This document shows positions 1 to 64,000 of a DNA stretch of 64,000 nt, one piece after another. The notes beneath the pieces were generated by a model. The model had not been told where the DNA came from, searched no databases, and saw only the letters and a list, made by a program, of their open reading frames with translations. The DNA is taken from NCBI RefSeq assembly GCF_036507355.1, contig NZ_AP027877.1, one strand, 5' to 3'. Each line of letters opens with the position of its first letter. Positions within the stretch are counted from its first letter, which is position 1. The DNA is from Escherichia coli (GTDB taxonomy: Bacteria > Pseudomonadota > Gammaproteobacteria > Enterobacterales > Enterobacteriaceae). A program made the position numbers and the translations under genes.

Positions 1-512
<512 letters not shown>

Positions 513-553
513 TCACATCACCTGTGACAGGCTTTGTGTGTTTTGTGGGGTGC

Positions 554-1669
554 TTAAACGCCCGGCTCCTTATGCAGTCGACGACATGCAGTGCCATCCT
601 CACGGAACAGATGGCAACGCTCTGGCGGCAGGCCGATAGCGAATGTGGCACCTTCTTCTACCAACACCACGTCGTTCTGGCGGTACACCAGGTTTTGACG
701 AATGGAAGGGATCTGGATATGGATTTGGGTTTCGTTGCCGAGTTGCTCGACGACCTGAACTTCACCCTCAAGGATGACGTCAGCGATATCACTCGGCAGT
801 AGATGTTCCGGGCGAATACCCAGCGACATATTGGCTCCAACCTGGACATCACGGCTTTCAACAGGCAGCCAGACTTGCTGACGATTTGGCATCGGCAGCT
901 CCACCTGCACTTGATCGATTGCAGTGGCGGTCACTTTTACCGGCAGGAAGTTCATCTTTGGCGAACCGATAAATCCGGCGACAAAACGGTCTGCCGGATA
1001 GTGGTACAGTTCCAGCGGTTTCCCAACCTGCGCCACGCGACCGGCGTCCAGTACCACGATTTTGTCGGCCAGCGTCATCGCTTCGACCTGATCGTGGGTG
1101 ACGTAAATCATTGTGCGGCCCAGGCGTTTATGCAGGCGGGAGATTTCGATACGCATTTGCACACGCAGTGCAGCATCGAGGTTGGAGAGCGGTTCATCGA
1201 GCAAAAATACGCTTGGCTCGGCCACCAGCGTACGGCCAATCGCCACACGCTGACGCTGACCACCGGAGAGCGCTTTCGGTTTGCGATCCAGCAAATGCGC
1301 CAGTTGCAGCACTTCCGCCACCTGGTTGACGCGTTGGTTAATCACCTCTTTTTTTGCGCCTGCCAGTTTCAGGCCAAATGACATGTTTTCTGCTACTGAC
1401 AGGTGGGGATAGAGCGCATAGGACTGAAACACCATACCAACGCCGCGTTCTGCTGGCGGAGTGTCATTCATCCGTTTCTCACCGATGAACAGGTCGCCGC
1501 TGGTGATCGTCTCAAGCCCGGCAATCATGCGCAGTAAAGTCGATTTACCGCAGCCAGACGGTCCGACAAACACCACAAATTCACCTTCATGGATATCGAG
1601 ATTGATATCTTTCGATACCACGACCTCACCCCAGGCTTTCGTTACATTTTGCAGCTGTACGCTCGCCAT
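554..1669 (-). CDS. malK: maltose/maltodextrin ABC transporter ATP-binding protein MalK (371 aa)
   Basis: ORF 554..1759; MalK begins at internal Met ([15 protein letters not shown]...), Walker [10 protein letters not shown], signature LSGGQRQR. Upstream in-frame extension judged spurious. Confidence 0.95.
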
Positions 1670-3224
<1,555 letters not shown>

Positions 3225-3234
3225 TGCAGTGAAA

Positions 3235-3358
3235 TGCCGGATGCGGCGTGAACGCCTTGTCCGGCCTACAAAACTGAAACGCATGTAGGCCTGATAAGAC
3301 GCATCAGTGTCGCATCAGACAGTTGTTGTCGGATAAGGCGTGAAAGCCTTATCCGTCC
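3235..3358. repeat. REP/BIME cluster (three REP units) in malE-malF intergenic
   Basis: GCCGGATGCGGCGTGAACGCCTTGTCCGGCCTACA and inverted copies; classic REP palindromes. Confidence 0.85.
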
Positions 3359-3377
3359 TGGAATGAGGAAGAACCCC

Positions 3378-4922
3378 ATGGATGTCATTAAAAAGAAACA
3401 TTGGTGGCAAAGCGACGCGCTGAAATGGTCAGTGTTAGGTCTGCTCGGCCTGCTGGTGGGTTACCTTGTTGTTTTAATGTACGCACAAGGGGAATACCTG
3501 TTCGCCATTACCACGCTGATATTGAGTTCAGCGGGGCTGTATATTTTCGCCAATCGTAAAGCCTACGCCTGGCGCTATGTTTACCCGGGAATGGCTGGAA
3601 TGGGATTATTCGTCCTCTTCCCTCTGGTCTGCACCATCGCCATTGCCTTCACCAACTACAGCAGCACTAACCAGCTGACTTTTGAACGTGCACAGGAAGT
3701 GTTGTTAGATCGCTCCTGGCAAGCAGGCAAAACCTATAACTTTGGTCTTTACCCGGCGGGCGATGAGTGGCAATTAGCCCTCAGCGACGGCGAAACCGGC
3801 AAAAATTACCTCTCCGACGCTTTTAAATTTGGCGGCGAGCAAAAACTGCAACTGAAAGAAACGACCACCCAGCCCGAAGGCGAACGCGCGAATCTGCGCG
3901 TGATTACCCAGAATCGTCAGGCGCTGAGTGACATTACCGCCATTCTGCCGGATGGCAACAAAGTGATGATGAGCTCCCTGCGCCAGTTTTCTGGCACGCA
4001 GCCGCTCTACACACTCGACGGTGACGGCACGTTGACGAATAATCAGAGCGGCGTGAAATATCGTCCGAATAACCAAATTGGCTTTTACCAGTCCATTACC
4101 GCCGACGGCAACTGGGGCGATGAAAAGCTAAGCCCCGGTTACACCGTGACTACTGGCTGGAAAAACTTTACCCGCGTCTTCACCGACGAAGGCATTCAGA
4201 AACCGTTCCTCGCCATTTTCGTCTGGACCGTGGTGTTCTCGCTGATCACTGTCTTTTTAACGGTGGCGGTCGGCATGGTTCTGGCGTGTTTGGTGCAGTG
4301 GGAAGCGTTGCGCGGCAAAGCGGTCTATCGCGTCCTGCTGATTCTGCCCTACGCGGTGCCATCGTTCATTTCAATCTTGATTTTCAAAGGGTTGTTTAAC
4401 CAGAGCTTCGGTGAGATCAACATGATGTTGAGCGCGCTGTTTGGCGTGAAGCCCGCCTGGTTCAGCGATCCGACCACCGCCCGAACGATGCTGATTATCG
4501 TCAATACCTGGCTGGGTTATCCGTACATGATGATCCTCTGCATGGGCTTGCTGAAAGCGATTCCGGACGATTTGTATGAAGCCTCAGCAATGGATGGCGC
4601 AGGTCCCTTCCAGAACTTCTTTAAGATTACGCTGCCGCTGCTGATTAAACCGCTGACGCCGCTGATGATCGCCAGCTTCGCCTTTAACTTTAACAACTTC
4701 GTGCTGATTCAACTGTTAACCAACGGCGGCCCGGATCGTCTTGGCACGACCACGCCAGCCGGTTATACCGACCTGCTTGTTAACTACACCTACCGCATCG
4801 CTTTTGAAGGCGGCGGGGGTCAGGACTTCGGTCTGGCGGCAGCAATTGCCACGCTGATCTTCCTGCTGGTGGGTGCGCTGGCGATAGTGAACCTGAAAGC
4901 CACGCGAATGAAGTTTGATTAA
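3378..4922 (+). CDS. malF: maltose ABC transporter permease MalF (514 aa)
   Basis: ORF 3363..4922; start taken at [13 protein letters not shown] (internal Met 6); EAA-loop permease. Confidence 0.95.
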
Positions 4923-4936
4923 GGGAGATAACAAAA

Positions 4937-5827
4937 ATGGCAATGGTCCAACCGAAATCGCAAAAAGCACGTTTGTTTATTACTCACCTGCTACTGCTAC
5001 TTTTTATCGCGGCGATTATGTTCCCGCTGCTGATGGTCGTCGCTATCTCGCTGCGTCAGGGAAACTTCGCGACCGGTAGCCTGATCCCGGAGCAAATCTC
5101 CTGGGATCACTGGAAACTGGCGTTAGGTTTTAGCGTTGAACAGGCTGATGGTCGCATTACGCCACCGCCATTCCCGGTACTGCTGTGGCTGTGGAACTCG
5201 GTAAAGGTCGCCGGGATTTCCGCGATTGGCATTGTGGCGCTCTCCACCACCTGCGCCTACGCTTTCGCCCGTATGCGCTTTCCAGGCAAAGCGACGCTGC
5301 TGAAAGGAATGCTGATTTTCCAGATGTTCCCGGCAGTACTTTCACTGGTCGCGTTGTATGCGTTGTTTGATCGTCTGGGTGAGTACATTCCATTCATTGG
5401 CCTGAATACTCACGGCGGCGTAATTTTCGCGTATCTGGGTGGGATTGCGCTGCACGTCTGGACCATCAAAGGCTATTTCGAAACCATCGACAGTTCGCTG
5501 GAAGAAGCGGCGGCGCTGGATGGTGCGACACCGTGGCAGGCCTTCTGCCTTGTCCTGTTGCCGCTGTCAGTACCGATTCTGGCGGTGGTGTTCATCCTGT
5601 CGTTTATCGCTGCCATTACTGAAGTTCCGGTCGCGTCGCTGTTACTGCGTGACGTAAACAGCTACACCCTGGCCGTGGGGATGCAGCAATACCTCAACCC
5701 GCAAAACTACCTGTGGGGTGACTTTGCCGCCGCTGCCGTGATGTCTGCATTACCGATCACCATCGTCTTCTTGCTGGCTCAACGCTGGCTGGTCAACGGC
5801 CTGACGGCAGGTGGTGTGAAAGGTTAA
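4937..5827 (+). CDS. malG: maltose ABC transporter permease MalG (296 aa)
   Basis: ORF track; [32 protein letters not shown]... Confidence 0.97.
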
Positions 5828-5897
5828 AGATGTTGTTCTGCCAATGTTATGCCGCTGCACCCTCAACTTACGTTATCCCAACTTGTGACTGTTATTC

Positions 5898-5924
5898 GGC
5901 GCTCCACGGAGCGCCTTTTTTTCT
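5898..5924 (+). terminator. Rho-independent terminator after malG
   Basis: GGCGCTCCACGGAGCGCC hairpin followed by TTTTTTT. Confidence 0.8.
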
Positions 5925-6198
5925 TTCGTCTGCAATCTGAATCGTTCGCCGGTTAATATTTCCATCATAGAGCTTATTATTTTTACGTTATTTGTTTTCC
6001 CACTTACGATAATTCTCTTTCGTGCTCTGAGTCACGGCAATAGTATTGTTTTTATCAATTTTGGATAATTATCACAATTAAGATCACAGAAAAGACATTA
6101 CGTAAACGCATTGTAAAAAATGATAATTGCCTTAACTGCCTGACAATTCCAACATCAATGCACTGATAAAAGATCAGAATGGTCTAAGGCAGGTCCGA

Positions 6199-7674
6199 AT
6201 GAATACCCAGTATAATTCCAGTTATATATTTTCGATTACCTTAGTCGCTACATTAGGTGGTTTATTATTTGGCTACGACACCGCCGTTATTTCCGGTACT
6301 GTTGAGTCACTCAATACCGTCTTTGTTGCTCCACAAAACTTAAGTGAATCCGCTGCCAACTCCCTGTTAGGGTTTTGCGTAGCCAGCGCTCTGATTGGGT
6401 GCATCATCGGTGGTGCCCTCGGTGGTTATTGCAGTAGCCGCTTCGGTCGTCGTGATTCACTTAAGATTGCTGCTGTCCTGTTTTTTATTTCTGGTGTAGG
6501 TTCTGCCTGGCCAGAACTTGGTTTTACCTCTATAAACCCGGACAACACAGTGCCTGTTTATCTGGCAGGTTATGTCCCGGAATTTGTTATTTATCGCATT
6601 ATTGGCGGTATTGGCGTTGGTTTAGCCTCAATGCTCTCGCCAATGTATATTGCGGAACTGGCTCCAGCTCATATTCGCGGGAAACTGGTCTCTTTTAACC
6701 AGTTTGCGATTATTTTCGGGCAACTTTTAGTTTACTGCGTAAACTATTTTATTGCCCGTTCCGGTGATGCCAGCTGGCTGAATATTGACGGCTGGCGTTA
6801 TATGTTTGCCTCGGAATGTATCCCTGCACTGCTGTTCTTAATGCTGCTGTATACCGTGCCAGAAAGTCCTCGCTGGCTGATGTCACGCGGCAAGCAAGAA
6901 CAGGCGGAAGGTATCCTGCGCAAAATTATGGGCAACACGCTTGCAACTCAGGCAGTACAGGAAATTAAACACTCCCTGGATCATGGCCGCAAAACCGGTG
7001 GTCGTCTGCTGATGTTTGGTGTGGGCGTGATTGTAATCGGCGTTATGCTCTCCATCTTCCAGCAATTTGTCGGCATCAATGTGGTGCTGTACTACGCGCC
7101 GGAAGTGTTCAAAACGCTGGGGGCCAGCACGGATATCGCGCTGTTGCAGACCATTATTGTCGGAGTTATCAACCTCACCTTCACCGTTCTGGCAATTATG
7201 ACGGTGGATAAATTTGGTCGTAAGCCACTGCAAATTATCGGCGCACTCGGAATGGCAATCGGTATGTTTAGCCTCGGTACCGCGTTTTACACTCAGGCAC
7301 CGGGTATTGTGGCGCTACTGTCGATGCTGTTCTATGTTGCCGCCTTTGCCATGTCCTGGGGTCCGGTATGCTGGGTTCTGCTGTCGGAAATCTTCCCGAA
7401 TGCCATTCGTGGTAAAGCGCTGGCAATCGCGGTGGCGGCCCAGTGGCTGGCGAACTACTTCGTCTCCTGGACCTTCCCGATGATGGACAAAAACTCCTGG
7501 CTGGTGGCCCATTTCCACAACGGTTTCTCCTACTGGATTTACGGGTGTATGGGCGTTCTGGCAGCACTATTTATGTGGAAATTTGTCCCGGAAACCAAAG
7601 GTAAAACCCTTGAGGAGCTGGAAGCCCTCTGGGAACCGGAAACGAAGAAAACACAACAAACTGCTACGCTGTAA
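6199..7674 (+). CDS. xylE: D-xylose:H+ symporter XylE (MFS, 491 aa)
   Basis: ORF track; MNTQYNSSYIFSITLVATLGGLLFGYDTAVISG... sugar-porter motifs; AT-rich promoter region upstream. Confidence 0.96.
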   Translation: MNTQYNSSYIFSITLVATLGGLLFGYDTAVISGTVESLNTVFVAPQNLSESAANSLLGFCVASALIGCIIGGALGGYCSSRFGRRDSLKIAAVLFFISGVGSAWPELGFTSINPDNTVPVYLAGYVPEFVIYRIIGGIGVGLASMLSPMYIAELAPAHIRGKLVSFNQFAIIFGQLLVYCVNYFIARSGDASWLNIDGWRYMFASECIPALLFLMLLYTVPESPRWLMSRGKQEQAEGILRKIMGNTLATQAVQEIKHSLDHGRKTGGRLLMFGVGVIVIGVMLSIFQQFVGINVVLYYAPEVFKTLGASTDIALLQTIIVGVINLTFTVLAIMTVDKFGRKPLQIIGALGMAIGMFSLGTAFYTQAPGIVALLSMLFYVAAFAMSWGPVCWVLLSEIFPNAIRGKALAIAVAAQWLANYFVSWTFPMMDKNSWLVAHFHNGFSYWIYGCMGVLAALFMWKFVPETKGKTLEELEALWEPETKKTQQTATL

Positions 7675-7684
7675 TCTTCCTGTC

Positions 7685-7720
7685 CAGCACGCCGCGCCAG
7701 TTCGGCGTGCTGTCTTTTTA
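7685..7720. terminator. hairpin terminator between convergent xylE and psiE
   Basis: CAGCACGCCGCGCCAGTTCGGCGTGCTG stem-loop followed by TCTTTTT; sits between two convergent genes. Confidence 0.7.
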
Positions 7721-8128
7721 CTCCCGCTTCAGCCGTTTCGAATTACACAGCCACAGGGTGATCACCAGTAACAGGATCGCAGCCGAGTAGATCAACACAT
7801 CCAGTGGCGATTTATGATCGACGATGATCAAGCGCACAATGGCGGTGATCCCAATATAGACAAAGTAACGTAGCGGGAAGTGAAAACCGGACTGAAAGTA
7901 CTTCACAATCAGCGCGATAAATTCGAAATAGAGAAAGTAAACCACCAGTCCTTCTACCAGCTCATATTTGCTGGTTTGTTCTGGCGCGAACAGCACATCA
8001 GCCAGATGCACCGTTTCTTTGCCGAGGAAGACAACCAAAATCAGGCCGAGGCACAACAGGCCAAGATTGAGTACGGTCTGCAAAATGGTGGAGATAAACT
8101 CCACGCGCGGACGAGAGAGTGACGTCAT
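7718..8128 (-). CDS. psiE: phosphate-starvation-inducible inner membrane protein PsiE (136 aa)
   Basis: ORF track; [38 protein letters not shown]... Confidence 0.95.
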
Positions 8129-8257
8129 AGCAGTACCTCCTTCACAGTGGCGAGCTTCCTGTATAACGCAAAAATGTGACGGAGATCTATATTTTTTGTG
8201 TATGTTTTGTTCAACCTGGATTTGGAGCGCGCCTCCACCAAAGCCGGATATACCTAC

Positions 8258-8300
8258 CCGTAGGCCGGATAAGCCGCGCCTGGCGGCGCATCCGGCAAGA
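8258..8300. repeat. REP element pair
   Basis: GTAGGCCGGATAAGCCGCGCCTGGCGGCGCATCCGGCAAG. Confidence 0.75.
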
Positions 8301-8397
8301 CAAACCGCACCAAAGCCGGTAATTCAAAAATCACCCATTCAGGTGATTCCCAGCCACCAGCAATGCGCGAAAAATCGACAATGTTCCTCTGGAACAA

Positions 8398-8676
8398 ATG
8401 AAACGTAACCTGATAAAGGTGGTAAAAATGAAGCCTTATTTTGCTGCTTTGATGTTATCAGTCTCTGTTCTTCCTGCTTATGCTGGTCCGCTCGGTACTG
8501 CTGATAAAGCCGACCTACCGCAAAGCAATGTCTCCAGCCCAATGATGGCCCAGTCGCTCAGGCAACCAGACCTGCAACCGATATCGACGGACAGGAAGAC
8601 AGAATGTTTTCGCCTTTACACACCAGATCGCAAACCGGGGGTGAACTGCGTTCCTGATGGCTCGACAGGCCATTAA
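8398..8676 (+). CDS. yjbT: small putative secreted protein (YjbT-like, 92 aa)
   Basis: ORF track; N-terminal signal-peptide-like MKPYFAALMLSVSVLPAYA; position between psiE and yjbH matches the small yjbT gene as I recall it. Start could be the internal MKPYF Met (8428). Confidence 0.5.
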   Translation: MKRNLIKVVKMKPYFAALMLSVSVLPAYAGPLGTADKADLPQSNVSSPMMAQSLRQPDLQPISTDRKTECFRLYTPDRKPGVNCVPDGSTGH

Positions 8677-8722
8677 GAATGAAGGTGCCAGTGAGTGCGA
8701 AAACTGGCACCTTTCCCATGAC

Positions 8723-10819
8723 TTAGCGGAAATTGACGCTACGGTCGCTGGTCATGTCATACAACTGGAACTTACGCCCAAGTTGCTGACCACCGTCACG
8801 CGTCAGCGGCGTCCAGCCAATCGCCGCACGGCTGCGTGTCGGGCCAGACGAGAAGAGATCCAACGGTACCGAGACATACACGCCTTTGGTGAAGTCCCCT
8901 TCGCCGTACTCCTCTTTCGAAACATTCGTGATCGTGGCATAGCCACCCACCACCACACCACTGTCAAAGCGTTTGGCGATCTCCAGCGTGCCGCCTTTAT
9001 CCCCTGCCAGATACTGCCCGACGCTGGCTTTAACTAACACATCCTGAGCGAAAGATGGCGTCCAGTAGGCGGTCAGATGTCCGGTTTTCACGCTGTAATC
9101 GGTGAATTTCATCATATCTTTCGCGCTACGCCAGTCGCGCTGTTTAACGTAGTTGGCATCCAGACCAAACGCCCAGTTGCTGTCCAGCGGGCGATACAAC
9201 ACCTCAGCCCCCGCACCGCCAAACATGGTTTCGAGATAGCCGCCGTAGACCTGACCGTAGAAGCCGTTGCCCAGATGCTGGAAGTAGTTGGCTTGCAGGT
9301 TATTCACATAGACATCATTCTGCACATACTCGCGCACATGGGTACGCACGCGCGGTAAGTGCGAGTCCTGCGGCGGATTGGTGTAGTTAAACTTGTCGTA
9401 GTTGTTAGCCAGGTTAGCAAACAGGCTGCCGGTGGTCAGCAGATGGTCCGTCAGCCACAAATCTGCCGTTCCCATCACGCCCAGCTGATACATGTAAAAG
9501 TTTTCCGGGCCACCGACCGACTGGTTCAGCACCGGATCGATATGGAAATCAAAGCGTGATTTGTCGATATACCAGCCCTGCTCGGTGGACTGCGGAACCA
9601 CTGGCTCGACGCGTTTTTGCGCCAGCGTCGTTTCGTGGCCCAACGGCTCTCCGGCGAGATGATTTTTCAGGCTGGCGACATCGGTTTCCGTCGTCACCTG
9701 CGGCATGTTAAGGCGATTTTCCGTAATGCGGATCGTTTTGATCCCATCCGGCAGATCGTTCATCACGATCCGATTAGCACGGATGATCCCTTCGAGCGAA
9801 TCACGATATTTCACCTGCTCGCCGGTAACATACAGCGTATCGCCTTTCGCCTGGATCTGTGGATCGGCAAGTCCAGCATTGTATTTCAACAGCGTTAACT
9901 GATTCGCCACCACCGAATGCTGCAAAATGGCATCCTGCGGCTGCGGTTGATATTGCGGGCGGGCGTTATCGTTGTAAGACGGGCGCAGATCGTTAAAGTT
10001 GGTGCGCAACGTAACGCCAAACATAAAGGTGTTGCCACGTTCATAGCTAAGGTTAACGTCGGCCCAATCGGTAACGCGATAAATCGCCCCGACGTTAAAC
10101 TTACTTTTTTGCTCCAGCTTCCCGGCAAAATCCTGCTGATAATTATTGCCTTCATACTCCAGTTTCAGGCGCAGCGGTTGCCAGGGCGTCTGGTATTCCA
10201 CGCCGCCAAACAGTGAGGCAGGACCGTGGAACATCTGGCTACCGTCGATAGATCCCGCCTGTTTGTAGCTGTTATCGCGATAGCAATATTTATCACTGGC
10301 TGAACAGAGCGGATTTTTCACATTACCGCTGGTGCCCAGATATCCCCAGCCCAGGCCGAGCGTAAAATCGAACGGCCCCCAGGCTTTGCTGGCAACAAGA
10401 TATTCCGCATCAAACAGCCCCGTACCGCCGATATCCCGCGCACCAACCGCCACTTGCGGCAGCCAATAACTCTCTTCCCACAAACGCAGTTTGAGATCGA
10501 AGGCTTTATCTTTATACGTTTGATCGCCAGAGAACGCTTCGACGCTGCTGTACTGCCGGGTGCGCACGTCGGTGTAGCGCAGCGTTGTTTCCAGCCACGG
10601 GAAGAGTTGCACTGAAGCTGAGTAATAACGGTACTGATCGTTATCGCGATAGTTCAGACTCAACTCCCCTTCCCGTGCCATACGCGCGGTGGGCGTTTGT
10701 AATAATCCTACGCCCCCGAAATCCGACTGCGACGGACCAATGGGCGCAGGATATGTTTCGCCGTAGCAAGCTGTGCTAATGCCCAGCGCCAGTAAGCTAA
10801 GCAGATGTCTTTTTTTCAT
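8723..10819 (-). CDS. yjbH: YjbH, outer-membrane beta-barrel lipoprotein of the yjbEFGH exopolysaccharide locus (698 aa)
   Basis: ORF track; [24 protein letters not shown]... lipoprotein signal; last gene of yjbEFGH. Confidence 0.9.
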
Positions 10820-11556
10820 TATTGAGGTATCCGCTGCGTCAGAGTCTGAAGAATGTCGGCGTTAAGGGCATCAGGCGTCTCACTCCAGACGGAGTCCGCG
10901 AGGCCAACATAAATAATGCTGCCGGGCATCGGCTCTACGTGACGCTTGTTCCAGTAAGCCACCGGCGCTTTTTGCGTGCGTCCGTCCGGGTAAACCACCC
11001 ACGCGTAGCTGCGATCCGCACCGCTGAGCAGGCTCTGGTCAGAGAGATAGCTCGCCACGTCGCGACCTGGAGTGAATGGCTGCTTGCCAGGACGGCTGAT
11101 AAGCCCGAACAACGTAACCGTGGACGGCGGTGGTCCGACCCACAGCGTGTAGTTGCCCTGCAACGGCGGGTTACCGCGTTCGGCAACGCGGACGATATCG
11201 GGATCAAGATTGATTTTTTGCCTACCCGTCACTTTCAACGCCTGAATTTGTTGGCGTAAGGCGTTAATCGCAGCGGCATCGTCAGCGCTGGAGTCTGCGG
11301 CCAGTTCTGCCAGCCGTGTCAGCAACGCCTGCTGCTGACGCAATGCTGCCGCCGTTGCCAGCTCTTCGCTGATCACCGCACCGGGCCACCAGCTGTTTGC
11401 CAGCCGCGGTTGGCCTACCAGATCGATTAAATGCTCTGCGCCTGTTAGTGTTTTGGCCTCACTGCTGCCATTGCTGAACACCTTGACGGTTCCTGCCGCG
11501 AAGACCGATGACGCTCCCACACTCAAAAGCAACGCGACAAAAGTTTGTTTGATCAT
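10819..11556 (-). CDS. yjbG: YjbG, periplasmic protein of yjbEFGH locus (245 aa)
   Basis: ORF 10819..11652; start taken at [22 protein letters not shown] signal peptide (internal Met 33); stop overlaps yjbH start. Confidence 0.85.
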
Positions 11557-12191
11557 TGTTTTGCCGCCTTGATGAGGGTGGTTTTCACCGGGAAATAATC
11601 CGCGCCGAGATACTGTTCCGACTGGCGAATTTGCCCTTCGCTGTCGATCCAATAGCGGTTATGCCAGCGCGCCTGGTTGGTGGAGACTTCTTCGTCCAGC
11701 ACGCGAACCGGGGTTTCATCGCTGCCGACTTTGACGGTATCGGTGCCATCCCATTTGAAGACTGAGCGTGCGGTGGCGTAGCGTACCTGCTGGTATTCGG
11801 TCCAGCCCATCGTGCGCGTCCAGGTTGCACCATCAATGATTTGTGCGGGTTTAATCAGCGGGTCGGCGGCAAGGTTATTCACCTCAATCAAGTTGTCGCC
11901 GCCAAGCAGAGTCTTCACCAGACGACCATGTTGTGTGACGAGAGTGGCCTGATCCTGAGTGACCCATTTTTGTTGTCCGTCTTCAGCGAAGGCCAGCACC
12001 ACAAACAACTGCGGCCCGCCATTAAGCTGCATGTACTGGCTGGCGTAGGGCATATTTTGAATATCATCGTCCGTCAGCTGTACACCTGGCGTACCGAACA
12101 GACTGTCCCACAGTGAATTGCCCAGCTCTTTAGTCGTGGCTGAACAGGCCTGTAATAGCAGGCAGATAAGAATGAGTGCAGGTCGCTTCAC
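11553..12191 (-). CDS. yjbF: YjbF, lipoprotein of yjbEFGH locus
   Basis: ORF 11553..12221; lipobox LLQAC; probable GTG start 10 codons in; overlaps yjbG start by 4 bp. Confidence 0.8.
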   Translation of the reverse strand: MKRPALILICLLLQACSATTKELGNSLWDSLFGTPGVQLTDDDIQNMPYASQYMQLNGGPQLFVVLAFAEDGQQKWVTQDQATLVTQHGRLVKTLLGGDNLIEVNNLAADPLIKPAQIIDGATWTRTMGWTEYQQVRYATARSVFKWDGTDTVKVGSDETPVRVLDEEVSTNQARWHNRYWIDSEGQIRQSEQYLGADYFPVKTTLIKAAKQ

Positions 12192-12304
12192 GACTCTTCT
12201 CCAGAGGGGCAGAATAACCACACCGGAGTGTGGTTATGGTAAATCCCTTCATACTTCAAGCCACAGATGCGATGACTCGAATTATTTTGGGGATACATAC
12301 TTTA

Positions 12305-12547
12305 TTACTGGGTACTGGTGGTCGTGGTTGTTGTGGTCCCGGTATTAGAACCATCACCGCCACCGGTTGCCGCGAGCGCGACACCCACCGCCGAGCTTAC
12401 GGTGCTGACGCTGGTCGCGGAGGAACTCCCCGCCGAAACCGACGTTGCTGCCGACCCTGCCGCTTCGCCCACCTGTACAGGTGCAGCCCACGCAGAAGTC
12501 GCCGCAAGCGCAGATATGGCAAAAATGCCATACAGAACTTTTTTCAT
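12305..12547 (-). CDS. yjbE: YjbE, small secreted Ser/Thr/Ala-rich protein (80 aa)
   Basis: ORF track; [31 protein letters not shown]...[10 protein letters not shown]; first gene of yjbEFGH; very AT-rich promoter region at ~12600-12900. Confidence 0.85.
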
Positions 12548-12953
12548 AACAATTTCCCTTCATTGAATGAATGGAGATTTACCCAAAAACATTTCGGGCG
12601 GGATCGAGTATACACAACTAAAGCATGCGAATTACGGCGCGGGGAATTAGAGATGGGGTTTTAGGATAATTGGAATGAATATCAAATATAAGCTACATCT
12701 TATATATAAATAACATTAAAAATCATAATGTTAAAATAAAAGTAAAAGTAATTAATCTGAGTATTTTCCGAAATCAATCACGATTAAAAATCTATTTTAG
12801 GATTAACCTCACGGTATGATTTCCGTTAAATCACAGACAAGGGGATTTATCTGATAAAAAAATGCCGACATAACGTCGGCATTGTTATTAAGGTTATTTA
12901 ATCAATCGTGCTATGTATTAATTGCCGAATACGATGTACATATCGGCATCGAC

Positions 12954-13040
12954 CTGTAGGCCTGATAAGACGCGACCGCGTCGCATCAGGCATCGGTTGC
13001 CGGATGCGGCGTGAACGCCTTATCCGGCCTACATAGCGGC
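12954..13040. repeat. REP/BIME elements downstream of pgi
   Basis: GTAGGCCTGATAAGACGCG...GCCGGATGCGGCGTGAACGCCTTATCCGGCCTACA. Confidence 0.8.
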
Positions 13041-13058
13041 ATCAGGCATGAACGATGA

Positions 13059-14708
13059 TTAACCGCGCCACGCTTTATAGCGGTTAATCAGACCATTGGT
13101 CGAGCTATCGTGGCTGCTGATTTCTTTATCATCTTTCAGCTCTGGCAGAATACGGTTCGCCAGTTGTTTACCCAGCTCCACGCCCCACTGGTCGAAGGTG
13201 AAGATGTTCAGGATCACGCCCTGAGTAAAGATTTTGTGCTCATACAGCGCAATCAACGCACCCAGGCTGAACGGAGTGATTTCACGCAGCAGGATGGAGT
13301 TGGTCGGGCGGTTACCTTCGAACACTTTGAACGGCACCACGTAGTCAAGCGTTGCCGGATCTTTACCCTGATCGCGATATTCCTGCTCAACCACTTCGCG
13401 GGATTTACCAAACGCCAGCGCTTCGGTCTGAGCAAAGAAGTTAGACAGCAGTTTCTGGTGATGATCAGAGAGCGGGTTATGGGTGATAGCCGGGGCGATG
13501 AAATCGCACGGTACCATTTTGGTTCCCTGATGGATCAGCTGGTAGAACGCGTGCTGACCGTTAGTGCCTGGTTCACCCCAGATAATCGGGCCAGTCTGGT
13601 AATCCACAACGTTACCGTTACGGTCAACATACTTACCGTTGGACTCCATATTGCCCTGCTGGAAGTACGCCGCAAAACGGTGCATATACTGGTCATACGG
13701 CAGAATCGCTTCAGTTTCCGCACCAAAGAAATTGTTGTACCAGATGCCAATCAGCGCCAGCAAGACAGGCAGGTTTTTCTCGGCAGGCGTGGTGGAGAAA
13801 TGCTTGTCCATCGCGTGTGCGCCAGAAAGCAGTTCAACGAAGTTATCAAAGCCGATGGAGAGAACAATCGACAGGCCAATCGCTGACCACAAAGAGTAAC
13901 GGCCGCCGACCCAGTCCCAGAACTCGAACATGTTGGCAGTATCAATACCAAACTCGCCAACGGCTTTGGCATTGGTTGAGAGCGCCGCAAAGTGTTTCGC
14001 AACGTGTTTTTCATCACCTGCCGCTTTCAGGAACCAGTCACGCGCGCTATGGGCGTTGGTCATGGTTTCCTGAGTGGTGAAGGTTTTAGATGCTACCAGG
14101 AACAGCGTGGTTTCCGGGTTTACTTTTTTCAGCACTTCCGCGATATGAGTCCCATCGACGTTAGAAACAAAGTGCATGTTCAGGTGATTTTTGTACGGAC
14201 GCAGTGCTTCGGTCACCATGTACGGGCCGAGGTCAGAACCACCGATCCCGATGTTCACTACGTCAGTGATTGCTTTGCCGGTATAACCCTTCCACTCACC
14301 GGAAATAATCGCTTCCGAGAAGGTTTTCATCTTCTCCAGCACCGCGTTGACTTCCGGCATTACGTCTTTGCCATCAACCAGAATCGGGGTATTGCTACGG
14401 TTACGCAGCGCTACGTGCAGCACGGCGCGGTTTTCAGTGCGGTTGATCTTCTCGCCAGAGAACATCGACTTAATCGCGCCCGCCAGATCGCACTCTTTCG
14501 CCAGATCTTGTAATTTCGCCAGCGTCTCTTCAGTGATGCGGTTTTTGGAGTAATCCACCAGCATCTGATCGTCGAAGGTTGCGGAGAACTTAGAAAAACG
14601 ATCGCCGTCTTTAGCAAAAAGATCGGCGATCGTAACGTCTTTCATTTCATCGAAGTGTTTCTGTAGTGCCTGCCAGGCAGCGGTCTGCGTTGGATTGATG
14701 TTTTTCAT
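13059..14708 (-). CDS. pgi: glucose-6-phosphate isomerase Pgi (549 aa)
   Basis: ORF 13059..14714; [31 protein letters not shown]...; start at ATG two codons inside ORF-track start. Confidence 0.97.
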
Positions 14709-14949
14709 TAGCAATACTCTTCTGATTTTGAGAATTGTGACTTTGGAAGATTGTAGCGCCAGTCACAGAAAAATGTGATGGTTTTAGTGCCGTTAGCGTA
14801 ATGTTGAGTGTAAACCCTTAGCGCAGTGAAGCATTTATTAGCTGAACTACTGACCGCCAGGAGTGGATGAAAAATCCGCATGACCCCGTCGTTGACAACC
14901 GCCCCGCTCACCCTTTATTTATAAATGTACTACCTGCGCTAGCGCAGGC

Positions 14950-15200
14950 CAGAAGAGGCGCGTTGCCCAAGTAACGGTGTTGGAGGAGCCAGTCCTGTGA
15001 TAACACCTGAGGGGGTGCATCGCCGAGGTGATTGAACGGCTGGCCACGTTCATCATCGGCTACAGGGGCTGAATCCCCTGGGTTGTCACCAGAAGCGTTC
15101 GCAGTCGGGCGTTTCGCAAGTGGTGGAGCACTTCTGGGTGAAAATAGTAGCGAAGTATCGCTCTGCGCCCACCCGTCTTCCGCTCTTCCCTTGTGCCAAG
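14950..15200 (+). promoter_or_regulatory. lysine riboswitch (L-box) in lysC 5' leader
   Basis: Long structured leader upstream of lysC containing AGAGGCGC...GGAGGAGCC...CTGTGATAAC...GAGGGGG motifs characteristic of the lysC LYS element. Confidence 0.8.
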
Positions 15201-15232
15201 GCTGAAAATGGATCCCCTGACACGAGGTAGTT

Positions 15233-16582
15233 ATGTCTGAAATTGTTGTCTCCAAATTTGGCGGTACCAGCGTAGCTGATTTTGACGCCATGAACCGCAG
15301 CGCTGATATTGTGCTTTCTGATGCCAACGTGCGTTTAGTTGTCCTCTCGGCTTCTGCTGGTATCACTAATCTGCTGGTCGCTTTAGCTGAAGGGCTGGAA
15401 CCTGGCGAGCGATTCGAAAAACTCGACGCTATTCGCAACATCCAGTTTGCCATTCTGGAACGTCTGCGTTACCCGAACGTTATCCGTGAAGAGATTGAAC
15501 GTCTGCTGGAGAACATTACTGTTCTGGCAGAAGCGGCGGCGCTGGCAACGTCTCCGGCGCTGACAGATGAACTGGTCAGCCACGGCGAGCTGATGTCGAC
15601 CCTGCTGTTTGTCGAGATCCTGCGCGAACGCGATGTTCAGGCACAGTGGTTTGATGTACGTAAAGTGATGCGTACCAACGACCGATTTGGTCGTGCAGAG
15701 CCAGATGTAGCCGCGCTGGCGGAACTGGCCGCGCTGCAGCTGCTCCCACGCCTCAATGAAGGCTTAGTGATCACCCAGGGATTTATCGGTAGCGAAAATA
15801 AAGGTCGTACAACGACGCTTGGCCGTGGAGGCAGCGATTATACGGCAGCCTTGCTGGCGGAGGCTTTACACGCATCTCGTGTTGATATCTGGACCGACGT
15901 CCCGGGCATCTACACCACCGATCCACGCGTGGTTTCCGCAGCAAAACGCATTGATGAAATCGCGTTTGCCGAAGCAGCAGAGATGGCAACTTTTGGTGCA
16001 AAAGTACTGCATCCGGCAACATTGCTACCCGCAGTACGCAGCGATATCCCGGTCTTTGTCGGCTCCAGCAAAGACCCACGCGCAGGTGGTACGCTGGTGT
16101 GCAATAAAACTGAAAATCCGCCGCTGTTCCGCGCGCTGGCGCTTCGTCGCAATCAGACTCTGCTCACTTTGCACAGCCTGAATATGCTGCATTCTCGCGG
16201 CTTCCTCGCGGAAGTTTTCGGCATCCTCGCGCGGCATAATATTTCGGTAGACTTAATCACCACGTCAGAAGTGAGCGTGGCATTAACCCTTGATACCACC
16301 GGTTCAACCTCCACTGGCGATACGTTGCTGACGCAATCTCTGCTGATGGAGCTTTCCGCACTGTGCCGGGTGGAGGTGGAAGAAGGTCTGGCGCTGGTCG
16401 CGTTGATTGGCAATGACCTGTCAAAAGCCTGCGGCGTTGGCAAAGAGGTGTTCGGCGTACTGGAACCGTTCAACATTCGCATGATTTGTTACGGCGCATC
16501 CAGCCATAACCTGTGCTTCCTGGTGCCCGGCGAAGATGCCGAGCAGGTGGTGCAGAAGCTGCATTTTAATTTGTTTGAGTAA
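15233..16582 (+). CDS. lysC: lysine-sensitive aspartokinase III LysC (449 aa)
   Basis: ORF track; MSEIVVSKFGGTSVADFDAMNRSADIVLSDANVRLVVLSASAGITN... Confidence 0.98.
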   Translation: MSEIVVSKFGGTSVADFDAMNRSADIVLSDANVRLVVLSASAGITNLLVALAEGLEPGERFEKLDAIRNIQFAILERLRYPNVIREEIERLLENITVLAEAAALATSPALTDELVSHGELMSTLLFVEILRERDVQAQWFDVRKVMRTNDRFGRAEPDVAALAELAALQLLPRLNEGLVITQGFIGSENKGRTTTLGRGGSDYTAALLAEALHASRVDIWTDVPGIYTTDPRVVSAAKRIDEIAFAEAAEMATFGAKVLHPATLLPAVRSDIPVFVGSSKDPRAGGTLVCNKTENPPLFRALALRRNQTLLTLHSLNMLHSRGFLAEVFGILARHNISVDLITTSEVSVALTLDTTGSTSTGDTLLTQSLLMELSALCRVEVEEGLALVALIGNDLSKACGVGKEVFGVLEPFNIRMICYGASSHNLCFLVPGEDAEQVVQKLHFNLFE

Positions 16583-16726
16583 TATTTCCCTACTGGCGTA
16601 TAACGCTCACCAATTGTTATACGCCATCCTCACTGAAAACATAGATTAAATAATATCTGAAAAGCAAAATCACTCCTGTAGAACAGTATTATAACCACCG
16701 AAAAATATCATTTAACAGGAGTGTTA

Positions 16727-17656
16727 ATGGCTACTTTAATGGAAAAGGATGCACTTTTAAACGGCGCCAGTCAGTGCATCGCGTTTTTATCAAATATCGT
16801 CGACAGTTGTTTTTCCTCACAAGTTCAGGACTCAGACGATGAGCTATCACAATTAGTCAGCTATCGCGACAATCTTTATTCCACTCCAGCAGAAATTGTT
16901 GATTTTACACAGGGAATGTTACGCCTCCAGCAGGTCAGAAAAAAGTATCAGCGTGAATTTAATAATACTGCGCATTCAGAAAATAAAGCGTCTTTTGATT
17001 CTATTTGGCAGCGTCTGACAAACCATGACGTCACATCCCAGCAGAGTCCCATTGGTTTTGTTTTAGGTGGACAACCAGGAGCCGGAAAATCCATCCTAAT
17101 CGAATTAGCAAAAAGGGAAACAAAGAATAATATAATGATTATTAATGGTGATGATTTCAGATTTCTACACCCTGATTTTAATTATATATATCAAACTTAT
17201 GGCGACGATTTTGTTACCCATACGGCAAAATTTTCCGGCGAAACGGTCGAACGTGCAATAGAGAGGGCCATAGCCAATAAACTCAATATTGTTGTCGAAG
17301 GAACATTTCGTAATGCCGCTACGCCGCTACAAACATTAAAAAAACTCAAAGATGCAGGCTACCGAACAGAAGTCATGATAAAAACCACCTCAGCGGCATT
17401 AAGCTGGGAAAGCACCAACGAACGGTATAATAAGGACAAAGAGGCGGGAAATATCGCCCGCAAAGTGGATAAAAATCACCATGATATCGTCACCGATTTG
17501 CTAGCAGAAAATGCCAGCAAGGTGTTTGCTTCAAACCTGGCAGATAAGTTTGCGGTGTATTCGCGTGAGAAGATGATATTTAGTTCACAAGCGGCAACCA
17601 ATTGCGATATTGCAACGCTTATACAAAATGAAATCAGCGGAAGTGCACAAGAATAA
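16727..17656 (+). CDS. zeta-toxin-family P-loop kinase with ~100-aa N-terminal extension (EzeT-like single-chain toxin/antitoxin candidate)
   Basis: ORF 16721..17656; ATG at 16727 preceded by AGGAG; Walker A GGQPGAGKS followed by motifs resembling zeta/PezT UDP-GlcNAc kinases (INGDDFR..HP, EGTFR); AT-rich codon usage; not part of the K-12 lysC-yjbD arrangement as I recall it. Confidence 0.7.
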   Translation: MATLMEKDALLNGASQCIAFLSNIVDSCFSSQVQDSDDELSQLVSYRDNLYSTPAEIVDFTQGMLRLQQVRKKYQREFNNTAHSENKASFDSIWQRLTNHDVTSQQSPIGFVLGGQPGAGKSILIELAKRETKNNIMIINGDDFRFLHPDFNYIYQTYGDDFVTHTAKFSGETVERAIERAIANKLNIVVEGTFRNAATPLQTLKKLKDAGYRTEVMIKTTSAALSWESTNERYNKDKEAGNIARKVDKNHHDIVTDLLAENASKVFASNLADKFAVYSREKMIFSSQAATNCDIATLIQNEISGSAQE

Positions 17657-17688
17657 TAAAAGCTGATGACCTGAAATAACGCCGGGCA

Positions 17689-18489
17689 TCACGCCCGGCG
17701 CATTACCGTCTGGTACAGTAAGCTATCCAGTTTCTTAACGTCCCCTTCTCTACTATCCGGTAACACAGGCGGAATTTCCCCACGCGCCAGTTCCGCATGG
17801 ATAAACGCATGTAGCAATGGACGGCGTGGGCCATATTCCGCTTCACCCGCACGCTGTTTACGTTCCAGTAATTCATCTATTTCTGCGCGTAAGGCCGCAT
17901 CCAACTCACTTCCCGCCAGCAATTCGGAAAAACGCATTGGCGGTACGCCTTTTCCCGCTTCAACCCAACGCACGGCCAGCAACGGACGCAGCACGTAAAA
18001 GTATTTTTTCAGTCGAACTTCATCGCCCTGCAAATATCCGCGGAAGTTTTTCTGCGCCATCGAATAGTAATGCCAGCGCGCACGCAGCGGAGAAAACCAC
18101 GTTGGGACCATTGCCTTAAGCGCCGTTATCGTTTCTTCATCTTGTTGATAGACCACCGGAGAATCCAGCCATTCTATCAGCGTCGGGTTCGCGCCTTTCA
18201 ATAATCCCAGCGCCTTACGCCACTCCCAACCGGAAACATCTAACTCGTCGTCGATGGGCAGCTCAATAACATCGCGCGGTGACTCTACTCGCAGATACCA
18301 TTCCAGCGGGTGAACATACAAAAACCGTACATCGTAGTCGCTGTCGGGCGAGGCAAATCCCCAACCGCGACTCCCCGATTCACAGGCGTACAGTACTTTC
18401 ACATCATACCGCCGTTCAATTTCTTTTAACTGCTGCGATACCCTTTCGCGCATCGCAGCACTGACTCCATTTAATGGCATGTTACTCAC
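17689..18489 (-). CDS. Pol-beta-superfamily nucleotidyltransferase (266 aa), uncharacterised
   Basis: ORF track; ESGSRGWGFASPDSDYDVRFLY = GS-x9-DxD nucleotidyltransferase motif; start overlaps stop of upstream SPFH gene by 4 bp. Confidence 0.7.
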   Translation of the reverse strand: MSNMPLNGVSAAMRERVSQQLKEIERRYDVKVLYACESGSRGWGFASPDSDYDVRFLYVHPLEWYLRVESPRDVIELPIDDELDVSGWEWRKALGLLKGANPTLIEWLDSPVVYQQDEETITALKAMVPTWFSPLRARWHYYSMAQKNFRGYLQGDEVRLKKYFYVLRPLLAVRWVEAGKGVPPMRFSELLAGSELDAALRAEIDELLERKQRAGEAEYGPRRPLLHAFIHAELARGEIPPVLPDSREGDVKKLDSLLYQTVMRRA

Positions 18490-19613
18490 CCTTTGATATT
18501 AACCAACCCGTGCAGAACCTGATCCAGACCGCCAAATACAGAGATGTTATCAATCCGCTCAGCCACTCTCTCCAGCGTTTCCAGCTCTTTTAAACGCAAC
18601 GCTACCGGATTGTTCTCCATGACTTTGGCGGTGTTCAGTAACGAGCGCGTCGCTGCCGTTTCTTCACGTCGGCGAATCACATTCGCCTGCGCAGATTTCT
18701 CTGCCTCAACCAGCTGCGCAAGGATATTTTTCATATCGCCAGGCAGGACGATATCTTTCACCCCTAATGAAGCAATCTCCATACCGAACGGCTTCATGCG
18801 CGATTTCACCTGTTCGCTGACAACGTCATCAATGACCTGTTTATCTTCCAGCAATTCATCCAGCGTACGCGTACCTACCACTTCACGCAGTGCAAATTGC
18901 AATTCCCGATACAAATGATCAATCGGCTTCGTTAACTGACTAAATGCTAATAACACGTCGCTGTAGCGCCAGTTAGCCGCGAGGTTAATCCGCAGATTGA
19001 CCTTATCTTTCGTTAAGATTTCTTGCCCGCTGACTTCCAGTACCTGCAAGCGGGTGTCAACCACTTCAGCTTCAACCAGATGGTTAATTTTCCAGTACGC
19101 GGTAAGCCCCGGCGGTAACAGCGCCTGCGTTTCACCATCGATTTTCAGCACGCCTACATGCCAGGCCGGAACCTGCACCGTCAGTATCGCATCGCGGCCT
19201 TTAACAACTCCTTTGCGCCGTGGCTGTAATACCGCATTCATCACCTCCGTTTGTACCGGGACTTGCTGCGTATTCATCCGCACCAGCGTCAAATCATCCT
19301 CTACACGCCAGTACAAACGACGCGTTGATGGCGGCAGGATCTCCAACAAAATACCGTCCATATACAACACCCCGGCTTCAGTCTCCGACAAGTCTGCCAC
19401 CAGGCAATATTTCTCCACCCAATCAGGCTGAAAGCGGCGCAAATAATCCGCAAGCACGTCGGGAACTTCGCTACCATCCAGCGTAATCAGCAACACTTCC
19501 GGGGTATTTAACCAGGGTAAAATATGCTCGCCTGCATGCAGCACTTTGTAGTAATCGCCGTTTCTGGAGAGTAATGCCAGCTGATCTTTTCTTACGCTTA
19601 TTTTTTTAATCAT
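18486..19613 (-). CDS. SPFH/band-7 (stomatin/flotillin-like) domain protein without obvious N-terminal TM helix (375 aa)
   Basis: ORF track; C-terminal half has band-7 hallmarks (GMEIASLGVKDIVLPGDMKNILAQLVEAEKSAQANVIRRREETAA...LRLKELETLERVAERI); hydrophilic N-terminus. Confidence 0.7.
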   Translation of the reverse strand: MIKKISVRKDQLALLSRNGDYYKVLHAGEHILPWLNTPEVLLITLDGSEVPDVLADYLRRFQPDWVEKYCLVADLSETEAGVLYMDGILLEILPPSTRRLYWRVEDDLTLVRMNTQQVPVQTEVMNAVLQPRRKGVVKGRDAILTVQVPAWHVGVLKIDGETQALLPPGLTAYWKINHLVEAEVVDTRLQVLEVSGQEILTKDKVNLRINLAANWRYSDVLLAFSQLTKPIDHLYRELQFALREVVGTRTLDELLEDKQVIDDVVSEQVKSRMKPFGMEIASLGVKDIVLPGDMKNILAQLVEAEKSAQANVIRRREETAATRSLLNTAKVMENNPVALRLKELETLERVAERIDNISVFGGLDQVLHGLVNIKG

Positions 19614-20141
19614 TATCTATTCCTTGCTTAATAGCCGTCGCGGAAGCAGACACGAAGCGACAGGGGAATTCCCTTTTGCCTGTTACCCGGCATCTTTATC
19701 GGCGACGTTATCGGGGACCGCAGACTGCGCAATCCCTCATTTTTTATTTAATAAGTTACAACCAGTATTCATTTCAGGAATGAATGTGGGAATCGAACCC
19801 GTAATTGGCGTCAAAGGCTGATGGAACACGCCCGGAAAACAGCCTGGCCGTTCCTGGTGTGCCGACGGGGTTTAACCCCCTTTGTAATTCAGTATCAACG
19901 CAAAAGTGTTATTGCGAGAAGCGTGCCAGAAGTGATAAAAAATTTTAATTACATGAAAAATAAAGATTTAATAAATCATTATTGTTTGTAGGGGGAGATT
20001 TTTTCGCTAAATTTGTATCTGTATTTATCGTCAATTATCAAGAAAGATAAATATTTAAGAAGAGAACAAAGGAATATTATCAGTTCTGCTTGCAAATAAA
20101 TTCCCGTACACTGAACTATCCGATTAACAGAGGGCACCATC

Positions 20142-20414
20142 ATGGCACTCCCCCGTATTACTCAAAAAGAGATGACTGAGCGTGAACAGCGCGAACTGAA
20201 GACGCTGCTGGATCGCGCGCGTATTGCACATGGTCGCGTGCTGACCAACGCCGAAACCAACAGCATTAAGAAAGAGTACATCGATAAATTAATGGTCGAG
20301 CGTGAGGCTGAAGCGAAAAAAGCCCGCCAGTTAAAGAAAAAGCAGGCTTATAAACCGGATCCTGAAGCGTCATTTAGCTGGTCAGCAAATACGTCGACGC
20401 GCGGCAGGCGCTGA
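20142..20414 (+). CDS. yjbD: DUF3811 protein YjbD (90 aa)
   Basis: ORF track; MALPRITQKEMTEREQRELKTLLDRARIAHGRVL... Confidence 0.85.
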   Translation: MALPRITQKEMTEREQRELKTLLDRARIAHGRVLTNAETNSIKKEYIDKLMVEREAEAKKARQLKKKQAYKPDPEASFSWSANTSTRGRR

Positions 20415-21287
20415 TTAGCGCCCCTTCTTTTTACGCCCCGGCGAGGTAAAACGCTTACCGTTGGACGCCGGGCGACCGCCTTTTTCCGCCGTTTTTTCCA
20501 TCTTAACGACTGGACGTTTGATGCCCGCCGTTTTCGGTTTAGCCTTCGCTTTAGGTTTTGCCTCGGAAGAGGAATTTTCAATGAGCTTAAAGAGGTCGAT
20601 TAACTCATCGTCGGTTAAATCGCGCCACTCCCCCAGTGGAATGCCGTTTAAGCTGACGTTCATAATGCGCGTACGTTCCAGCTTTTTCACTTCATAGCCG
20701 AAATGCTCGCACATGCGCCGGATCTGACGGTTCAGCCCCTGCACCAGGGTAATGCGGAAGACAAACGGCGCTTCTTTTTTGACTTTGCACTTTTTAGTCA
20801 CCGTCCCGAGGATCGGCACCCCCGCCCCCATACCACGAATAAATTCATCGGTAATCGGTTTATCGACCGTCACCAGATACTCTTTCTCATGATCGTTACC
20901 CGCACGGAGGATCTTATTCACCAGATCGCCGTGATTGGTGAGGAAAATCAGCCCCTGGGAGTCTTTATCCAGGCGGCCAATCGGGAACACGCGTTTGCTG
21001 TGGTTAACAAAATCGACAATGTTATCGCGCTCGCCATCTTCGGTGGTGCTGACAATACCGACGGGTTTGTTCAGGGCGATAAGTACCAAATCTTCGGCTT
21101 CCCGAGGCTCAATCAACTGACCGTTTACTTTCACAACGTCGCCGGGTTTCACCTGATCGCCAATGGTGGCTCGCTTGCCATTAAGGAACACATTGCCTTG
21201 CTCGATATAGCGATCCGCTTCGCGGCGTGAGCAAATTCCGCTTTCGCTGATGTATTTATTTAAACGGACTGATGAGTCGGGCAGCAT
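20415..21287 (-). CDS. rluF: 23S rRNA pseudouridine synthase RluF (290 aa)
   Basis: ORF track; S4 domain plus RluA/RsuA catalytic motif ([22 protein letters not shown]); Lys-rich C-tail. Confidence 0.93.
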
Positions 21288-21634
21288 AAATTCTCCTGTA
21301 AAACGCGGAATATACCGTACCTCTTAGCGGGGAAAAACAGGGTTATGCGGCAACGTCGAAATTAAATGTGATCTGCCACGCCTTTTATCACAAAAGTGTC
21401 TCCGGAAGTACAATGCAAATTTGCCTGGCAAAATAAGGATAATCAACATATTACGAATCGCTGCACACCTGTGCTGATGACTACTGCGCAGAGAAACAAA
21501 TGTGCAAGAGAAAGCGCTATTTCTCCCCATGCAAAGAGTGAAAAATCGCTTTGAAAGGCCATCATGATGGGGTTATATCAGATCAAGCGGTGAGAAAGCG
21601 TATTTGCACAAATGTGCAGAACCAGGAGGCGGCA

Positions 21635-22582
21635 ATGGAAAACAGTGACGATATCCGTTTGATTGTGAAGATTGCCCAACTCTATTACGAACAGGATATG
21701 ACGCAGGCGCAAATCGCGCGCGAACTGGGTATTTACCGCACCACCATCAGCCGCTTGCTTAAACGAGGCCGCGATCAGGGAATTGTCACCATCGCCATCA
21801 ACTATGACTACAACGAAAATCTCTGGCTCGAGCAGCAACTGAAGCAAAAGTTTGGCCTGAAAGACGTTGTGGTGGTGTCGGGAAATGATGAGGATGAAGA
21901 GACTCAACTGGCGATGATGGGGTTACACGGCGCGCAACTGCTGGATCGCTTGCTGGAGCCTGGCGATATTGTCGGTTTTTCCTGGGGTCGCGCGGTGAGC
22001 GCACTGGTTGAAAACTTGCCGCAAGCGGGGCAATCGCGGCAGTTAATCTGCGTGCCAATTATTGGCGGACCGTCCGGTAAACTCGAAAGCCGCTATCACG
22101 TAAACACATTAACCTACAGCGCGGCAGCGAAGCTGAAAGGGGAATCGCATCTCGCGGATTTTCCGGCTCTGCTGGATAACCCCTTAATTCGTAATGGGAT
22201 CATGCAGTCTCAGCACTTTAAAACCATCTCTGCCTACTGGGATAATCTGGATGTCGCCCTGGTGGGAATTGGCTCACCGGCCATTCGCGACGGCGCTAAC
22301 TGGCATACGTTTTATGGTGGTGAAGAGAGTGACGACCTGAATGCCCGCCAGGTTGCTGGCGATATTTGCTCGCGCTTTTTTGATATTCACGGCGCAATGG
22401 TTGAAACGAATATGAGCGAAAAAACACTCTCTATCGAAATGAATAAATTAAAGCAGGCACGATATTCAATTGGCATTGCCATGAGTGAAGAAAAATACAG
22501 CGGAATTATTGGTGCACTGTGTGGAAAATATATTAATTGTCTGGTAACGAATAGCAGCACAGCTGAACTATTACTGAAATAA
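21635..22582 (+). CDS. sorC: SorC-family transcriptional regulator of the sorbose operon (315 aa)
   Basis: ORF 21551..22582; start taken at MENSDDIRLIVKIAQLYYEQDMTQAQIARELGIYRTTISRLLKRG (HTH) preceded by AGGAGG; C-terminal sugar-binding domain. Confidence 0.85.
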   Translation: MENSDDIRLIVKIAQLYYEQDMTQAQIARELGIYRTTISRLLKRGRDQGIVTIAINYDYNENLWLEQQLKQKFGLKDVVVVSGNDEDEETQLAMMGLHGAQLLDRLLEPGDIVGFSWGRAVSALVENLPQAGQSRQLICVPIIGGPSGKLESRYHVNTLTYSAAAKLKGESHLADFPALLDNPLIRNGIMQSQHFKTISAYWDNLDVALVGIGSPAIRDGANWHTFYGGEESDDLNARQVAGDICSRFFDIHGAMVETNMSEKTLSIEMNKLKQARYSIGIAMSEEKYSGIIGALCGKYINCLVTNSSTAELLLK

Positions 22583-22651
22583 AAATCTTCCCGATGTTTA
22601 TCGTAATAAAAATTACGGCGGGTCCCTATTATCTAAAATCAGGAGTCTGTT

Positions 22652-23458
22652 ATGCAAACGTGGTTAAATTTGCAGGATAAAATCATTATCGTCACCGGCG
22701 GCGCATCCGGTATTGGTCTGGCGATTGTAGAGGAATTATTAGCACAAGGCGCGAATGTACAGATGGTCGATATTCACGGTGGCGATGGACAATATGAAGG
22801 TCATAAAGGCTATCAGTTTTGGCCGACCGATATTTCCAGCGCCAAAGAGGTAAATCATACGGTAGCGGAAATTATCCAGCGTTTTGGTCGCATCGACAGT
22901 CTGGTCAATAACGCCGGGGTCAATTTCCCGCATCTGCTGGTCGATGAGAAAGCGCCTGCCGGGCAGTATGAACTCAACGAAGCTGCATTCGAAAAAATGG
23001 TCAATATCAACCAGAAAGGCGTTTTTCTGATGTCGCAGGCGGTGGCGCGACAGATGGTCAAACAACATGATGGCGTGATTGTGAATGTTTCCTCAGAAAG
23101 TGGACTGGAAGGCTCAGAAGGACAAAGCTGTTACGCCGCTACCAAAGCCGCGCTCAATAGCTTCACGCGCTCCTGGTCGAAAGAATTGGGTAAACACGGT
23201 ATCCGTGTGGTCGGTATCGCGCCGGGGATTCTGGAAAAAACAGGACTGCGCACGCCGGAATATGAAGAAGCGCTGGCGTGGACGCGCAATATCACCGTCG
23301 AGCAGCTGCGTGAAGGCTATACCAAAAACGCCATTCCTATTGGGCGCGCCGGTAGATTAGCAGAAGTCGCTGATTTTGTTTGTTATCTGTTGTCTGAACG
23401 CGCCAGCTACATCACCGGAGTAACCACTAACATTGCGGGCGGCAAAACGCGCGGCTAA
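22652..23458 (+). CDS. sorD: short-chain dehydrogenase SorD (D-glucitol-6-phosphate dehydrogenase-like, 268 aa)
   Basis: ORF track; TGGASGIG Rossmann motif, YAATKAA catalytic motif; second gene of sor operon. Confidence 0.85.
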   Translation: MQTWLNLQDKIIIVTGGASGIGLAIVEELLAQGANVQMVDIHGGDGQYEGHKGYQFWPTDISSAKEVNHTVAEIIQRFGRIDSLVNNAGVNFPHLLVDEKAPAGQYELNEAAFEKMVNINQKGVFLMSQAVARQMVKQHDGVIVNVSSESGLEGSEGQSCYAATKAALNSFTRSWSKELGKHGIRVVGIAPGILEKTGLRTPEYEEALAWTRNITVEQLREGYTKNAIPIGRAGRLAEVADFVCYLLSERASYITGVTTNIAGGKTRG

Positions 23459-23467
23459 GGAGGCTTT

Positions 23468-23875
23468 ATGGTCAACGCCATTTTTTGTGCCCACGGCAAA
23501 TTAGCTTGCGCCATGCTGGAATCGGTTCAGATGGTTTACGGCAACGCCAATGTTGAAGCCGTTGAATTTGTGCCCGGTGAAAACGCCGGAGACATCGTAG
23601 CAAAGCTGGAAAAGTTAGTAAGCATTCACAATCAAGATGAGTGGCTGATTGCCGTGGATTTACAGTGCGGCAGCCCGTGGAATGCGGCAGCGATGCTTGC
23701 GATGCGCAATCCTCGTCTGCGGGTAATCAGCGGCCTTTCTCTGCCGCTGGCGCTCGAACTGGTTGATAACCAGGACAGCATGAATGTTGATGAACTGTGT
23801 GAACACCTGACGCAAATCGCAAAGCAAACCTGCGTTGTCTGGAAACAACTGGCAACGGCAGAGGAGGATTTCTGA
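23468..23875 (+). CDS. sorF: PTS mannose-family EIIA, sorbose-specific (135 aa)
   Basis: ORF track; size, order and sequence match mannose-family IIA. Confidence 0.85.
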   Translation: MVNAIFCAHGKLACAMLESVQMVYGNANVEAVEFVPGENAGDIVAKLEKLVSIHNQDEWLIAVDLQCGSPWNAAAMLAMRNPRLRVISGLSLPLALELVDNQDSMNVDELCEHLTQIAKQTCVVWKQLATAEEDF

Positions 23876-24369
23876 TGAACATTACGCTCGCCCGCATTGA
23901 TGACCGCCTGATCCACGGTCAGGTCACTACCGTCTGGTCGAAAGTGGCTAACGCCCAGCGCATTATTATCTGCAATGACGAAGTTTATAACGATGAAGTT
24001 CGCCGGACATTATTGCGTCAGGCTGCGCCACCGGGAATGAAGGTTAACGTGGTCAATATTGAAAAAGCCGTCGCGGTGTATCACAACCCGCAATATCAGG
24101 ACGAAACCGTTTTTTATCTTTTCACTCGCCCACAGGATGCCTTAGCGATGGTTCGCCAGGGGGTAAAAATAGACACCCTGAATATTGGCGGCATGGCCTG
24201 GCGGCCCGGTAAAAAACAGTTAACCAAAGCGGTTTCATTAGATGATGATGATATTAACTCATTTCATGAGTTAAATAATCTTGGCGTCATACTGGATTTA
24301 CGCGTCGTAGCGTCAGATCCCTCAATCAATATTATCGACAAAATAAACGAACAGTTAATCGCAAATTAA
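23875..24369 (+). CDS. sorB: PTS mannose-family EIIB, sorbose-specific (164 aa)
   Basis: ORF track; IDDRLIHGQV phospho-His motif of mannose-family IIB. Confidence 0.88.
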   Translation: MNITLARIDDRLIHGQVTTVWSKVANAQRIIICNDEVYNDEVRRTLLRQAAPPGMKVNVVNIEKAVAVYHNPQYQDETVFYLFTRPQDALAMVRQGVKIDTLNIGGMAWRPGKKQLTKAVSLDDDDINSFHELNNLGVILDLRVVASDPSINIIDKINEQLIAN

Positions 24370-24434
24370 ATAATAGCGCCTGTGTACATATGCTTTAACA
24401 GGCAGGGATGACGACACTTAAAAGGTGACAAATC

Positions 24435-25232
24435 ATGGAAATAAGTACCCTACAAATCATTGCTATATTTCTTTTTTCCTGTATTGCCGGAATGGGCAGC
24501 GTGCTGGATGAATTTCAGACTCATCGCCCGTTAATTGCCTGTACGGTGATTGGTTTAATTCTCGGTGATTTAAAAACCGGAATAATACTCGGTGGTACGC
24601 TGGAATTGATAGCTCTCGGCTGGATGAACGTCGGCGCGGCGCAATCTCCGGATTCTGCACTCGCCAGCATAATCTCCGCCATTCTGGTTATCGTTGGTCA
24701 GCAAAGCATCGCCACCGGAATCGCCATCGCGTTGCCTGTGGCTGCGGCAGGCCAGGTGCTGACGGTGTTTGCACGTACCATCACCGTAGTGTTCCAGCAC
24801 GCGGCGGATAAAGCAGCGGAAGAGGCACGGTTTCGCACTCTCGATATTCTGCATGTCTCCGCGCTTGGCGTGCAGGCGCTGCGCGTCGCCATTCCGGCAC
24901 TGATTGTCTCGCTGTTCGTCAGCGCCGATATGGTCAGCAATATGTTAAACGCCATTCCCGAATTTGTGACCCGAGGTCTGCAAATTGCTGGCGGTTTTAT
25001 CGTGGTGGTCGGTTACGCCATGGTGCTACGTATGATGGGCGTGAAATATTTGATGCCTTTCTTTTTCCTCGGTTTCCTCGCAGGTGGCTACCTCGATCTC
25101 AGTCTGCTGGCGTTCGGTGGCGTCGGCGTGATCATGGCCCTGGTCTACATCCAGCTAAATCCACAGTGGCGTAAAGCTGAACCTCAACTCCTGGCCCCCG
25201 CTTCCACCGCCCTTGACCAACTTGACGATTAA
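24435..25232 (+). CDS. sorA: PTS mannose-family EIIC, sorbose-specific (265 aa)
   Basis: ORF track; polytopic membrane protein. Confidence 0.88.
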   Translation: MEISTLQIIAIFLFSCIAGMGSVLDEFQTHRPLIACTVIGLILGDLKTGIILGGTLELIALGWMNVGAAQSPDSALASIISAILVIVGQQSIATGIAIALPVAAAGQVLTVFARTITVVFQHAADKAAEEARFRTLDILHVSALGVQALRVAIPALIVSLFVSADMVSNMLNAIPEFVTRGLQIAGGFIVVVGYAMVLRMMGVKYLMPFFFLGFLAGGYLDLSLLAFGGVGVIMALVYIQLNPQWRKAEPQLLAPASTALDQLDD

Positions 25233-25242
25233 CGGAGCCATC

Positions 25243-26067
25243 ATGGAACAGAGAAAAATTACACGCGGCGATCTGGTGAGCATGTTTCTGCGCTCCAACC
25301 TGCAACAGGCGTCCTTTAACTTTGAACGTATTCACGGGCTGGGTTTTTGCTACGACATGATCCCCGCCATCAAGCGACTTTACCCATTAAAAGAGGATCA
25401 GGTTGCGGCGCTCAGGCGACACCTGGTGTTCTTCAATACCACGCCAGCCGTATGTGGCCCGGTCATCGGCGTCACTGCCGCCATGGAAGAGGCGCGGGCC
25501 AACGGCGCGGAAATTGATGACGGTACCATTAACGGCATCAAAGTCGGCCTGATGGGACCGTTGGCAGGGGTTGGCGATCCACTGGTCTGGGGAACGCTGC
25601 GCCCGATTACCGCCGCGCTCGGCGCATCTCTGGCACTTTCGGGCAACATTCTCGGCCCGCTGCTGTTCTTCTTTATTTTCAACGCGGTGCGTCTGGCGAT
25701 GAAGTGGTATGGCCTACAGCTCGGCTTTCGCAAAGGGGTGAATATCGTCAGCGATATGGGCGGGAATGTGCTGCAAAAACTCACCGAAGGCGCGTCGATT
25801 CTCGGACTGTTTGTGATGGGCGTGCTGGTCACCAAATGGACGTCAATCAACGTACCGTTGGTGGTTTCACAAACGCATGCCGCCGATGGCTCCACCGTCA
25901 CCATGACCGTGCAGAACATTCTCGACCAACTTTGCCCTGGTTTGCTGGCGCTCGGTCTGACGCTACTAATGGTTCGTCTGCTCAACAAAAAAATTAACCC
26001 GGTATGGCTGATTTTCGCCCTGTTTGGCTTAGGGATTATCGGCAATGCGCTGGGCTTCCTGTCCTGA
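25243..26067 (+). CDS. sorM: PTS mannose-family EIID, sorbose-specific (274 aa)
   Basis: ORF 25213..26067; start taken at MEQRKITRGDLVSMFLRS after GGAG. Confidence 0.88.
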   Translation: MEQRKITRGDLVSMFLRSNLQQASFNFERIHGLGFCYDMIPAIKRLYPLKEDQVAALRRHLVFFNTTPAVCGPVIGVTAAMEEARANGAEIDDGTINGIKVGLMGPLAGVGDPLVWGTLRPITAALGASLALSGNILGPLLFFFIFNAVRLAMKWYGLQLGFRKGVNIVSDMGGNVLQKLTEGASILGLFVMGVLVTKWTSINVPLVVSQTHAADGSTVTMTVQNILDQLCPGLLALGLTLLMVRLLNKKINPVWLIFALFGLGIIGNALGFLS

Positions 26068-26118
26068 TTCTTCGCCCCGGCACGACTGCCGGGGCCATCG
26101 CTCAACATGAGGTGGTTT

Positions 26119-27348
26119 ATGAAAACAACAGCTCTGCGTCTTTATGGTAAACGTGATTTACGCCTGGAAACCTTTGACCTTCCTGAAATGCAGGAGGATG
26201 AAATCCTCGCGACGGTGGTCACTGACAGCCTGTGTCTCTCTTCCTGGAAAGAGGCCAACCTGGGTGAAAACCATAAAAAAGTACCCGACGATGTGGCGAC
26301 CAACCCAATCATCATCGGCCACGAGTTTTGCGGCGATATTCTGGCCGTGGGTAAAAAGTGGCAGCACAAATTCCAGCCGGGTCAGCGTTATGTGATTCAG
26401 GCCAACCTGCAACTCCCCGACCGCCCGGACTGCCCCGGCTACTCCTTCCCGTGGGTAGGCGGCGAAGCCACGCATGTGGTTATTCCCAACGAGGTCATGG
26501 AACAAGATTGCCTGCTGGCATACGACGGCGAAACCTATTTTGAAGGCTCGCTGGTTGAACCGCTTTCCTGCGTGATTGGCGCGTTCAACGCCAACTATCA
26601 TCTTCAGAAAGGTAGTTATAACCACACGATGGGGATTCGCCCGCAAGGGCGCATGCTGATCCTCGGCGGCACCGGACCAATGGGGCTGTTGGCGATTGAT
26701 TATGCGCTGCATGGACCCGTTAACCCGTCGCTGCTCGTCATTACCGATACCGACAACGATAAATTGAGTTATGCGCGCAAGCACTATCCATCAGAATCGC
26801 AAACACTGATTCATTATCTCAATGCCACCGATGCAGCATTTGATACGCTAATGGCGCTGAGTGGCGGTCACGGCTTCGATGATATTTTCGTCTTTGTGCC
26901 TAATGAAGGACTGGTGACTCTCGCCTCTTCCTTGCTGGCGACAGATGGTTGCCTGAATTTCTTCGCCGGACCGCAGGATAAACATTTCAGCGCGCCAATT
27001 AATTTCTACGATGTGCATTATGCATTTACCCACTACGTGGGCACGTCAGGCGGCAATACCGACGACATGCGCGCAGCGGTCAAATTGATTGAAGAGAAAA
27101 AAGTGCAGGCCGCAAAAGTGGTAACACATATTCTTGGGCTGAATGCCGCGGGCGAAACCACGCTTGAATTGCCTGCCGTCGGCGGCGGCAAAAAGCTGGT
27201 GTATACCGGGAAATACCTGCCGCTGACGTCACTCACGCAGATTCAGGATCAAGCACTGGCGGCGATTCTGACGCGTCATCAGGGGATCTGGTCCGGTGAG
27301 GCGGAGCAATATCTGCTCACTCATGCAGAGGCAATTTCCCATGATTAA
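26119..27348 (+). CDS. sorE: zinc-dependent MDR-family dehydrogenase SorE (sorbose-1-phosphate reductase-like, ~409 aa)
   Basis: ORF 26107..27348; start taken at MKTTALRLYG; last gene of sorCDFBAME. Confidence 0.85.
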   Translation: MKTTALRLYGKRDLRLETFDLPEMQEDEILATVVTDSLCLSSWKEANLGENHKKVPDDVATNPIIIGHEFCGDILAVGKKWQHKFQPGQRYVIQANLQLPDRPDCPGYSFPWVGGEATHVVIPNEVMEQDCLLAYDGETYFEGSLVEPLSCVIGAFNANYHLQKGSYNHTMGIRPQGRMLILGGTGPMGLLAIDYALHGPVNPSLLVITDTDNDKLSYARKHYPSESQTLIHYLNATDAAFDTLMALSGGHGFDDIFVFVPNEGLVTLASSLLATDGCLNFFAGPQDKHFSAPINFYDVHYAFTHYVGTSGGNTDDMRAAVKLIEEKKVQAAKVVTHILGLNAAGETTLELPAVGGGKKLVYTGKYLPLTSLTQIQDQALAAILTRHQGIWSGEAEQYLLTHAEAISHD

Positions 27349-27509
27349 TCGCACTACTCAACTCTGCATGTCGCTGGCAGGTCGCCGCGGCAACTTCGCG
27401 ACCTGATGTGCGGCTGATTGCTGAAGCGGCCCAATGTGCACGAGAAGGATAAAAAAACATCAGCGCCTTAAGGGGCGCTCAAATTGGTGGCAAAGTACAC
27501 ATTGTTTAT

Positions 27510-27612
27510 GCCGGATGCGGAATAAAGCCTTATTCGGCCTACATAATCTCGAAAATTCAATATATTGCAGTTATCTGGTAGGCCTGGTAAGCGTAGCGCA
27601 TCAGGCAATGCT
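27510..27612. repeat. REP/BIME elements between sorE and pepE
   Basis: TGCCGGATGCGGAATAAAGCCTTATTCGGCCTACA ... GGTAGGCCTGGTAAGCGTAGCGCATCAGGCAATG. Confidence 0.8.
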
Positions 27613-27730
27613 GTGTTTGTCATCAGTCTCAGCGCCCGGTGCAATACGTGACATCGTGAGCCATGTCAGTAAGTGGTTAAATTCGCAGTGGTAGCATGCC
27701 TTCCGTGATTTCTTACTAACCGGAGAAGTA

Positions 27731-28420
27731 ATGGAACTGCTTTTATTGAGTAACTCGACGCTGCCGGGTAAAGCCTGGCTGGAACATGCACTGCCGCTGA
27801 TTGCTGAACAGTTGCAGGGTCGCCGCTCAGCGGTGTTTATCCCTTTCGCTGGCGTAACGCAGACCTGGGATGATTACACAGCGAAAACGGCTGCGGTTCT
27901 TGCTCCGCTGGGTGTTTCTGTCACCGGTATTCATAACGTTGTCGATCCCGTTGCCGCGATTGAAAATGCGGAAATTGTGATTGTCGGCGGCGGGAATACT
28001 TTCCAGTTGCTGAAACAGTGCCGCGAGCGCGGGCTGCTGGCTCCAATTACTGACGTGGTTAAACGTGGTGCGCTGTATATTGGCTGGAGCGCAGGCGCTA
28101 ACCTTGCTTGCCCAACCATTCGTACCACCAACGATATGCCGATTGTCGACCCGCAAGGTTTCGATGCGCTGAATCTGTTCCCGTTGCAAATCAACCCGCA
28201 CTTCACCAACGCGTTGCCGGAAGGCCATAAAGGTGAAACCCGTGAACAGCGTATTCGCGAACTGCTGGTCGTCGCGCCAGAACTGACGATTATTGGTCTG
28301 CCGGAAGGTAACTGGATCACAGTGAGTAAAGGTCACGCTACGCTGGGTGGCCCGAACACCACTTATGTGTTTAAGGCTGGTGAAGAAGCGGTTCCGCTAG
28401 AAGCTGGTCACCGTTTTTAA
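27731..28420 (+). CDS. pepE: alpha-aspartyl dipeptidase PepE (229 aa)
   Basis: ORF track; [41 protein letters not shown]... Confidence 0.95.
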
Positions 28421-28424
28421 GTGA

Positions 28425-28500
28425 ATTGCCGGATGCATGATCCGGCATCTTGTTCATAGTGCCTGATGCGACGCTTGACGCGTCTTATCAGGCCTACAGG
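28425..28500. repeat. REP elements downstream of pepE
   Basis: TGCCGGATGCATGATCCGGCA palindrome plus GCCTGATGCGACGCTTGACGCGTCTTATCAGGCCTACAGG. Confidence 0.75.
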
Positions 28501-28510
28501 ATTCACAATA

Positions 28511-30142
28511 TTAATACTCGTCCCGTCCTTCATCTTCATCCGGCTGTTCCAGCACACTGTAAGCCACCGAACAAAACAGCGAGTTCAGGCGCTGCATATC
28601 TCCCAGTAAGCCTAAATGTAGCGAACTGGTTTCAATGCTCTGCACGTTTTGCTGATGCAGGCGATCGACGTGGGCGTGGGAATAGCGGCGATTAAGAATG
28701 CGAAAACGATGTTTGCTGCGGCGCAAACGACGGGCGCTGGTAACATCCCCAGAGAAGAAAACCGACATTGCCAGTTTTAAATTACTGAGCAATTGCTCAT
28801 AGAGCGCATCCAGTTCCTTCAACCCATCAAGCGAAAATGCCCGCCGTGCTGCCAGCGATTTATCAGCAATTTCGCTGCCCATGCGCTCGACGATATCGGA
28901 GGCCTGTTCAAGGTTGAGCGACATTTCGATGATCTCCGCCCAGCGGCGCGACTCTTCCTCCGCCAGCTCTTCTTTTGGCATCCGCGCCAGATACAGCTTA
29001 ATGGCGGTATAGAGAACGTTGATATCATCTGCCAGCTTACGCAGCTCTTTCTCCTGCCGTGGCTCGCCGTGCATCACTTTATTCAGCCCTTCCATCATCT
29101 GTTCCATGGCGTCGCCAATGCGCAGGGTTTCGCGCGCGGCGTTCGCCAGAGCAAGCGTGGGCGTATCCAGCGCGCTGACATCCAGATGTTTAGGCCGTAG
29201 CTGGGTATCCAGTTCCGGTTCATCGCGAATAATCGTTTTGCAAAACCGTGCCATCGGGTCAACAAATGGCAGCATGACCAGGCAACGTATAAGGTTGTAG
29301 AAGACGTGGAAATAGATCACCAGTTCCGCTTTTGGCAATGACAACCTCCCCATTGTCTCTGCCAGCAAATGGACAAACGGCAGGATAATCAGGCTACCCA
29401 CCAGCTTAAACAGCAAACTACCCAGCGCGACACGGCGGGCTGCGGCATTGGCGGCACTGTTGTTGAGCATCGCCAGCAGGCCGGAACCGAGGTTAGCACC
29501 AATCACCAGACAGAGCGCCACGGGGAAGGAGATAATGCCTGCGGCGGTCAGAGTCGCAGTCAGCAGTACAGCAGCAAGGCTGGAGTAGCTGATAATGGCG
29601 AACATCGCGCCAATCAGCGCATCCAGCAGAATATCGCCGGTCAGCGAGGCAAAGATCACCTGAACGCCGTTTGCCTGGGTGATCGGCGTTACGGCCTGCA
29701 CAATCAACTCCAGCGCCAGCAAAATCAGCCCAAGACCAATACCGACGCGGCCCAGTTGCCCGGCGCGTGACTGTTTGCGTCCGAGGAAAAAAATCACGCC
29801 GATAAAAATAAGTAACGGTGACAGCCAGGATAAGTCGAAGGTGAGAATACGCGCCATTAGCGCCGTCCCGACATCAGCACCCAGCACAATCACCAGAGCC
29901 GGTGCGAGGGCTACCAGATCCTGAGCGACGAACGAGGTCACCAGCATGGTGGTGGCATTACTGCTCTGCACCAGTGCGGTAACGCCGATCCCCGCGCAAA
30001 AGGCGAGCGGCTTCTTTTCGACGCTCCGGCTAAGGACAGTACGCAAACGCGCGCCGAAGACGCGCATTACGCCGGTTCGAACAATATGAGTCCCCCAGAC
30101 CAGCAGGGCGACGGCAGAAAGCAGGTGAAGCAGCGTTAACAC
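28511..30142 (-). CDS. yjbB: putative Na+/phosphate cotransporter-family membrane protein YjbB (543 aa)
   Basis: ORF track; polytopic N-terminal domain plus PhoU-like C-terminal domain. Confidence 0.9.
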   Translation of the reverse strand: MLTLLHLLSAVALLVWGTHIVRTGVMRVFGARLRTVLSRSVEKKPLAFCAGIGVTALVQSSNATTMLVTSFVAQDLVALAPALVIVLGADVGTALMARILTFDLSWLSPLLIFIGVIFFLGRKQSRAGQLGRVGIGLGLILLALELIVQAVTPITQANGVQVIFASLTGDILLDALIGAMFAIISYSSLAAVLLTATLTAAGIISFPVALCLVIGANLGSGLLAMLNNSAANAAARRVALGSLLFKLVGSLIILPFVHLLAETMGRLSLPKAELVIYFHVFYNLIRCLVMLPFVDPMARFCKTIIRDEPELDTQLRPKHLDVSALDTPTLALANAARETLRIGDAMEQMMEGLNKVMHGEPRQEKELRKLADDINVLYTAIKLYLARMPKEELAEEESRRWAEIIEMSLNLEQASDIVERMGSEIADKSLAARRAFSLDGLKELDALYEQLLSNLKLAMSVFFSGDVTSARRLRRSKHRFRILNRRYSHAHVDRLHQQNVQSIETSSLHLGLLGDMQRLNSLFCSVAYSVLEQPDEDEGRDEY

Positions 30143-30361
30143 GAGTTCAGGTTCTCCTTATCGTTATATGTTCCTGAAGCAATTGAATGACCAAAGGACC
30201 GGAAACACGCTGACTGGCATCTTTACTGTGCCTTTTGACATTCGTTTTTCCGGCTAAGATTATTCCAGCCTGTTTCCAGTATAAGTGTTTCATATTAATA
30301 AAGAGACAGGGCACTCATTGAGCGCCCTGTTTGTTGTAAGGAAAAGTGACAGATTTGTGAA

Positions 30362-34045
<3,684 letters not shown>

Positions 34046-34243
34046 ACTTGCTCCCGACACGCTCAACCCAGATTTAATAAAAATTCAACAAACCATACTG
34101 GCATAAACGCATCAGTGGTAAAAGCGACCACCACGCAATATGAGATTTGTTCAACATTAACTCATCGGATCAGTGTGGCAACTATTGCATTACACCACAA
34201 TAAAAATGAAAATGATTTCCACGATACAGAAAAGGAGACTGTC

Positions 34244-35068
34244 ATGGTCGCACCCATTCCCGCAAAACGCGGCAGAAAACCCGCCGTTGCCACCGCACCA
34301 GCGACTGGACAGGTTCAGTCTTTAACGCGTGGGCTGAAATTACTGGAGTGGATTGCCGAATCCAATGGCAGTGTGGCTCTTACGGAACTGGCACAGCAAG
34401 CCGGATTACCTAATTCCACTACTCACCGCCTGCTAACCACGATGCAACAACAGGGCTTTGTCCGTCAGGTTGGTGAACTGGGTCACTGGGCGATCGGCGC
34501 ACATGCTTTTATGGTCGGCAGTAGCTTTCTCCAGAGCCGTAATTTGTTAGCCATTGTCCATCCTATTCTGCGCAATCTGATGGAAGAGTCTGGCGAAACG
34601 GTAAATATGGCAGTGCTGGATCATAGCGATCACGAAGCGATTATTATCGACCAGGTACAGTGTACGCATCTGATGCGTATGTCAGCCCCTATCGGCGGTA
34701 AGTTACCAATGCATGCCTCTGGTGCCGGTAAAGCTTTTTTAGCCCAACTGAGCGAAGAACAGGTGACGAAACTTCTGCATCGCAAAGGCTTACATGCCTA
34801 TACCCACGCGACGCTGGTGTCTCCTGTGCATTTAAAAGAGGACCTCGCCCAGACGCGTAAACGTGGCTATTCATTTGACGATGAAGAACATGCGCTGGGG
34901 CTTCGTTGCCTCGCGGCGTGTATTTTCGATGAACACCGCGAACCATTTGCCGCAATTTCGATTTCCGGGCCGATTTCACGTATTACCGATGATCGCGTAA
35001 CCGAGTTTGGCGCGATGGTGATTAAAGCGGCGAAGGAAGTAACGCTGGCGTATGGCGGAATGCGGTGA
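34244..35068 (+). CDS. iclR: glyoxylate-shunt repressor IclR (274 aa)
   Basis: ORF 34025..35068; start taken at MVAPIPAKRGRKPAVATAPATGQVQSLTRGLKLLEW preceded by AAGGAG; upstream in-frame extension judged spurious. Confidence 0.95.
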   Translation: MVAPIPAKRGRKPAVATAPATGQVQSLTRGLKLLEWIAESNGSVALTELAQQAGLPNSTTHRLLTTMQQQGFVRQVGELGHWAIGAHAFMVGSSFLQSRNLLAIVHPILRNLMEESGETVNMAVLDHSDHEAIIIDQVQCTHLMRMSAPIGGKLPMHASGAGKAFLAQLSEEQVTKLLHRKGLHAYTHATLVSPVHLKEDLAQTRKRGYSFDDEEHALGLRCLAACIFDEHREPFAAISISGPISRITDDRVTEFGAMVIKAAKEVTLAYGGMR

Positions 35069-35084
35069 CATTTTCGCCTCTGAT

Positions 35085-36809
<1,725 letters not shown>

Positions 36810-36836
36810 TTAGCGCCCTCATCAGGAGCAGAGAAT

Positions 36837-36972
36837 TGCCGGATGCGGCGTAAACGCCTTATCCAGCCTACGTTCGGCAACGGTTGTAGGCATGATAAGA
36901 CGCGCAAGCGTCGCATCAGGCATCGTGCACCGATTGCCGGATGCGGCGTAAATGCCTTATCCGGCCTACAGT
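36837..36972. repeat. REP/BIME cluster between aceA and aceK
   Basis: Multiple GCCGGATGCGGCGTAAACGCCTTATCC / GTAGGCATGATAAGACGCG units. Confidence 0.85.
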
Positions 36973-36992
36973 CAGCAACGTTTGTAGGTTGC

Positions 36993-38297
36993 TTAGAACT
37001 GCGATTCTTCAGTGGAGCCGGTCAGCGCGGTGACTGAAGACGTGCCGCCCTGAATAATGGTCGTCACTTTATCGAAGTAACCTGTACCCACTTCCTGCTG
37101 GTGAGATACGAAGGTGTAGCCATCTTTCGCGGCGGCGAATTCCGGCTGCTGCACTTTCTCAACATAGTGCTTCATACCCTCGCCCTGGGCATAGGCGTTT
37201 GCCAGGTCAAACATGTTGAACCACATGCTGTGGATACCTGCCAGGGTGATGAACTGGAACTTGTAGCCCATATCCGACAGCTGCTGCTGGAAGCTGGCAA
37301 TAGTGTTGTCGTCGAGGTTTTTCTGCCAGTTGAACGACGGCGAGCAGTTATAAGCCAGCAGTTTGCCCGGATATTTCGCGTGGATGGCTTGTGCAAAGCG
37401 ACGCGCCAGTTCCAGATCCGGCGTGGAGGTTTCACACCATACCAGGTCAGCATATGGCGCATACGCCAGGCCACGGCTGATCGCTTGCTCAATGCCCGCA
37501 TGAGTACGGAAGAAGCCTTCACTGGTACGCTCGCCGGTAATAAATTCGCTGTCATACGGGTCGCAATCGGAGGTAATCAGATCCGCCGCATCGGCATCGG
37601 TACGAGCAACCAGTAGGGTTGGAACGCCCGTCACGTCAGCTGCCAGACGCGCCGCGACCAGTTTCTGAATAGCTTCTTGAGTTGGCACCAAAACTTTGCC
37701 GCCCATGTGACCGCATTTCTTCACTGACGCCAGCTGATCTTCGAAGTGAACTGCCGCTGCACCGGCTTCAATCATCGCTTTCATCAGTTCAAAGGCATTC
37801 AGGACACCGCCAAAACCGGCTTCCGCATCGGCAACGATCGGCAGGAAGTAATCGACATAGCGCGGATCGCCCGGCTCAATGCCCGCGGACCATTGGATCT
37901 GATCCGCACGGCGGAAAGTATTGTTGATCCGCTCCACCACCGCTGGCACCGAGTTCGCCGGGTAGAGCGACTGATCCGGATACATGCTGGCCGCCAGGTT
38001 AGCGTCCGCCGCTACCTGCCATCCCGACAGATAGACCGCTTCAATACCCGCTTTCGCCTGTTGCAGCGCCTGACCGCCAGTCAATGCACCGAGGCTGTTG
38101 ATGTAGCCTTTTTTCGACTCGCCATGCAGCAGACGCCACATTTTCGCCGCGCCCAGTTGCGCCAGCGTGCATTCAGGATTGACTGAACCGCGTAATTTCA
38201 CCACATCTTCCGCGCTGTATGGGCGAGTAATGCCTTCCCAACGCGGTTGAGTCCACTCTTTCTGTAATTCTTCAATTTGTTGTGTACGGGTTTTCAT
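36993..38297 (-). CDS. aceA: isocitrate lyase AceA (434 aa)
   Basis: ORF 36993..38312; start taken at [37 protein letters not shown]; KKCGH active site. Confidence 0.97.
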
Positions 38298-38326
38298 GTG
38301 CAGATGCTCCATAGTTATGTGGTGGT

Positions 38327-39928
38327 TTACGCTAACAGGCGATAGCCTGGCAGGGTCAGGAAATCAATTAACTCATCGGAAGTGGTGATCTGTTCCATCA
38401 AGCGTGCGGCATCGTCAAAACGCCCCTGGGAGAAACGTTCTGCGCCCAGTTCGCTGGCAATGACTTTCATCTCTTCGCCCAGCATCTGGCGGAACAAGGC
38501 TTTAGTTACCGGTTTGCCATTGCTCAACATTTTTTGATGATGGATCCACTGCCAGATCGAGGTACGGGAAATTTCAGCCGTCGCCGCATCTTCCATCAGG
38601 CCATAAATCGGCACACAGCCGTTGCCAGAGATCCACGCTTCGATGTACTGCACGGCTACGCGAATATTTGCGCGCATACCTTCTTCGGTGCGTTCACCGT
38701 CACAAGGTGCCAGTAGCTGATCGGCAGTAATCGGCGCGTCTTGTTCGCGCATCACTTCAAGCTGATTTTTACGGGAGCCGAGAATGTCGTTGAATACCGC
38801 CATTGCCGTATCCGCAAGGCCTGGGTGAGCGATCCATGTGCCATCGTGACCGTTATTGGCTTCCAGCGATTTATCCGCTTTTACTTTGTTGAGCACCTGG
38901 TTATTGTGCTCTTCATCTTTGCTCGGAATAAACGCCGCCATGCCGCCCATCGCAAAAGCACCGCGTTTATGGCAGGTTTTAATCAACAGGCGTGAGTAAG
39001 CATTCAGGAATGGTTTATCCATCGTTACTGCCTGTCTGTCTGGCAGGACGCGATCGGGATAGTTTTTCAACGTTTTGATATAGCTGAAGATGTAATCCCA
39101 ACGACCGCAGTTCAGACCAACAATATGGTCACGCAGCGCGTGAAGGATTTCATCCATCTGGAACACGGCGGGCAGCGTTTCAATCAGCAACGTCGCCTTG
39201 ATGGTGCCGCGCGGCAGATTAAAGCGATCTTCTGCATAGCTGAAGACTTCGCTCCACCAGGCCGCTTCCTGCCAGGACTGGGTTTTCGGCAGATAGAAAT
39301 AGGGACCACTGCCCTTTGCCAACAGTGCCTGATAGTTGTGGAAGAAATAGAGCGCAAAATCAAACAGGCTGCCGGGGATTGCCTCACCACGCCAGGTGAC
39401 ATGTTTTTCCGGCAAGTGCAGACCGCGTACCCGACAAATCAAAACCGCTGGATTGGGCTTGAGCTGGTAAATTTTGCCTGCTTCATTCGTGTAACTGATG
39501 GTGCCGTTAACCGCATCGCGCAGGTTAATTTGCCCGTCGATCACTTTGTTCCAGTCTGGTGCCAGTGAATCTTCGAAATCGGCCATAAAGACTTTCACAT
39601 TGGCGTTCAGTGCGTTGATCACCATCTTGCGCTCAACCGGGCCAGTTATCTCGACTCGACGATCTTGTAAGTCCGCGGGAATACCACGAATTTTCCAGTC
39701 TGTATCGCGAATGGAAGCTGTTTCCGAAATAAAATCAGGCAACGTTCCGTTATCAATATCTTGCTGCTGCTGAATGCGCGCTGCCAGAAGTTTATTGCGT
39801 TGTGGCGTAAAATGCGTCACCAGCTCAGTCAGAAATTCTACCGCTTCGGCAGTAAGAATTTGCTTCTCCTGCTCGCCATACGGCCTTATGAAAGCCAGTT
39901 CATCGGTTGTTGTTGCCTGTTCAGTCAT
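38327..39928 (-). CDS. aceB: malate synthase A AceB (533 aa)
   Basis: ORF 38327..39946; start taken at [13 protein letters not shown]; aceBAK promoter/IclR-site region lies upstream (~39930-40130). Confidence 0.97.
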
Positions 39929-40127
39929 CGTGCAGCTCCTCGTCATGGATCCGAAAACTTCCCCACTGTGAACGAAGGATCGTTGTGCGCTTTTCGTTCA
40001 GCACAACTAAGACTACTCATTTAAAATGCAAAATCAAAAACAATTTCCATTTTAATTAAAAATACTTGATAACTTATTGATAACAATATGAATAAAATTT
40101 ATTCACCTCCTGAGGTGCGTTTCGGAA

Positions 40128-40160
40128 ATAAAAAAGGCACCCGAAGGTGCCTGAGGTAAG
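40128..40160 (-). terminator. Rho-independent terminator of metA
   Basis: On minus strand GGCACCTTCGGGTGCC hairpin followed by TTTTTTATTTCC, just downstream of the metA stop. Confidence 0.8.
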
Positions 40161-40196
40161 GTGCTGAATCGCTTAACGATCGACTATCACAGAAGA

Positions 40197-41126
40197 TTAA
40201 TCCAGCGTTGGATTCATGTGCCGTAGATCGTATGGCGTGATCTGATAGACGTAATAGTTGAGCCAGTTGGTAAACAGCAAATTACCGTGACTACGCCAGC
40301 TCGCTCGCGGTGTATTTTGCGGATCATTGTGCGGGAAATAGTTATACGGTACTTCCGGGTCTAGTCCGGCTTCCACATCGCGGAAAAATTCCTGCGCCAG
40401 CGTTTGCGCATCATATTCGGGATGGCCCGTCACAAAGGCAATGCGCTTATCTTTACTGGCAAACAGATATGCATCCCCTTCTTCCGTCTCTGCCAGAATT
40501 TCCAGATCGGTGTAATCACGAATCAACGCTGCCGGAAAGTCAGCATAGCGCGAATGCGGTGCCAGGAATGAATCATCAAAGCCACGCGTCAGAAGCGCAT
40601 GAGGATGGAGAATATGATGCTCGTAAACGCCAGAGAGTTTGTCGGTGCGAGTTTGCTTAGGAATGCCGTAGAGGATATTGAGCGCGGCCTGTACCGCCCA
40701 GCAGACAAACAGCGTCGAGGTGACGTGATCTTTCGACCACTCCAGCACCTGTTTGATCTGCGGCCAGTAAGCAACATCATTAAACTCCACCAGGCCCAGC
40801 GGCGCACCGGTTACAATCAGACCGTCAAAGTTCTGTTCCTGAATATCTTCAAAGTTACAGTAGAAGTTGTTCAGATGCTCTGCGGGCGTGTTGCGCGATT
40901 CACGGGAATCGATGCGCAACAGCTGAATATCGACCTGCAAAGGTGAGTTTGAAAGCAGGCGCAGAAACTGATTTTCAGTTTCAATCTTCTTCGGCATCAG
41001 GTTAAGGATAAGCACCTTTAGCGGACGAATTTCCTGACCAGACGCGCGAGAAGTTGTCATTACAAAGACGTTTTCTTCACGCAAGAAATTGACGGCGGGT
41101 AGCTCGTCCGGCACACGAATCGGCAT
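40197..41126 (-). CDS. metA: homoserine O-succinyltransferase MetA (309 aa)
   Basis: ORF track; [51 protein letters not shown]... Confidence 0.97.
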
Positions 41127-41159
41127 AACCTGATTACCTCACTACATACGCTTATACGT

Positions 41160-41180
41160 TTAGACATCCAGATAGCTGAA
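41160..41180 (-). promoter_or_regulatory. possible MetJ met-box repeats in metA promoter region
   Basis: AGACATCC AGATAGCT tandem 8-mers resembling the AGACGTCT met-box consensus upstream of metA; weak sequence-only call. Confidence 0.35.
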
Positions 41181-41282
41181 GATAACCAGAAAATTTGCCA
41201 ATGTCGAGCCTGCATGTTGAAGGTGAGAAAGTTTCAAGGAAAAGACTACGTTAGAATATAAGAATGACTAAAAGGAGAGAAA

Positions 41283-41726
41283 ATGGTTATTAGTATTCGC
41301 CGCTCGCAGCATGAAGAGAGTGAAAAACTGATTGCGATTTGGTGTCGCTCGGTCGATGCCACCCACGATTTTTTGTCCGCAGAGTATCGGGCCGAACTGG
41401 AAGAACTGGTGCGTTCCTTTCTGCCGGAAGCACCGTTGTGGGTCGCGGTTAATGAGCGGGAACAGCCGGTTGGGTTTATGTTGTTAAGTGGGCAGCATAT
41501 GGATGCGCTGTTTATCGATCCTGATGTGCGCGGCTGCGGCGTGGGCCGGATGCTGGTGAAGCATGCGCTCTCAATGGCCCCGGAACTGACAACCAACGTT
41601 AATGAGCAAAATGAGCAGGCGGTTGGGTTCTATAAGAAGGTGGGTTTTAAGGTTACGGGACGCTCTGAGGTGGACGATTTGGGGAAACCGTATCCGTTGC
41701 TGAATCTGGCGTATGTGGGGGCGTAG
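41283..41726 (+). CDS. yjaB: GNAT-family N-acetyltransferase YjaB (147 aa)
   Basis: ORF track; acetyl-CoA-binding motif RGCGVGRMLVKHAL. Confidence 0.9.
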   Translation: MVISIRRSQHEESEKLIAIWCRSVDATHDFLSAEYRAELEELVRSFLPEAPLWVAVNEREQPVGFMLLSGQHMDALFIDPDVRGCGVGRMLVKHALSMAPELTTNVNEQNEQAVGFYKKVGFKVTGRSEVDDLGKPYPLLNLAYVGA

Positions 41727-41789
41727 GTGATTTTTTTCTCATCCCGGTGGGCTGAACTTCAGGTTTCGTACCCACCAATGGTGACACGA

Positions 41790-42173
41790 TTATTTCTGCT
41801 TAAGCATTGCCATGACCGCACTATCACTGAGTACCGCTGATTGCGCATGGATGTGGAACTGGCGATATTTCATTAACGTTGCCCCAGCGACCACTTCATG
41901 GAGAATGCGTTCCTCAACCTGTGACAAACCGCCCTCATTCATTTCCAGCGCGCTCACAACAATATCCATACGTTTTGCTGGCAAAAAAGAATGCCAGGTT
42001 GAACGTGGGTGGAGTTGCAGAACAAGATCTTGCAGAACTTTTTCTGCAACAAAGAAATTGGCGATTAACAGGCGCTGGTTACTGAAGGCAGCGTCTCCTG
42101 ACACTTCACGTTTGCTTTCAAGATCGCGAACAGTAATTTGATTACGACGAATTTGGATATACAGAACTGACAT
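41790..42173 (-). CDS. yjaA: stress-response protein YjaA (127 aa)
   Basis: ORF 41790..42209; start taken at MSVLYIQIRRNQITVRDLESKREV (internal Met 13). Confidence 0.85.
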   Translation of the reverse strand: MSVLYIQIRRNQITVRDLESKREVSGDAAFSNQRLLIANFFVAEKVLQDLVLQLHPRSTWHSFLPAKRMDIVVSALEMNEGGLSQVEERILHEVVAGATLMKYRQFHIHAQSAVLSDSAVMAMLKQK

Positions 42174-42209
42174 GAGATTCCCTTCATCATGCAAATAATT
42201 GATATGCAA

Positions 42210-42240
42210 AAAACCCCGGCCTTATGGACCGGGGTTTTTC
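42210..42240 (-). terminator. rrnE operon terminator
   Basis: AAACCCCGGTCCATAAGGCCGGGGTTTTTT hairpin plus U-run on minus strand directly after 5S rRNA. Confidence 0.85.
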
Positions 42241-42247
42241 TAATTTG

Positions 42248-42367
42248 ATGCCTGGCAGTTCCCTACTCTCGCATGGGGAGACCCCACACTACCATCGGCG
42301 CTACGGCGTTTCACTTCTGAGTTCGGCATGGGGTCAGGTGGGACCACCGCGCTACGGCCGCCAGGCA
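42248..42367 (-). rRNA. rrfE: 5S ribosomal RNA
   Basis: Reverse complement matches canonical E. coli 5S (TGCCTGGCGGCCGTAGCGCGGTGGTCCCACCTGACCCCATGCCGAACTCAG...CATGCGAGAGTAGGGAACTGCCAGGCAT). Confidence 0.97.
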
Positions 42368-42460
42368 AATTCTGTTTTATCAGACCGCTTCTGCGTTCTG
42401 ATTTAATCTGTATCAGGCTGAAAATCTTCTCTCAATCCGCCAAAACAGCTTCGGCGTTGT

Positions 42461-45363
<2,903 letters not shown>

Positions 45364-45556
45364 TCACAACCCGAAGATGTTTCTTTCGATTCATCATCGT
45401 GTTGCGAAAATTTGAGAGACTCACGAACAACTCTCGTTGTTCAGTGTTTCAATTTTCAGCTTGATCCAGATTTTTAAAGAGCAAATATCTCAAACATCAC
45501 CCGAAGATGAGTTTTGAGATATTAAGGTCGGCGACTTTCACTCACAAACCAGCAAG

Positions 45557-45632
45557 TGGCGTCCCCTAGGGGATTCGAACCCCTGTTACCGCCGTGAAAG
45601 GGCGGTGTCCTGGGCCTCTAGACGAAGGGGAC
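45557..45632 (-). tRNA. gltV: tRNA-Glu (UUC) in 16S-23S spacer
   Basis: Reverse complement = GTCCCCTTCGTCTAGAGGCCCAGGACACCGCCCTTTCACGGCGGTAACAGGGGTTCGAATCCCCTAGGGGACGCCA. Confidence 0.95.
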
Positions 45633-45717
45633 GTATCAGTCTGCTTCGCAAGACGCCTTGCTTTTCACTTTCTATCAGACAATCTGTGTGAGCACTACAA
45701 AGAACGCTTCTTTAAGG

Positions 45718-47259
<1,542 letters not shown>

Positions 47260-47439
47260 AAAAATTTGATGCTCAAAGAATTAAACTTCGTAATGAATTA
47301 CGTGTTCACTCTTGAGACTTGGTATTCATTTTTCGTCTTGCGACGTTAAGAATCCGTATCTTCGAGTGCCCACACAGATTGTCTGATAAATTGTTAAAGA
47401 GCAGTTGCGACGCGGCTTTCAGCTCACTGTCGCGAGGTG

Positions 47440-47475
47440 GCGTATATTACGCTTTCCTCTTTCAGAGTCAACCCT
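47440..47475 (-). promoter_or_regulatory. rrnE P2 promoter
   Basis: Minus strand TTGACT-N17-TAATAT upstream of 16S. Confidence 0.7.
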
Positions 47476-47549
47476 GAATTTCAGAATTTTTCTCTTCAAC
47501 CGAACCGGCTGTTTATGTGAAGTGATTCACATCCGCCGTGTCGATGGAG

Positions 47550-47585
47550 GCGCATTATAGGGAGTTCTCCGCAGGCCGCAATAGA
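47550..47585 (-). promoter_or_regulatory. rrnE P1 promoter with GC-rich discriminator; AT-rich UP/Fis region upstream (~47585-47700)
   Basis: Minus strand ...TTGCGGCCTGCGGAGAACTCCCTATAATGCGCCTCCATCG, near-identical to canonical rrn P1. Confidence 0.75.
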
Positions 47586-47752
47586 AAAATTGCAGAAAAA
47601 TGACTGACTGCTGCATTCCCCAGCAAAAGCCCGCTTTATACCTTTTTACGCACAGAGTTATCCACAATCATCAATGTAATTTCTGTATTTTTCCCACGGT
47701 AACCACTGTCAAAATTGTGATCACCATTGAAAGAGAAAAATTCGCGAGCGTT

Positions 47753-47768
47753 GCGCAAACGTTTTCGT
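47753..47768. promoter_or_regulatory. PurR operator (PUR box) of purHD
   Basis: GCGCAAACGTTTTCGT matches 16-bp PurR consensus ACGCAAACGTTTTCNT, ~110 bp upstream of purH. Confidence 0.8.
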
Positions 47769-47875
47769 TACAATGCGGGCGAAAAATAAGGATGCCCCGT
47801 TAGGGGCGTTAGCTGAGTTTTTCGCGAAAAATTCAGCTAACGCTCTCTGTAATAGTCAAATCCAGGGGATTTACC

Positions 47876-49465
47876 ATGCAACAACGTCGTCCAGTCCGCC
47901 GCGCTCTGCTCAGTGTTTCTGACAAAGCCGGTATCGTCGAATTCGCCCAGGCACTTTCCGCACGCGGTGTGGAGCTGCTGTCTACAGGGGGCACTGCCCG
48001 TCTGTTAGCAGAAAAAGGTCTGCCGGTAACCGAAGTTTCCGATTACACCGGTTTCCCGGAGATGATGGATGGACGCGTGAAGACCCTACATCCGAAAGTA
48101 CATGGTGGCATTCTGGGCCGTCGCGGTCAGGACGATGCCATTATGGAAGAACATCAGATCCAGCCTATCGATATGGTGGTTGTTAACCTGTATCCGTTCG
48201 CCCAGACCGTGGCCCGTGAAGGCTGCTCGCTGGAAGATGCGGTTGAGAACATCGATATCGGCGGCCCGACCATGGTGCGCTCCGCCGCTAAGAACCATAA
48301 AGATGTCGCAATCGTGGTGAAGAGCAGCGACTACGACGCCATTATTAAAGAGATGGATGCCAACGAAGGATCGCTGACGCTTGCAACCCGTTTCGACCTC
48401 GCCATCAAAGCCTTCGAACACACTGCCGCCTACGACAGCATGATTGCCAACTACTTCGGCAGCATGGTTCCGGCTTACCACGGTGAAAGCAAAGAAGCCG
48501 CCGGTCGCTTCCCACGCACGCTGAACCTGAACTTCATTAAGAAGCAGGATATGCGTTACGGCGAGAACAGCCACCAGCAGGCTGCCTTCTATATAGAAGA
48601 GAATGTGAAAGAAGCCTCCGTTGCTACCGCAACCCAGGTTCAGGGTAAAGCCCTCTCTTATAACAACATCGCCGATACCGATGCGGCGCTGGAGTGCGTG
48701 AAAGAGTTCGCCGAGCCGACATGTGTGATTGTGAAGCACGCCAACCCTTGCGGCGTGGCTATCGGCAATTCCATTCTTGATGCTTACGATCGCGCGTACA
48801 AAACCGACCCAACCTCCGCATTCGGCGGCATCATTGCCTTTAACCGCGAGCTGGATGCGGAAACCGCACAGGCCATCATTTCTCGTCAGTTTGTCGAAGT
48901 GATTATTGCGCCTTCCGCCAGCGAAGAAGCCCTGAAAATCACCGCCGCCAAGCAGAACGTACGCGTTCTGACCTGCGGTCAGTGGGGCGAGCGTGTTCCG
49001 GGTCTTGATTTCAAACGCGTGAACGGCGGTCTGCTGGTTCAGGATCGTGACCTGGGGATGGTCGGTGCGGAAGAACTGCGCGTCGTCACCCAACGTCAGC
49101 CGACCGAACAGGAACTGCGTGATGCGCTGTTCTGCTGGAAAGTGGCGAAGTTCGTGAAATCCAATGCTATCGTCTATGCCAAAAACAATATGACCATCGG
49201 TATTGGCGCGGGCCAGATGAGCCGCGTGTACTCCGCGAAAATTGCCGGTATTAAAGCTGCCGATGAAGGTCTGGAAGTGAAAGGTTCCTCTATGGCCTCC
49301 GATGCATTCTTCCCGTTTCGTGACGGTATTGATGCTGCCGCTGCCGCAGGCGTGACCTGTGTGATCCAGCCTGGCGGTTCTATTCGTGATGACGAAGTGA
49401 TTGCCGCTGCCGACGAGCACGGTATTGCAATGCTCTTCACCGATATGCGCCACTTCCGCCATTAA
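47876..49465 (+). CDS. purH: bifunctional AICAR transformylase / IMP cyclohydrolase PurH (529 aa)
   Basis: ORF track; [51 protein letters not shown]... Confidence 0.97.
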
Positions 49466-49476
49466 TGGAGCGACAG

Positions 49477-50766
49477 ATGAAAGTATTAGTGATTGGTAAC
49501 GGCGGGCGCGAGCACGCGCTGGCCTGGAAAGCGGCCCAGTCGCCGCTCGTTGAAACGGTTTTTGTTGCTCCGGGTAATGCAGGCACTGCACTGGAACCTG
49601 CGCTGCAAAACGTCGCCATCAATGTGACCGATATTCCGGCACTGCTGAGCTTTGCGCAGAATGAAAAAATTGACCTGACCATCGTTGGCCCGGAAGCGCC
49701 ACTGGTGATTGGCGTCGTTGACGCGTTCCGCGCAGCAGGTTTGAAAATATTCGGACCGACTGAGGGCGCCGCGCAACTCGAAGGTTCTAAAGCGTTTACC
49801 AAGGATTTCCTGGCACGCCACCACATCCCAACAGCGGAATACCAGAACTTCACCGAGATTGAGCCTGCGCTGGTGTATCTGCGCGAGAAAGGTGCACCGA
49901 TCGTTATCAAAGCAGACGGTCTGGCGGCGGGTAAAGGCGTAATCGTCGCGATGACACTCGAAGAAGCCGAAGCGGCCGTTCACGACATGCTGGCGGGTAA
50001 CGCTTTTGGCGACGCAGGTCACCGCATTGTTATCGAAGAATTCCTCGATGGCGAGGAAGCGAGCTTTATTGTGATGGTTGACGGCGAACACGTGTTACCG
50101 ATGGCCACCAGTCAGGATCATAAACGCGTGGGTGATAAGGACACCGGGCCAAACACAGGCGGAATGGGCGCTTACTCTCCTGCGCCGGTAGTGACTGATG
50201 AAGTTCATCAGCGCACGATGGAGCGCATCATCTGGCCAACCGTGAAAGGCATGGCAGCGGAAGGTAACACGTATACCGGTTTTCTGTATGCGGGCCTGAT
50301 GATCGACAAACAGGGCAATCCGAAGGTTATCGAATTCAACTGCCGCTTTGGCGATCCGGAAACCCAGCCGATTATGCTGCGCATGAAGTCCGATCTGGTT
50401 GAGCTTTGCCTGGCGGGCTGTGAAGGCAAGCTGGACGAAAAAAAATCCGAGTGGGATGAACGCGCATCGCTAGGTGTGGTGATGGCTGCGGGCGGTTATC
50501 CGGGTGATTATCGCAAGGGCGATGTGATCCACGGCCTGCCGCTGGAAGAAGTGGCAGGCGGCAAAGTGTTCCACGCGGGCACAAAACTGGCGGATGACGA
50601 GCAGGTGGTAACCAGCGGCGGGCGCGTACTGTGCGTCACCGCGCTGGGTCATACCGTGGCAGAAGCGCAGAAACGCGCCTACGCCTTAATGACCGATATC
50701 CACTGGGATGATTGCTTCTGCCGGAAAGATATCGGTTGGCGCGCCATCGAACGCGAGCAGAACTAA
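49477..50766 (+). CDS. purD: phosphoribosylamine-glycine ligase PurD (429 aa)
   Basis: ORF 49465..50766; start taken at MKVLVIGNGGREHALAWKAAQSPLVE after GGAG. Confidence 0.96.
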   Translation: MKVLVIGNGGREHALAWKAAQSPLVETVFVAPGNAGTALEPALQNVAINVTDIPALLSFAQNEKIDLTIVGPEAPLVIGVVDAFRAAGLKIFGPTEGAAQLEGSKAFTKDFLARHHIPTAEYQNFTEIEPALVYLREKGAPIVIKADGLAAGKGVIVAMTLEEAEAAVHDMLAGNAFGDAGHRIVIEEFLDGEEASFIVMVDGEHVLPMATSQDHKRVGDKDTGPNTGGMGAYSPAPVVTDEVHQRTMERIIWPTVKGMAAEGNTYTGFLYAGLMIDKQGNPKVIEFNCRFGDPETQPIMLRMKSDLVELCLAGCEGKLDEKKSEWDERASLGVVMAAGGYPGDYRKGDVIHGLPLEEVAGGKVFHAGTKLADDEQVVTSGGRVLCVTALGHTVAEAQKRAYALMTDIHWDDCFCRKDIGWRAIEREQN

Positions 50767-52088
50767 CGCGACAGTTTTGCCAATAGCGTTTTGCGCGTGA
50801 TCCCTAACTGACGGGCGGCTTCGGTTTTGTTGCCGCCCGTTTTCTCCAGTGCCGCCAGAATCACTTCTTTTTCGACTTCCACCAGCGGCTGAATATCCTG
50901 ACTTTGCCCCAGCGGGATCGGCGTACCGGCAATCGCCAGCGGCAGCTCGCGTTCGGAAATATATTCCCCGGTCAGCAGCACCACCGCCCGTTCCACCGCG
51001 TTTTCCAGTTCACGAATATTTCCCGGCCAGTCGTAGTGGATCAGCAAATCCATCGCCTGTGGCGTAAAGCCTTTTACCGCCTTGCGATTACGCTCGGCAA
51101 AGCGCTGAAGAAAATGGCCAGCCAGCAGAGGGATATCTTCCCTCCGTTGCCGCAGCGATGGTACTTCAATCGCCACCACATTCAGGCGATAGTAGAGATC
51201 CTGGCGAAAACGCCCGGCATTCACCTCTGCGGCAAGATCGCGATGGGTCGCCGCAATCAGCCGGACATCAACCGAGATAGTCTGGTTGCTACCGACACGC
51301 TGAACTTCGCGCTCCTGAATCGCACGCAGCAGACGCACCTGCATCATCGGCGAGATATCGCCAATTTCATCGAGAAACAGCGTGCCGCCGTCCGCCTCAA
51401 CAAAGCGCCCTTCCCGGCGTTTATCGGCTCCGGTAAACGCCCCTTTTTCGTGACCGAACAATTCAGATTCCAGCAAGGATTCGTTAAGTGCCGCACAGTT
51501 GAGCGTTACCAGCGGTTTTTCGCTACGTGCGCTACTGGCGTGAATCGCCTTGGCGACCAGCTCTTTACCGGTGCCGGAATCGCCGTGGATCAGCACCGTG
51601 GCTTCCGATGGCGCGACGAGGGAGATTTCACTGAGCAGGTGTTGCATCGCCGGGCTTTTACCGACCATACCGAACTGGCTGGCAGTCACCGCAGGTGTTT
51701 CAGCATCAATACTGTGTGTATGCGCGAGCGCCTTTTCCAGCGTCGCCTGTAGGTTATCGAAATCCAGCGGCTTGATGAGATAATCCAGCGCCCCAGTTTT
51801 CAGTGCCTCTACCGCCGTCTCGACGCTGGAGTACGCAGTCATAATCAGCACCGGAATTGCCGGGTTTAACGCTTTGATCTCTTTCAGCGTGGCGATGCCG
51901 TCCATCTCCGCCATTCGCACATCGCAAAGCACAAGATCAAAAACCTGTTCCCGCACCTGCTCCAGCGCCTGTCGCCCGCTGTTCGCCAGCGCGACGTTAT
52001 AGCCCCAGCCTCGCAGTAAAGCCTGCAAAATAGTGCAGTGGCTAATGTCATCATCCACCACCAGAATATCGATATTATCGTGCGTCAT
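50763..52088 (-). CDS. zraR: sigma54-dependent response regulator ZraR/HydG (441 aa)
   Basis: ORF track; receiver domain, AAA+ sigma54-activator domain (GESGTGKE, GAFTGA), C-terminal HTH. Confidence 0.95.
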
Positions 52089-52293
52089 CCTTGTGGGTCC
52101 TTACGCGTAATATTGACCGGAAGCCAGAGGGTGAACGTTGCGCCTTTTCCCTTCTGGCTTGCGACCTGAATTGTACCACCGTGTTGTTCAACAATATTAT
52201 GCACGACCGCCAGCCCCAATCCGGTGCCTTCGGCTTTGGTGGTGAAGTACGGAGTGAAGATGGCTTCAAGCTGATCTGGGTAATGACTCCAAC

Positions 52294-52797
52294 TTATTGA
52301 TAGTGTTTTATGTTCAGATAATGCCCGATGACTTTGTCATGCAGCTCCACCGATTTTGAGAACGACAGCGACTTCCGTCCCAGCCGTGCCAGGTGCTGCC
52401 TCAGATTCAGGTTATGCCGCTCAATTCGCTGCGTATATCGCTTGCTGATTACGTGCAGCTTTCCCTTCAGGCGGGATTCATACAGCGGCCAGCCATCCGT
52501 CATCCATATCACCACGTCAAAGGGTGACAGCAGGCTCATAAGACGCCCCAGCGTCGCCATCGTGCGTTCACCGAATACGTGCGCAACAACCGTCTTCCGG
52601 AGCCTGTCATACGCGTAAAACAGCCAGCGCTGGCGCGATTTAGCCCCGACATAGCCCCACTGTTCGTCCATTTCCGCGCAGACGATGACGTCACTGCCCG
52701 GCTGTATGCGCGAGGTTACCGACTGCGGCCTGAGTTTTTTAAGTGACGTAAAATCGTGTTGAGGCCAATGCCCATAATGCGGGCTGTTGCCCGGCAT
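52294..52797 (-). CDS. insB: IS1 InsB (167 aa; expressed as InsAB' transposase by -1 frameshift at the A6C motif)
   Basis: ORF track; [51 protein letters not shown]...; overlaps insA 3' end containing AAAAAAC slippery site. Confidence 0.95.
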
Positions 52798-52991
52798 CCA
52801 ACGCCATTCATGGCCATATCAATGATTTTCTGGTGCGTACCGGGTTGAGAAGCGGTGTAAGTGAACTGCAGTTGCCATGTTTTACGGCAGTGAGAGCAGA
52901 GATAGCGCTGATGTCCGGCGGTGCTTTTGCCGTTACGCACCACCCCGTCAGTAGCTGAACAGGAGGGACAGCTGATAGAAACAGAAGCCAC
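52716..52991 (-). CDS. insA: IS1 InsA (91 aa)
   Basis: ORF track; [43 protein letters not shown]... Confidence 0.95.
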
Positions 52992-54270
52992 TGGAGCACC
53001 TCAAAAACACCATCATACACTAAATCAGTAAGTTGGCAGCATCACCGCTGATCTGCCGCAATTCCCTTACCGCTGTCGGTAACGCTGATTTTCACGCCCG
53101 CGCCGCTTTCGCTGGCCGTCACGCTAATCACGCCATGCTGACCAATCGCCTGAATAGCATTGAGATAGAGATTCAACAGGACCTGAGTCAGCCTGTCCGG
53201 ATCGGCCTGAATTTCCGGTAATGTGTCGTTGGCGGTAAAGCGTAACTGGATCTCCCGGCTGTTTGCATCCTGGCTTACCAGCTGTAATGAGTGGTTAATC
53301 AGAGTGTTGAGGTCCACCGCCTGCAAAGCCAGATGCGTTGGCTTAACCAGTTCCAGCAGCTCGCTTACCACGCGGTTTAATCGGTCAGCTTCTTTCGCCA
53401 TCACCTGCGCCAGTTGATGCGCTTCTCCCCCTGCAGGCGCGCGCTCGGCAAAGTATTTCGCCAGTCCTTTAATCGAGGAAAGTGGGTTACGGATTTCGTG
53501 GGCAACGCCTGCCGCAAGATGCCCCAGCGCCACCAGCTTCTCTTTGCGCTTCATTTCATCTTGTAGAAGCTGGCGCGAGCGCAGATAGCGGCGATACCAG
53601 AAGAATGACAATACGCTTGCCAGCAAGACCGTCGCCAGGGCGAAGAGGATAATCAGGGTGTTTCTCTGCTCACGATCTTCGGCACTCACAATATTACTGG
53701 CGTCGAAAGCGATGAAAATTGCTTGTGGTGTCGCGGCATACTGCTGCATATGGCGCATCCGGTGCATTCCAGCAGCAAACATCGGTTGAAACTGGCGATA
53801 AATTTCCAGAACAGGCTCGCCGTCTGCGCTATCGATCCGCCGCCACACTTCTTCATCTCCCGGATGTAACTGCTGCATTTCCTGCGGGGAATAAAGCTGT
53901 TTTCCCACCATGCCGGAGTTGCTATGCATCACGATTGTTCCTTGTTCATCCGTGACCGCAAACCAACGTACTCCAGGCTGCCCGGCTATTTCTTCCAGTA
54001 AGGCCTGCTGCTGCGCATGATGCATGCGCATCCCCATGCCGACGCGCGAGCCGGATTCAAGAGCGCGAATAAGTACACTGCCTTTTTCCAGCAGCGTTTG
54101 TCTGGCGGCGGCAGTCTCGCGCCCATAATCGCGAATCACCGTCACCGCAAACAACCCTACCAGCCCAACAATGACCACGGGGAGGATCGCGCTTAACCAT
54201 TTAGCTAAGGAGTCTTTAGAACGTTGCATAAAACGCATCTTCTTCTTTGCCTGTTCATCCCTTTTTACCA

Positions 54271-54286
54271 GCAGAAATCATGCCAT
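54271..54286 (-). promoter_or_regulatory. sigma54 (-24/-12) promoter of zraSR
   Basis: Minus strand TGGCAT-N6-TGCT with GG/GC spaced as in the TGGCAC-N5-TTGCA consensus. Confidence 0.65.
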
Positions 54287-54336
54287 CTTTTATCGCCACC
54301 GACTCTGCGCTGTAACACAAAGACTTAAGTTTCAAT

Positions 54337-54382
54337 GAGTAAAAATGACTCGCTACCCACAGCAGGCGAGTCATTTTTACTC
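54337..54382. promoter_or_regulatory. ZraR enhancer-binding palindrome between divergent zraP and zraSR
   Basis: Perfect 17-bp inverted repeat GAGTAAAAATGACTCGC-N12-GCGAGTCATTTTTACTC centred between the two sigma54 promoters. Confidence 0.7.
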
Positions 54383-54424
54383 GTTTATCATGCCAGATTG
54401 CCCGTCATATCAGCGTTTCGTTGT

Positions 54425-54440
54425 TGGCACGGAAGATGCA
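54425..54440 (+). promoter_or_regulatory. sigma54 (-24/-12) promoter of zraP
   Basis: TGGCACGGAAGATGCA about 35 bp upstream of the zraP start. Confidence 0.75.
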
Positions 54441-54475
54441 ATACCCGAAGTAAGACAACCACTGGAAGATTAACC

Positions 54476-54895
54476 ATGAAACGGAACACGAAAATTGCCC
54501 TGGTGATGATGGCGCTTTCAGCAATGGCGATGGGATCGACATCTGCATTTGCTCACGGCGGACACGGTATGTGGCAGCAAAATGCCGCGCCTTTGACCAG
54601 CGAACAACAGACAGCGTGGCAGAAAATCCATAATGACTTTTACGCTCAAAGCAGCGCACTGCAACAGCAACTGGTGACGAAGCGTTATGAATACAATGCC
54701 CTGTTAGCCGCGAACCCACCGGATAGCAGCAAAATTAACGCGGTCGCCAAAGAGATGGAGAATTTGCGTCAGTCGTTAGATGAGTTACGGGTGAAACGGG
54801 ATATTGCGATGGCTGAAGCGGGTATTCCGCGCGGTACCGGAATGGGTTACGGCGGCTGCGGTGGTGGCGGTCATATGGGTATGGGCCACTGGTAA
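54476..54895 (+). CDS. zraP: zinc-resistance-associated periplasmic protein ZraP (139 aa)
   Basis: ORF 54335..54895; start taken at MKRNTKIALVMMALSAMAMGSTSAFAHGGHGMW (signal peptide); Gly/His-rich C-tail. Confidence 0.9.
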   Translation: MKRNTKIALVMMALSAMAMGSTSAFAHGGHGMWQQNAAPLTSEQQTAWQKIHNDFYAQSSALQQQLVTKRYEYNALLAANPPDSSKINAVAKEMENLRQSLDELRVKRDIAMAEAGIPRGTGMGYGGCGGGGHMGMGHW

Positions 54896-54896
54896 A

Positions 54897-55598
54897 TCAG
54901 AACGTTTTCTCGTTGGGTTGCCAGCGACAGAAATCAGAGTTTGCCACTAACAGTAATTGCGAACCTTCGGGCGCTTCCAGCCATGCCATGCTGACATCAA
55001 CAGAAGAGCGGCTCTGGCGGCGCTCGATATGCGCTATCGCCTGCGAATCTAAATCAGGTTTAATGGTTTGCCCTTCGCAGGTGGTCACAGTCTGTTCCAT
55101 CGCATGCCAGCGCCCCTGGCGCAGCACGACTCTCCCCTGACGTAAGGCATCGCTAATCTGGCGGATCTGATCAGCACGATAACGGTATAAATCGATTTGG
55201 TCGTTAGAAAGCTGCTGCTTTTCCCCATCGGATTCGCGTTGCATAAAGCTCAGATCGCCGCGATCGTCAAAACGCGCGCGAATATTCACCGGGGGTTTGC
55301 TGTAAACATTGATATTGATGAGCGTGAGGTTATCGCCCTGCCAGCGATACTCTCGCGTCGTGGTATCGCCACTGCGCCACGGGCTAAACACGGCAAGAAG
55401 ATGCACATTATCGCCGCTGTCTTTTCGCCAGATGCGTACCGCGCCCTGGTCTTCAGCAAATCCACTGGCGGTAAAGGGAGGAAGTGAAGAGTTGTGACTA
55501 CAAGCAGTGAGAAACAGAGCGCCAGCCAGCATCAATGATCGACGCCAGAAAGACAAAAGGGGTGAAACCACCCCTTCGTTAAAACTGTTCACTGCCAC
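54897..55598 (-). CDS. yjaH: DUF1481-family lipoprotein YjaH
   Basis: ORF track; lipobox LFLTACS; true start may be internal Met (MLAGALFLTAC, ~55532) because the hupA terminator hairpin lies within the first 20 codons of the long ORF. Confidence 0.8.
   Translation of the reverse strand: MAVNSFNEGVVSPLLSFWRRSLMLAGALFLTACSHNSSLPPFTASGFAEDQGAVRIWRKDSGDNVHLLAVFSPWRSGDTTTREYRWQGDNLTLININVYSKPPVNIRARFDDRGDLSFMQRESDGEKQQLSNDQIDLYRYRADQIRQISDALRQGRVVLRQGRWHAMEQTVTTCEGQTIKPDLDSQAIAHIERRQSRSSVDVSMAWLEAPEGSQLLLVANSDFCRWQPNEKTF
55552..55575 (-). terminator. Rho-independent terminator of hupA
   Basis: Minus strand GGGGTGGTTTCACCCC hairpin followed by TTTTGTCTTTCT immediately downstream of the hupA stop. 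Confidence 0.75.
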
Positions 55599-55604
55599 GC
55601 AATC

Positions 55605-55877
55605 TTACTTAACTGCGTCTTTCAGTGCCTTGCCAGAAACAAATGCCGGTACGTTAGCTGCGGCAATTTTGATTTCTTTACCGGTCTGCGGGTTGCGGCC
55701 AGTACGCTCAGCGCGGTGGTTCACTTTGAAGGTACCGAAACCAACCAGTTGTACAGCATCGCCTTCTTTCAGAGACTCAGTAATTGCAGCCAGAGTGGAC
55801 TCCAGAGCAGCTTTAGCCTGGGTTTTGGACAGTTCTGCTTTCTCTGCAATTACATCAATCAGTTGAGTCTTGTTCAT
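55605..55877 (-). CDS. hupA: DNA-binding protein HU-alpha (90 aa)
   Basis: ORF track; [90 protein letters not shown]. Confidence 0.98.
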
Positions 55878-56063
55878 AAGTTATCCTTACAATGTGTTTA
55901 TCGCTTGCTAAGCATCGAGTGCGACGGAAATGCCAGAATAGCACTCTCCTGCATACACGCACCGATAGCCACTTTTTTTCGCCCCCCAAATGTAGACCAG
56001 ACGGGGGGCGAAAGGGAAGACTCCAGGTACGACAAATCAGGCGTTAAATCACGTTTTCTGGTC

Positions 56064-56654
56064 TTATTGCTGAAAAATTATACCAATATTGCTCTCACCC
56101 GCCTCACGCAGGTCTGCCCTAAGGCCTTTTATCAACTCGATATCGCGTTCTTCGCACTCAGCTAAAAGTCGGAATATTTCCCACTGAATGTCCCATTCTT
56201 GCTCTACAGCTGGGTTTTCTTTGAGCTCTTCATCGCTCATTTCGCGACCAGCCTGAGTCATTTCCAGCATCGCAACGGTCGTGATGGAGGTCTTACTCAC
56301 TTCCACCGCGTGTTCGAGCGTTTCACCACTCAAACGCGAATGGACCAGTTCACTTAACGCCACGCAGGCATCGATTGCCGGATAAACGCCGTACAGATCG
56401 AAATCGTCGGCTGAAGGAATCGCTTCTTCAAATTTCTCCAGTTGGCTGTCGAAATTTACTTTTGCGTCTTTAACGGTCAGCGTTTCCCAGATGAGATCGA
56501 GAATACGACGGTAAATTTGCCCATCACCAAAACCGGTTTGCTGGCAGAACATGGCGTAATTGGGGTACATGCGTTCGCATAAGCAAGCCATGAAAGTGAC
56601 ATGCTGCCAGCTTTCCAGGCGCTCCAGACGCAGATGAATTGGGTTTTGTAACAT
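56064..56654 (-). CDS. yjaG: DUF416-family protein YjaG (196 aa)
   Basis: ORF track; MLQNPIHLRLERLESWQHVTFMACLCERMYPNYAMF... Confidence 0.9.
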   Translation of the reverse strand: MLQNPIHLRLERLESWQHVTFMACLCERMYPNYAMFCQQTGFGDGQIYRRILDLIWETLTVKDAKVNFDSQLEKFEEAIPSADDFDLYGVYPAIDACVALSELVHSRLSGETLEHAVEVSKTSITTVAMLEMTQAGREMSDEELKENPAVEQEWDIQWEIFRLLAECEERDIELIKGLRADLREAGESNIGIIFQQ

Positions 56655-56696
56655 GTTGAGTTCTCAAATACGGAAATTATCCGCAGTTTACCTGAA

Positions 56697-57368
56697 TTAG
56701 GGCTGATTTGCTGTATAGCGCACGAACGCCGGACGTTCCGAGGCCACCGCGTCCGCCCAGCGCGTTGGCTCCGGCAGACGATAGCCTTTCATGCAGCGTT
56801 GTACCCACGCCAGCGCGCTGTCCACGCTGACCCGATGGCCGGTAGCGATAAACAACGGGTTACAGCGCGCTTTGCTGCGCCAGACCCAGGCCAGCTGCTC
56901 GCCTTTATCCATCAGTGGGGCCAGCGCGCCCGGTTCGCTGGAGAGCGGTTCGAATTTACCGCATAGTCGTTTTTTCGCTACGCCAATGGTCGGCACATCC
57001 ACCAGCAAACCAAAATGGCTGGCAACGCCAAGACGGCGAGGATGCGAGATCCCATGACCATCGACAAACACTAAATCCGGCTTTTGTGACAGCATCTCCC
57101 ACGCTGCCAGCAGCGCAGGATATTCGCGGAAGGAAAGAAAACCTGGAATGTAAGGCATGGTGGTGGCGATACGAGCCACTTTATACTCCACCAGCTCAAG
57201 CGAGGGGTATTTCAGCAGCACCATCGCCGCTCGCGTCACTTCTCCGCCCTGCTCAAACCCGACATCGGCTCCGGCGATCAGATCCGGCGGATCCTTATCG
57301 AGTCGATCCTCGCGGATCACAGAAGAAGCCAGTTCGATTTGTTGAGCGCGTAATGACGCGAGATCCAT
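56697..57368 (-). CDS. nfi: endonuclease V (deoxyinosine 3' endonuclease, 223 aa)
   Basis: ORF track; [52 protein letters not shown]... Confidence 0.95.
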
Positions 57369-57377
57369 AATCGCTCC

Positions 57378-58442
57378 TTAGCGGTGATACTGTTCAGACA
57401 ATCGATGCACTGCCTCCACGAACACGCCAGCATGTTCTGGCGGCACATCCTGATGAATGCCGTGACCAAGGTTAAAGACATGACCTTCGCCGTGACCGAA
57501 ACCTGCAAGTATAGTCGCTACTTCTTCTTCAATGCGAGCAGGCGGCGCGTACAGCATCGACGGATCCATATTACCCTGCAACGCGACTTTATTGCCCACA
57601 CGGCGGCGCGCATCGGCGATGTCCGTTGTCCAGTCGAGGCCCAGCGCATCGCAACCGGTTTCTGCCATGGCTTCCAGCCACTGTCCGCCGCCTTTGGTAA
57701 ACAGCGTGACCGGTACGCGGCGACCGTCGTTTTCACGCAGTAAACCATCAACAATTTTATGCATGTAATAAAGCGAGAACTGTTGATAATCGCGCCCGGT
57801 AAGCACGCCGCCCCAGGTGTCGAAAATCATCACAGCCTGAGCACCGGCTTTAATCTGCGCATTCAGATACAAAGTGACGCTTTTCGCCAGTTTATCGAGT
57901 AGAGCGTGCAGCGCCTGCGGATCGGCATACATCATTTTTTTGATCACGGTGAACGCTTTGCTGCTGCCGCCTTCCACCATGTAGGTCGCCAGCGTCCACG
58001 GGCTGCCGGAAAAACCAATCAGCGGCACTTCGCCTTTCAGTTCGCGACGAATGGTACGCACCGCGTTCATCACGTACCCCAGTTCATCTTCCGGGTCCGG
58101 AATTGGCAGTTTATCGACGTCGGCTTTGCAGGTGACTGGCGAGGTAAAACGCGGACCTTCTCCGGCTTCAAAATAGAGCCCTAACCCCATCGCGTCCGGC
58201 ACGGTGAGGATATCGGAAAAGAGGATCGCCGCATCCAGCGGGTAGCGACGCAGCGGTTGCAAAGTCACTTCGCACGCCAGCTCGGCGTTTTTGCACAGCG
58301 ACATAAAATCGCCTGCCTGGGCGCGCGTGGCTTTATATTCCGGTAGATAGCGACCCGCCTGGCGCATCATCCATACTGGAGTGACATCAACGGGCTGGCG
58401 CAGCAGCGCCCGCAGATAACGATCGTTTTTAAGTTCGGTCAT
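57378..58442 (-). CDS. hemE: uroporphyrinogen decarboxylase HemE (354 aa)
   Basis: ORF track; [50 protein letters not shown]... Confidence 0.97.
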
Positions 58443-58481
58443 TTTGGCTGTTCCTTAGTGCGTCAGGCGGTCAGTGTATCA

Positions 58482-59255
58482 TCACTCATACTCTGCCCGA
58501 CACATCGCCACCGTATCTTCTATCAGACGGCGCGCTACGGTGCCGGGCGGCGGGAGTAACGGCAAATCGTCATAGCGATACCAGTTCGCCTCGAGCAATT
58601 CTTTCGGGTCGATCACGATGTCGCCGCTGTCATATTCCGCCATAAACGCGGTCATTAAAGACTGAGGAAACGGCCACGGCTGGGAAGTCACATAACGCAA
58701 GTGTTTAACTTTAATTCCGCTCTCTTCCATCACTTCCCGCGCGACCGCCTGCTCGAGGGTTTCGCCCACTTCGACGAATCCGGCAAGTACAGTATGGACA
58801 CCGTTACGATGGCGGGTATGCTGGGCGAGGAGGATCGAATCATCGCGACGGATGGCAACAATAATGCAGGGGGCGATTTGCGGGTAGTAACGCTCACGGC
58901 AATGGCTGCACAGCATCGCCCATTCGGTTTTGCTTGGATACATTTCATGCCCGCAGTAACCACAGTATTTATGCGATCGGTAAAACTCCGCCAGTTGCAC
59001 GCCACGTCCGGCCAGTTGAAACAGCCCAACATCGAGATCAATGACCTGACGTACCGACCCCATATCGTGACGCCGCTGCTGTTGTATTAACCAAACAGGT
59101 TCCCCCTGCCATTCGCCGATTTGTAGTGCGCGCTGACCCACAAGATCGAAATTTGCCGCTTCGCCATATGGCAATTCTCCCTTCGGCAACCATAATTTTT
59201 GTTCATGGCTGACGACCCACCAGCCGTGATCTAATTTTTCAATTATACGATCCAT
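58482..59255 (-). CDS. nudC: NADH pyrophosphatase NudC (Nudix, 257 aa)
   Basis: ORF track; zinc-ribbon CxxC...CxxC and Nudix box [22 protein letters not shown]. Confidence 0.95.
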
Positions 59256-59349
59256 AGCTCTTGCACTACCTTTGCATCACTGGCATGTTTAACATGGTTT
59301 TTACATTTCTCACTGAGCAGTTTTTGAATACAAACTTGCGGAGTCAATC

Positions 59350-59826
59350 ATGCTTAACCAGCTCGATAACCTGACGGAGCGCGTCAGAGGAAGTAACAAA
59401 CTGGTTGATCGCTGGCTACATGTACGTAAGCATCTGCTCGTGGCTTACTACAATCTGGTTGGCATTAAGCCTGGCAAAGAATCGTACATGAGGCTAAACG
59501 AAAAAGCCCTTGATGATTTTTGTCAGAGCCTGGTCGATTACTTGTCTGCCGGGCATTTCAGTATTTATGAGCGCATTCTTCATAAGCTGGAAGGCAACGG
59601 GCAACTCGCGCGCGCCGCGAAGATTTGGCCGCAACTCGAAGCCAATACCCAACAGATTATGGATTACTACGATTCCAGCCTGGAAACCGCCATCGATCAT
59701 GATAATTACCTTGAGTTTCAACAGGTTTTATCTGACATCGGCGAGGCGCTGGAAGCGCGCTTTGTGCTGGAAGATAAGCTGATTCTGCTGGTGCTTGACG
59801 CTGCCCGCGTCAAACATCCTGCTTGA
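59350..59826 (+). CDS. rsd: Rsd, regulator of sigma-70 (158 aa)
   Basis: ORF track; MLNQLDNLTERVRGSNKLVDRWLHVRKHLLVAYYNLVGIKP... Confidence 0.95.
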   Translation: MLNQLDNLTERVRGSNKLVDRWLHVRKHLLVAYYNLVGIKPGKESYMRLNEKALDDFCQSLVDYLSAGHFSIYERILHKLEGNGQLARAAKIWPQLEANTQQIMDYYDSSLETAIDHDNYLEFQQVLSDIGEALEARFVLEDKLILLVLDAARVKHPA

Positions 59827-59879
59827 GTTCTGCGCTGTTAACGCGTAATTTACATTCAACGCCCCGTTTGTGGGGGCTA

Positions 59880-60010
59880 ATTTCTTGTCGGAGTGCCTTA
59901 ACTGGCTGAGACCGTTTATTCGGGATCCGCGGAACCTGATCAGGCTAATACCTGCGAAGGGAACAAGAGTTAATCTGCTATCGCATCGCCTTTGCGGCGA
60001 TCGTCTCTTG
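59880..60010 (+). promoter_or_regulatory. TPP (THI-box) riboswitch in thiC leader
   Basis: ...GGAGTGCCTTAACTGGCTGAGACCGTTTATTCGGGATCCGCGGAACCTGATCAGGCTAATACCTGCGAAGGGAACAAGAG contains the conserved CTGAGA and ACCTGATC...GGCTAATACC THI-box elements upstream of thiC. Confidence 0.85.
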
Positions 60011-60056
60011 CTTCATCCGTCGTCTGACAAGCCACGTCCTTAACTTTTTGGAATGA

Positions 60057-62582
<2,526 letters not shown>

Positions 62583-62590
<8 letters not shown>

Positions 62591-63338
62591 CCGTGATTTT
62601 ATGCGTTATAGCCGCCAAATCCTGCTCGACGATATCGCTCTTGACGGGCAGCAAAAACTGCTCGACAGCCAGGTGCTGATTATCGGTCTTGGCGGGCTGG
62701 GTACACCTGCTGCGCTATACCTGGCGGGCGCTGGCGTCGGGACGCTGGTACTGGCAGATGACGACGATGTGCATTTAAGCAATCTGCAACGACAAATCCT
62801 CTTTACCACTGAAGATATCGATCGCCCGAAATCGCAGGTCAGCCATCAGCGACTGACACAGTTGAATCCCGATATTCAACTGAAAGCATTACAACAACGG
62901 TTAACGGGTGAGGCGTTAAAAGATGCGGTTGCACAAGCCGATGTGGTGCTCGACTGTACCGACAATATGGCGACTCGCCAGGAGATTAATGCCGCCTGCG
63001 TGGCACTCAACACGCCGCTTATCACCGCCAGCGCGGTCGGATTTGGCGGTCAGTTGATGGTACTGACGCCGCCCTGGGAGCAGGGGTGTTACCGCTGCCT
63101 GTGGCCAGATAACCAGGAGCCAGAACGCAACTGCCGCACGGCGGGCGTGGTTGGCCCGGTGGTCGGGGTTATGGGCACTTTGCAGGCACTGGAAGCCATT
63201 AAGTTATTAAGCGGTATAGAGACGCCTGCGGGAGAACTCCGACTGTTCGACGGTAAGTCGAGCCAGTGGCGCAGCCTGGCGTTGCGCCGCGCCAGTGGTT
63301 GCCCGGTATGCGGAGGAAGCAATGCAGATCCTGTTTAA
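62583..63338 (+). CDS. thiF: ThiS adenylyltransferase ThiF (251 aa)
   Basis: ORF 62490..63338; start taken at [27 protein letters not shown] overlapping thiE stop; GxGxxG ThiF/MoeB fold. Confidence 0.93.
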
Positions 63339-63522
63339 CGATCAACCGATGCAGTGCGCCGCCGGGCAAACTGTTCACGAACTACTGGAGCAACTCGACC
63401 AACGACAAGCGGGCGCGGCTCTGGCGATTAATCATCAAATCGTCCCGCGTGAGCAGTGGACGCAACATATCGTGCAGGATGGCGACCAGATCCTGCTTTT
63501 TCAGGTTATTGCAGGGGGTTGA
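63322..63522 (+). CDS. thiS: sulfur-carrier protein ThiS (66 aa, C-terminal GG)
   Basis: ORF 63295..63522; start taken at [22 protein letters not shown]; ends ...VIAGG. Confidence 0.9.
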
Positions 63523-63523
63523 G

Positions 63524-64000
63524 ATGTTACGTATTGCGGACAAAACGTTTGATTCACATCTGTTTACCGGCACAGGGAAATTCGCTTCTTCACAACTGAT
63601 GGTGGAGGCGATCCGCGCTTCCGGCAGCCAGCTGGTGACACTGGCGATGAAACGTGTCGACTTGCGCCAGCACAACGACGCTATCCTCGAACCGCTTATC
63701 GCGGCGGGTGTGACCCTGCTGCCGAATACTTCCGGGGCGAAAACAGCGGAAGAAGCCATTTTCGCCGCCCATCTGGCACGTGAAGCGTTAGGCACAAACT
63801 GGCTAAAATTGGAGATTCACCCTGACGCCCGCTGGCTGTTGCCCGATCCCATCGAAACCCTGAAAGCCGCCGAAACGCTGGTACAACAGGGATTTGTCGT
63901 GCTGCCTTACTGCGGGGCCGATCCGGTATTGTGTAAACGTCTGGAAGAAGTCGGCTGTGCAGCGGTGATGCCGCTCGGCGCGCCGATTGGCTCGAATCAG
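63524..64000 (+). CDS. thiG: thiazole synthase ThiG, N-terminal part (3' end beyond window)
   Basis: ATG 1 nt after thiS stop; translation [49 protein letters not shown]...; runs off window end. Confidence 0.9.

What the first reader, a model, noticed from the sequence alone, without database searches (positions are those of the whole stretch)
27377..27479. Two stem-loops at the sorE-pepE junction, one oriented as a minus-strand terminator facing into the sor operon
Immediately after sorE there is an 8-bp-stem hairpin CAGGTCGC-N12-GCGACCTG without a U-tract. About 50 bp further on, the palindrome AGCGCC-ttaagg-GGCGCT is preceded on the plus strand by AAAAAAA, so on the minus strand it reads as hairpin plus U7, a canonical intrinsic terminator for leftward transcription. 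No minus-strand gene lies directly upstream of it (pepE is on the plus strand), so it may insulate the sor operon from antisense read-through originating near the pepE promoter, or be an ancestral element of the rluF-pepE divergent region displaced by the insertion.
Basis: seen in the sequence. Interest (0 to 1): 0.25.

Follow-up and report, generated by a model that had tools for sequence, protein, structure and literature searches.

The report
Deleted-gene scar with inherited hairpin
The two stem-loops sit in the 112-base remnant of a lost eighth gene of the sorbose operon (sdhL): the first was created by the deletion, and the second is the old end-of-operon hairpin, so this is ordinary genome decay rather than a new regulatory device.

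Summary
Both stem-loops are present as described: hairpin 1 at 27378-27405, hairpin 2 at 27462-27479, and an A7 run at 27451-27457.

The stretch is not plain intergenic DNA. Window 27341-27452 is the remnant of sdhL, an HI0607-type shikimate-dehydrogenase-family gene. In 176+1 E. coli genomes and more than 20 other enterobacterial species, sdhL is intact. There it is 813 nt long, and its ATG overlaps the sorE stop codon.

A 701-nt internal deletion (junction 27397|27398) is shared by 2688 of the 2865 sor-positive complete E. coli genomes.

Hairpin 1 straddles that junction, one arm from each end of the dead gene. Its perfect 8-bp stem depends on a base (A27379) found in no other genome examined. 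The common haplotype folds no better than shuffled sequence.

Hairpin 2 is the conserved stem-loop that follows the sdhL stop codon in Escherichia, Citrobacter, Klebsiella and Raoultella. Its A-run is the old TAA stop plus a change seen only in genomes with the deletion.

On the minus strand it resembles a terminator, but a weak one: a 4-nt spacer precedes the U-run, and no gene or promoter was found upstream.

It is absent from K-12-type DNA, so it is not an rluF-pepE relic. It is not part of the neighbouring BIME (27510-27606).

Ordinary; low interest.

The parts
26119..27348 (+). sorE (L-sorbose 1-phosphate reductase), the last intact gene of the sor operon
   Evidence: ORF list. RefSeq annotation of a 99%-identical O157:H7 locus.
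27341..27452 (+). Remnant of sdhL, an HI0607-type shikimate-dehydrogenase-family gene. The 5' fragment is 27341-27397 and the 3' fragment is 27398-27452. The intact gene is 813 nt, so 701 nt are missing.
   Evidence: The intact gene lies between the two fragments in E. whittamii, E. albertii, other Escherichia, Pseudocitrobacter and 177 E. coli genomes. Family assignment: NCBIfam NF009202 E = 3.9e-139, PDB 1npy E = 5.9e-113, Pfam PF08501 and PF01488.
27341..27406 (+). Residual 21-codon ORF (MINRTTQLCMSLAGRRGNFAT*). Its ATG overlaps the sorE stop (ATGATTAA), and it runs out of frame after the junction to TGA 27404-27406.
   Evidence: Translation. The start context is identical to that of intact sdhL. 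Whether it is translated is inferred, not shown.
27397..27398 (.). Deletion junction (ggcaacttc|gcgacctg), with about 1 nt of microhomology
   Evidence: By-eye comparison of the printed 5' and 3' ends with six intact sequences. The same junction is covered in 2688 E. coli complete genomes and shows no indels in 13 sampled haplotypes.
27378..27405 (.). Hairpin 1. The left arm comes from sdhL codons 13-15 and the right arm from the 3' fragment, brought 12 nt apart by the deletion.
   Evidence: A27379 is T in all 12 other E. coli sequences sampled, and no exact match exists in 5426 genomes. Folding of the common haplotypes is like shuffles.
27450..27452 (+). Former sdhL stop codon TAA. Its last two bases are the first two A of the A7 run.
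   Evidence: Comparison with intact genes.
27451..27457 (.). A7 run (U7 on the minus strand). Sequences with intact sdhL have TAAGAAACA here.
   Evidence: The run is A7 or A6 in all 13 deletion-type E. coli sampled.
27462..27479 (.). Hairpin 2, the inherited stem-loop that follows the sdhL stop codon (the end of the sor-sdhL operon)
   Evidence: It is homologous to (A)GAGCGCC-loop-GGCGCTC(T), found 3-16 nt after the sdhL stop in 21 species. About 89% of cells are paired in register, against 20-56% when the partner is slid. It is invariant in 13 E. coli haplotypes.
27510..27606 (.). BIME: REP 27510-27542, spacer, and inverted REP 27578-27606. This is a separate element downstream of the finding.
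   Evidence: Inverted repeat I1. Exact match to a REP consensus recalled from memory at 27578-27606. Same-family REP copies elsewhere in the window and in L001. A weak naRNA4/REP hit.
27632..27730 (+). pepE upstream DNA shared with E. coli that lack sor (K-12 type). This marks the right edge of the sor-specific block.
27731..28420 (+). pepE (dipeptidase E)

Best explanation
The DNA between sorE and the BIME is the scar of a lost gene.

**Ancestral state.** The sor operon carried an eighth gene, sdhL, an HI0607-type member of the shikimate dehydrogenase family. Its ATG overlaps the sorE stop codon. It was followed within a few bases by a GC-rich stem-loop marking the end of the operon.

**The deletion.** In the lineage that gave rise to most sor-positive E. 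coli, a single 701-nt internal deletion removed all but the first 57 and last 55 nt of sdhL.

**Hairpin 1.** It is an accident of that deletion. Two short, nearly complementary pieces of coding sequence that lay about 700 nt apart now lie 12 nt apart. In this strain alone a T-to-A change at 27379 makes the stem perfect. It lies inside the residual 21-codon ORF, and I assign it no function.

**Hairpin 2.** It is the inherited end-of-operon hairpin.
- On the plus strand it lacks a U-tail. Together with the downstream BIME, it most likely acts as a 3'-end-protecting or weakly attenuating structure for sor transcripts (inferred).
- On the minus strand, decay of the now-useless stop-codon context (TAAGAAACA to TAAAAAAACA) gave it a U-run. 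It may therefore stop some leftward transcription if any occurs. This looks like a by-product, not a selected insulator (inferred).
For: **The remnant**
- Intact sdhL lies exactly between the two fragments in other Escherichia and in Pseudocitrobacter.
- sorE-sdhL is found in 28 loci, usually with pepE downstream. These span Escherichia, Citrobacter, Klebsiella, Raoultella, Enterobacter and Serratia.

**E. coli genome counts**
- 2865 of 5426 complete genomes have sor at this site.
- 2688 of them have the deletion junction and 177 have an intact, annotated 'shikimate 5-dehydrogenase'.

**Hairpin 1**
- The arms come from the two sides of the junction.
- The stem is imperfect in all 12 other haplotypes.
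- z = -0.59 and -0.33 for the common haplotypes.
- The remnant is polymorphic, with about 18 variable sites in 101 nt among 13 sequences.

**Hairpin 2**
- It sits right after the sdhL stop in 21 species, while the flanking spacers and loops differ.
- It is paired in register at 88-90%, against 20-56% for slid controls.
- It is invariant in 13 E. coli haplotypes.
- The A-run is absent from all intact-sdhL sequences.
- The proximal T-tail score is 1.29, against 5.0-5.5 for the three clean terminators in the window.
Against: - No transcript data were available for any sor-positive strain, so every functional statement is inference. The supplements searched held nothing.
- On the plus strand hairpin 2 has no U-tract (T-score 0.26), so a terminator role there is not demonstrated.
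- 176 E. coli genomes with intact sdhL lack its right arm altogether. The hairpin is therefore dispensable in at least that lineage.
- The strict hairpin plus T-run motif is rare by chance (0.18 expected per 64 kb).
- The A6-A7 run is present in all 13 deletion-type haplotypes, while hairpin 2 and the 18 nt after it are invariant next to a polymorphic remnant. Both facts are compatible with some selection, possibly for a minus-strand role.
- G-U versus A-C counts do not tell the strands apart: 89.9% paired on plus and 88.1% on minus.
Confidence: 0.85

Rival explanations
1. One reading: hairpin 2 plus U7 is a working intrinsic terminator for leftward (minus-strand) transcription. Selection keeps it to shield the sor operon from antisense transcripts that start near pepE or the BIME.
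For: - The hairpin plus T-run motif is rare by chance: 4 sites in 64 kb against 0.18 expected.
- Stem energy (-9.7 kcal/mol) is close to that of the three clean terminators in the window (-10.6 to -13.3).
- An extended fold pairs the upstream AAU with the first bases of the U-run, leaving 5 U directly after the structure.
- The A-run (A6 or A7) is present in all 13 deletion-type haplotypes, and the hairpin is invariant.
- In Klebsiella and Citrobacter the same hairpin ends a minus-strand ccdAB operon.
- C. amalonaticus has TTTTT directly after it on the minus strand (T-score 3.64).
Against: - There is no minus-strand gene between the hairpin and pepE, and no promoter-like site on either strand in 26800-28600.
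- The 4-nt GAUG spacer gives a proximal T-tail score of 1.29.
- The A-run is absent from every lineage with intact sdhL, including the one E. coli that keeps the hairpin and BIME.
- It arose in a stop-codon context that lost its constraint when the gene died.
- 176 sor-positive genomes lack the hairpin altogether.
Confidence: 0.1
2. Hairpin 1 and/or hairpin 2 are functional plus-strand terminators of the sor operon in present-day E. coli. Hairpin 1 would have replaced the original terminator after the deletion.
For: - Both lie just downstream of the last intact gene.
- Hairpin 1 is strong in this strain (-22.5 kcal/mol with flanks).
- In some genera the plus-strand tail of the hairpin 2 homologue is U-rich. 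T-scores are 2.2-2.7 in Citrobacter MGH106 and wls619 and in Raoultella.
Against: - Neither hairpin is followed by a U-tract on the plus strand in E. coli.
- Hairpin 1 is imperfect and statistically unremarkable in all other E. coli haplotypes.
- Hairpin 1 lies inside a residual ORF whose stop codon overlaps its right arm.
Confidence: 0.15
3. The hairpins are part of a REP/BIME repeat unit.
For: A BIME lies 30 nt downstream at 27510-27606. REP copies occur elsewhere in the window.
Against: - Neither hairpin sequence recurs in the window with up to 3 mismatches.
- Each occurs once per genome in 2865 E. coli genomes.
- Hairpin 2 is present after sdhL in genera that have no BIME at this site.
Confidence: 0.01

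Closest known systems
Gene remnant left by an internal deletion (here of sdhL, the HI0607 / PDB 1NPY type of shikimate-dehydrogenase-like protein)
   Same: The 5' and 3' ends are collinear with the intact gene in close relatives. The residual frame is shifted (701 nt lost). Polymorphism in the remnant is raised. The gene's presence or absence in E. coli lineages has already been reported (PMC12817954).
   Different: At 112 nt the remnant is too short for annotation pipelines. RefSeq records show no feature here. The paper speaks of absence, not of a scar.
Rho-independent (intrinsic) terminators, including bidirectional ones between convergent genes
   Same: A GC-rich 6-8 bp stem with a 4-7 nt loop, placed directly after a stop codon. 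In Klebsiella and Citrobacter it lies between convergent genes. In E. coli a U7 run follows on the minus strand.
   Different: There is no U-tract on the plus strand in E. coli. On the minus strand the U-run is separated from the stem by 4 nt, and nothing known is transcribed towards it. Across genera, neither strand has a consistently U-rich tail.
REP/BIME elements at operon ends (mRNA 3'-end protection and attenuation; from general knowledge)
   Same: They occupy the same kind of position, downstream of the last gene of an operon. A BIME lies immediately next to hairpin 2.
   Different: The hairpins are single-copy and are not REP sequences.

Membership tests
Intrinsic (Rho-independent) terminator, minus strand | Stable GC-rich stem-loop | tested here: met
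   A 6-bp stem with 5 GC pairs and a 6-nt loop, at -9.7 kcal/mol. The three clean terminator-like sites in the window give -10.6 to -13.3.
Intrinsic (Rho-independent) terminator, minus strand | U-tract immediately (0-2 nt) after the stem | tested here: inconclusive
   U7 is present but starts 4 nt after the stem. The proximal T-tail score is 1.29 against 5.0-5.5 for the other sites (the scoring formula is recalled from d'Aubenton Carafa 1990). An alternative interrupted extended stem would leave 5 U adjacent.
Intrinsic (Rho-independent) terminator, minus strand | Lies at the 3' end of a transcription unit on that strand | tested here: not met
   There is no minus-strand gene between the hairpin and pepE and no promoter-like site. 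The feature is met only in Klebsiella and Citrobacter, where ccdB ends at the hairpin.
Intrinsic (Rho-independent) terminator, minus strand | RNA 3' ends map to the U-tract in vivo or in vitro | not testable with these tools
   No Term-seq or 3'-end data for a sor-positive strain could be retrieved.
Intrinsic terminator, plus strand (end of sor operon) | Stem-loop directly after the last stop codon of the operon | tested here: met
   It lies 9 nt after the former sdhL stop in E. coli and 3-16 nt after it in 21 species.
Intrinsic terminator, plus strand (end of sor operon) | U-tract after the stem | tested here: not met
   The plus-strand tail is CAAATTGGTGGCAAA, T-score 0.26.
Gene remnant / pseudogene of sdhL | Collinear homology to both ends of an intact gene at the same locus in relatives | tested here: met
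Gene remnant / pseudogene of sdhL | Reading frame destroyed | tested here: met
   701 nt are lost, which is not a multiple of 3. The residual ORF has 21 codons.
Gene remnant / pseudogene of sdhL | The intact gene is a recognisable protein family member | tested here: met
   NF009202 scores 462 bits (cut-off 306). PDB 1npy gives E = 5.9e-113 over 268 of 270 residues.
REP/BIME | Dispersed multi-copy palindromic unit matching the REP consensus | tested here: not met
   The hairpins are single-copy in the window and in each genome. The true BIME is at 27510-27606.

The most novel reading that the evidence does not exclude
After sdhL was deleted, the E. coli lineage carrying the scar fixed an A-run next to the inherited operon-end hairpin. 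That converted the hairpin into a minus-strand terminator that blocks antisense transcripts from the BIME/pepE side from entering the strongly sorbose-induced sor operon. In parallel, the 21-codon leftover ORF, still translationally coupled to sorE, would continue to be translated and would influence sorE mRNA 3' stability.
Probability: 0.08. Interest if true: 0.3.

Novelty: new member of a known kind. Interest (0 to 1): 0.15.

Why it matters
The main value is for annotation and for avoiding over-interpretation.

- **An unannotated scar.** A feature that looks like a pair of regulatory stem-loops is really an unannotated deletion scar. It is present in 2688 of 5426 complete E. coli genomes, about half.
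- **The true operon.** The ancestral sor operon had eight genes, sorCDFBAME-sdhL.
- **Direction of change.** On the pepE side the sor cluster looks ancestral, not inserted.
- **A lineage marker.** The shared junction is a handy marker for E. coli lineages.
- **A lead on sdhL.** Its tight coupling to sorE across genera hints that HI0607-type 'shikimate dehydrogenase-like' proteins act in sorbose-related metabolism. That question about the protein family is still open.

None of this would surprise a specialist.

Tried and rejected
- **Rfam.** A permissive E-value scan of 27200-27800 gave only sub-threshold chance hits. The best were a REP-related naRNA4 at 27504-27539 and sraL at 10.4 bits. No known RNA family is present.
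- **Ancestral rluF-pepE element.** Rejected, because K-12-type DNA lacks the hairpin.
- **REP/BIME membership.** Rejected.
- **Strand assignment from G-U versus A-C asymmetry.** By hand I counted about 5 changes compatible only with the plus strand and 3 only with the minus strand. Formal counts gave 89.9% against 88.1% paired. This is inconclusive.
- **Regex extraction of hairpin arms.** My first attempt was in the wrong register and was discarded. It was replaced by hand-curated sequences.
- **MAFFT placement of the deletion gap.** The placement is off. The junction was set from the printed ends.
- **Transcript evidence from the literature.** The RIBOseq small-gene paper on Sakai has no entry for sorE, pepE or sorbose in its supplements. 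The EHEC Term-seq paper has no supplements held as text.
- **Deletion caused by the inverted repeat.** I considered whether the repeat that forms hairpin 1 caused the deletion. I rejected this as unsupported. Both arms are retained, the junction has only about 1 nt of microhomology, and the arms were imperfect complements in intact genes.

Full report
**1. The observation**

The window is E. coli DNA carrying the L-sorbose (sor) operon. sorE ends at TAA 27346-27348 and pepE starts at 27731.

- Hairpin 1 is CAGGTCGC (27378-27385), a 12-nt loop, and GCGACCTG (27398-27405).
- Hairpin 2 is AGCGCC (27462-27467), ttaagg, and GGCGCT (27474-27479). A7 lies at 27451-27457.

On the minus strand hairpin 2 reads hairpin, then GAUG, then U7. 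The U-run is therefore 4 nt from the stem, which is not quite 'canonical'.

Hairpin 1 folds somewhat better than shuffles in this strain: z = -2.0, with 7 of 200 shuffles as good. Hairpin 2 gives z = -2.9 on the plus strand and -3.4 on the minus strand.

**2. What the stretch is**

I searched one genome per bacterial species for relatives of SorE and compared what lies downstream. The first ~50 nt after sorE and the DNA from 27398 onward are both conserved in other Escherichia and in Pseudocitrobacter. In those genomes, about 700 nt separate the two pieces.

In E. whittamii (L003) that extra DNA completes an 813-nt ORF at 5223-6035. Its ATG overlaps the sorE stop codon (ATGATTAA).

The 270-residue product is a shikimate-dehydrogenase-family protein of the HI0607 'SDH-like' type.
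- NCBIfam NF009202: E = 3.9e-139, 462 bits against a cut-off of 306.
- PDB 1npy: E = 5.9e-113.
- Pfam PF08501 and PF01488.

The same gene directly follows sorE in 28 loci. They come from Escherichia, Pseudocitrobacter, Citrobacter, Klebsiella, Raoultella, Enterobacter and Serratia, and pepE usually lies downstream.

Window 27341-27452 is therefore what is left of this gene, sdhL: its first 57 nt and its last 55 nt. The loss is 701 nt (813 minus 112), which shifts the frame. A 21-codon ORF remains, MINRTTQLCMSLAGRRGNFAT*, at 27341-27406.

The junction is ggcaacttc|gcgacctg at 27397|27398, with about one base of microhomology.

**3. How common it is in E. coli**

Among 5426 complete E. coli genomes, 2865 have sor DNA at this site.
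- 2688 cover a probe that spans the deletion junction.
- 177 instead carry an intact gene annotated 'shikimate 5-dehydrogenase'.

No feature is annotated over the remnant in RefSeq records.

Thirteen haplotypes, sampled across the identity range, share the junction without indels. They include O157:H7 and strain 536. This points to one old deletion event.

[quoted passage not shown] It does not mention a remnant.

**4. Hairpin 1**

The left arm comes from the 5' fragment of sdhL, where intact genes read GCT/C GGT CGC. The right arm is the first 8 nt of the 3' fragment, where intact genes read CGA CCT GAT. The deletion brought them 12 nt apart.

In intact genes the two arms are only imperfect complements. 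In all 12 other E. coli sequences examined, position 27379 is T, not A, which puts a T-T mismatch in the stem. O157 has a second mismatch. No genome in the collection matches the window exactly here; the best is 98.7%.

The common haplotype folds like shuffled sequence (z = -0.59), and so does the O157 haplotype (z = -0.33).

The surrounding remnant is polymorphic, with about 18 variable sites in 101 nt among 13 sequences. The right arm overlaps the stop codon of the leftover ORF.

I conclude that hairpin 1 is a by-product of the deletion plus one strain-private substitution, and has no function.

**5. Hairpin 2**

Its position makes sense only relative to the dead gene. It begins 9 nt after the former sdhL stop codon (TAA 27450-27452).

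A homologous stem, (A)GAGCGCC-loop-GGCGCTC(T), follows the sdhL stop by 3-16 nt in 21 species of six genera. The spacers, loops and downstream DNA differ among them.

In register, 88-90% of cells pair, against 20-56% when the 3' partner is slid. The two strands score alike, and G-U versus A-C asymmetries do not favour either strand.

Within deletion-type E. coli, the 18 nt of the hairpin and the 18 nt after it were invariant in all 13 haplotypes.

In Klebsiella and several Citrobacter, a minus-strand ccdA/ccdB pair converges on the hairpin. The ccdB stop codon abuts it. In those genera it lies between convergent genes, like a bidirectional terminator.

In Escherichia a BIME occupies that space instead.

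Across genera, neither strand has a consistently U-rich tail.

**6. The A-run and the minus-strand terminator idea**

Every sequence with intact sdhL has TAAGAAACATC (TAGAAACATC in E. albertii). That includes the one E. coli genome that keeps sdhL, the hairpin and the BIME. Deletion-type E. coli have TAAAAAAACATC, or an A6/TATC variant.

So the first two A of the run are the old stop codon. The rest arose by a G-to-A change plus one extra A, in a context that lost its constraint when the gene died.

*In favour of a real minus-strand terminator:*
- A strict hairpin plus T-run search finds only four sites in 64 kb, against 0.18 expected.
- The stem energy is similar to that of the other three sites.
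- The A-run is present in all deletion-type haplotypes.

*Against:*
- The 4-nt spacer gives a stem-proximal T-tail score of 1.29, against 5.0-5.5 for the other three sites (the formula is recalled from d'Aubenton Carafa 1990).
- No minus-strand gene lies upstream.
- The consensus scan finds no promoter-like site on either strand in 26800-28600.
- 176 sor-positive genomes (CE10 type) lack the right arm of the hairpin and the BIME entirely.

I put about 0.1 on a selected antisense-insulator role. Some incidental termination, if leftward transcription occurs at all, is more plausible.

**7.

The hairpin is not a relic of the rluF-pepE divergent region.
- K-12-type genomes share only window positions from about 27632-27641 onward.
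- They have unrelated filler in place of the sor block.
- They have no match to the hairpin.

The sorE-sdhL-pepE order is shared across genera. On the pepE side, the sor cluster therefore looks ancestral and the K-12 state looks derived. The rluF side was not examined in other genera.

The hairpins are not part of a REP/BIME unit. They are single-copy. The BIME is a separate element at 27510-27606.

Rfam has nothing above threshold here.

**8. Most likely working**

- *Shown:* the gene remnant, the junction, the origin of both hairpins, and their conservation patterns.
- *Inferred:* hairpin 2, together with the BIME, serves as a 3'-end-protecting or weakly attenuating structure for plus-strand sor transcripts. 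This rests on general knowledge of REP/BIME elements and 3' stem-loops.
- *Inferred:* ribosomes coupled from sorE may still translate the 21-codon ORF through hairpin 1.
- *Inferred:* the minus-strand terminator appearance is a by-product.

No transcript-end data for a sor-positive strain could be retrieved.

**9. Verdict**

The feature is an ordinary, unannotated deletion scar plus an inherited operon-end hairpin. It is a new member of known kinds, of low interest (0.15).

Noticed in passing
L014 6064-6674 (Klebsiella grimontii); similar in L007, L009, L013, L015, L023, L031: A minus-strand ccdA/ccdB toxin-antitoxin pair lies between sdhL and pepE. Pfam gives CcdB 6e-24 and CcdA 2.9e-24. The ccdB stop codon abuts the conserved hairpin. 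Escherichia has a BIME at the same place.
   Followed up: partly
L003 5223-6035 and 27 other loci; window 27341-27452 is the remnant: HI0607-type sdhL is coupled to sorE (ATGATTAA overlap) across many enterobacterial genera and is sorbose-induced in ST648 (PMC12817954). It has a distant PDB match to a shikimate-DH-family 5-ketofructose reductase (7cok, 2.2e-16). That enzyme makes L-sorbose (from memory). SdhL may therefore belong to sorbose-related metabolism rather than the shikimate pathway.
   Followed up: no
L083 2312-2435 (E. coli CE10) and 175 similar genomes: E. coli genomes that keep intact sdhL (CE10 type) lack the right arm of hairpin 2 and the whole BIME. The sdhL-pepE spacer is only 122 nt. 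One genome (JNEC-KY178, L084) has intact sdhL plus the hairpin and BIME, like other Escherichia species.
   Followed up: partly
L043 3526-4326 (Escherichia albertii): The BIME-containing segment between sdhL and pepE is present in three to four tandem copies, giving a 746-nt spacer. sorE in this genome, and in L044, appears frameshifted in tblastn.
   Followed up: no
L002 about 2906-2990 (K-12-type E. coli); window about 21326 and 27632-27641 are the block edges: In sor-less E. coli, about 85-100 bp of unrelated filler replaces the ~6.3-kb sor block between rluF and pepE. Its origin was not traced. Its right end resembles the CE10-type spacer (ccagaagcaatg).
   Followed up: no
window 5898-5915 (+), 12881-12863 (-), 40151-40136 (-): Three clean terminator-like sites: perfect 6-7 bp GC-rich stems directly followed by T6-T7, with T-tail scores of 5.0-5.5. 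They served as internal comparators. The genes they end were not checked.
   Followed up: no
window 3236-3269, 12999-13032, 36838-36871, 36936-36969: Further REP copies of the same family as the REP at 27510-27542. The copy at 27510 has a 1-nt shorter centre and diverged loop bases.
   Followed up: no

Follow-up and report, generated by a model that had tools for sequence, protein, structure and literature searches.

An intact IS1 element with a perfect 9-bp target duplication splits the sensor kinase gene zraS

The zra locus and its IS1 copy

The DNA analysed here is a window of 64 kb, by which we mean the whole stretch that was studied, and it is collinear with the 4.19-4.25 Mb region of the K-12 chromosome (thiC-hemE-hupA-zraPSR-purDH-rrnE-aceBAK-metH-lysC-pgi). 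The host appears to be an E. coli-group chromosome, of a lineage that is poorly represented among complete genomes. Within the zra locus, zraP and zraR are intact and score well above the cutoffs of their protein families, while zraS is present in two pieces separated by an insertion sequence (Table 1). The zraP-zraS intergenic region harbors two motifs of the TGGCA-N6-TGC type, one facing each gene. The divergent sigma-54 promoters of zraP and zraSR are driven by ZraR after its activation through ZraS (PMC4987338), and both transcription units were identified as direct ZraR targets by ChIP-exo and knockout transcriptomics (PMC7657598).

The two pieces of zraS are separated by 768 bp enclosed between direct repeats. 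An assignment to IS1 was based on a length of about 768 bp and on imperfect inverted repeats of about 23 bp opening GGTGATG or GGTAATG, and the insert shows all of these characters. Its terminal inverted repeats are 23 bp long and imperfect, matching at 18 of 23 positions; the element starts with GGTAATGACTCCAACTTATTGAT and ends, read as the reverse complement, with GGTGATGCTGCCAACTTACTGAT. Both the insA and the insB reading frames are open. When the programmed -1 frameshift at the A6C motif was reconstructed in silico, an open InsAB' frame of 232 aa was obtained; against NF033558, the NCBIfam equivalog for 'IS1 family transposase', it scored 244.8 bits (cutoff 100). Hence, an earlier reading made from the DNA sequence only, which had described an intact IS1 of about 768 bp with both inverted repeats, insA and insB, proved correct in this respect. 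The element is structurally complete, with all of its sequence features intact.

IS1 is abundant in E. coli, being found in 4,950 of 5,426 complete genomes at a median of 11 places per genome. The copy in zraS matches K-12 IS1A at 765 of 768 bases, the three differences lying at IS positions 278, 444 and 486, and it matches the commonest E. coli IS1A-type copies (e.g. that of strain CP53) at 767 of 768; its best matches among complete E. coli genomes are 99.9% identical. From the IS1B-type copy in strain A37 it is separated by nine differences. The base at IS position 278 (G to A, G278A) is private to the copy in the window and absent from the best matches; it leads to the conservative change V75I in InsA and InsAB'. 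Akin to the window element, K-12 MG1655 IS1A (NC_000913.3 19796-20563) and the copies annotated as 'IS1-like element IS1A family' measure 768 bp, carry identical terminal repeats and share the insA / A6C / insB' organisation. In contrast to these widespread IS1A copies, the window element bears the private V75I and occupies a different genomic location. A composite transposon was considered and rejected, the 64-kb window containing a single IS1 copy and no other long repeat.

On both sides the element is bordered by the 9-mer GCTGATCTG. On the plus strand this 9-mer occurs only twice in the 64-kb window, in both cases flanking IS1, and two 9-mers would agree at 9/9 positions by chance with a probability of 4^-9 = 3.8e-6. 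Since the flanking bases beyond the repeats differ, the duplication is exactly 9 bp long. Target-site duplications of IS1 typically have this length. The insertion junction reads GGCTTCAAGCTGATCTG/GGTAATGACTCC, the slash marking the boundary. Deletion of IS1 together with one copy of GCTGATCTG in silico resulted in a continuous zraS ORF of 458 codons. A single clean insertion with a perfect 9-bp target duplication had been claimed beforehand, and flanks that fail to rebuild zraS had been named as the finding that would speak against it; the flanks do rebuild the frame, the 9-mer is exact on both sides, and relatives with an empty site carry it once (see below). Downstream of the element, zraR begins 190 nt past IRR, its ATG overlapping the zraS stop codon (ATGA). 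This agrees with the earlier placement of IS1 upstream of zraR in the zraSR operon. Most probably, one IS1A-type copy entered zraS at codon 398 by simple insertion, duplicating the 9-bp target GCTGATCTG, and nothing found contradicts this structural account.

Table 1. Positions of genes, IS1 parts and sequence motifs at the interrupted zra locus (window coordinates)
Feature	Position	Strand	Remarks
zraR	50763-52088	minus	intact, 441 aa; 993 bits against NF007689 (cutoff 760)
Orphaned 3' zraS remnant	52085-52278	minus	codons 398-458 and stop; F-box, ATP lid, G2 box and rest of CA domain
Target-site duplication, zraR-proximal copy (GCTGATCTG)	52270-52278		identical to 53047-53055
IS1 element	52279-53046	minus	768 bp; insA to insB co-directional with zraS and zraR
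IRR (right terminal inverted repeat)	52279-52301	minus	ends as in K-12 IS1A
insB reading frame	52294-52797	minus	167 codons/aa, open
insA	52716-52991	minus	91 codons/aa, GTG start, open; private V75I
A6C (AAAAAAC) programmed -1 frameshift motif	52734-52740	minus	IS coordinates 307-313; joins insA and insB' frames
Sigma-70-like promoter site in IRL	53012-53039	minus	CTGCCA-16-TATGAT; only such site on this strand in 51900-54500
IRL (left terminal inverted repeat, insA-proximal)	53024-53046	minus	holds the TGA closing the truncated zraS ORF
Truncated zraS' ORF	53042-54238	minus	398 codons: 397 native and a hybrid Arg, then TGA in IRL
Target-site duplication, zraS 5'-side copy (GCTGATCTG)	53047-53055		identical to 52270-52278
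Sigma-54-type promoter motif upstream of zraS	54270-54285	minus	TGGCAT-N5-CTGCT; pattern match
Sigma-54-type promoter motif upstream of zraP	54425-54440	plus	TGGCAC-N5-ATGCA; pattern match
zraP	54476-54895	plus	intact, 139 aa; 279.5 bits against NF008584 (cutoff 200); divergent from zraS

Position of the break in ZraS

The reconstructed ZraS protein (458 aa) scored 879.6 bits against the ZraS equivalog NF007688 (cutoff 479) and contains the Pfam domains HisKA (residues 238-300) and HATPase_c (346-450). The H-box was mapped to residues 247-253, the N-box to 356-364 and the G1 box (DSGKGI) to 388-393. The insertion breaks the protein after residue 397 of 458, by which the F-box (FTPYF, 402-406) and the G2 box (GTGLGL, 412-417) are lost. 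As had been noted earlier, an N-terminal fragment of 397 codons remains that terminates inside IS1: the native codons are followed by the hybrid Arg codon, composed of C from zraS and GG from IS1, and by the TGA within IRL. The product of the truncated ORF matches ZraS at 748 bits over profile positions 1-399 of 460. In ZraS(1-397) the periplasmic sensor and the two transmembrane segments are still present, as are the DHp/HisKA domain, including its phospho-acceptor His, and the N- and G1 boxes. Missing are the F-box, ATP lid and G2 box, along with the final beta-strands of the CA domain. Of the approximately 105 residues of the ATP-binding domain, 52 are kept and 53 lost. In one respect the sequence-only reading has to be revised. 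It placed the cut ahead of the C-terminal ATP-binding segment, but HATPase_c is interrupted halfway, with the G1 box on one side of the break and the F-box on the other. A cut at this position raises, rather than lowers, the probability that the kinase is dead.

The structure of the ZraS cytoplasmic domain (PMC12314577) allows for a comparison at the level of single residues. In K-12 numbering, which equals the window numbering +7, nucleotide contacts and the lid were assigned to Phe409/413, Thr410-Gly423, Leu424 and Ser448, and ATP contacts to residues that include Lys416, Thr414/415/420, Leu424, Gly419/421/423 and Ser448 (PMC12314577). All of these named residues lie beyond the ZraS break. 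Half a CA domain would fail to bind ATP, and ZraS autophosphorylation would not take place. Judged from the protein sequence and the published ZraS structure, the ZraS kinase should be dead. ZraS(1-397) might retain some DHp-based phosphatase activity rather than being inert. In the open reading frame list of the window no ORF of at least 50 aa ends at the zraS stop codon; a fragment of any size is thus unlikely to be made from the 3' remnant.

The 5' 1.2 kb of zraS is 84% identical to K-12. An unusual zraS allele in the window was considered in view of this low identity and rejected; the window allele is of the majority type and that of K-12 belongs to a minority.

Predicted effects on zraR and zraP

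Without the ZraS kinase, neither zinc nor envelope stress would activate ZraR. With activated ZraR required at their sigma-54 promoters, zraP and zraSR would both remain at basal level. Expression of zraR would presumably fall further, since transcripts starting at the zraS promoter must traverse IS1 and their translation would halt in IRL. From the insA stop codon to the zraR ATG there are 627 nt, which are translated only via the rare frameshift, and some 627 nt of largely untranslated RNA past the insA stop would provide the classical setting for Rho-dependent IS polarity. In addition, translational coupling at the zraS/zraR ATGA overlap would be lost. Polarity on zraR, loss of zinc-responsive signalling and failure to induce zraP, all of which had been put forward from the sequence, are reasonable predictions from the published biology of ZraPSR (PMC4987338, PMC7657598). 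Overall, the allele would amount to a loss of function in ZraPSR, an envelope-stress system that is not essential. An apt annotation of the source strain is consequently zraS::IS1, with zraS as a pseudogene; the strain is predicted to lack zinc- and envelope-stress-inducible expression of zraP, and its tolerance to metals or antibiotics could shift slightly.

The degree of polarity exerted by IS1 is a matter of the classical IS1 literature. Hubner and colleagues are said to have described a terminator in IS1 in 1987. A scan of the zraS-sense strand within IS1 did not reveal any intrinsic terminator. A heuristic for C>G composition ('rut') singled out nothing but a patch within insA, which is translated, and gave no clear site in the untranslated insB stretch.

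Transcription could also originate from the element itself, and zraR might then not be silenced. In this scenario a promoter in IRL, or a hybrid promoter at the IRR junction, would drive zraR independently of sigma-54 and lead to an unphosphorylated regulator or to altered regulation. IS1 is indeed co-directional with zraR, so that insA/insB transcripts head toward it, and IRL contains a promoter-like site whose position presumably corresponds to the known IS1 promoter driving insA. That promoter is weak and repressed by InsA. IS1 insertions forming functional hybrid promoters are reportedly on record, going by the title of a 1986 paper of Prentki and colleagues. At or near the IRR/zraS junction, however, the promoter scan found no outward sigma-70-like promoter, and the best candidate picked by eye, TTGGAG-17-TTGAAG, has a poor -10. 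Moreover, ZraR would be largely inactive as a sigma-54 activator in a cell without a working kinase. We regard continued zraR expression of this kind as improbable. On a smaller scale, weak readthrough from the IRL promoter or from an unrecognised internal promoter could supply basal ZraR, and ZraR could become phosphorylated by cross-talk or acetyl phosphate. A more far-reaching proposal holds that the allele is more than a null, activity of ZraS(1-397) and IS1-borne transcription of zraR together producing a rewired and selected envelope-stress state. For its parts, the membrane-anchored ZraS(1-397) could act as a kinase-dead, phosphatase-only or ZraP-titrating protein, and IS1-borne transcription could uncouple zraR from its sigma-54 autoregulatory loop; the combined proposal seems very unlikely to us.

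The empty site in relatives and the origin of the insertion

An exact look-up of the ZraR protein of the window retrieved seven contigs. Four loci from near-identical relatives were compared, three from NCBI drafts (GCA_905398585.1, GCA_047852605.1 and GCA_016660925.1) and one from an assembled SRA run (SRR17480487). All four carry an uninterrupted zraS of 458 aa adjoining an identical ZraR. Relative to the reconstruction without IS1, they show 2-4 SNPs per approximately 8.6 kb and no gaps (about 0.03% divergence). At the insertion site each relative has a single GCTGATCTG directly followed by CCGCAATTCC, as predicted for the empty site. The alignment to an uninterrupted zraS that had been suggested as a check is therefore gap-free, with one 9-mer in each of the four sequences, and a look for the same insertion in other isolates returned intact zraS in 4/4 closest relatives. 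The suspicion that the insertion is recent was borne out as well: it postdates the split from relatives whose flanks differ by about 0.03%. Taken together, the locus shows a clean, fairly recent simple insertion. With the empty site retained in its closest relatives, it provides a dated example of recent IS1 activity.

Beyond these relatives, the window junction did not turn up in any of the 5,426 complete E. coli genomes, queried with the 1.5-kb segment 51900-53400 that spans both junctions. A 32-nt pattern of the left junction gave 0 matches in GTDB species-representative genomes and likewise 0 in JGI metagenome contigs, and an exact look-up of the truncated ZraS product of 398 aa found none on record. 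IS1 occurs in the zra locus of three of these genomes, representing two events and all at other sites, where the count covers IS1 copies within the query 51900-53400 or joinable to it. In E. coli A37 an IS1B-type copy lies in the 5' end of zraR, and in KKa014 and KFu021 an IS1A-type copy lies in zraP. These insertions hit the same three-gene module, but a different gene and site in another lineage; RefSeq annotates the interrupted genes as partial pseudogenes, and in none of the three is zraS interrupted at codon 398. Insertions of IS1 in this locus are thus rare, and we see no sign of either a hotspot or positive selection.

These counts bear on how the insertion arose. An adaptive origin, in which loss or rewiring of ZraPSR was selected (e.g. 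by exposure to metals or antibiotics) and IS1 merely was the mutational route, could draw on the insertions in A37 (zraR) and KKa014/KFu021 (zraP), which show that IS1 has entered these three genes independently at least twice more, and on a zraS point mutation that rose in a silver-surface evolution line (PMC11960088). Yet the three genomes with IS1 in the query-covered locus fall far short of the approximately 40 expected under a crude uniform model, zraSR is contiguous in about 5,418 genomes, and the site is different in every case. An intact zraS in all four closest relatives gives no indication of the allele spreading. We therefore assign little probability to selection for this insertion. 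An assembly artefact, with a copy of the IS1 repeat misplaced by the assembler, has to be considered for any multi-copy element, and repeats commonly cause misassembly. A misjoin, however, would not yield an exact 9-bp duplication internal to zraS at the exact termini of a complete element, and the private base G278A is not found in the best matches either. The probability of such an artefact is close to negligible. The economical reading is a private knockout that is neutral to mildly deleterious, and its origin would most likely be an accident of IS1 activity with effects of that order. That a simple IS1 insertion generated a loss-of-function allele of ZraPSR, probably as a neutral or mildly deleterious accident, is the account we hold with high confidence.

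In comparison with known cases, zraS::IS1 is an ordinary mutation, specific to its strain. IS1 insertions in the gal operon are among the classical polar and gene-inactivating cases of the older literature. A recent example of suspected IS1 polarity comes from proU, in which proV::IS1 and proU-leader::IS1 (PMC13300293), like zraS::IS1, are simple insertions in the first gene of an operon with loss of the interrupted gene, and a drop in downstream expression is presumed for all of them. While the proV/proU and gal insertions were selected in the laboratory and tested for their phenotype, zraS::IS1 is known here from a natural genome alone. It is a routine case of a non-essential two-component sensor knocked out by IS1, in which element, target and mechanism were all known before. 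No new element, mechanism or system is revealed, and the significance of the insertion is local only.

Some minor observations concern the remainder of the window. A PADLOC scan of a three-gene island at 16.6-20.0 kb gave no matches. Most genes of the window are 97-99.7% identical to K-12, and more divergent segments comprise purD (89%), iclR (92%) and aceK (94%). The best identity to a complete genome amounts to 97.5% over 25 kb and to 98.8% over zraSR. The gene arpA is absent, and the iclR-aceK junction is structured as in phylogroup F genomes (IAI39, CE10), which represent its best match at 94.6% identity.

Single-base differences and other IS1 insertions at the zra locus

The IS1 copy within zraS carries a private G-to-A change at window position 52769 (IS1 coordinate 278), leading to V75I in InsA/InsAB'. 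This substitution was not seen in the best-matching IS1 copies of the complete E. coli genomes, all of which matched at 767/768 positions. Comparison with the four near-identical relatives, in which zraS is uninterrupted, revealed two further changes. Window position 48088 in purH is A, compared to G in 4/4 relatives, and position 52011 in zraR is T, compared to G in 4/4. As the ZraR proteins are identical, the latter change is synonymous. Together with the IS1, these two positions are the sole window-specific differences across the ~8.2-8.8 kb covered by the four relatives.

The zra module is interrupted by IS1 in other strains as well. E. coli A37 harbors an IS1B-type copy ~95 nt inside zraR (2600-3367 of its zra locus, L001), and in KKa014 (~3430-4190 of its zra locus, L002) and KFu021 zraP is split by an IS1A-type copy. 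These are independent IS1 events in the same module, at other sites. Both KKa014 and KFu021 originate from river water in Japan.

Divergence of zraS and purD from K-12

Identity to K-12 is only 84% over the 5' 1.2 kb of zraS, which covers the sensor and DHp region (window 53039-54238), and only 89% over purD (window 49477-50766), whereas the genes neighboring these two stretches reach 97-99.7%. Among the complete genomes, zraSR of the window type forms the majority (5,133 genomes at 95-99% identity), while a minority of 287 genomes, at 90-95%, carries the divergent, K-12-like type. These results suggest that the ZraS sensor region has long existed as two allelic classes.

Gene content and RNA features of the window

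Compared to K-12, the window contains an extra 6.3 kb between rluF and pepE (~21323-27640), encoding a DeoR/SorC-type regulator, a sorbitol-6-phosphate dehydrogenase-type SDR, mannose/sorbose-family PTS IIC and IID components and another dehydrogenase-like protein. The segment looks like an L-sorbose-type utilization operon, an already known accessory cluster. An additional 3.4 kb lies between lysC and yjbD (~16583-20011) and holds three ORFs, none of which matched a PADLOC defense model. Conversely, the arpA gene that K-12 has between aceK and iclR is missing from the window, leaving a gap of only 17 bp (35069-35084) between these two genes. The closest complete-genome matches to this arpA-less junction, IAI39 and CE10 (phylogroup F-type), reach just 94.6% identity; hence, the local iclR-aceK sequence diverges to an unusual degree from every one of the 5,426 complete E. 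coli genomes. The RNA features detected with Rfam are ordinary.

Genes, ORFs and RNA features by window position
Feature	Window position	Strand	Remark
naRNA4/REP-type element	12959-13029		Rfam
Lysine riboswitch	14945-15141		Rfam; upstream of lysC
ORF, 311 aa	16721-17656	+	Zeta-toxin/PezT-like domain, 128.8 bits, under cutoff
ORF	17689-18489	-	No NCBIfam match
ORF	18486-19613	-	No NCBIfam match
iclR	34244-35068	+	
aceK	35085-36809	-	
naRNA4/REP-type element	36889-36966		Rfam
Complete rrn operon with tRNA	42250-47259		Rfam; rrnE position
TPP riboswitch	59879-59979		Rfam; upstream of thiC

What the first reader, a model, noticed from the sequence alone, without database searches (positions are those of the whole stretch)
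54271..54440. zraP-zraSR divergent sigma54 control region is fully intact although its sensor is disrupted
Both sigma54 -24/-12 elements (TGGCACGGAAGATGCA for zraP; TGGCATGATTTCTGCT on the opposite strand for zraSR) and the perfect 17-bp inverted repeat GAGTAAAAATGACTCGC-N12-GCGAGTCATTTTTACTC between them are preserved. Together with intact zraR and zraP ORFs this suggests the IS1 hit is evolutionarily recent; the regulatory DNA has not yet decayed. It also provides a clean natural test of whether ZraR has kinase-independent activity.
Basis: partly seen in the sequence, partly recalled or inferred. Interest (0 to 1): 0.3.

Follow-up and report, generated by a model that had tools for sequence, protein, structure and literature searches.

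The report
Known zraP-zraSR promoter region, recent IS1
This is the well-known E. coli control region between zraP and zraSR, unchanged because an IS1 element jumped into the sensor gene zraS so recently that no decay could have occurred; it is an ordinary finding.

Summary
Both sigma54 -24/-12 elements (54270-54285 minus strand, 54425-54440 plus strand) and the perfect 17-bp-N12-17-bp palindrome (54337-54382) are present. They are base-for-base identical to E. coli K-12, where sigma54 and ZraR binding have been mapped experimentally. An intact 768-bp IS1 (52279-53046, 9-bp target duplication GCTGATCTG) cuts zraS after codon 397 of 458. zraR (441 aa) and zraP (139 aa) are full length.

The insertion is recent, but the proof is not the intact motifs. 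Four public genomes are 99.95-100% identical over about 8.7 kb and have an empty site with a whole zraS. Their control region is identical to the window's. With 2 private SNPs in 8.7 kb, about 0.04 changes are expected in 170 bp, so intactness says nothing about selection or activity.

The region is not reference-like overall. It differs from K-12 at 16 of 237 positions and is below 95% identity to all 5,419 complete E. coli genomes. One change weakens the zraP ribosome-binding site. All of this predates the IS1.

The "clean test of kinase-independent ZraR" does not hold. IS1 lies upstream of zraR in the same operon, and the truncated ZraS keeps its sensor and phospho-acceptor domains. Known system, low interest.

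The parts
54270..54285 (-). sigma54 -24/-12 promoter element of zraSR (TGGCATGATTTCTGCT; GG at 54284-54283, GC at 54272-54271). The inferred transcription start is near 54259, about 21 nt upstream of the zraS ATG.
   Evidence: Identical to K-12 and to the sigma54 ChIP-seq motif ATGGCATGATTTCTGCT assigned to zraS in PMC4591121. 16/16 in all Escherichia sampled and in Citrobacter, 15/16 in Salmonella.
54337..54353 (.). Left arm of the ZraR upstream activator palindrome (GAGTAAAAATGACTCGC). It contains an internal dyad GAGT-N7-ACTC centred at 54344.
   Evidence: Identical to K-12. 17/17 in all Escherichia sampled and 15-16/17 in Salmonella, Citrobacter and Pluralibacter. The inner 10 nt were used to retrieve the other species, so only the outer 7 nt are an unbiased test.
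54354..54365 (.). 12-nt spacer of the palindrome (TACCCACAGCAG). Its sequence is free to vary but its length is conserved.
   Evidence: the spacer varies within E. coli and is only 2-7/12 identical in other genera, yet it is 12 nt in all six enterobacterial hits.
54366..54382 (.). Right arm of the ZraR palindrome (GCGAGTCATTTTTACTC). Its internal dyad is centred at 54375, 31 bp (three helical turns) from the left one.
54425..54440 (+). sigma54 -24/-12 promoter element of zraP (TGGCACGGAAGATGCA). The inferred transcription start is near 54451, about 25 nt upstream of the zraP ATG.
   Evidence: Identical to K-12 and to the ChIP-seq motif TTGGCACGGAAGATGCA assigned to zraP. 15-16/16 in Salmonella and Citrobacter, while the rest of the spacer is 40-49% identical.
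54464..54468 (+). zraP Shine-Dalgarno sequence, GGAAG here against GGAGG in all other sequences compared (G to A at 54467).
   Evidence: The change is shared by relatives with an intact zraS, so it predates IS1.
54476..54895 (+). zraP, 139 aa, intact (periplasmic Metal_resist/CpxP-like accessory protein).
   Evidence: The 139-aa length is a common E. coli allele.
53047..54238 (-). zraS 5' part: codons 1-397, then one foreign Arg codon and a TGA inside the IS1 end. It keeps the sensor, transmembrane segments, HisKA (H247), N-box and G1 box. It loses the F and G2 boxes and the last 61 residues.
52279..53046 (-). IS1, 768 bp, intact: both terminal inverted repeats, insA of 91 aa, the A6C frameshift motif and the insB frame of 167 aa. 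Its transposase genes run in the same direction as zraS and zraR.
   Evidence: 98.8-99.6% identical to annotated IS1A/IS1B copies.
52270..52278 (.). Target-site duplication GCTGATCTG. The second copy is at 53047-53055.
   Evidence: The sequence is present once in the empty-site relatives. Removing IS1 plus one copy restores a 458-aa ORF.
52085..52278 (-). zraS 3' remnant (codons 398-458), no longer translated. Its stop overlaps the zraR start (ATGA).
50763..52088 (-). zraR, 441 aa, intact NtrC-family enhancer-binding response regulator, located downstream of the IS1.
   Evidence: Receiver aspartate context, Walker A and B, GAFTGA and the arginine finger are all present. The protein is identical to that of relatives with an intact zraS.

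Best explanation
The stretch 54270-54440 is the canonical enterobacterial zraP-zraSR control region. Two divergent sigma54 promoters flank one upstream activator sequence. That sequence is made of two ZraR dimer sites 31 bp apart (three helical turns), centred about 91 bp from the zraP start and about 100 bp from the zraS start.

In a functional cell, ZraS phosphorylates ZraR. ZraR then assembles on the palindrome and, through DNA looping and ATP hydrolysis, opens the sigma54 closed complexes at both promoters.

In this strain an intact IS1 transposed into zraS at codon 397. It removed the F and G2 boxes of the ATP-binding domain. The event is private to this strain and very recent, so the control DNA is simply the unaltered ancestral allele. 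Its integrity is the null expectation and carries no information about present function.

The following part is inferred, not shown. The circuit is now probably locked off: there is no cognate kinase, and IS1 lies between PzraS and zraR, so zraR transcription is polar-reduced and uncoupled from its own positive feedback. The control DNA itself remains competent.
For: Identity and function.
- All 66 core bases are identical to K-12 MG1655.
- Both sigma54 motifs match the ChIP-seq-mapped sites for zraP and zraS (PMC4591121).
- ZraR binds this spacer as its single high-affinity genomic SELEX target (PMC8249747) and in ChIP-exo (PMC7657598).
- Divergent sigma54 promoters controlled by ZraR are also described for Salmonella (PMC4987338).

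Constraint.
- The promoter elements are 15-16/16 identical in Salmonella and Citrobacter, while the remaining spacer is 40-49% identical.
- The 16 substitutions against K-12 all miss the 66 core bp (P about 0.005).

Recency.
- L003-L006 (three NCBI assemblies and one Logan assembly) carry the empty site with an intact 458-aa zraS.
- L004 and L006 are 100% identical to the window from 53047 onward, L004 as far as 56865 and L006 to its contig end at 55704. Only 2 private window SNPs occur in about 8.7 kb (48088, and 52011 which is synonymous in zraR).
- The 9-bp target duplication is perfect, and precise excision in silico restores the ORF.
- IS1 is itself intact.
- The junction is absent from 5,426 complete E. 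coli genomes, from GTDB species representatives and from metagenome contigs. The fusion protein is not on record.

Selection until recently. zraS and zraR differences from other E. coli are mostly synonymous, for example 18 synonymous to 4-5 non-synonymous codons.

Loss of kinase. HATPase_c is cut at profile position 53 of 111, and the F and G2 boxes are lost.

No substitute promoter. No sigma70-like promoter was detected between the IS1 end and zraR.
Against: - No expression data exist for this strain.
- IS1 polarity (classical gal and lac IS1 mutations, an internal Rho-dependent terminator, InsA binding at the ends) is taken from established knowledge. It was not tested here, and my literature search for it returned nothing usable.
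- Some read-through from PzraS or from the IS1 insA promoter, which points toward zraR, could still give ZraR.
- ZraR might be phosphorylated by acetyl phosphate, which is used in vitro, or by non-cognate kinases.
- The original footprinting paper (Leonhartsberger et al. 2001) is not held in the library. The exact ZraR box is therefore inferred from the palindrome, its conservation and my recollection of that abstract.
Confidence: 0.9

Rival explanations
1. The control region is intact because it is still under selection. ZraR continues to be made and activated without ZraS, by acetyl phosphate or a non-cognate kinase, so zraP is still regulated through this DNA.
For: - zraR and zraP are intact.
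- ZraR is activated with acetyl phosphate in vitro (table in PMC8249747).
- The ZraR iModulon is active under several non-zinc conditions (PMC7657598).
- The IS1 insA promoter and zraS read-through point toward zraR.
Against: Only about 0.04 substitutions are expected in the 170 bp since the split from empty-site relatives (2 SNPs in 8.7 kb). Conservation therefore cannot indicate selection. IS1 lies upstream of zraR in the operon. PzraS needs active ZraR. The truncated ZraS keeps the HisKA domain, which in this kinase family carries phosphatase activity.
Confidence: 0.08
2. The IS1 insertion is old, and the motifs have persisted by chance or by residual constraint. This is a pseudogenised system in slow decay, as in Shigella-like reductive evolution.
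For: The intergenic region is unusually diverged: 6.8% from K-12 and below 95% identical to all complete E. coli. It also has a weakened zraP Shine-Dalgarno sequence.
Against: Every one of those changes is shared with four relatives that have an uninterrupted zraS and an empty site. The target duplication is perfect and IS1 is intact. There is only one IS1 in 64 kb. zraS and zraR substitutions are mostly synonymous.
Confidence: 0.02
3. The insertion is not a feature of the natural population. It arose during laboratory passage of the sequenced isolate, or it is present in only part of the culture.
For: The junction is found nowhere else. Divergence from empty-site relatives is near zero. IS1 is active in culture (established knowledge).
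Against: There is no direct evidence either way. A clean 9-bp duplication shows real transposition rather than mis-assembly.
Confidence: 0.1

Closest known systems
E. coli K-12 zraP-zraSR (formerly yjaI-hydHG) intergenic region: divergent sigma54 promoters plus the ZraR/HydG enhancer (Leonhartsberger et al. 2001; Bonocora et al. 2015)
   Same: Same genes and synteny (purD-zraR-zraS / zraP-yjaH-hupA), the same 237-bp spacer length, and identical sigma54 elements and palindrome arms with the same 12-nt spacing.
   Different: There are 16 substitutions outside the core elements. These include a 7-in-10-bp cluster at 54295-54304 and GGAGG to GGAAG in the zraP ribosome-binding site. The zraS allele is the 458-aa type, not the K-12 465-aa type (84% identity in the sensor half). 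zraS is interrupted by IS1.
NtrC enhancer at glnAp2 (two dimer sites about three helical turns apart, upstream of a sigma54 promoter)
   Same: Two dyad-symmetric sites lie 31 bp centre to centre, about 90-100 bp upstream of the sigma54 promoters. The activator is an NtrC-family receiver-AAA+-HTH_8 protein with GAFTGA.
   Different: One enhancer serves two divergent promoters. The two sites are themselves mirror images, forming a 46-bp palindrome. The signal is zinc or envelope stress through ZraS, not nitrogen.
Sporadic IS1 knock-outs of the zra locus in other E. coli (KKa014 and KFu021: zraP::IS1; A37: zraR::IS1)
   Same: A single IS1 inserted in one gene of the same three-gene system in an otherwise intact locus.
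   Different: A different gene and site are hit. None of the 5,426 complete genomes has this zraS junction.

Membership tests
zraP-zraSR ZraR-dependent divergent sigma54 control region | Lies between divergently transcribed zraP and zraSR orthologues | tested here: met
   ORFs and Pfam domains. Synteny with K-12 and other E. coli.
zraP-zraSR ZraR-dependent divergent sigma54 control region | Two sigma54 -24 GG / -12 GC elements, one facing each gene, matching the experimentally bound K-12 sites | tested here: met
   16/16 identity to K-12 for both elements. They match the ChIP-seq motifs in PMC4591121.
zraP-zraSR ZraR-dependent divergent sigma54 control region | ZraR upstream activator palindrome between the promoters | tested here: met
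   17+17 bp perfect with a 12-nt spacer. Identical to K-12 and conserved across genera.
zraP-zraSR ZraR-dependent divergent sigma54 control region | ZraR binding and zinc-inducible, rpoN-dependent transcription in this strain | not testable with these tools
   Shown only for K-12 and Salmonella in the literature.
NtrC-family bacterial enhancer-binding response regulator (ZraR) | Receiver domain with phospho-acceptor Asp, AAA+ sigma54-interaction domain with Walker A and B, GAFTGA and arginine finger, and a C-terminal HTH_8 | tested here: met
   Pfam hits to Response_reg, Sigma54_activat, AAA_lid_14 and HTH_8. Motifs found at residues 54, 169, 216, 237 and 295.
HisKA-type sensor histidine kinase (functional ZraS) | Complete catalytic ATP-binding domain (N, G1, F and G2 boxes) following the H-box | tested here: not met
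   The product ends after residue 397. HATPase_c is matched only to profile position 53 of 111, and the F (402-405) and G2 (412-417) boxes are missing.
IS1 insertion sequence | 768 bp, roughly 23-bp imperfect terminal inverted repeats, insA and insB' with the A6C frameshift site, and a 9-bp target duplication | tested here: met
   98.8-99.6% identical to annotated IS1A/IS1B copies.

The most novel reading that the evidence does not exclude
The co-oriented IS1 uncouples zraR from its own sigma54 autoregulation. It supplies low constitutive transcription through insA-promoter read-through. Together with loss of the kinase, and possibly retention of a phosphatase-competent ZraS stump, this would give a naturally rewired Zra circuit. 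Its zraP output would reveal kinase-independent (acetyl-phosphate or cross-talk) activation of ZraR. Alternatively, loss of ZraS is itself the selected trait; a zraS deletion raises colanic acid production (PMC12604771).
Probability: 0.06. Interest if true: 0.3.

Novelty: already known. Interest (0 to 1): 0.08.

Why it matters
It matters little. The region is a textbook sigma54/enhancer-binding-protein control region whose elements were already mapped in K-12. Single IS1 knock-outs of zra genes occur sporadically in E. coli.

The useful outcomes are methodological.
- Intact motifs next to a fresh IS insertion are the null expectation, not evidence about function.
- Empty-site sister genomes date the event far better than motif preservation does.
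- An insertion upstream of the regulator in the same operon cannot serve as a clean kinase-null.

The strain, paired with its empty-site relatives, would be a convenient near-isogenic natural pair for anyone studying Zra signalling. An engineered non-polar zraS deletion in K-12 answers the same question more cleanly.

Tried and rejected
- Motif statistics. The sigma54 pattern alone is at chance level in the window: 3 matches against 1.9 expected. I therefore rejected it as stand-alone evidence.
- Global MAFFT alignment of the 9-kb locus to K-12 mis-scored regions around the zraS indel. I replaced it with per-feature blastn.
- Searches for the same insertion elsewhere all found nothing. These covered the fusion protein, the right-end (IRR) junction in GTDB species representatives and the left-end (IRL) junction in metagenome contigs.
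- The top complete-genome hits with IS1 in the locus turned out to be insertions in zraP, zraR or nfi.
- A 52-bp megablast of the palindrome against all E. coli was uninformative. The 28-nt word requirement fails across the polymorphic spacer, so only 886 genomes were returned.
- The Leonhartsberger 2001 paper is not held. A literature search for IS1 polarity returned nothing relevant, so that step rests on established knowledge.
- I considered a Shigella origin because of the IS1. I rejected it: there is only one IS1 in 64 kb, and the locus has E. coli synteny at about 97.5% identity.
- I looked for IHF-like sites in the diverged patch by eye and found no convincing match.
- The third sigma54-like match, in nudC antisense, is not among the reported ChIP-seq sites.

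Full report
**1. What is in the sequence**

- TGGCACGGAAGATGCA lies on the plus strand at 54425..54440.
- The inverted repeat is GAGTAAAAATGACTCGC (54337-54353), then 12 nt, then GCGAGTCATTTTTACTC (54366-54382).

The repeat finder reports the repeat as the only inverted repeat in 54200-54500: 20 nt at 95%, with a 12-nt gap. A scan for TGGCA-N7-TGCW finds three matches in 64 kb against 1.9 expected, and 32 of 100 shuffles reach three. The promoter motifs are therefore not significant as bare patterns. Their meaning comes from context.

The ORF list gives the surrounding genes.
- zraP runs plus-strand at 54476-54895 (139 aa).
- zraS starts on the minus strand at 54238.
- zraR is on the minus strand at 50763-52088 (441 aa).

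**2. The disruption**

An intact IS1 occupies 52279-53046 (768 bp). It is flanked by a perfect 9-bp target duplication, GCTGATCTG, at 52270-52278 and 53047-53055.

The element has both terminal repeats, a 91-aa insA, the A6C frameshift motif and a 167-aa insB frame. It is 98.8-99.6% identical to annotated IS1A/IS1B copies. Its genes run in the same direction as zraS and zraR. It is the only IS1 in the window.

The zraS product ends after 397 native residues plus one Arg.
- It keeps the sensor domain, the membrane segments, the HisKA domain with H247, the N box and the G1 box.
- It loses the F and G2 boxes and the last 61 residues.
- Pfam matches HATPase_c only to profile position 53 of 111.

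Removing IS1 and one duplication copy in silico restores a 458-aa ORF ending in ...[11 protein letters not shown].

ZraR has the receiver, Sigma54_activat, AAA-lid and HTH_8 domains. It also has Walker A and B, GAFTGA and the arginine finger. ZraP has a complete Metal_resist domain.

**3. Comparison with a functional reference**

Aligned to K-12 MG1655, the 237-bp spacer has the same length. All 66 bases of the two promoter elements and the two palindrome arms are identical.

The literature confirms what these elements are.
- The two motifs are the sigma54 ChIP-seq sites assigned to zraP (TTGGCACGGAAGATGCA) and zraS (ATGGCATGATTTCTGCT) in K-12 (PMC4591121).
- ZraR binds this spacer as its single high-affinity genomic SELEX target, in 81 of 86 clones (PMC8249747).
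- ZraR also binds here in ChIP-exo (PMC7657598).
- The same divergent sigma54 arrangement is described for Salmonella (PMC4987338).

The original footprinting paper is not in the library. From memory, its abstract describes two inverted repeats separated by a 14-bp spacer. That fits the internal structure seen here. Each arm contains its own dyad, GAGT-N7-ACTC. The centres are at 54344 and 54375, 31 bp or three helical turns apart. This is an NtrC-like arrangement of two dimer sites on one face of the helix. The centre of the palindrome lies about 91 bp from the inferred zraP start and about 100 bp from the inferred zraS start.

**4. Constraint on the elements**

I retrieved orthologous regions with the inner palindrome core as the search pattern. 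The hits were Citrobacter youngae, Pluralibacter, S. enterica arizonae and diarizonae, E. whittamii and E. coli E69. I aligned them with nine diverse E. coli.

The promoter elements were not part of the search pattern. They are 15-16/16 identical in Salmonella and Citrobacter, while the rest of the spacer is 40-49% identical. The spacer of the palindrome varies freely in sequence but is always 12 nt. S. arizonae carries the same A to G change in both arms and so keeps perfect symmetry.

Within the window lineage, the 16 substitutions against K-12 all fall outside the 66 core bases (P about 0.005). This shows long-term constraint. It says nothing about the period since the IS1 hit.

**5. How recent is the insertion?**

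The exact ZraR protein of the window is encoded on contigs of three NCBI assemblies (GCA_905398585.1, GCA_047852605.1, GCA_016660925.1) and on Logan assemblies. In all of them zraS is an uninterrupted 458-aa gene.

These loci are 99.95-100% identical to the window on both sides of the IS1, and the 9-bp target is present once. L004 and L006 are identical to the window from 53047 onward, L004 as far as 56865 and L006 to its contig end at 55704. In both, that stretch covers the whole control region and zraP.

The window has just two private differences in about 8.7 kb. One is at 48088 in purH. The other is at 52011 and is a synonymous CGC to CGA change in zraR codon 26.

The junction is absent from the other collections searched.
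- No complete E. coli genome has it. The top hits have IS1 in zraP, zraR or nfi instead.
- It is not in GTDB species representatives.
- It is not in metagenome contigs.
- The fusion protein is not on record.

The insertion is therefore private and very young. At commonly quoted short-term E. coli clock rates this would mean decades to a few centuries; that figure is my inference, not a computed result.

At 2.3e-4 differences per site, about 0.04 changes are expected in the 170-bp region and about 0.015 in the 66 core bases. Intact motifs are therefore the null expectation. They support neither selection nor activity.

**6. The region is not simply reference-like**

The spacer is only 93.2% identical to K-12. 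It is 90-95% identical to all 5,419 complete E. coli genomes that contain it, and none reaches 95%. By contrast, zraR, zraP and yjaH differ from K-12 by 1.3-2%.

Seven of the 16 changes sit in 10 bp (54295-54304), just upstream of the -24 element of PzraS. The E69 and E. whittamii sequences mostly carry the common E. coli state there, so the window state is derived.

One change (54467) turns the zraP Shine-Dalgarno GGAGG into GGAAG. The G is invariant at that position in every other sequence that covers it, including Salmonella and Citrobacter.

All of these changes are shared with the intact-zraS relatives, so they predate IS1. The coding differences in zraS and zraR from other E. coli are mostly synonymous, which argues that the system was under purifying selection until the hit. 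The cause and the effect of the clustered changes remain unexplained.

**7. Mechanism and consequences**

What is shown: the DNA elements for sigma54 holoenzyme and ZraR are intact, ZraR and ZraP can be made in principle, and the kinase domain of ZraS is destroyed.

What is inferred: the circuit is probably off, for four reasons.
- PzraP and PzraS require activated ZraR, and the cognate kinase is gone.
- IS1 lies between PzraS and zraR. IS1 insertions are classically polar in both orientations, and InsA binds the element's ends (established knowledge, not tested here).
- The zraS stop and zraR start overlap (ATGA), so translational coupling is lost.
- The simple scan found no sigma70-like promoter between the IS1 end and zraR. 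The only hit was the insA promoter inside the left end of IS1.

The retained sensor-HisKA stump could still bind or dephosphorylate ZraR. ZraS belongs to the bifunctional kinase/phosphatase class (PMC12314577).

For these reasons the strain is not a clean test of kinase-independent ZraR activity. Any result would confound kinase loss, regulator dosage and a possibly active stump.

**8. Rivals**

- Continued selection through kinase-independent ZraR activity cannot be excluded. It gains no support from conservation, and I give it about 0.08.
- An old insertion in slow decay is refuted by the empty-site relatives (about 0.02).
- An origin in laboratory culture, or a subpopulation, is possible and untestable here (about 0.1).

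**9. Verdict**

This is a correct observation of an already known regulatory region beside a private, very recent IS1 insertion. Novelty: already known. Interest: low.

Noticed in passing
window 49477-50766 (+), purD: The intact purD is at most 90.0% identical to purD in all 5,420 complete E. coli genomes. It is 91% identical to E. whittamii and 85% to Citrobacter, with no gaps. The flanking purH (97.3%) and zraR (98.4%) are ordinary. This is a sharply bounded foreign allele, probably imported by recombination from an unsampled Escherichia lineage, and it is shared by the intact-zraS relatives.
   Followed up: partly
window 54295-54304 and 54267-54268: There is a cluster of derived substitutions, 7 in 10 bp (GCCACCGACT against AGCGCTTACC in other E. 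coli), just upstream of the -24 element of PzraS. It makes the spacer less than 95% identical to every complete E. coli genome. Cause and effect are unknown. It predates the IS1.
   Followed up: partly
window 54467: A G to A change turns the zraP Shine-Dalgarno GGAGG into GGAAG. The G is invariant at that position in every other sequence that covers it, including Salmonella and Citrobacter. The change is shared with relatives that have an intact zraS.
   Followed up: partly
window 53056-54238 (zraS codons 1-397) versus L002/L007: The zraS sensor half is dimorphic in E. coli. The K-12 465-aa allele is only 84% identical (with 13 gap openings) to the 458-aa allele carried here and in many strains. 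The last 194 bp of zraS and all of zraR are about 98% identical.
   Followed up: no
window 54830-54895 (zraP 3' end): ZraP is 139 aa here against 141 aa in K-12. One Gly-Met unit is lost and there is an A to T change in the Gly/Met-rich C-terminus. The 139-aa length is a common length polymorphism in E. coli.
   Followed up: partly
L001 4826-5594; L034 2000-2767: Independent IS1 insertions hit other genes of the same locus in complete E. coli genomes: zraP in KKa014 and KFu021 (river water, Japan) and zraR in A37 (calf). This suggests the Zra system is dispensable and sporadically lost.
   Followed up: partly
L021 3545-3594; L027 5940-5990: S. enterica arizonae has the same A to G change in both palindrome arms (GGGTAAAAATGACTCGC / GCGAGTCATTTTTACCC), which preserves perfect dyad symmetry. 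S. enterica diarizonae changed only one arm.
   Followed up: no
window 58853-58868 (+): A third sigma54-like match (TGGCAACAATAATGCA) lies antisense inside nudC. It is at chance level and is not mentioned in the E. coli sigma54 ChIP-seq paper's text.
   Followed up: partly
window 42250-47259 (-), 14945-15141 (+), 59879-59979 (+): Ordinary landmarks of this chromosomal region are present: an rrn operon (16S, tRNA, 23S, 5S), a lysine riboswitch, the TPP riboswitch before thiC, and two naRNA4/REP-type elements.
   Followed up: no
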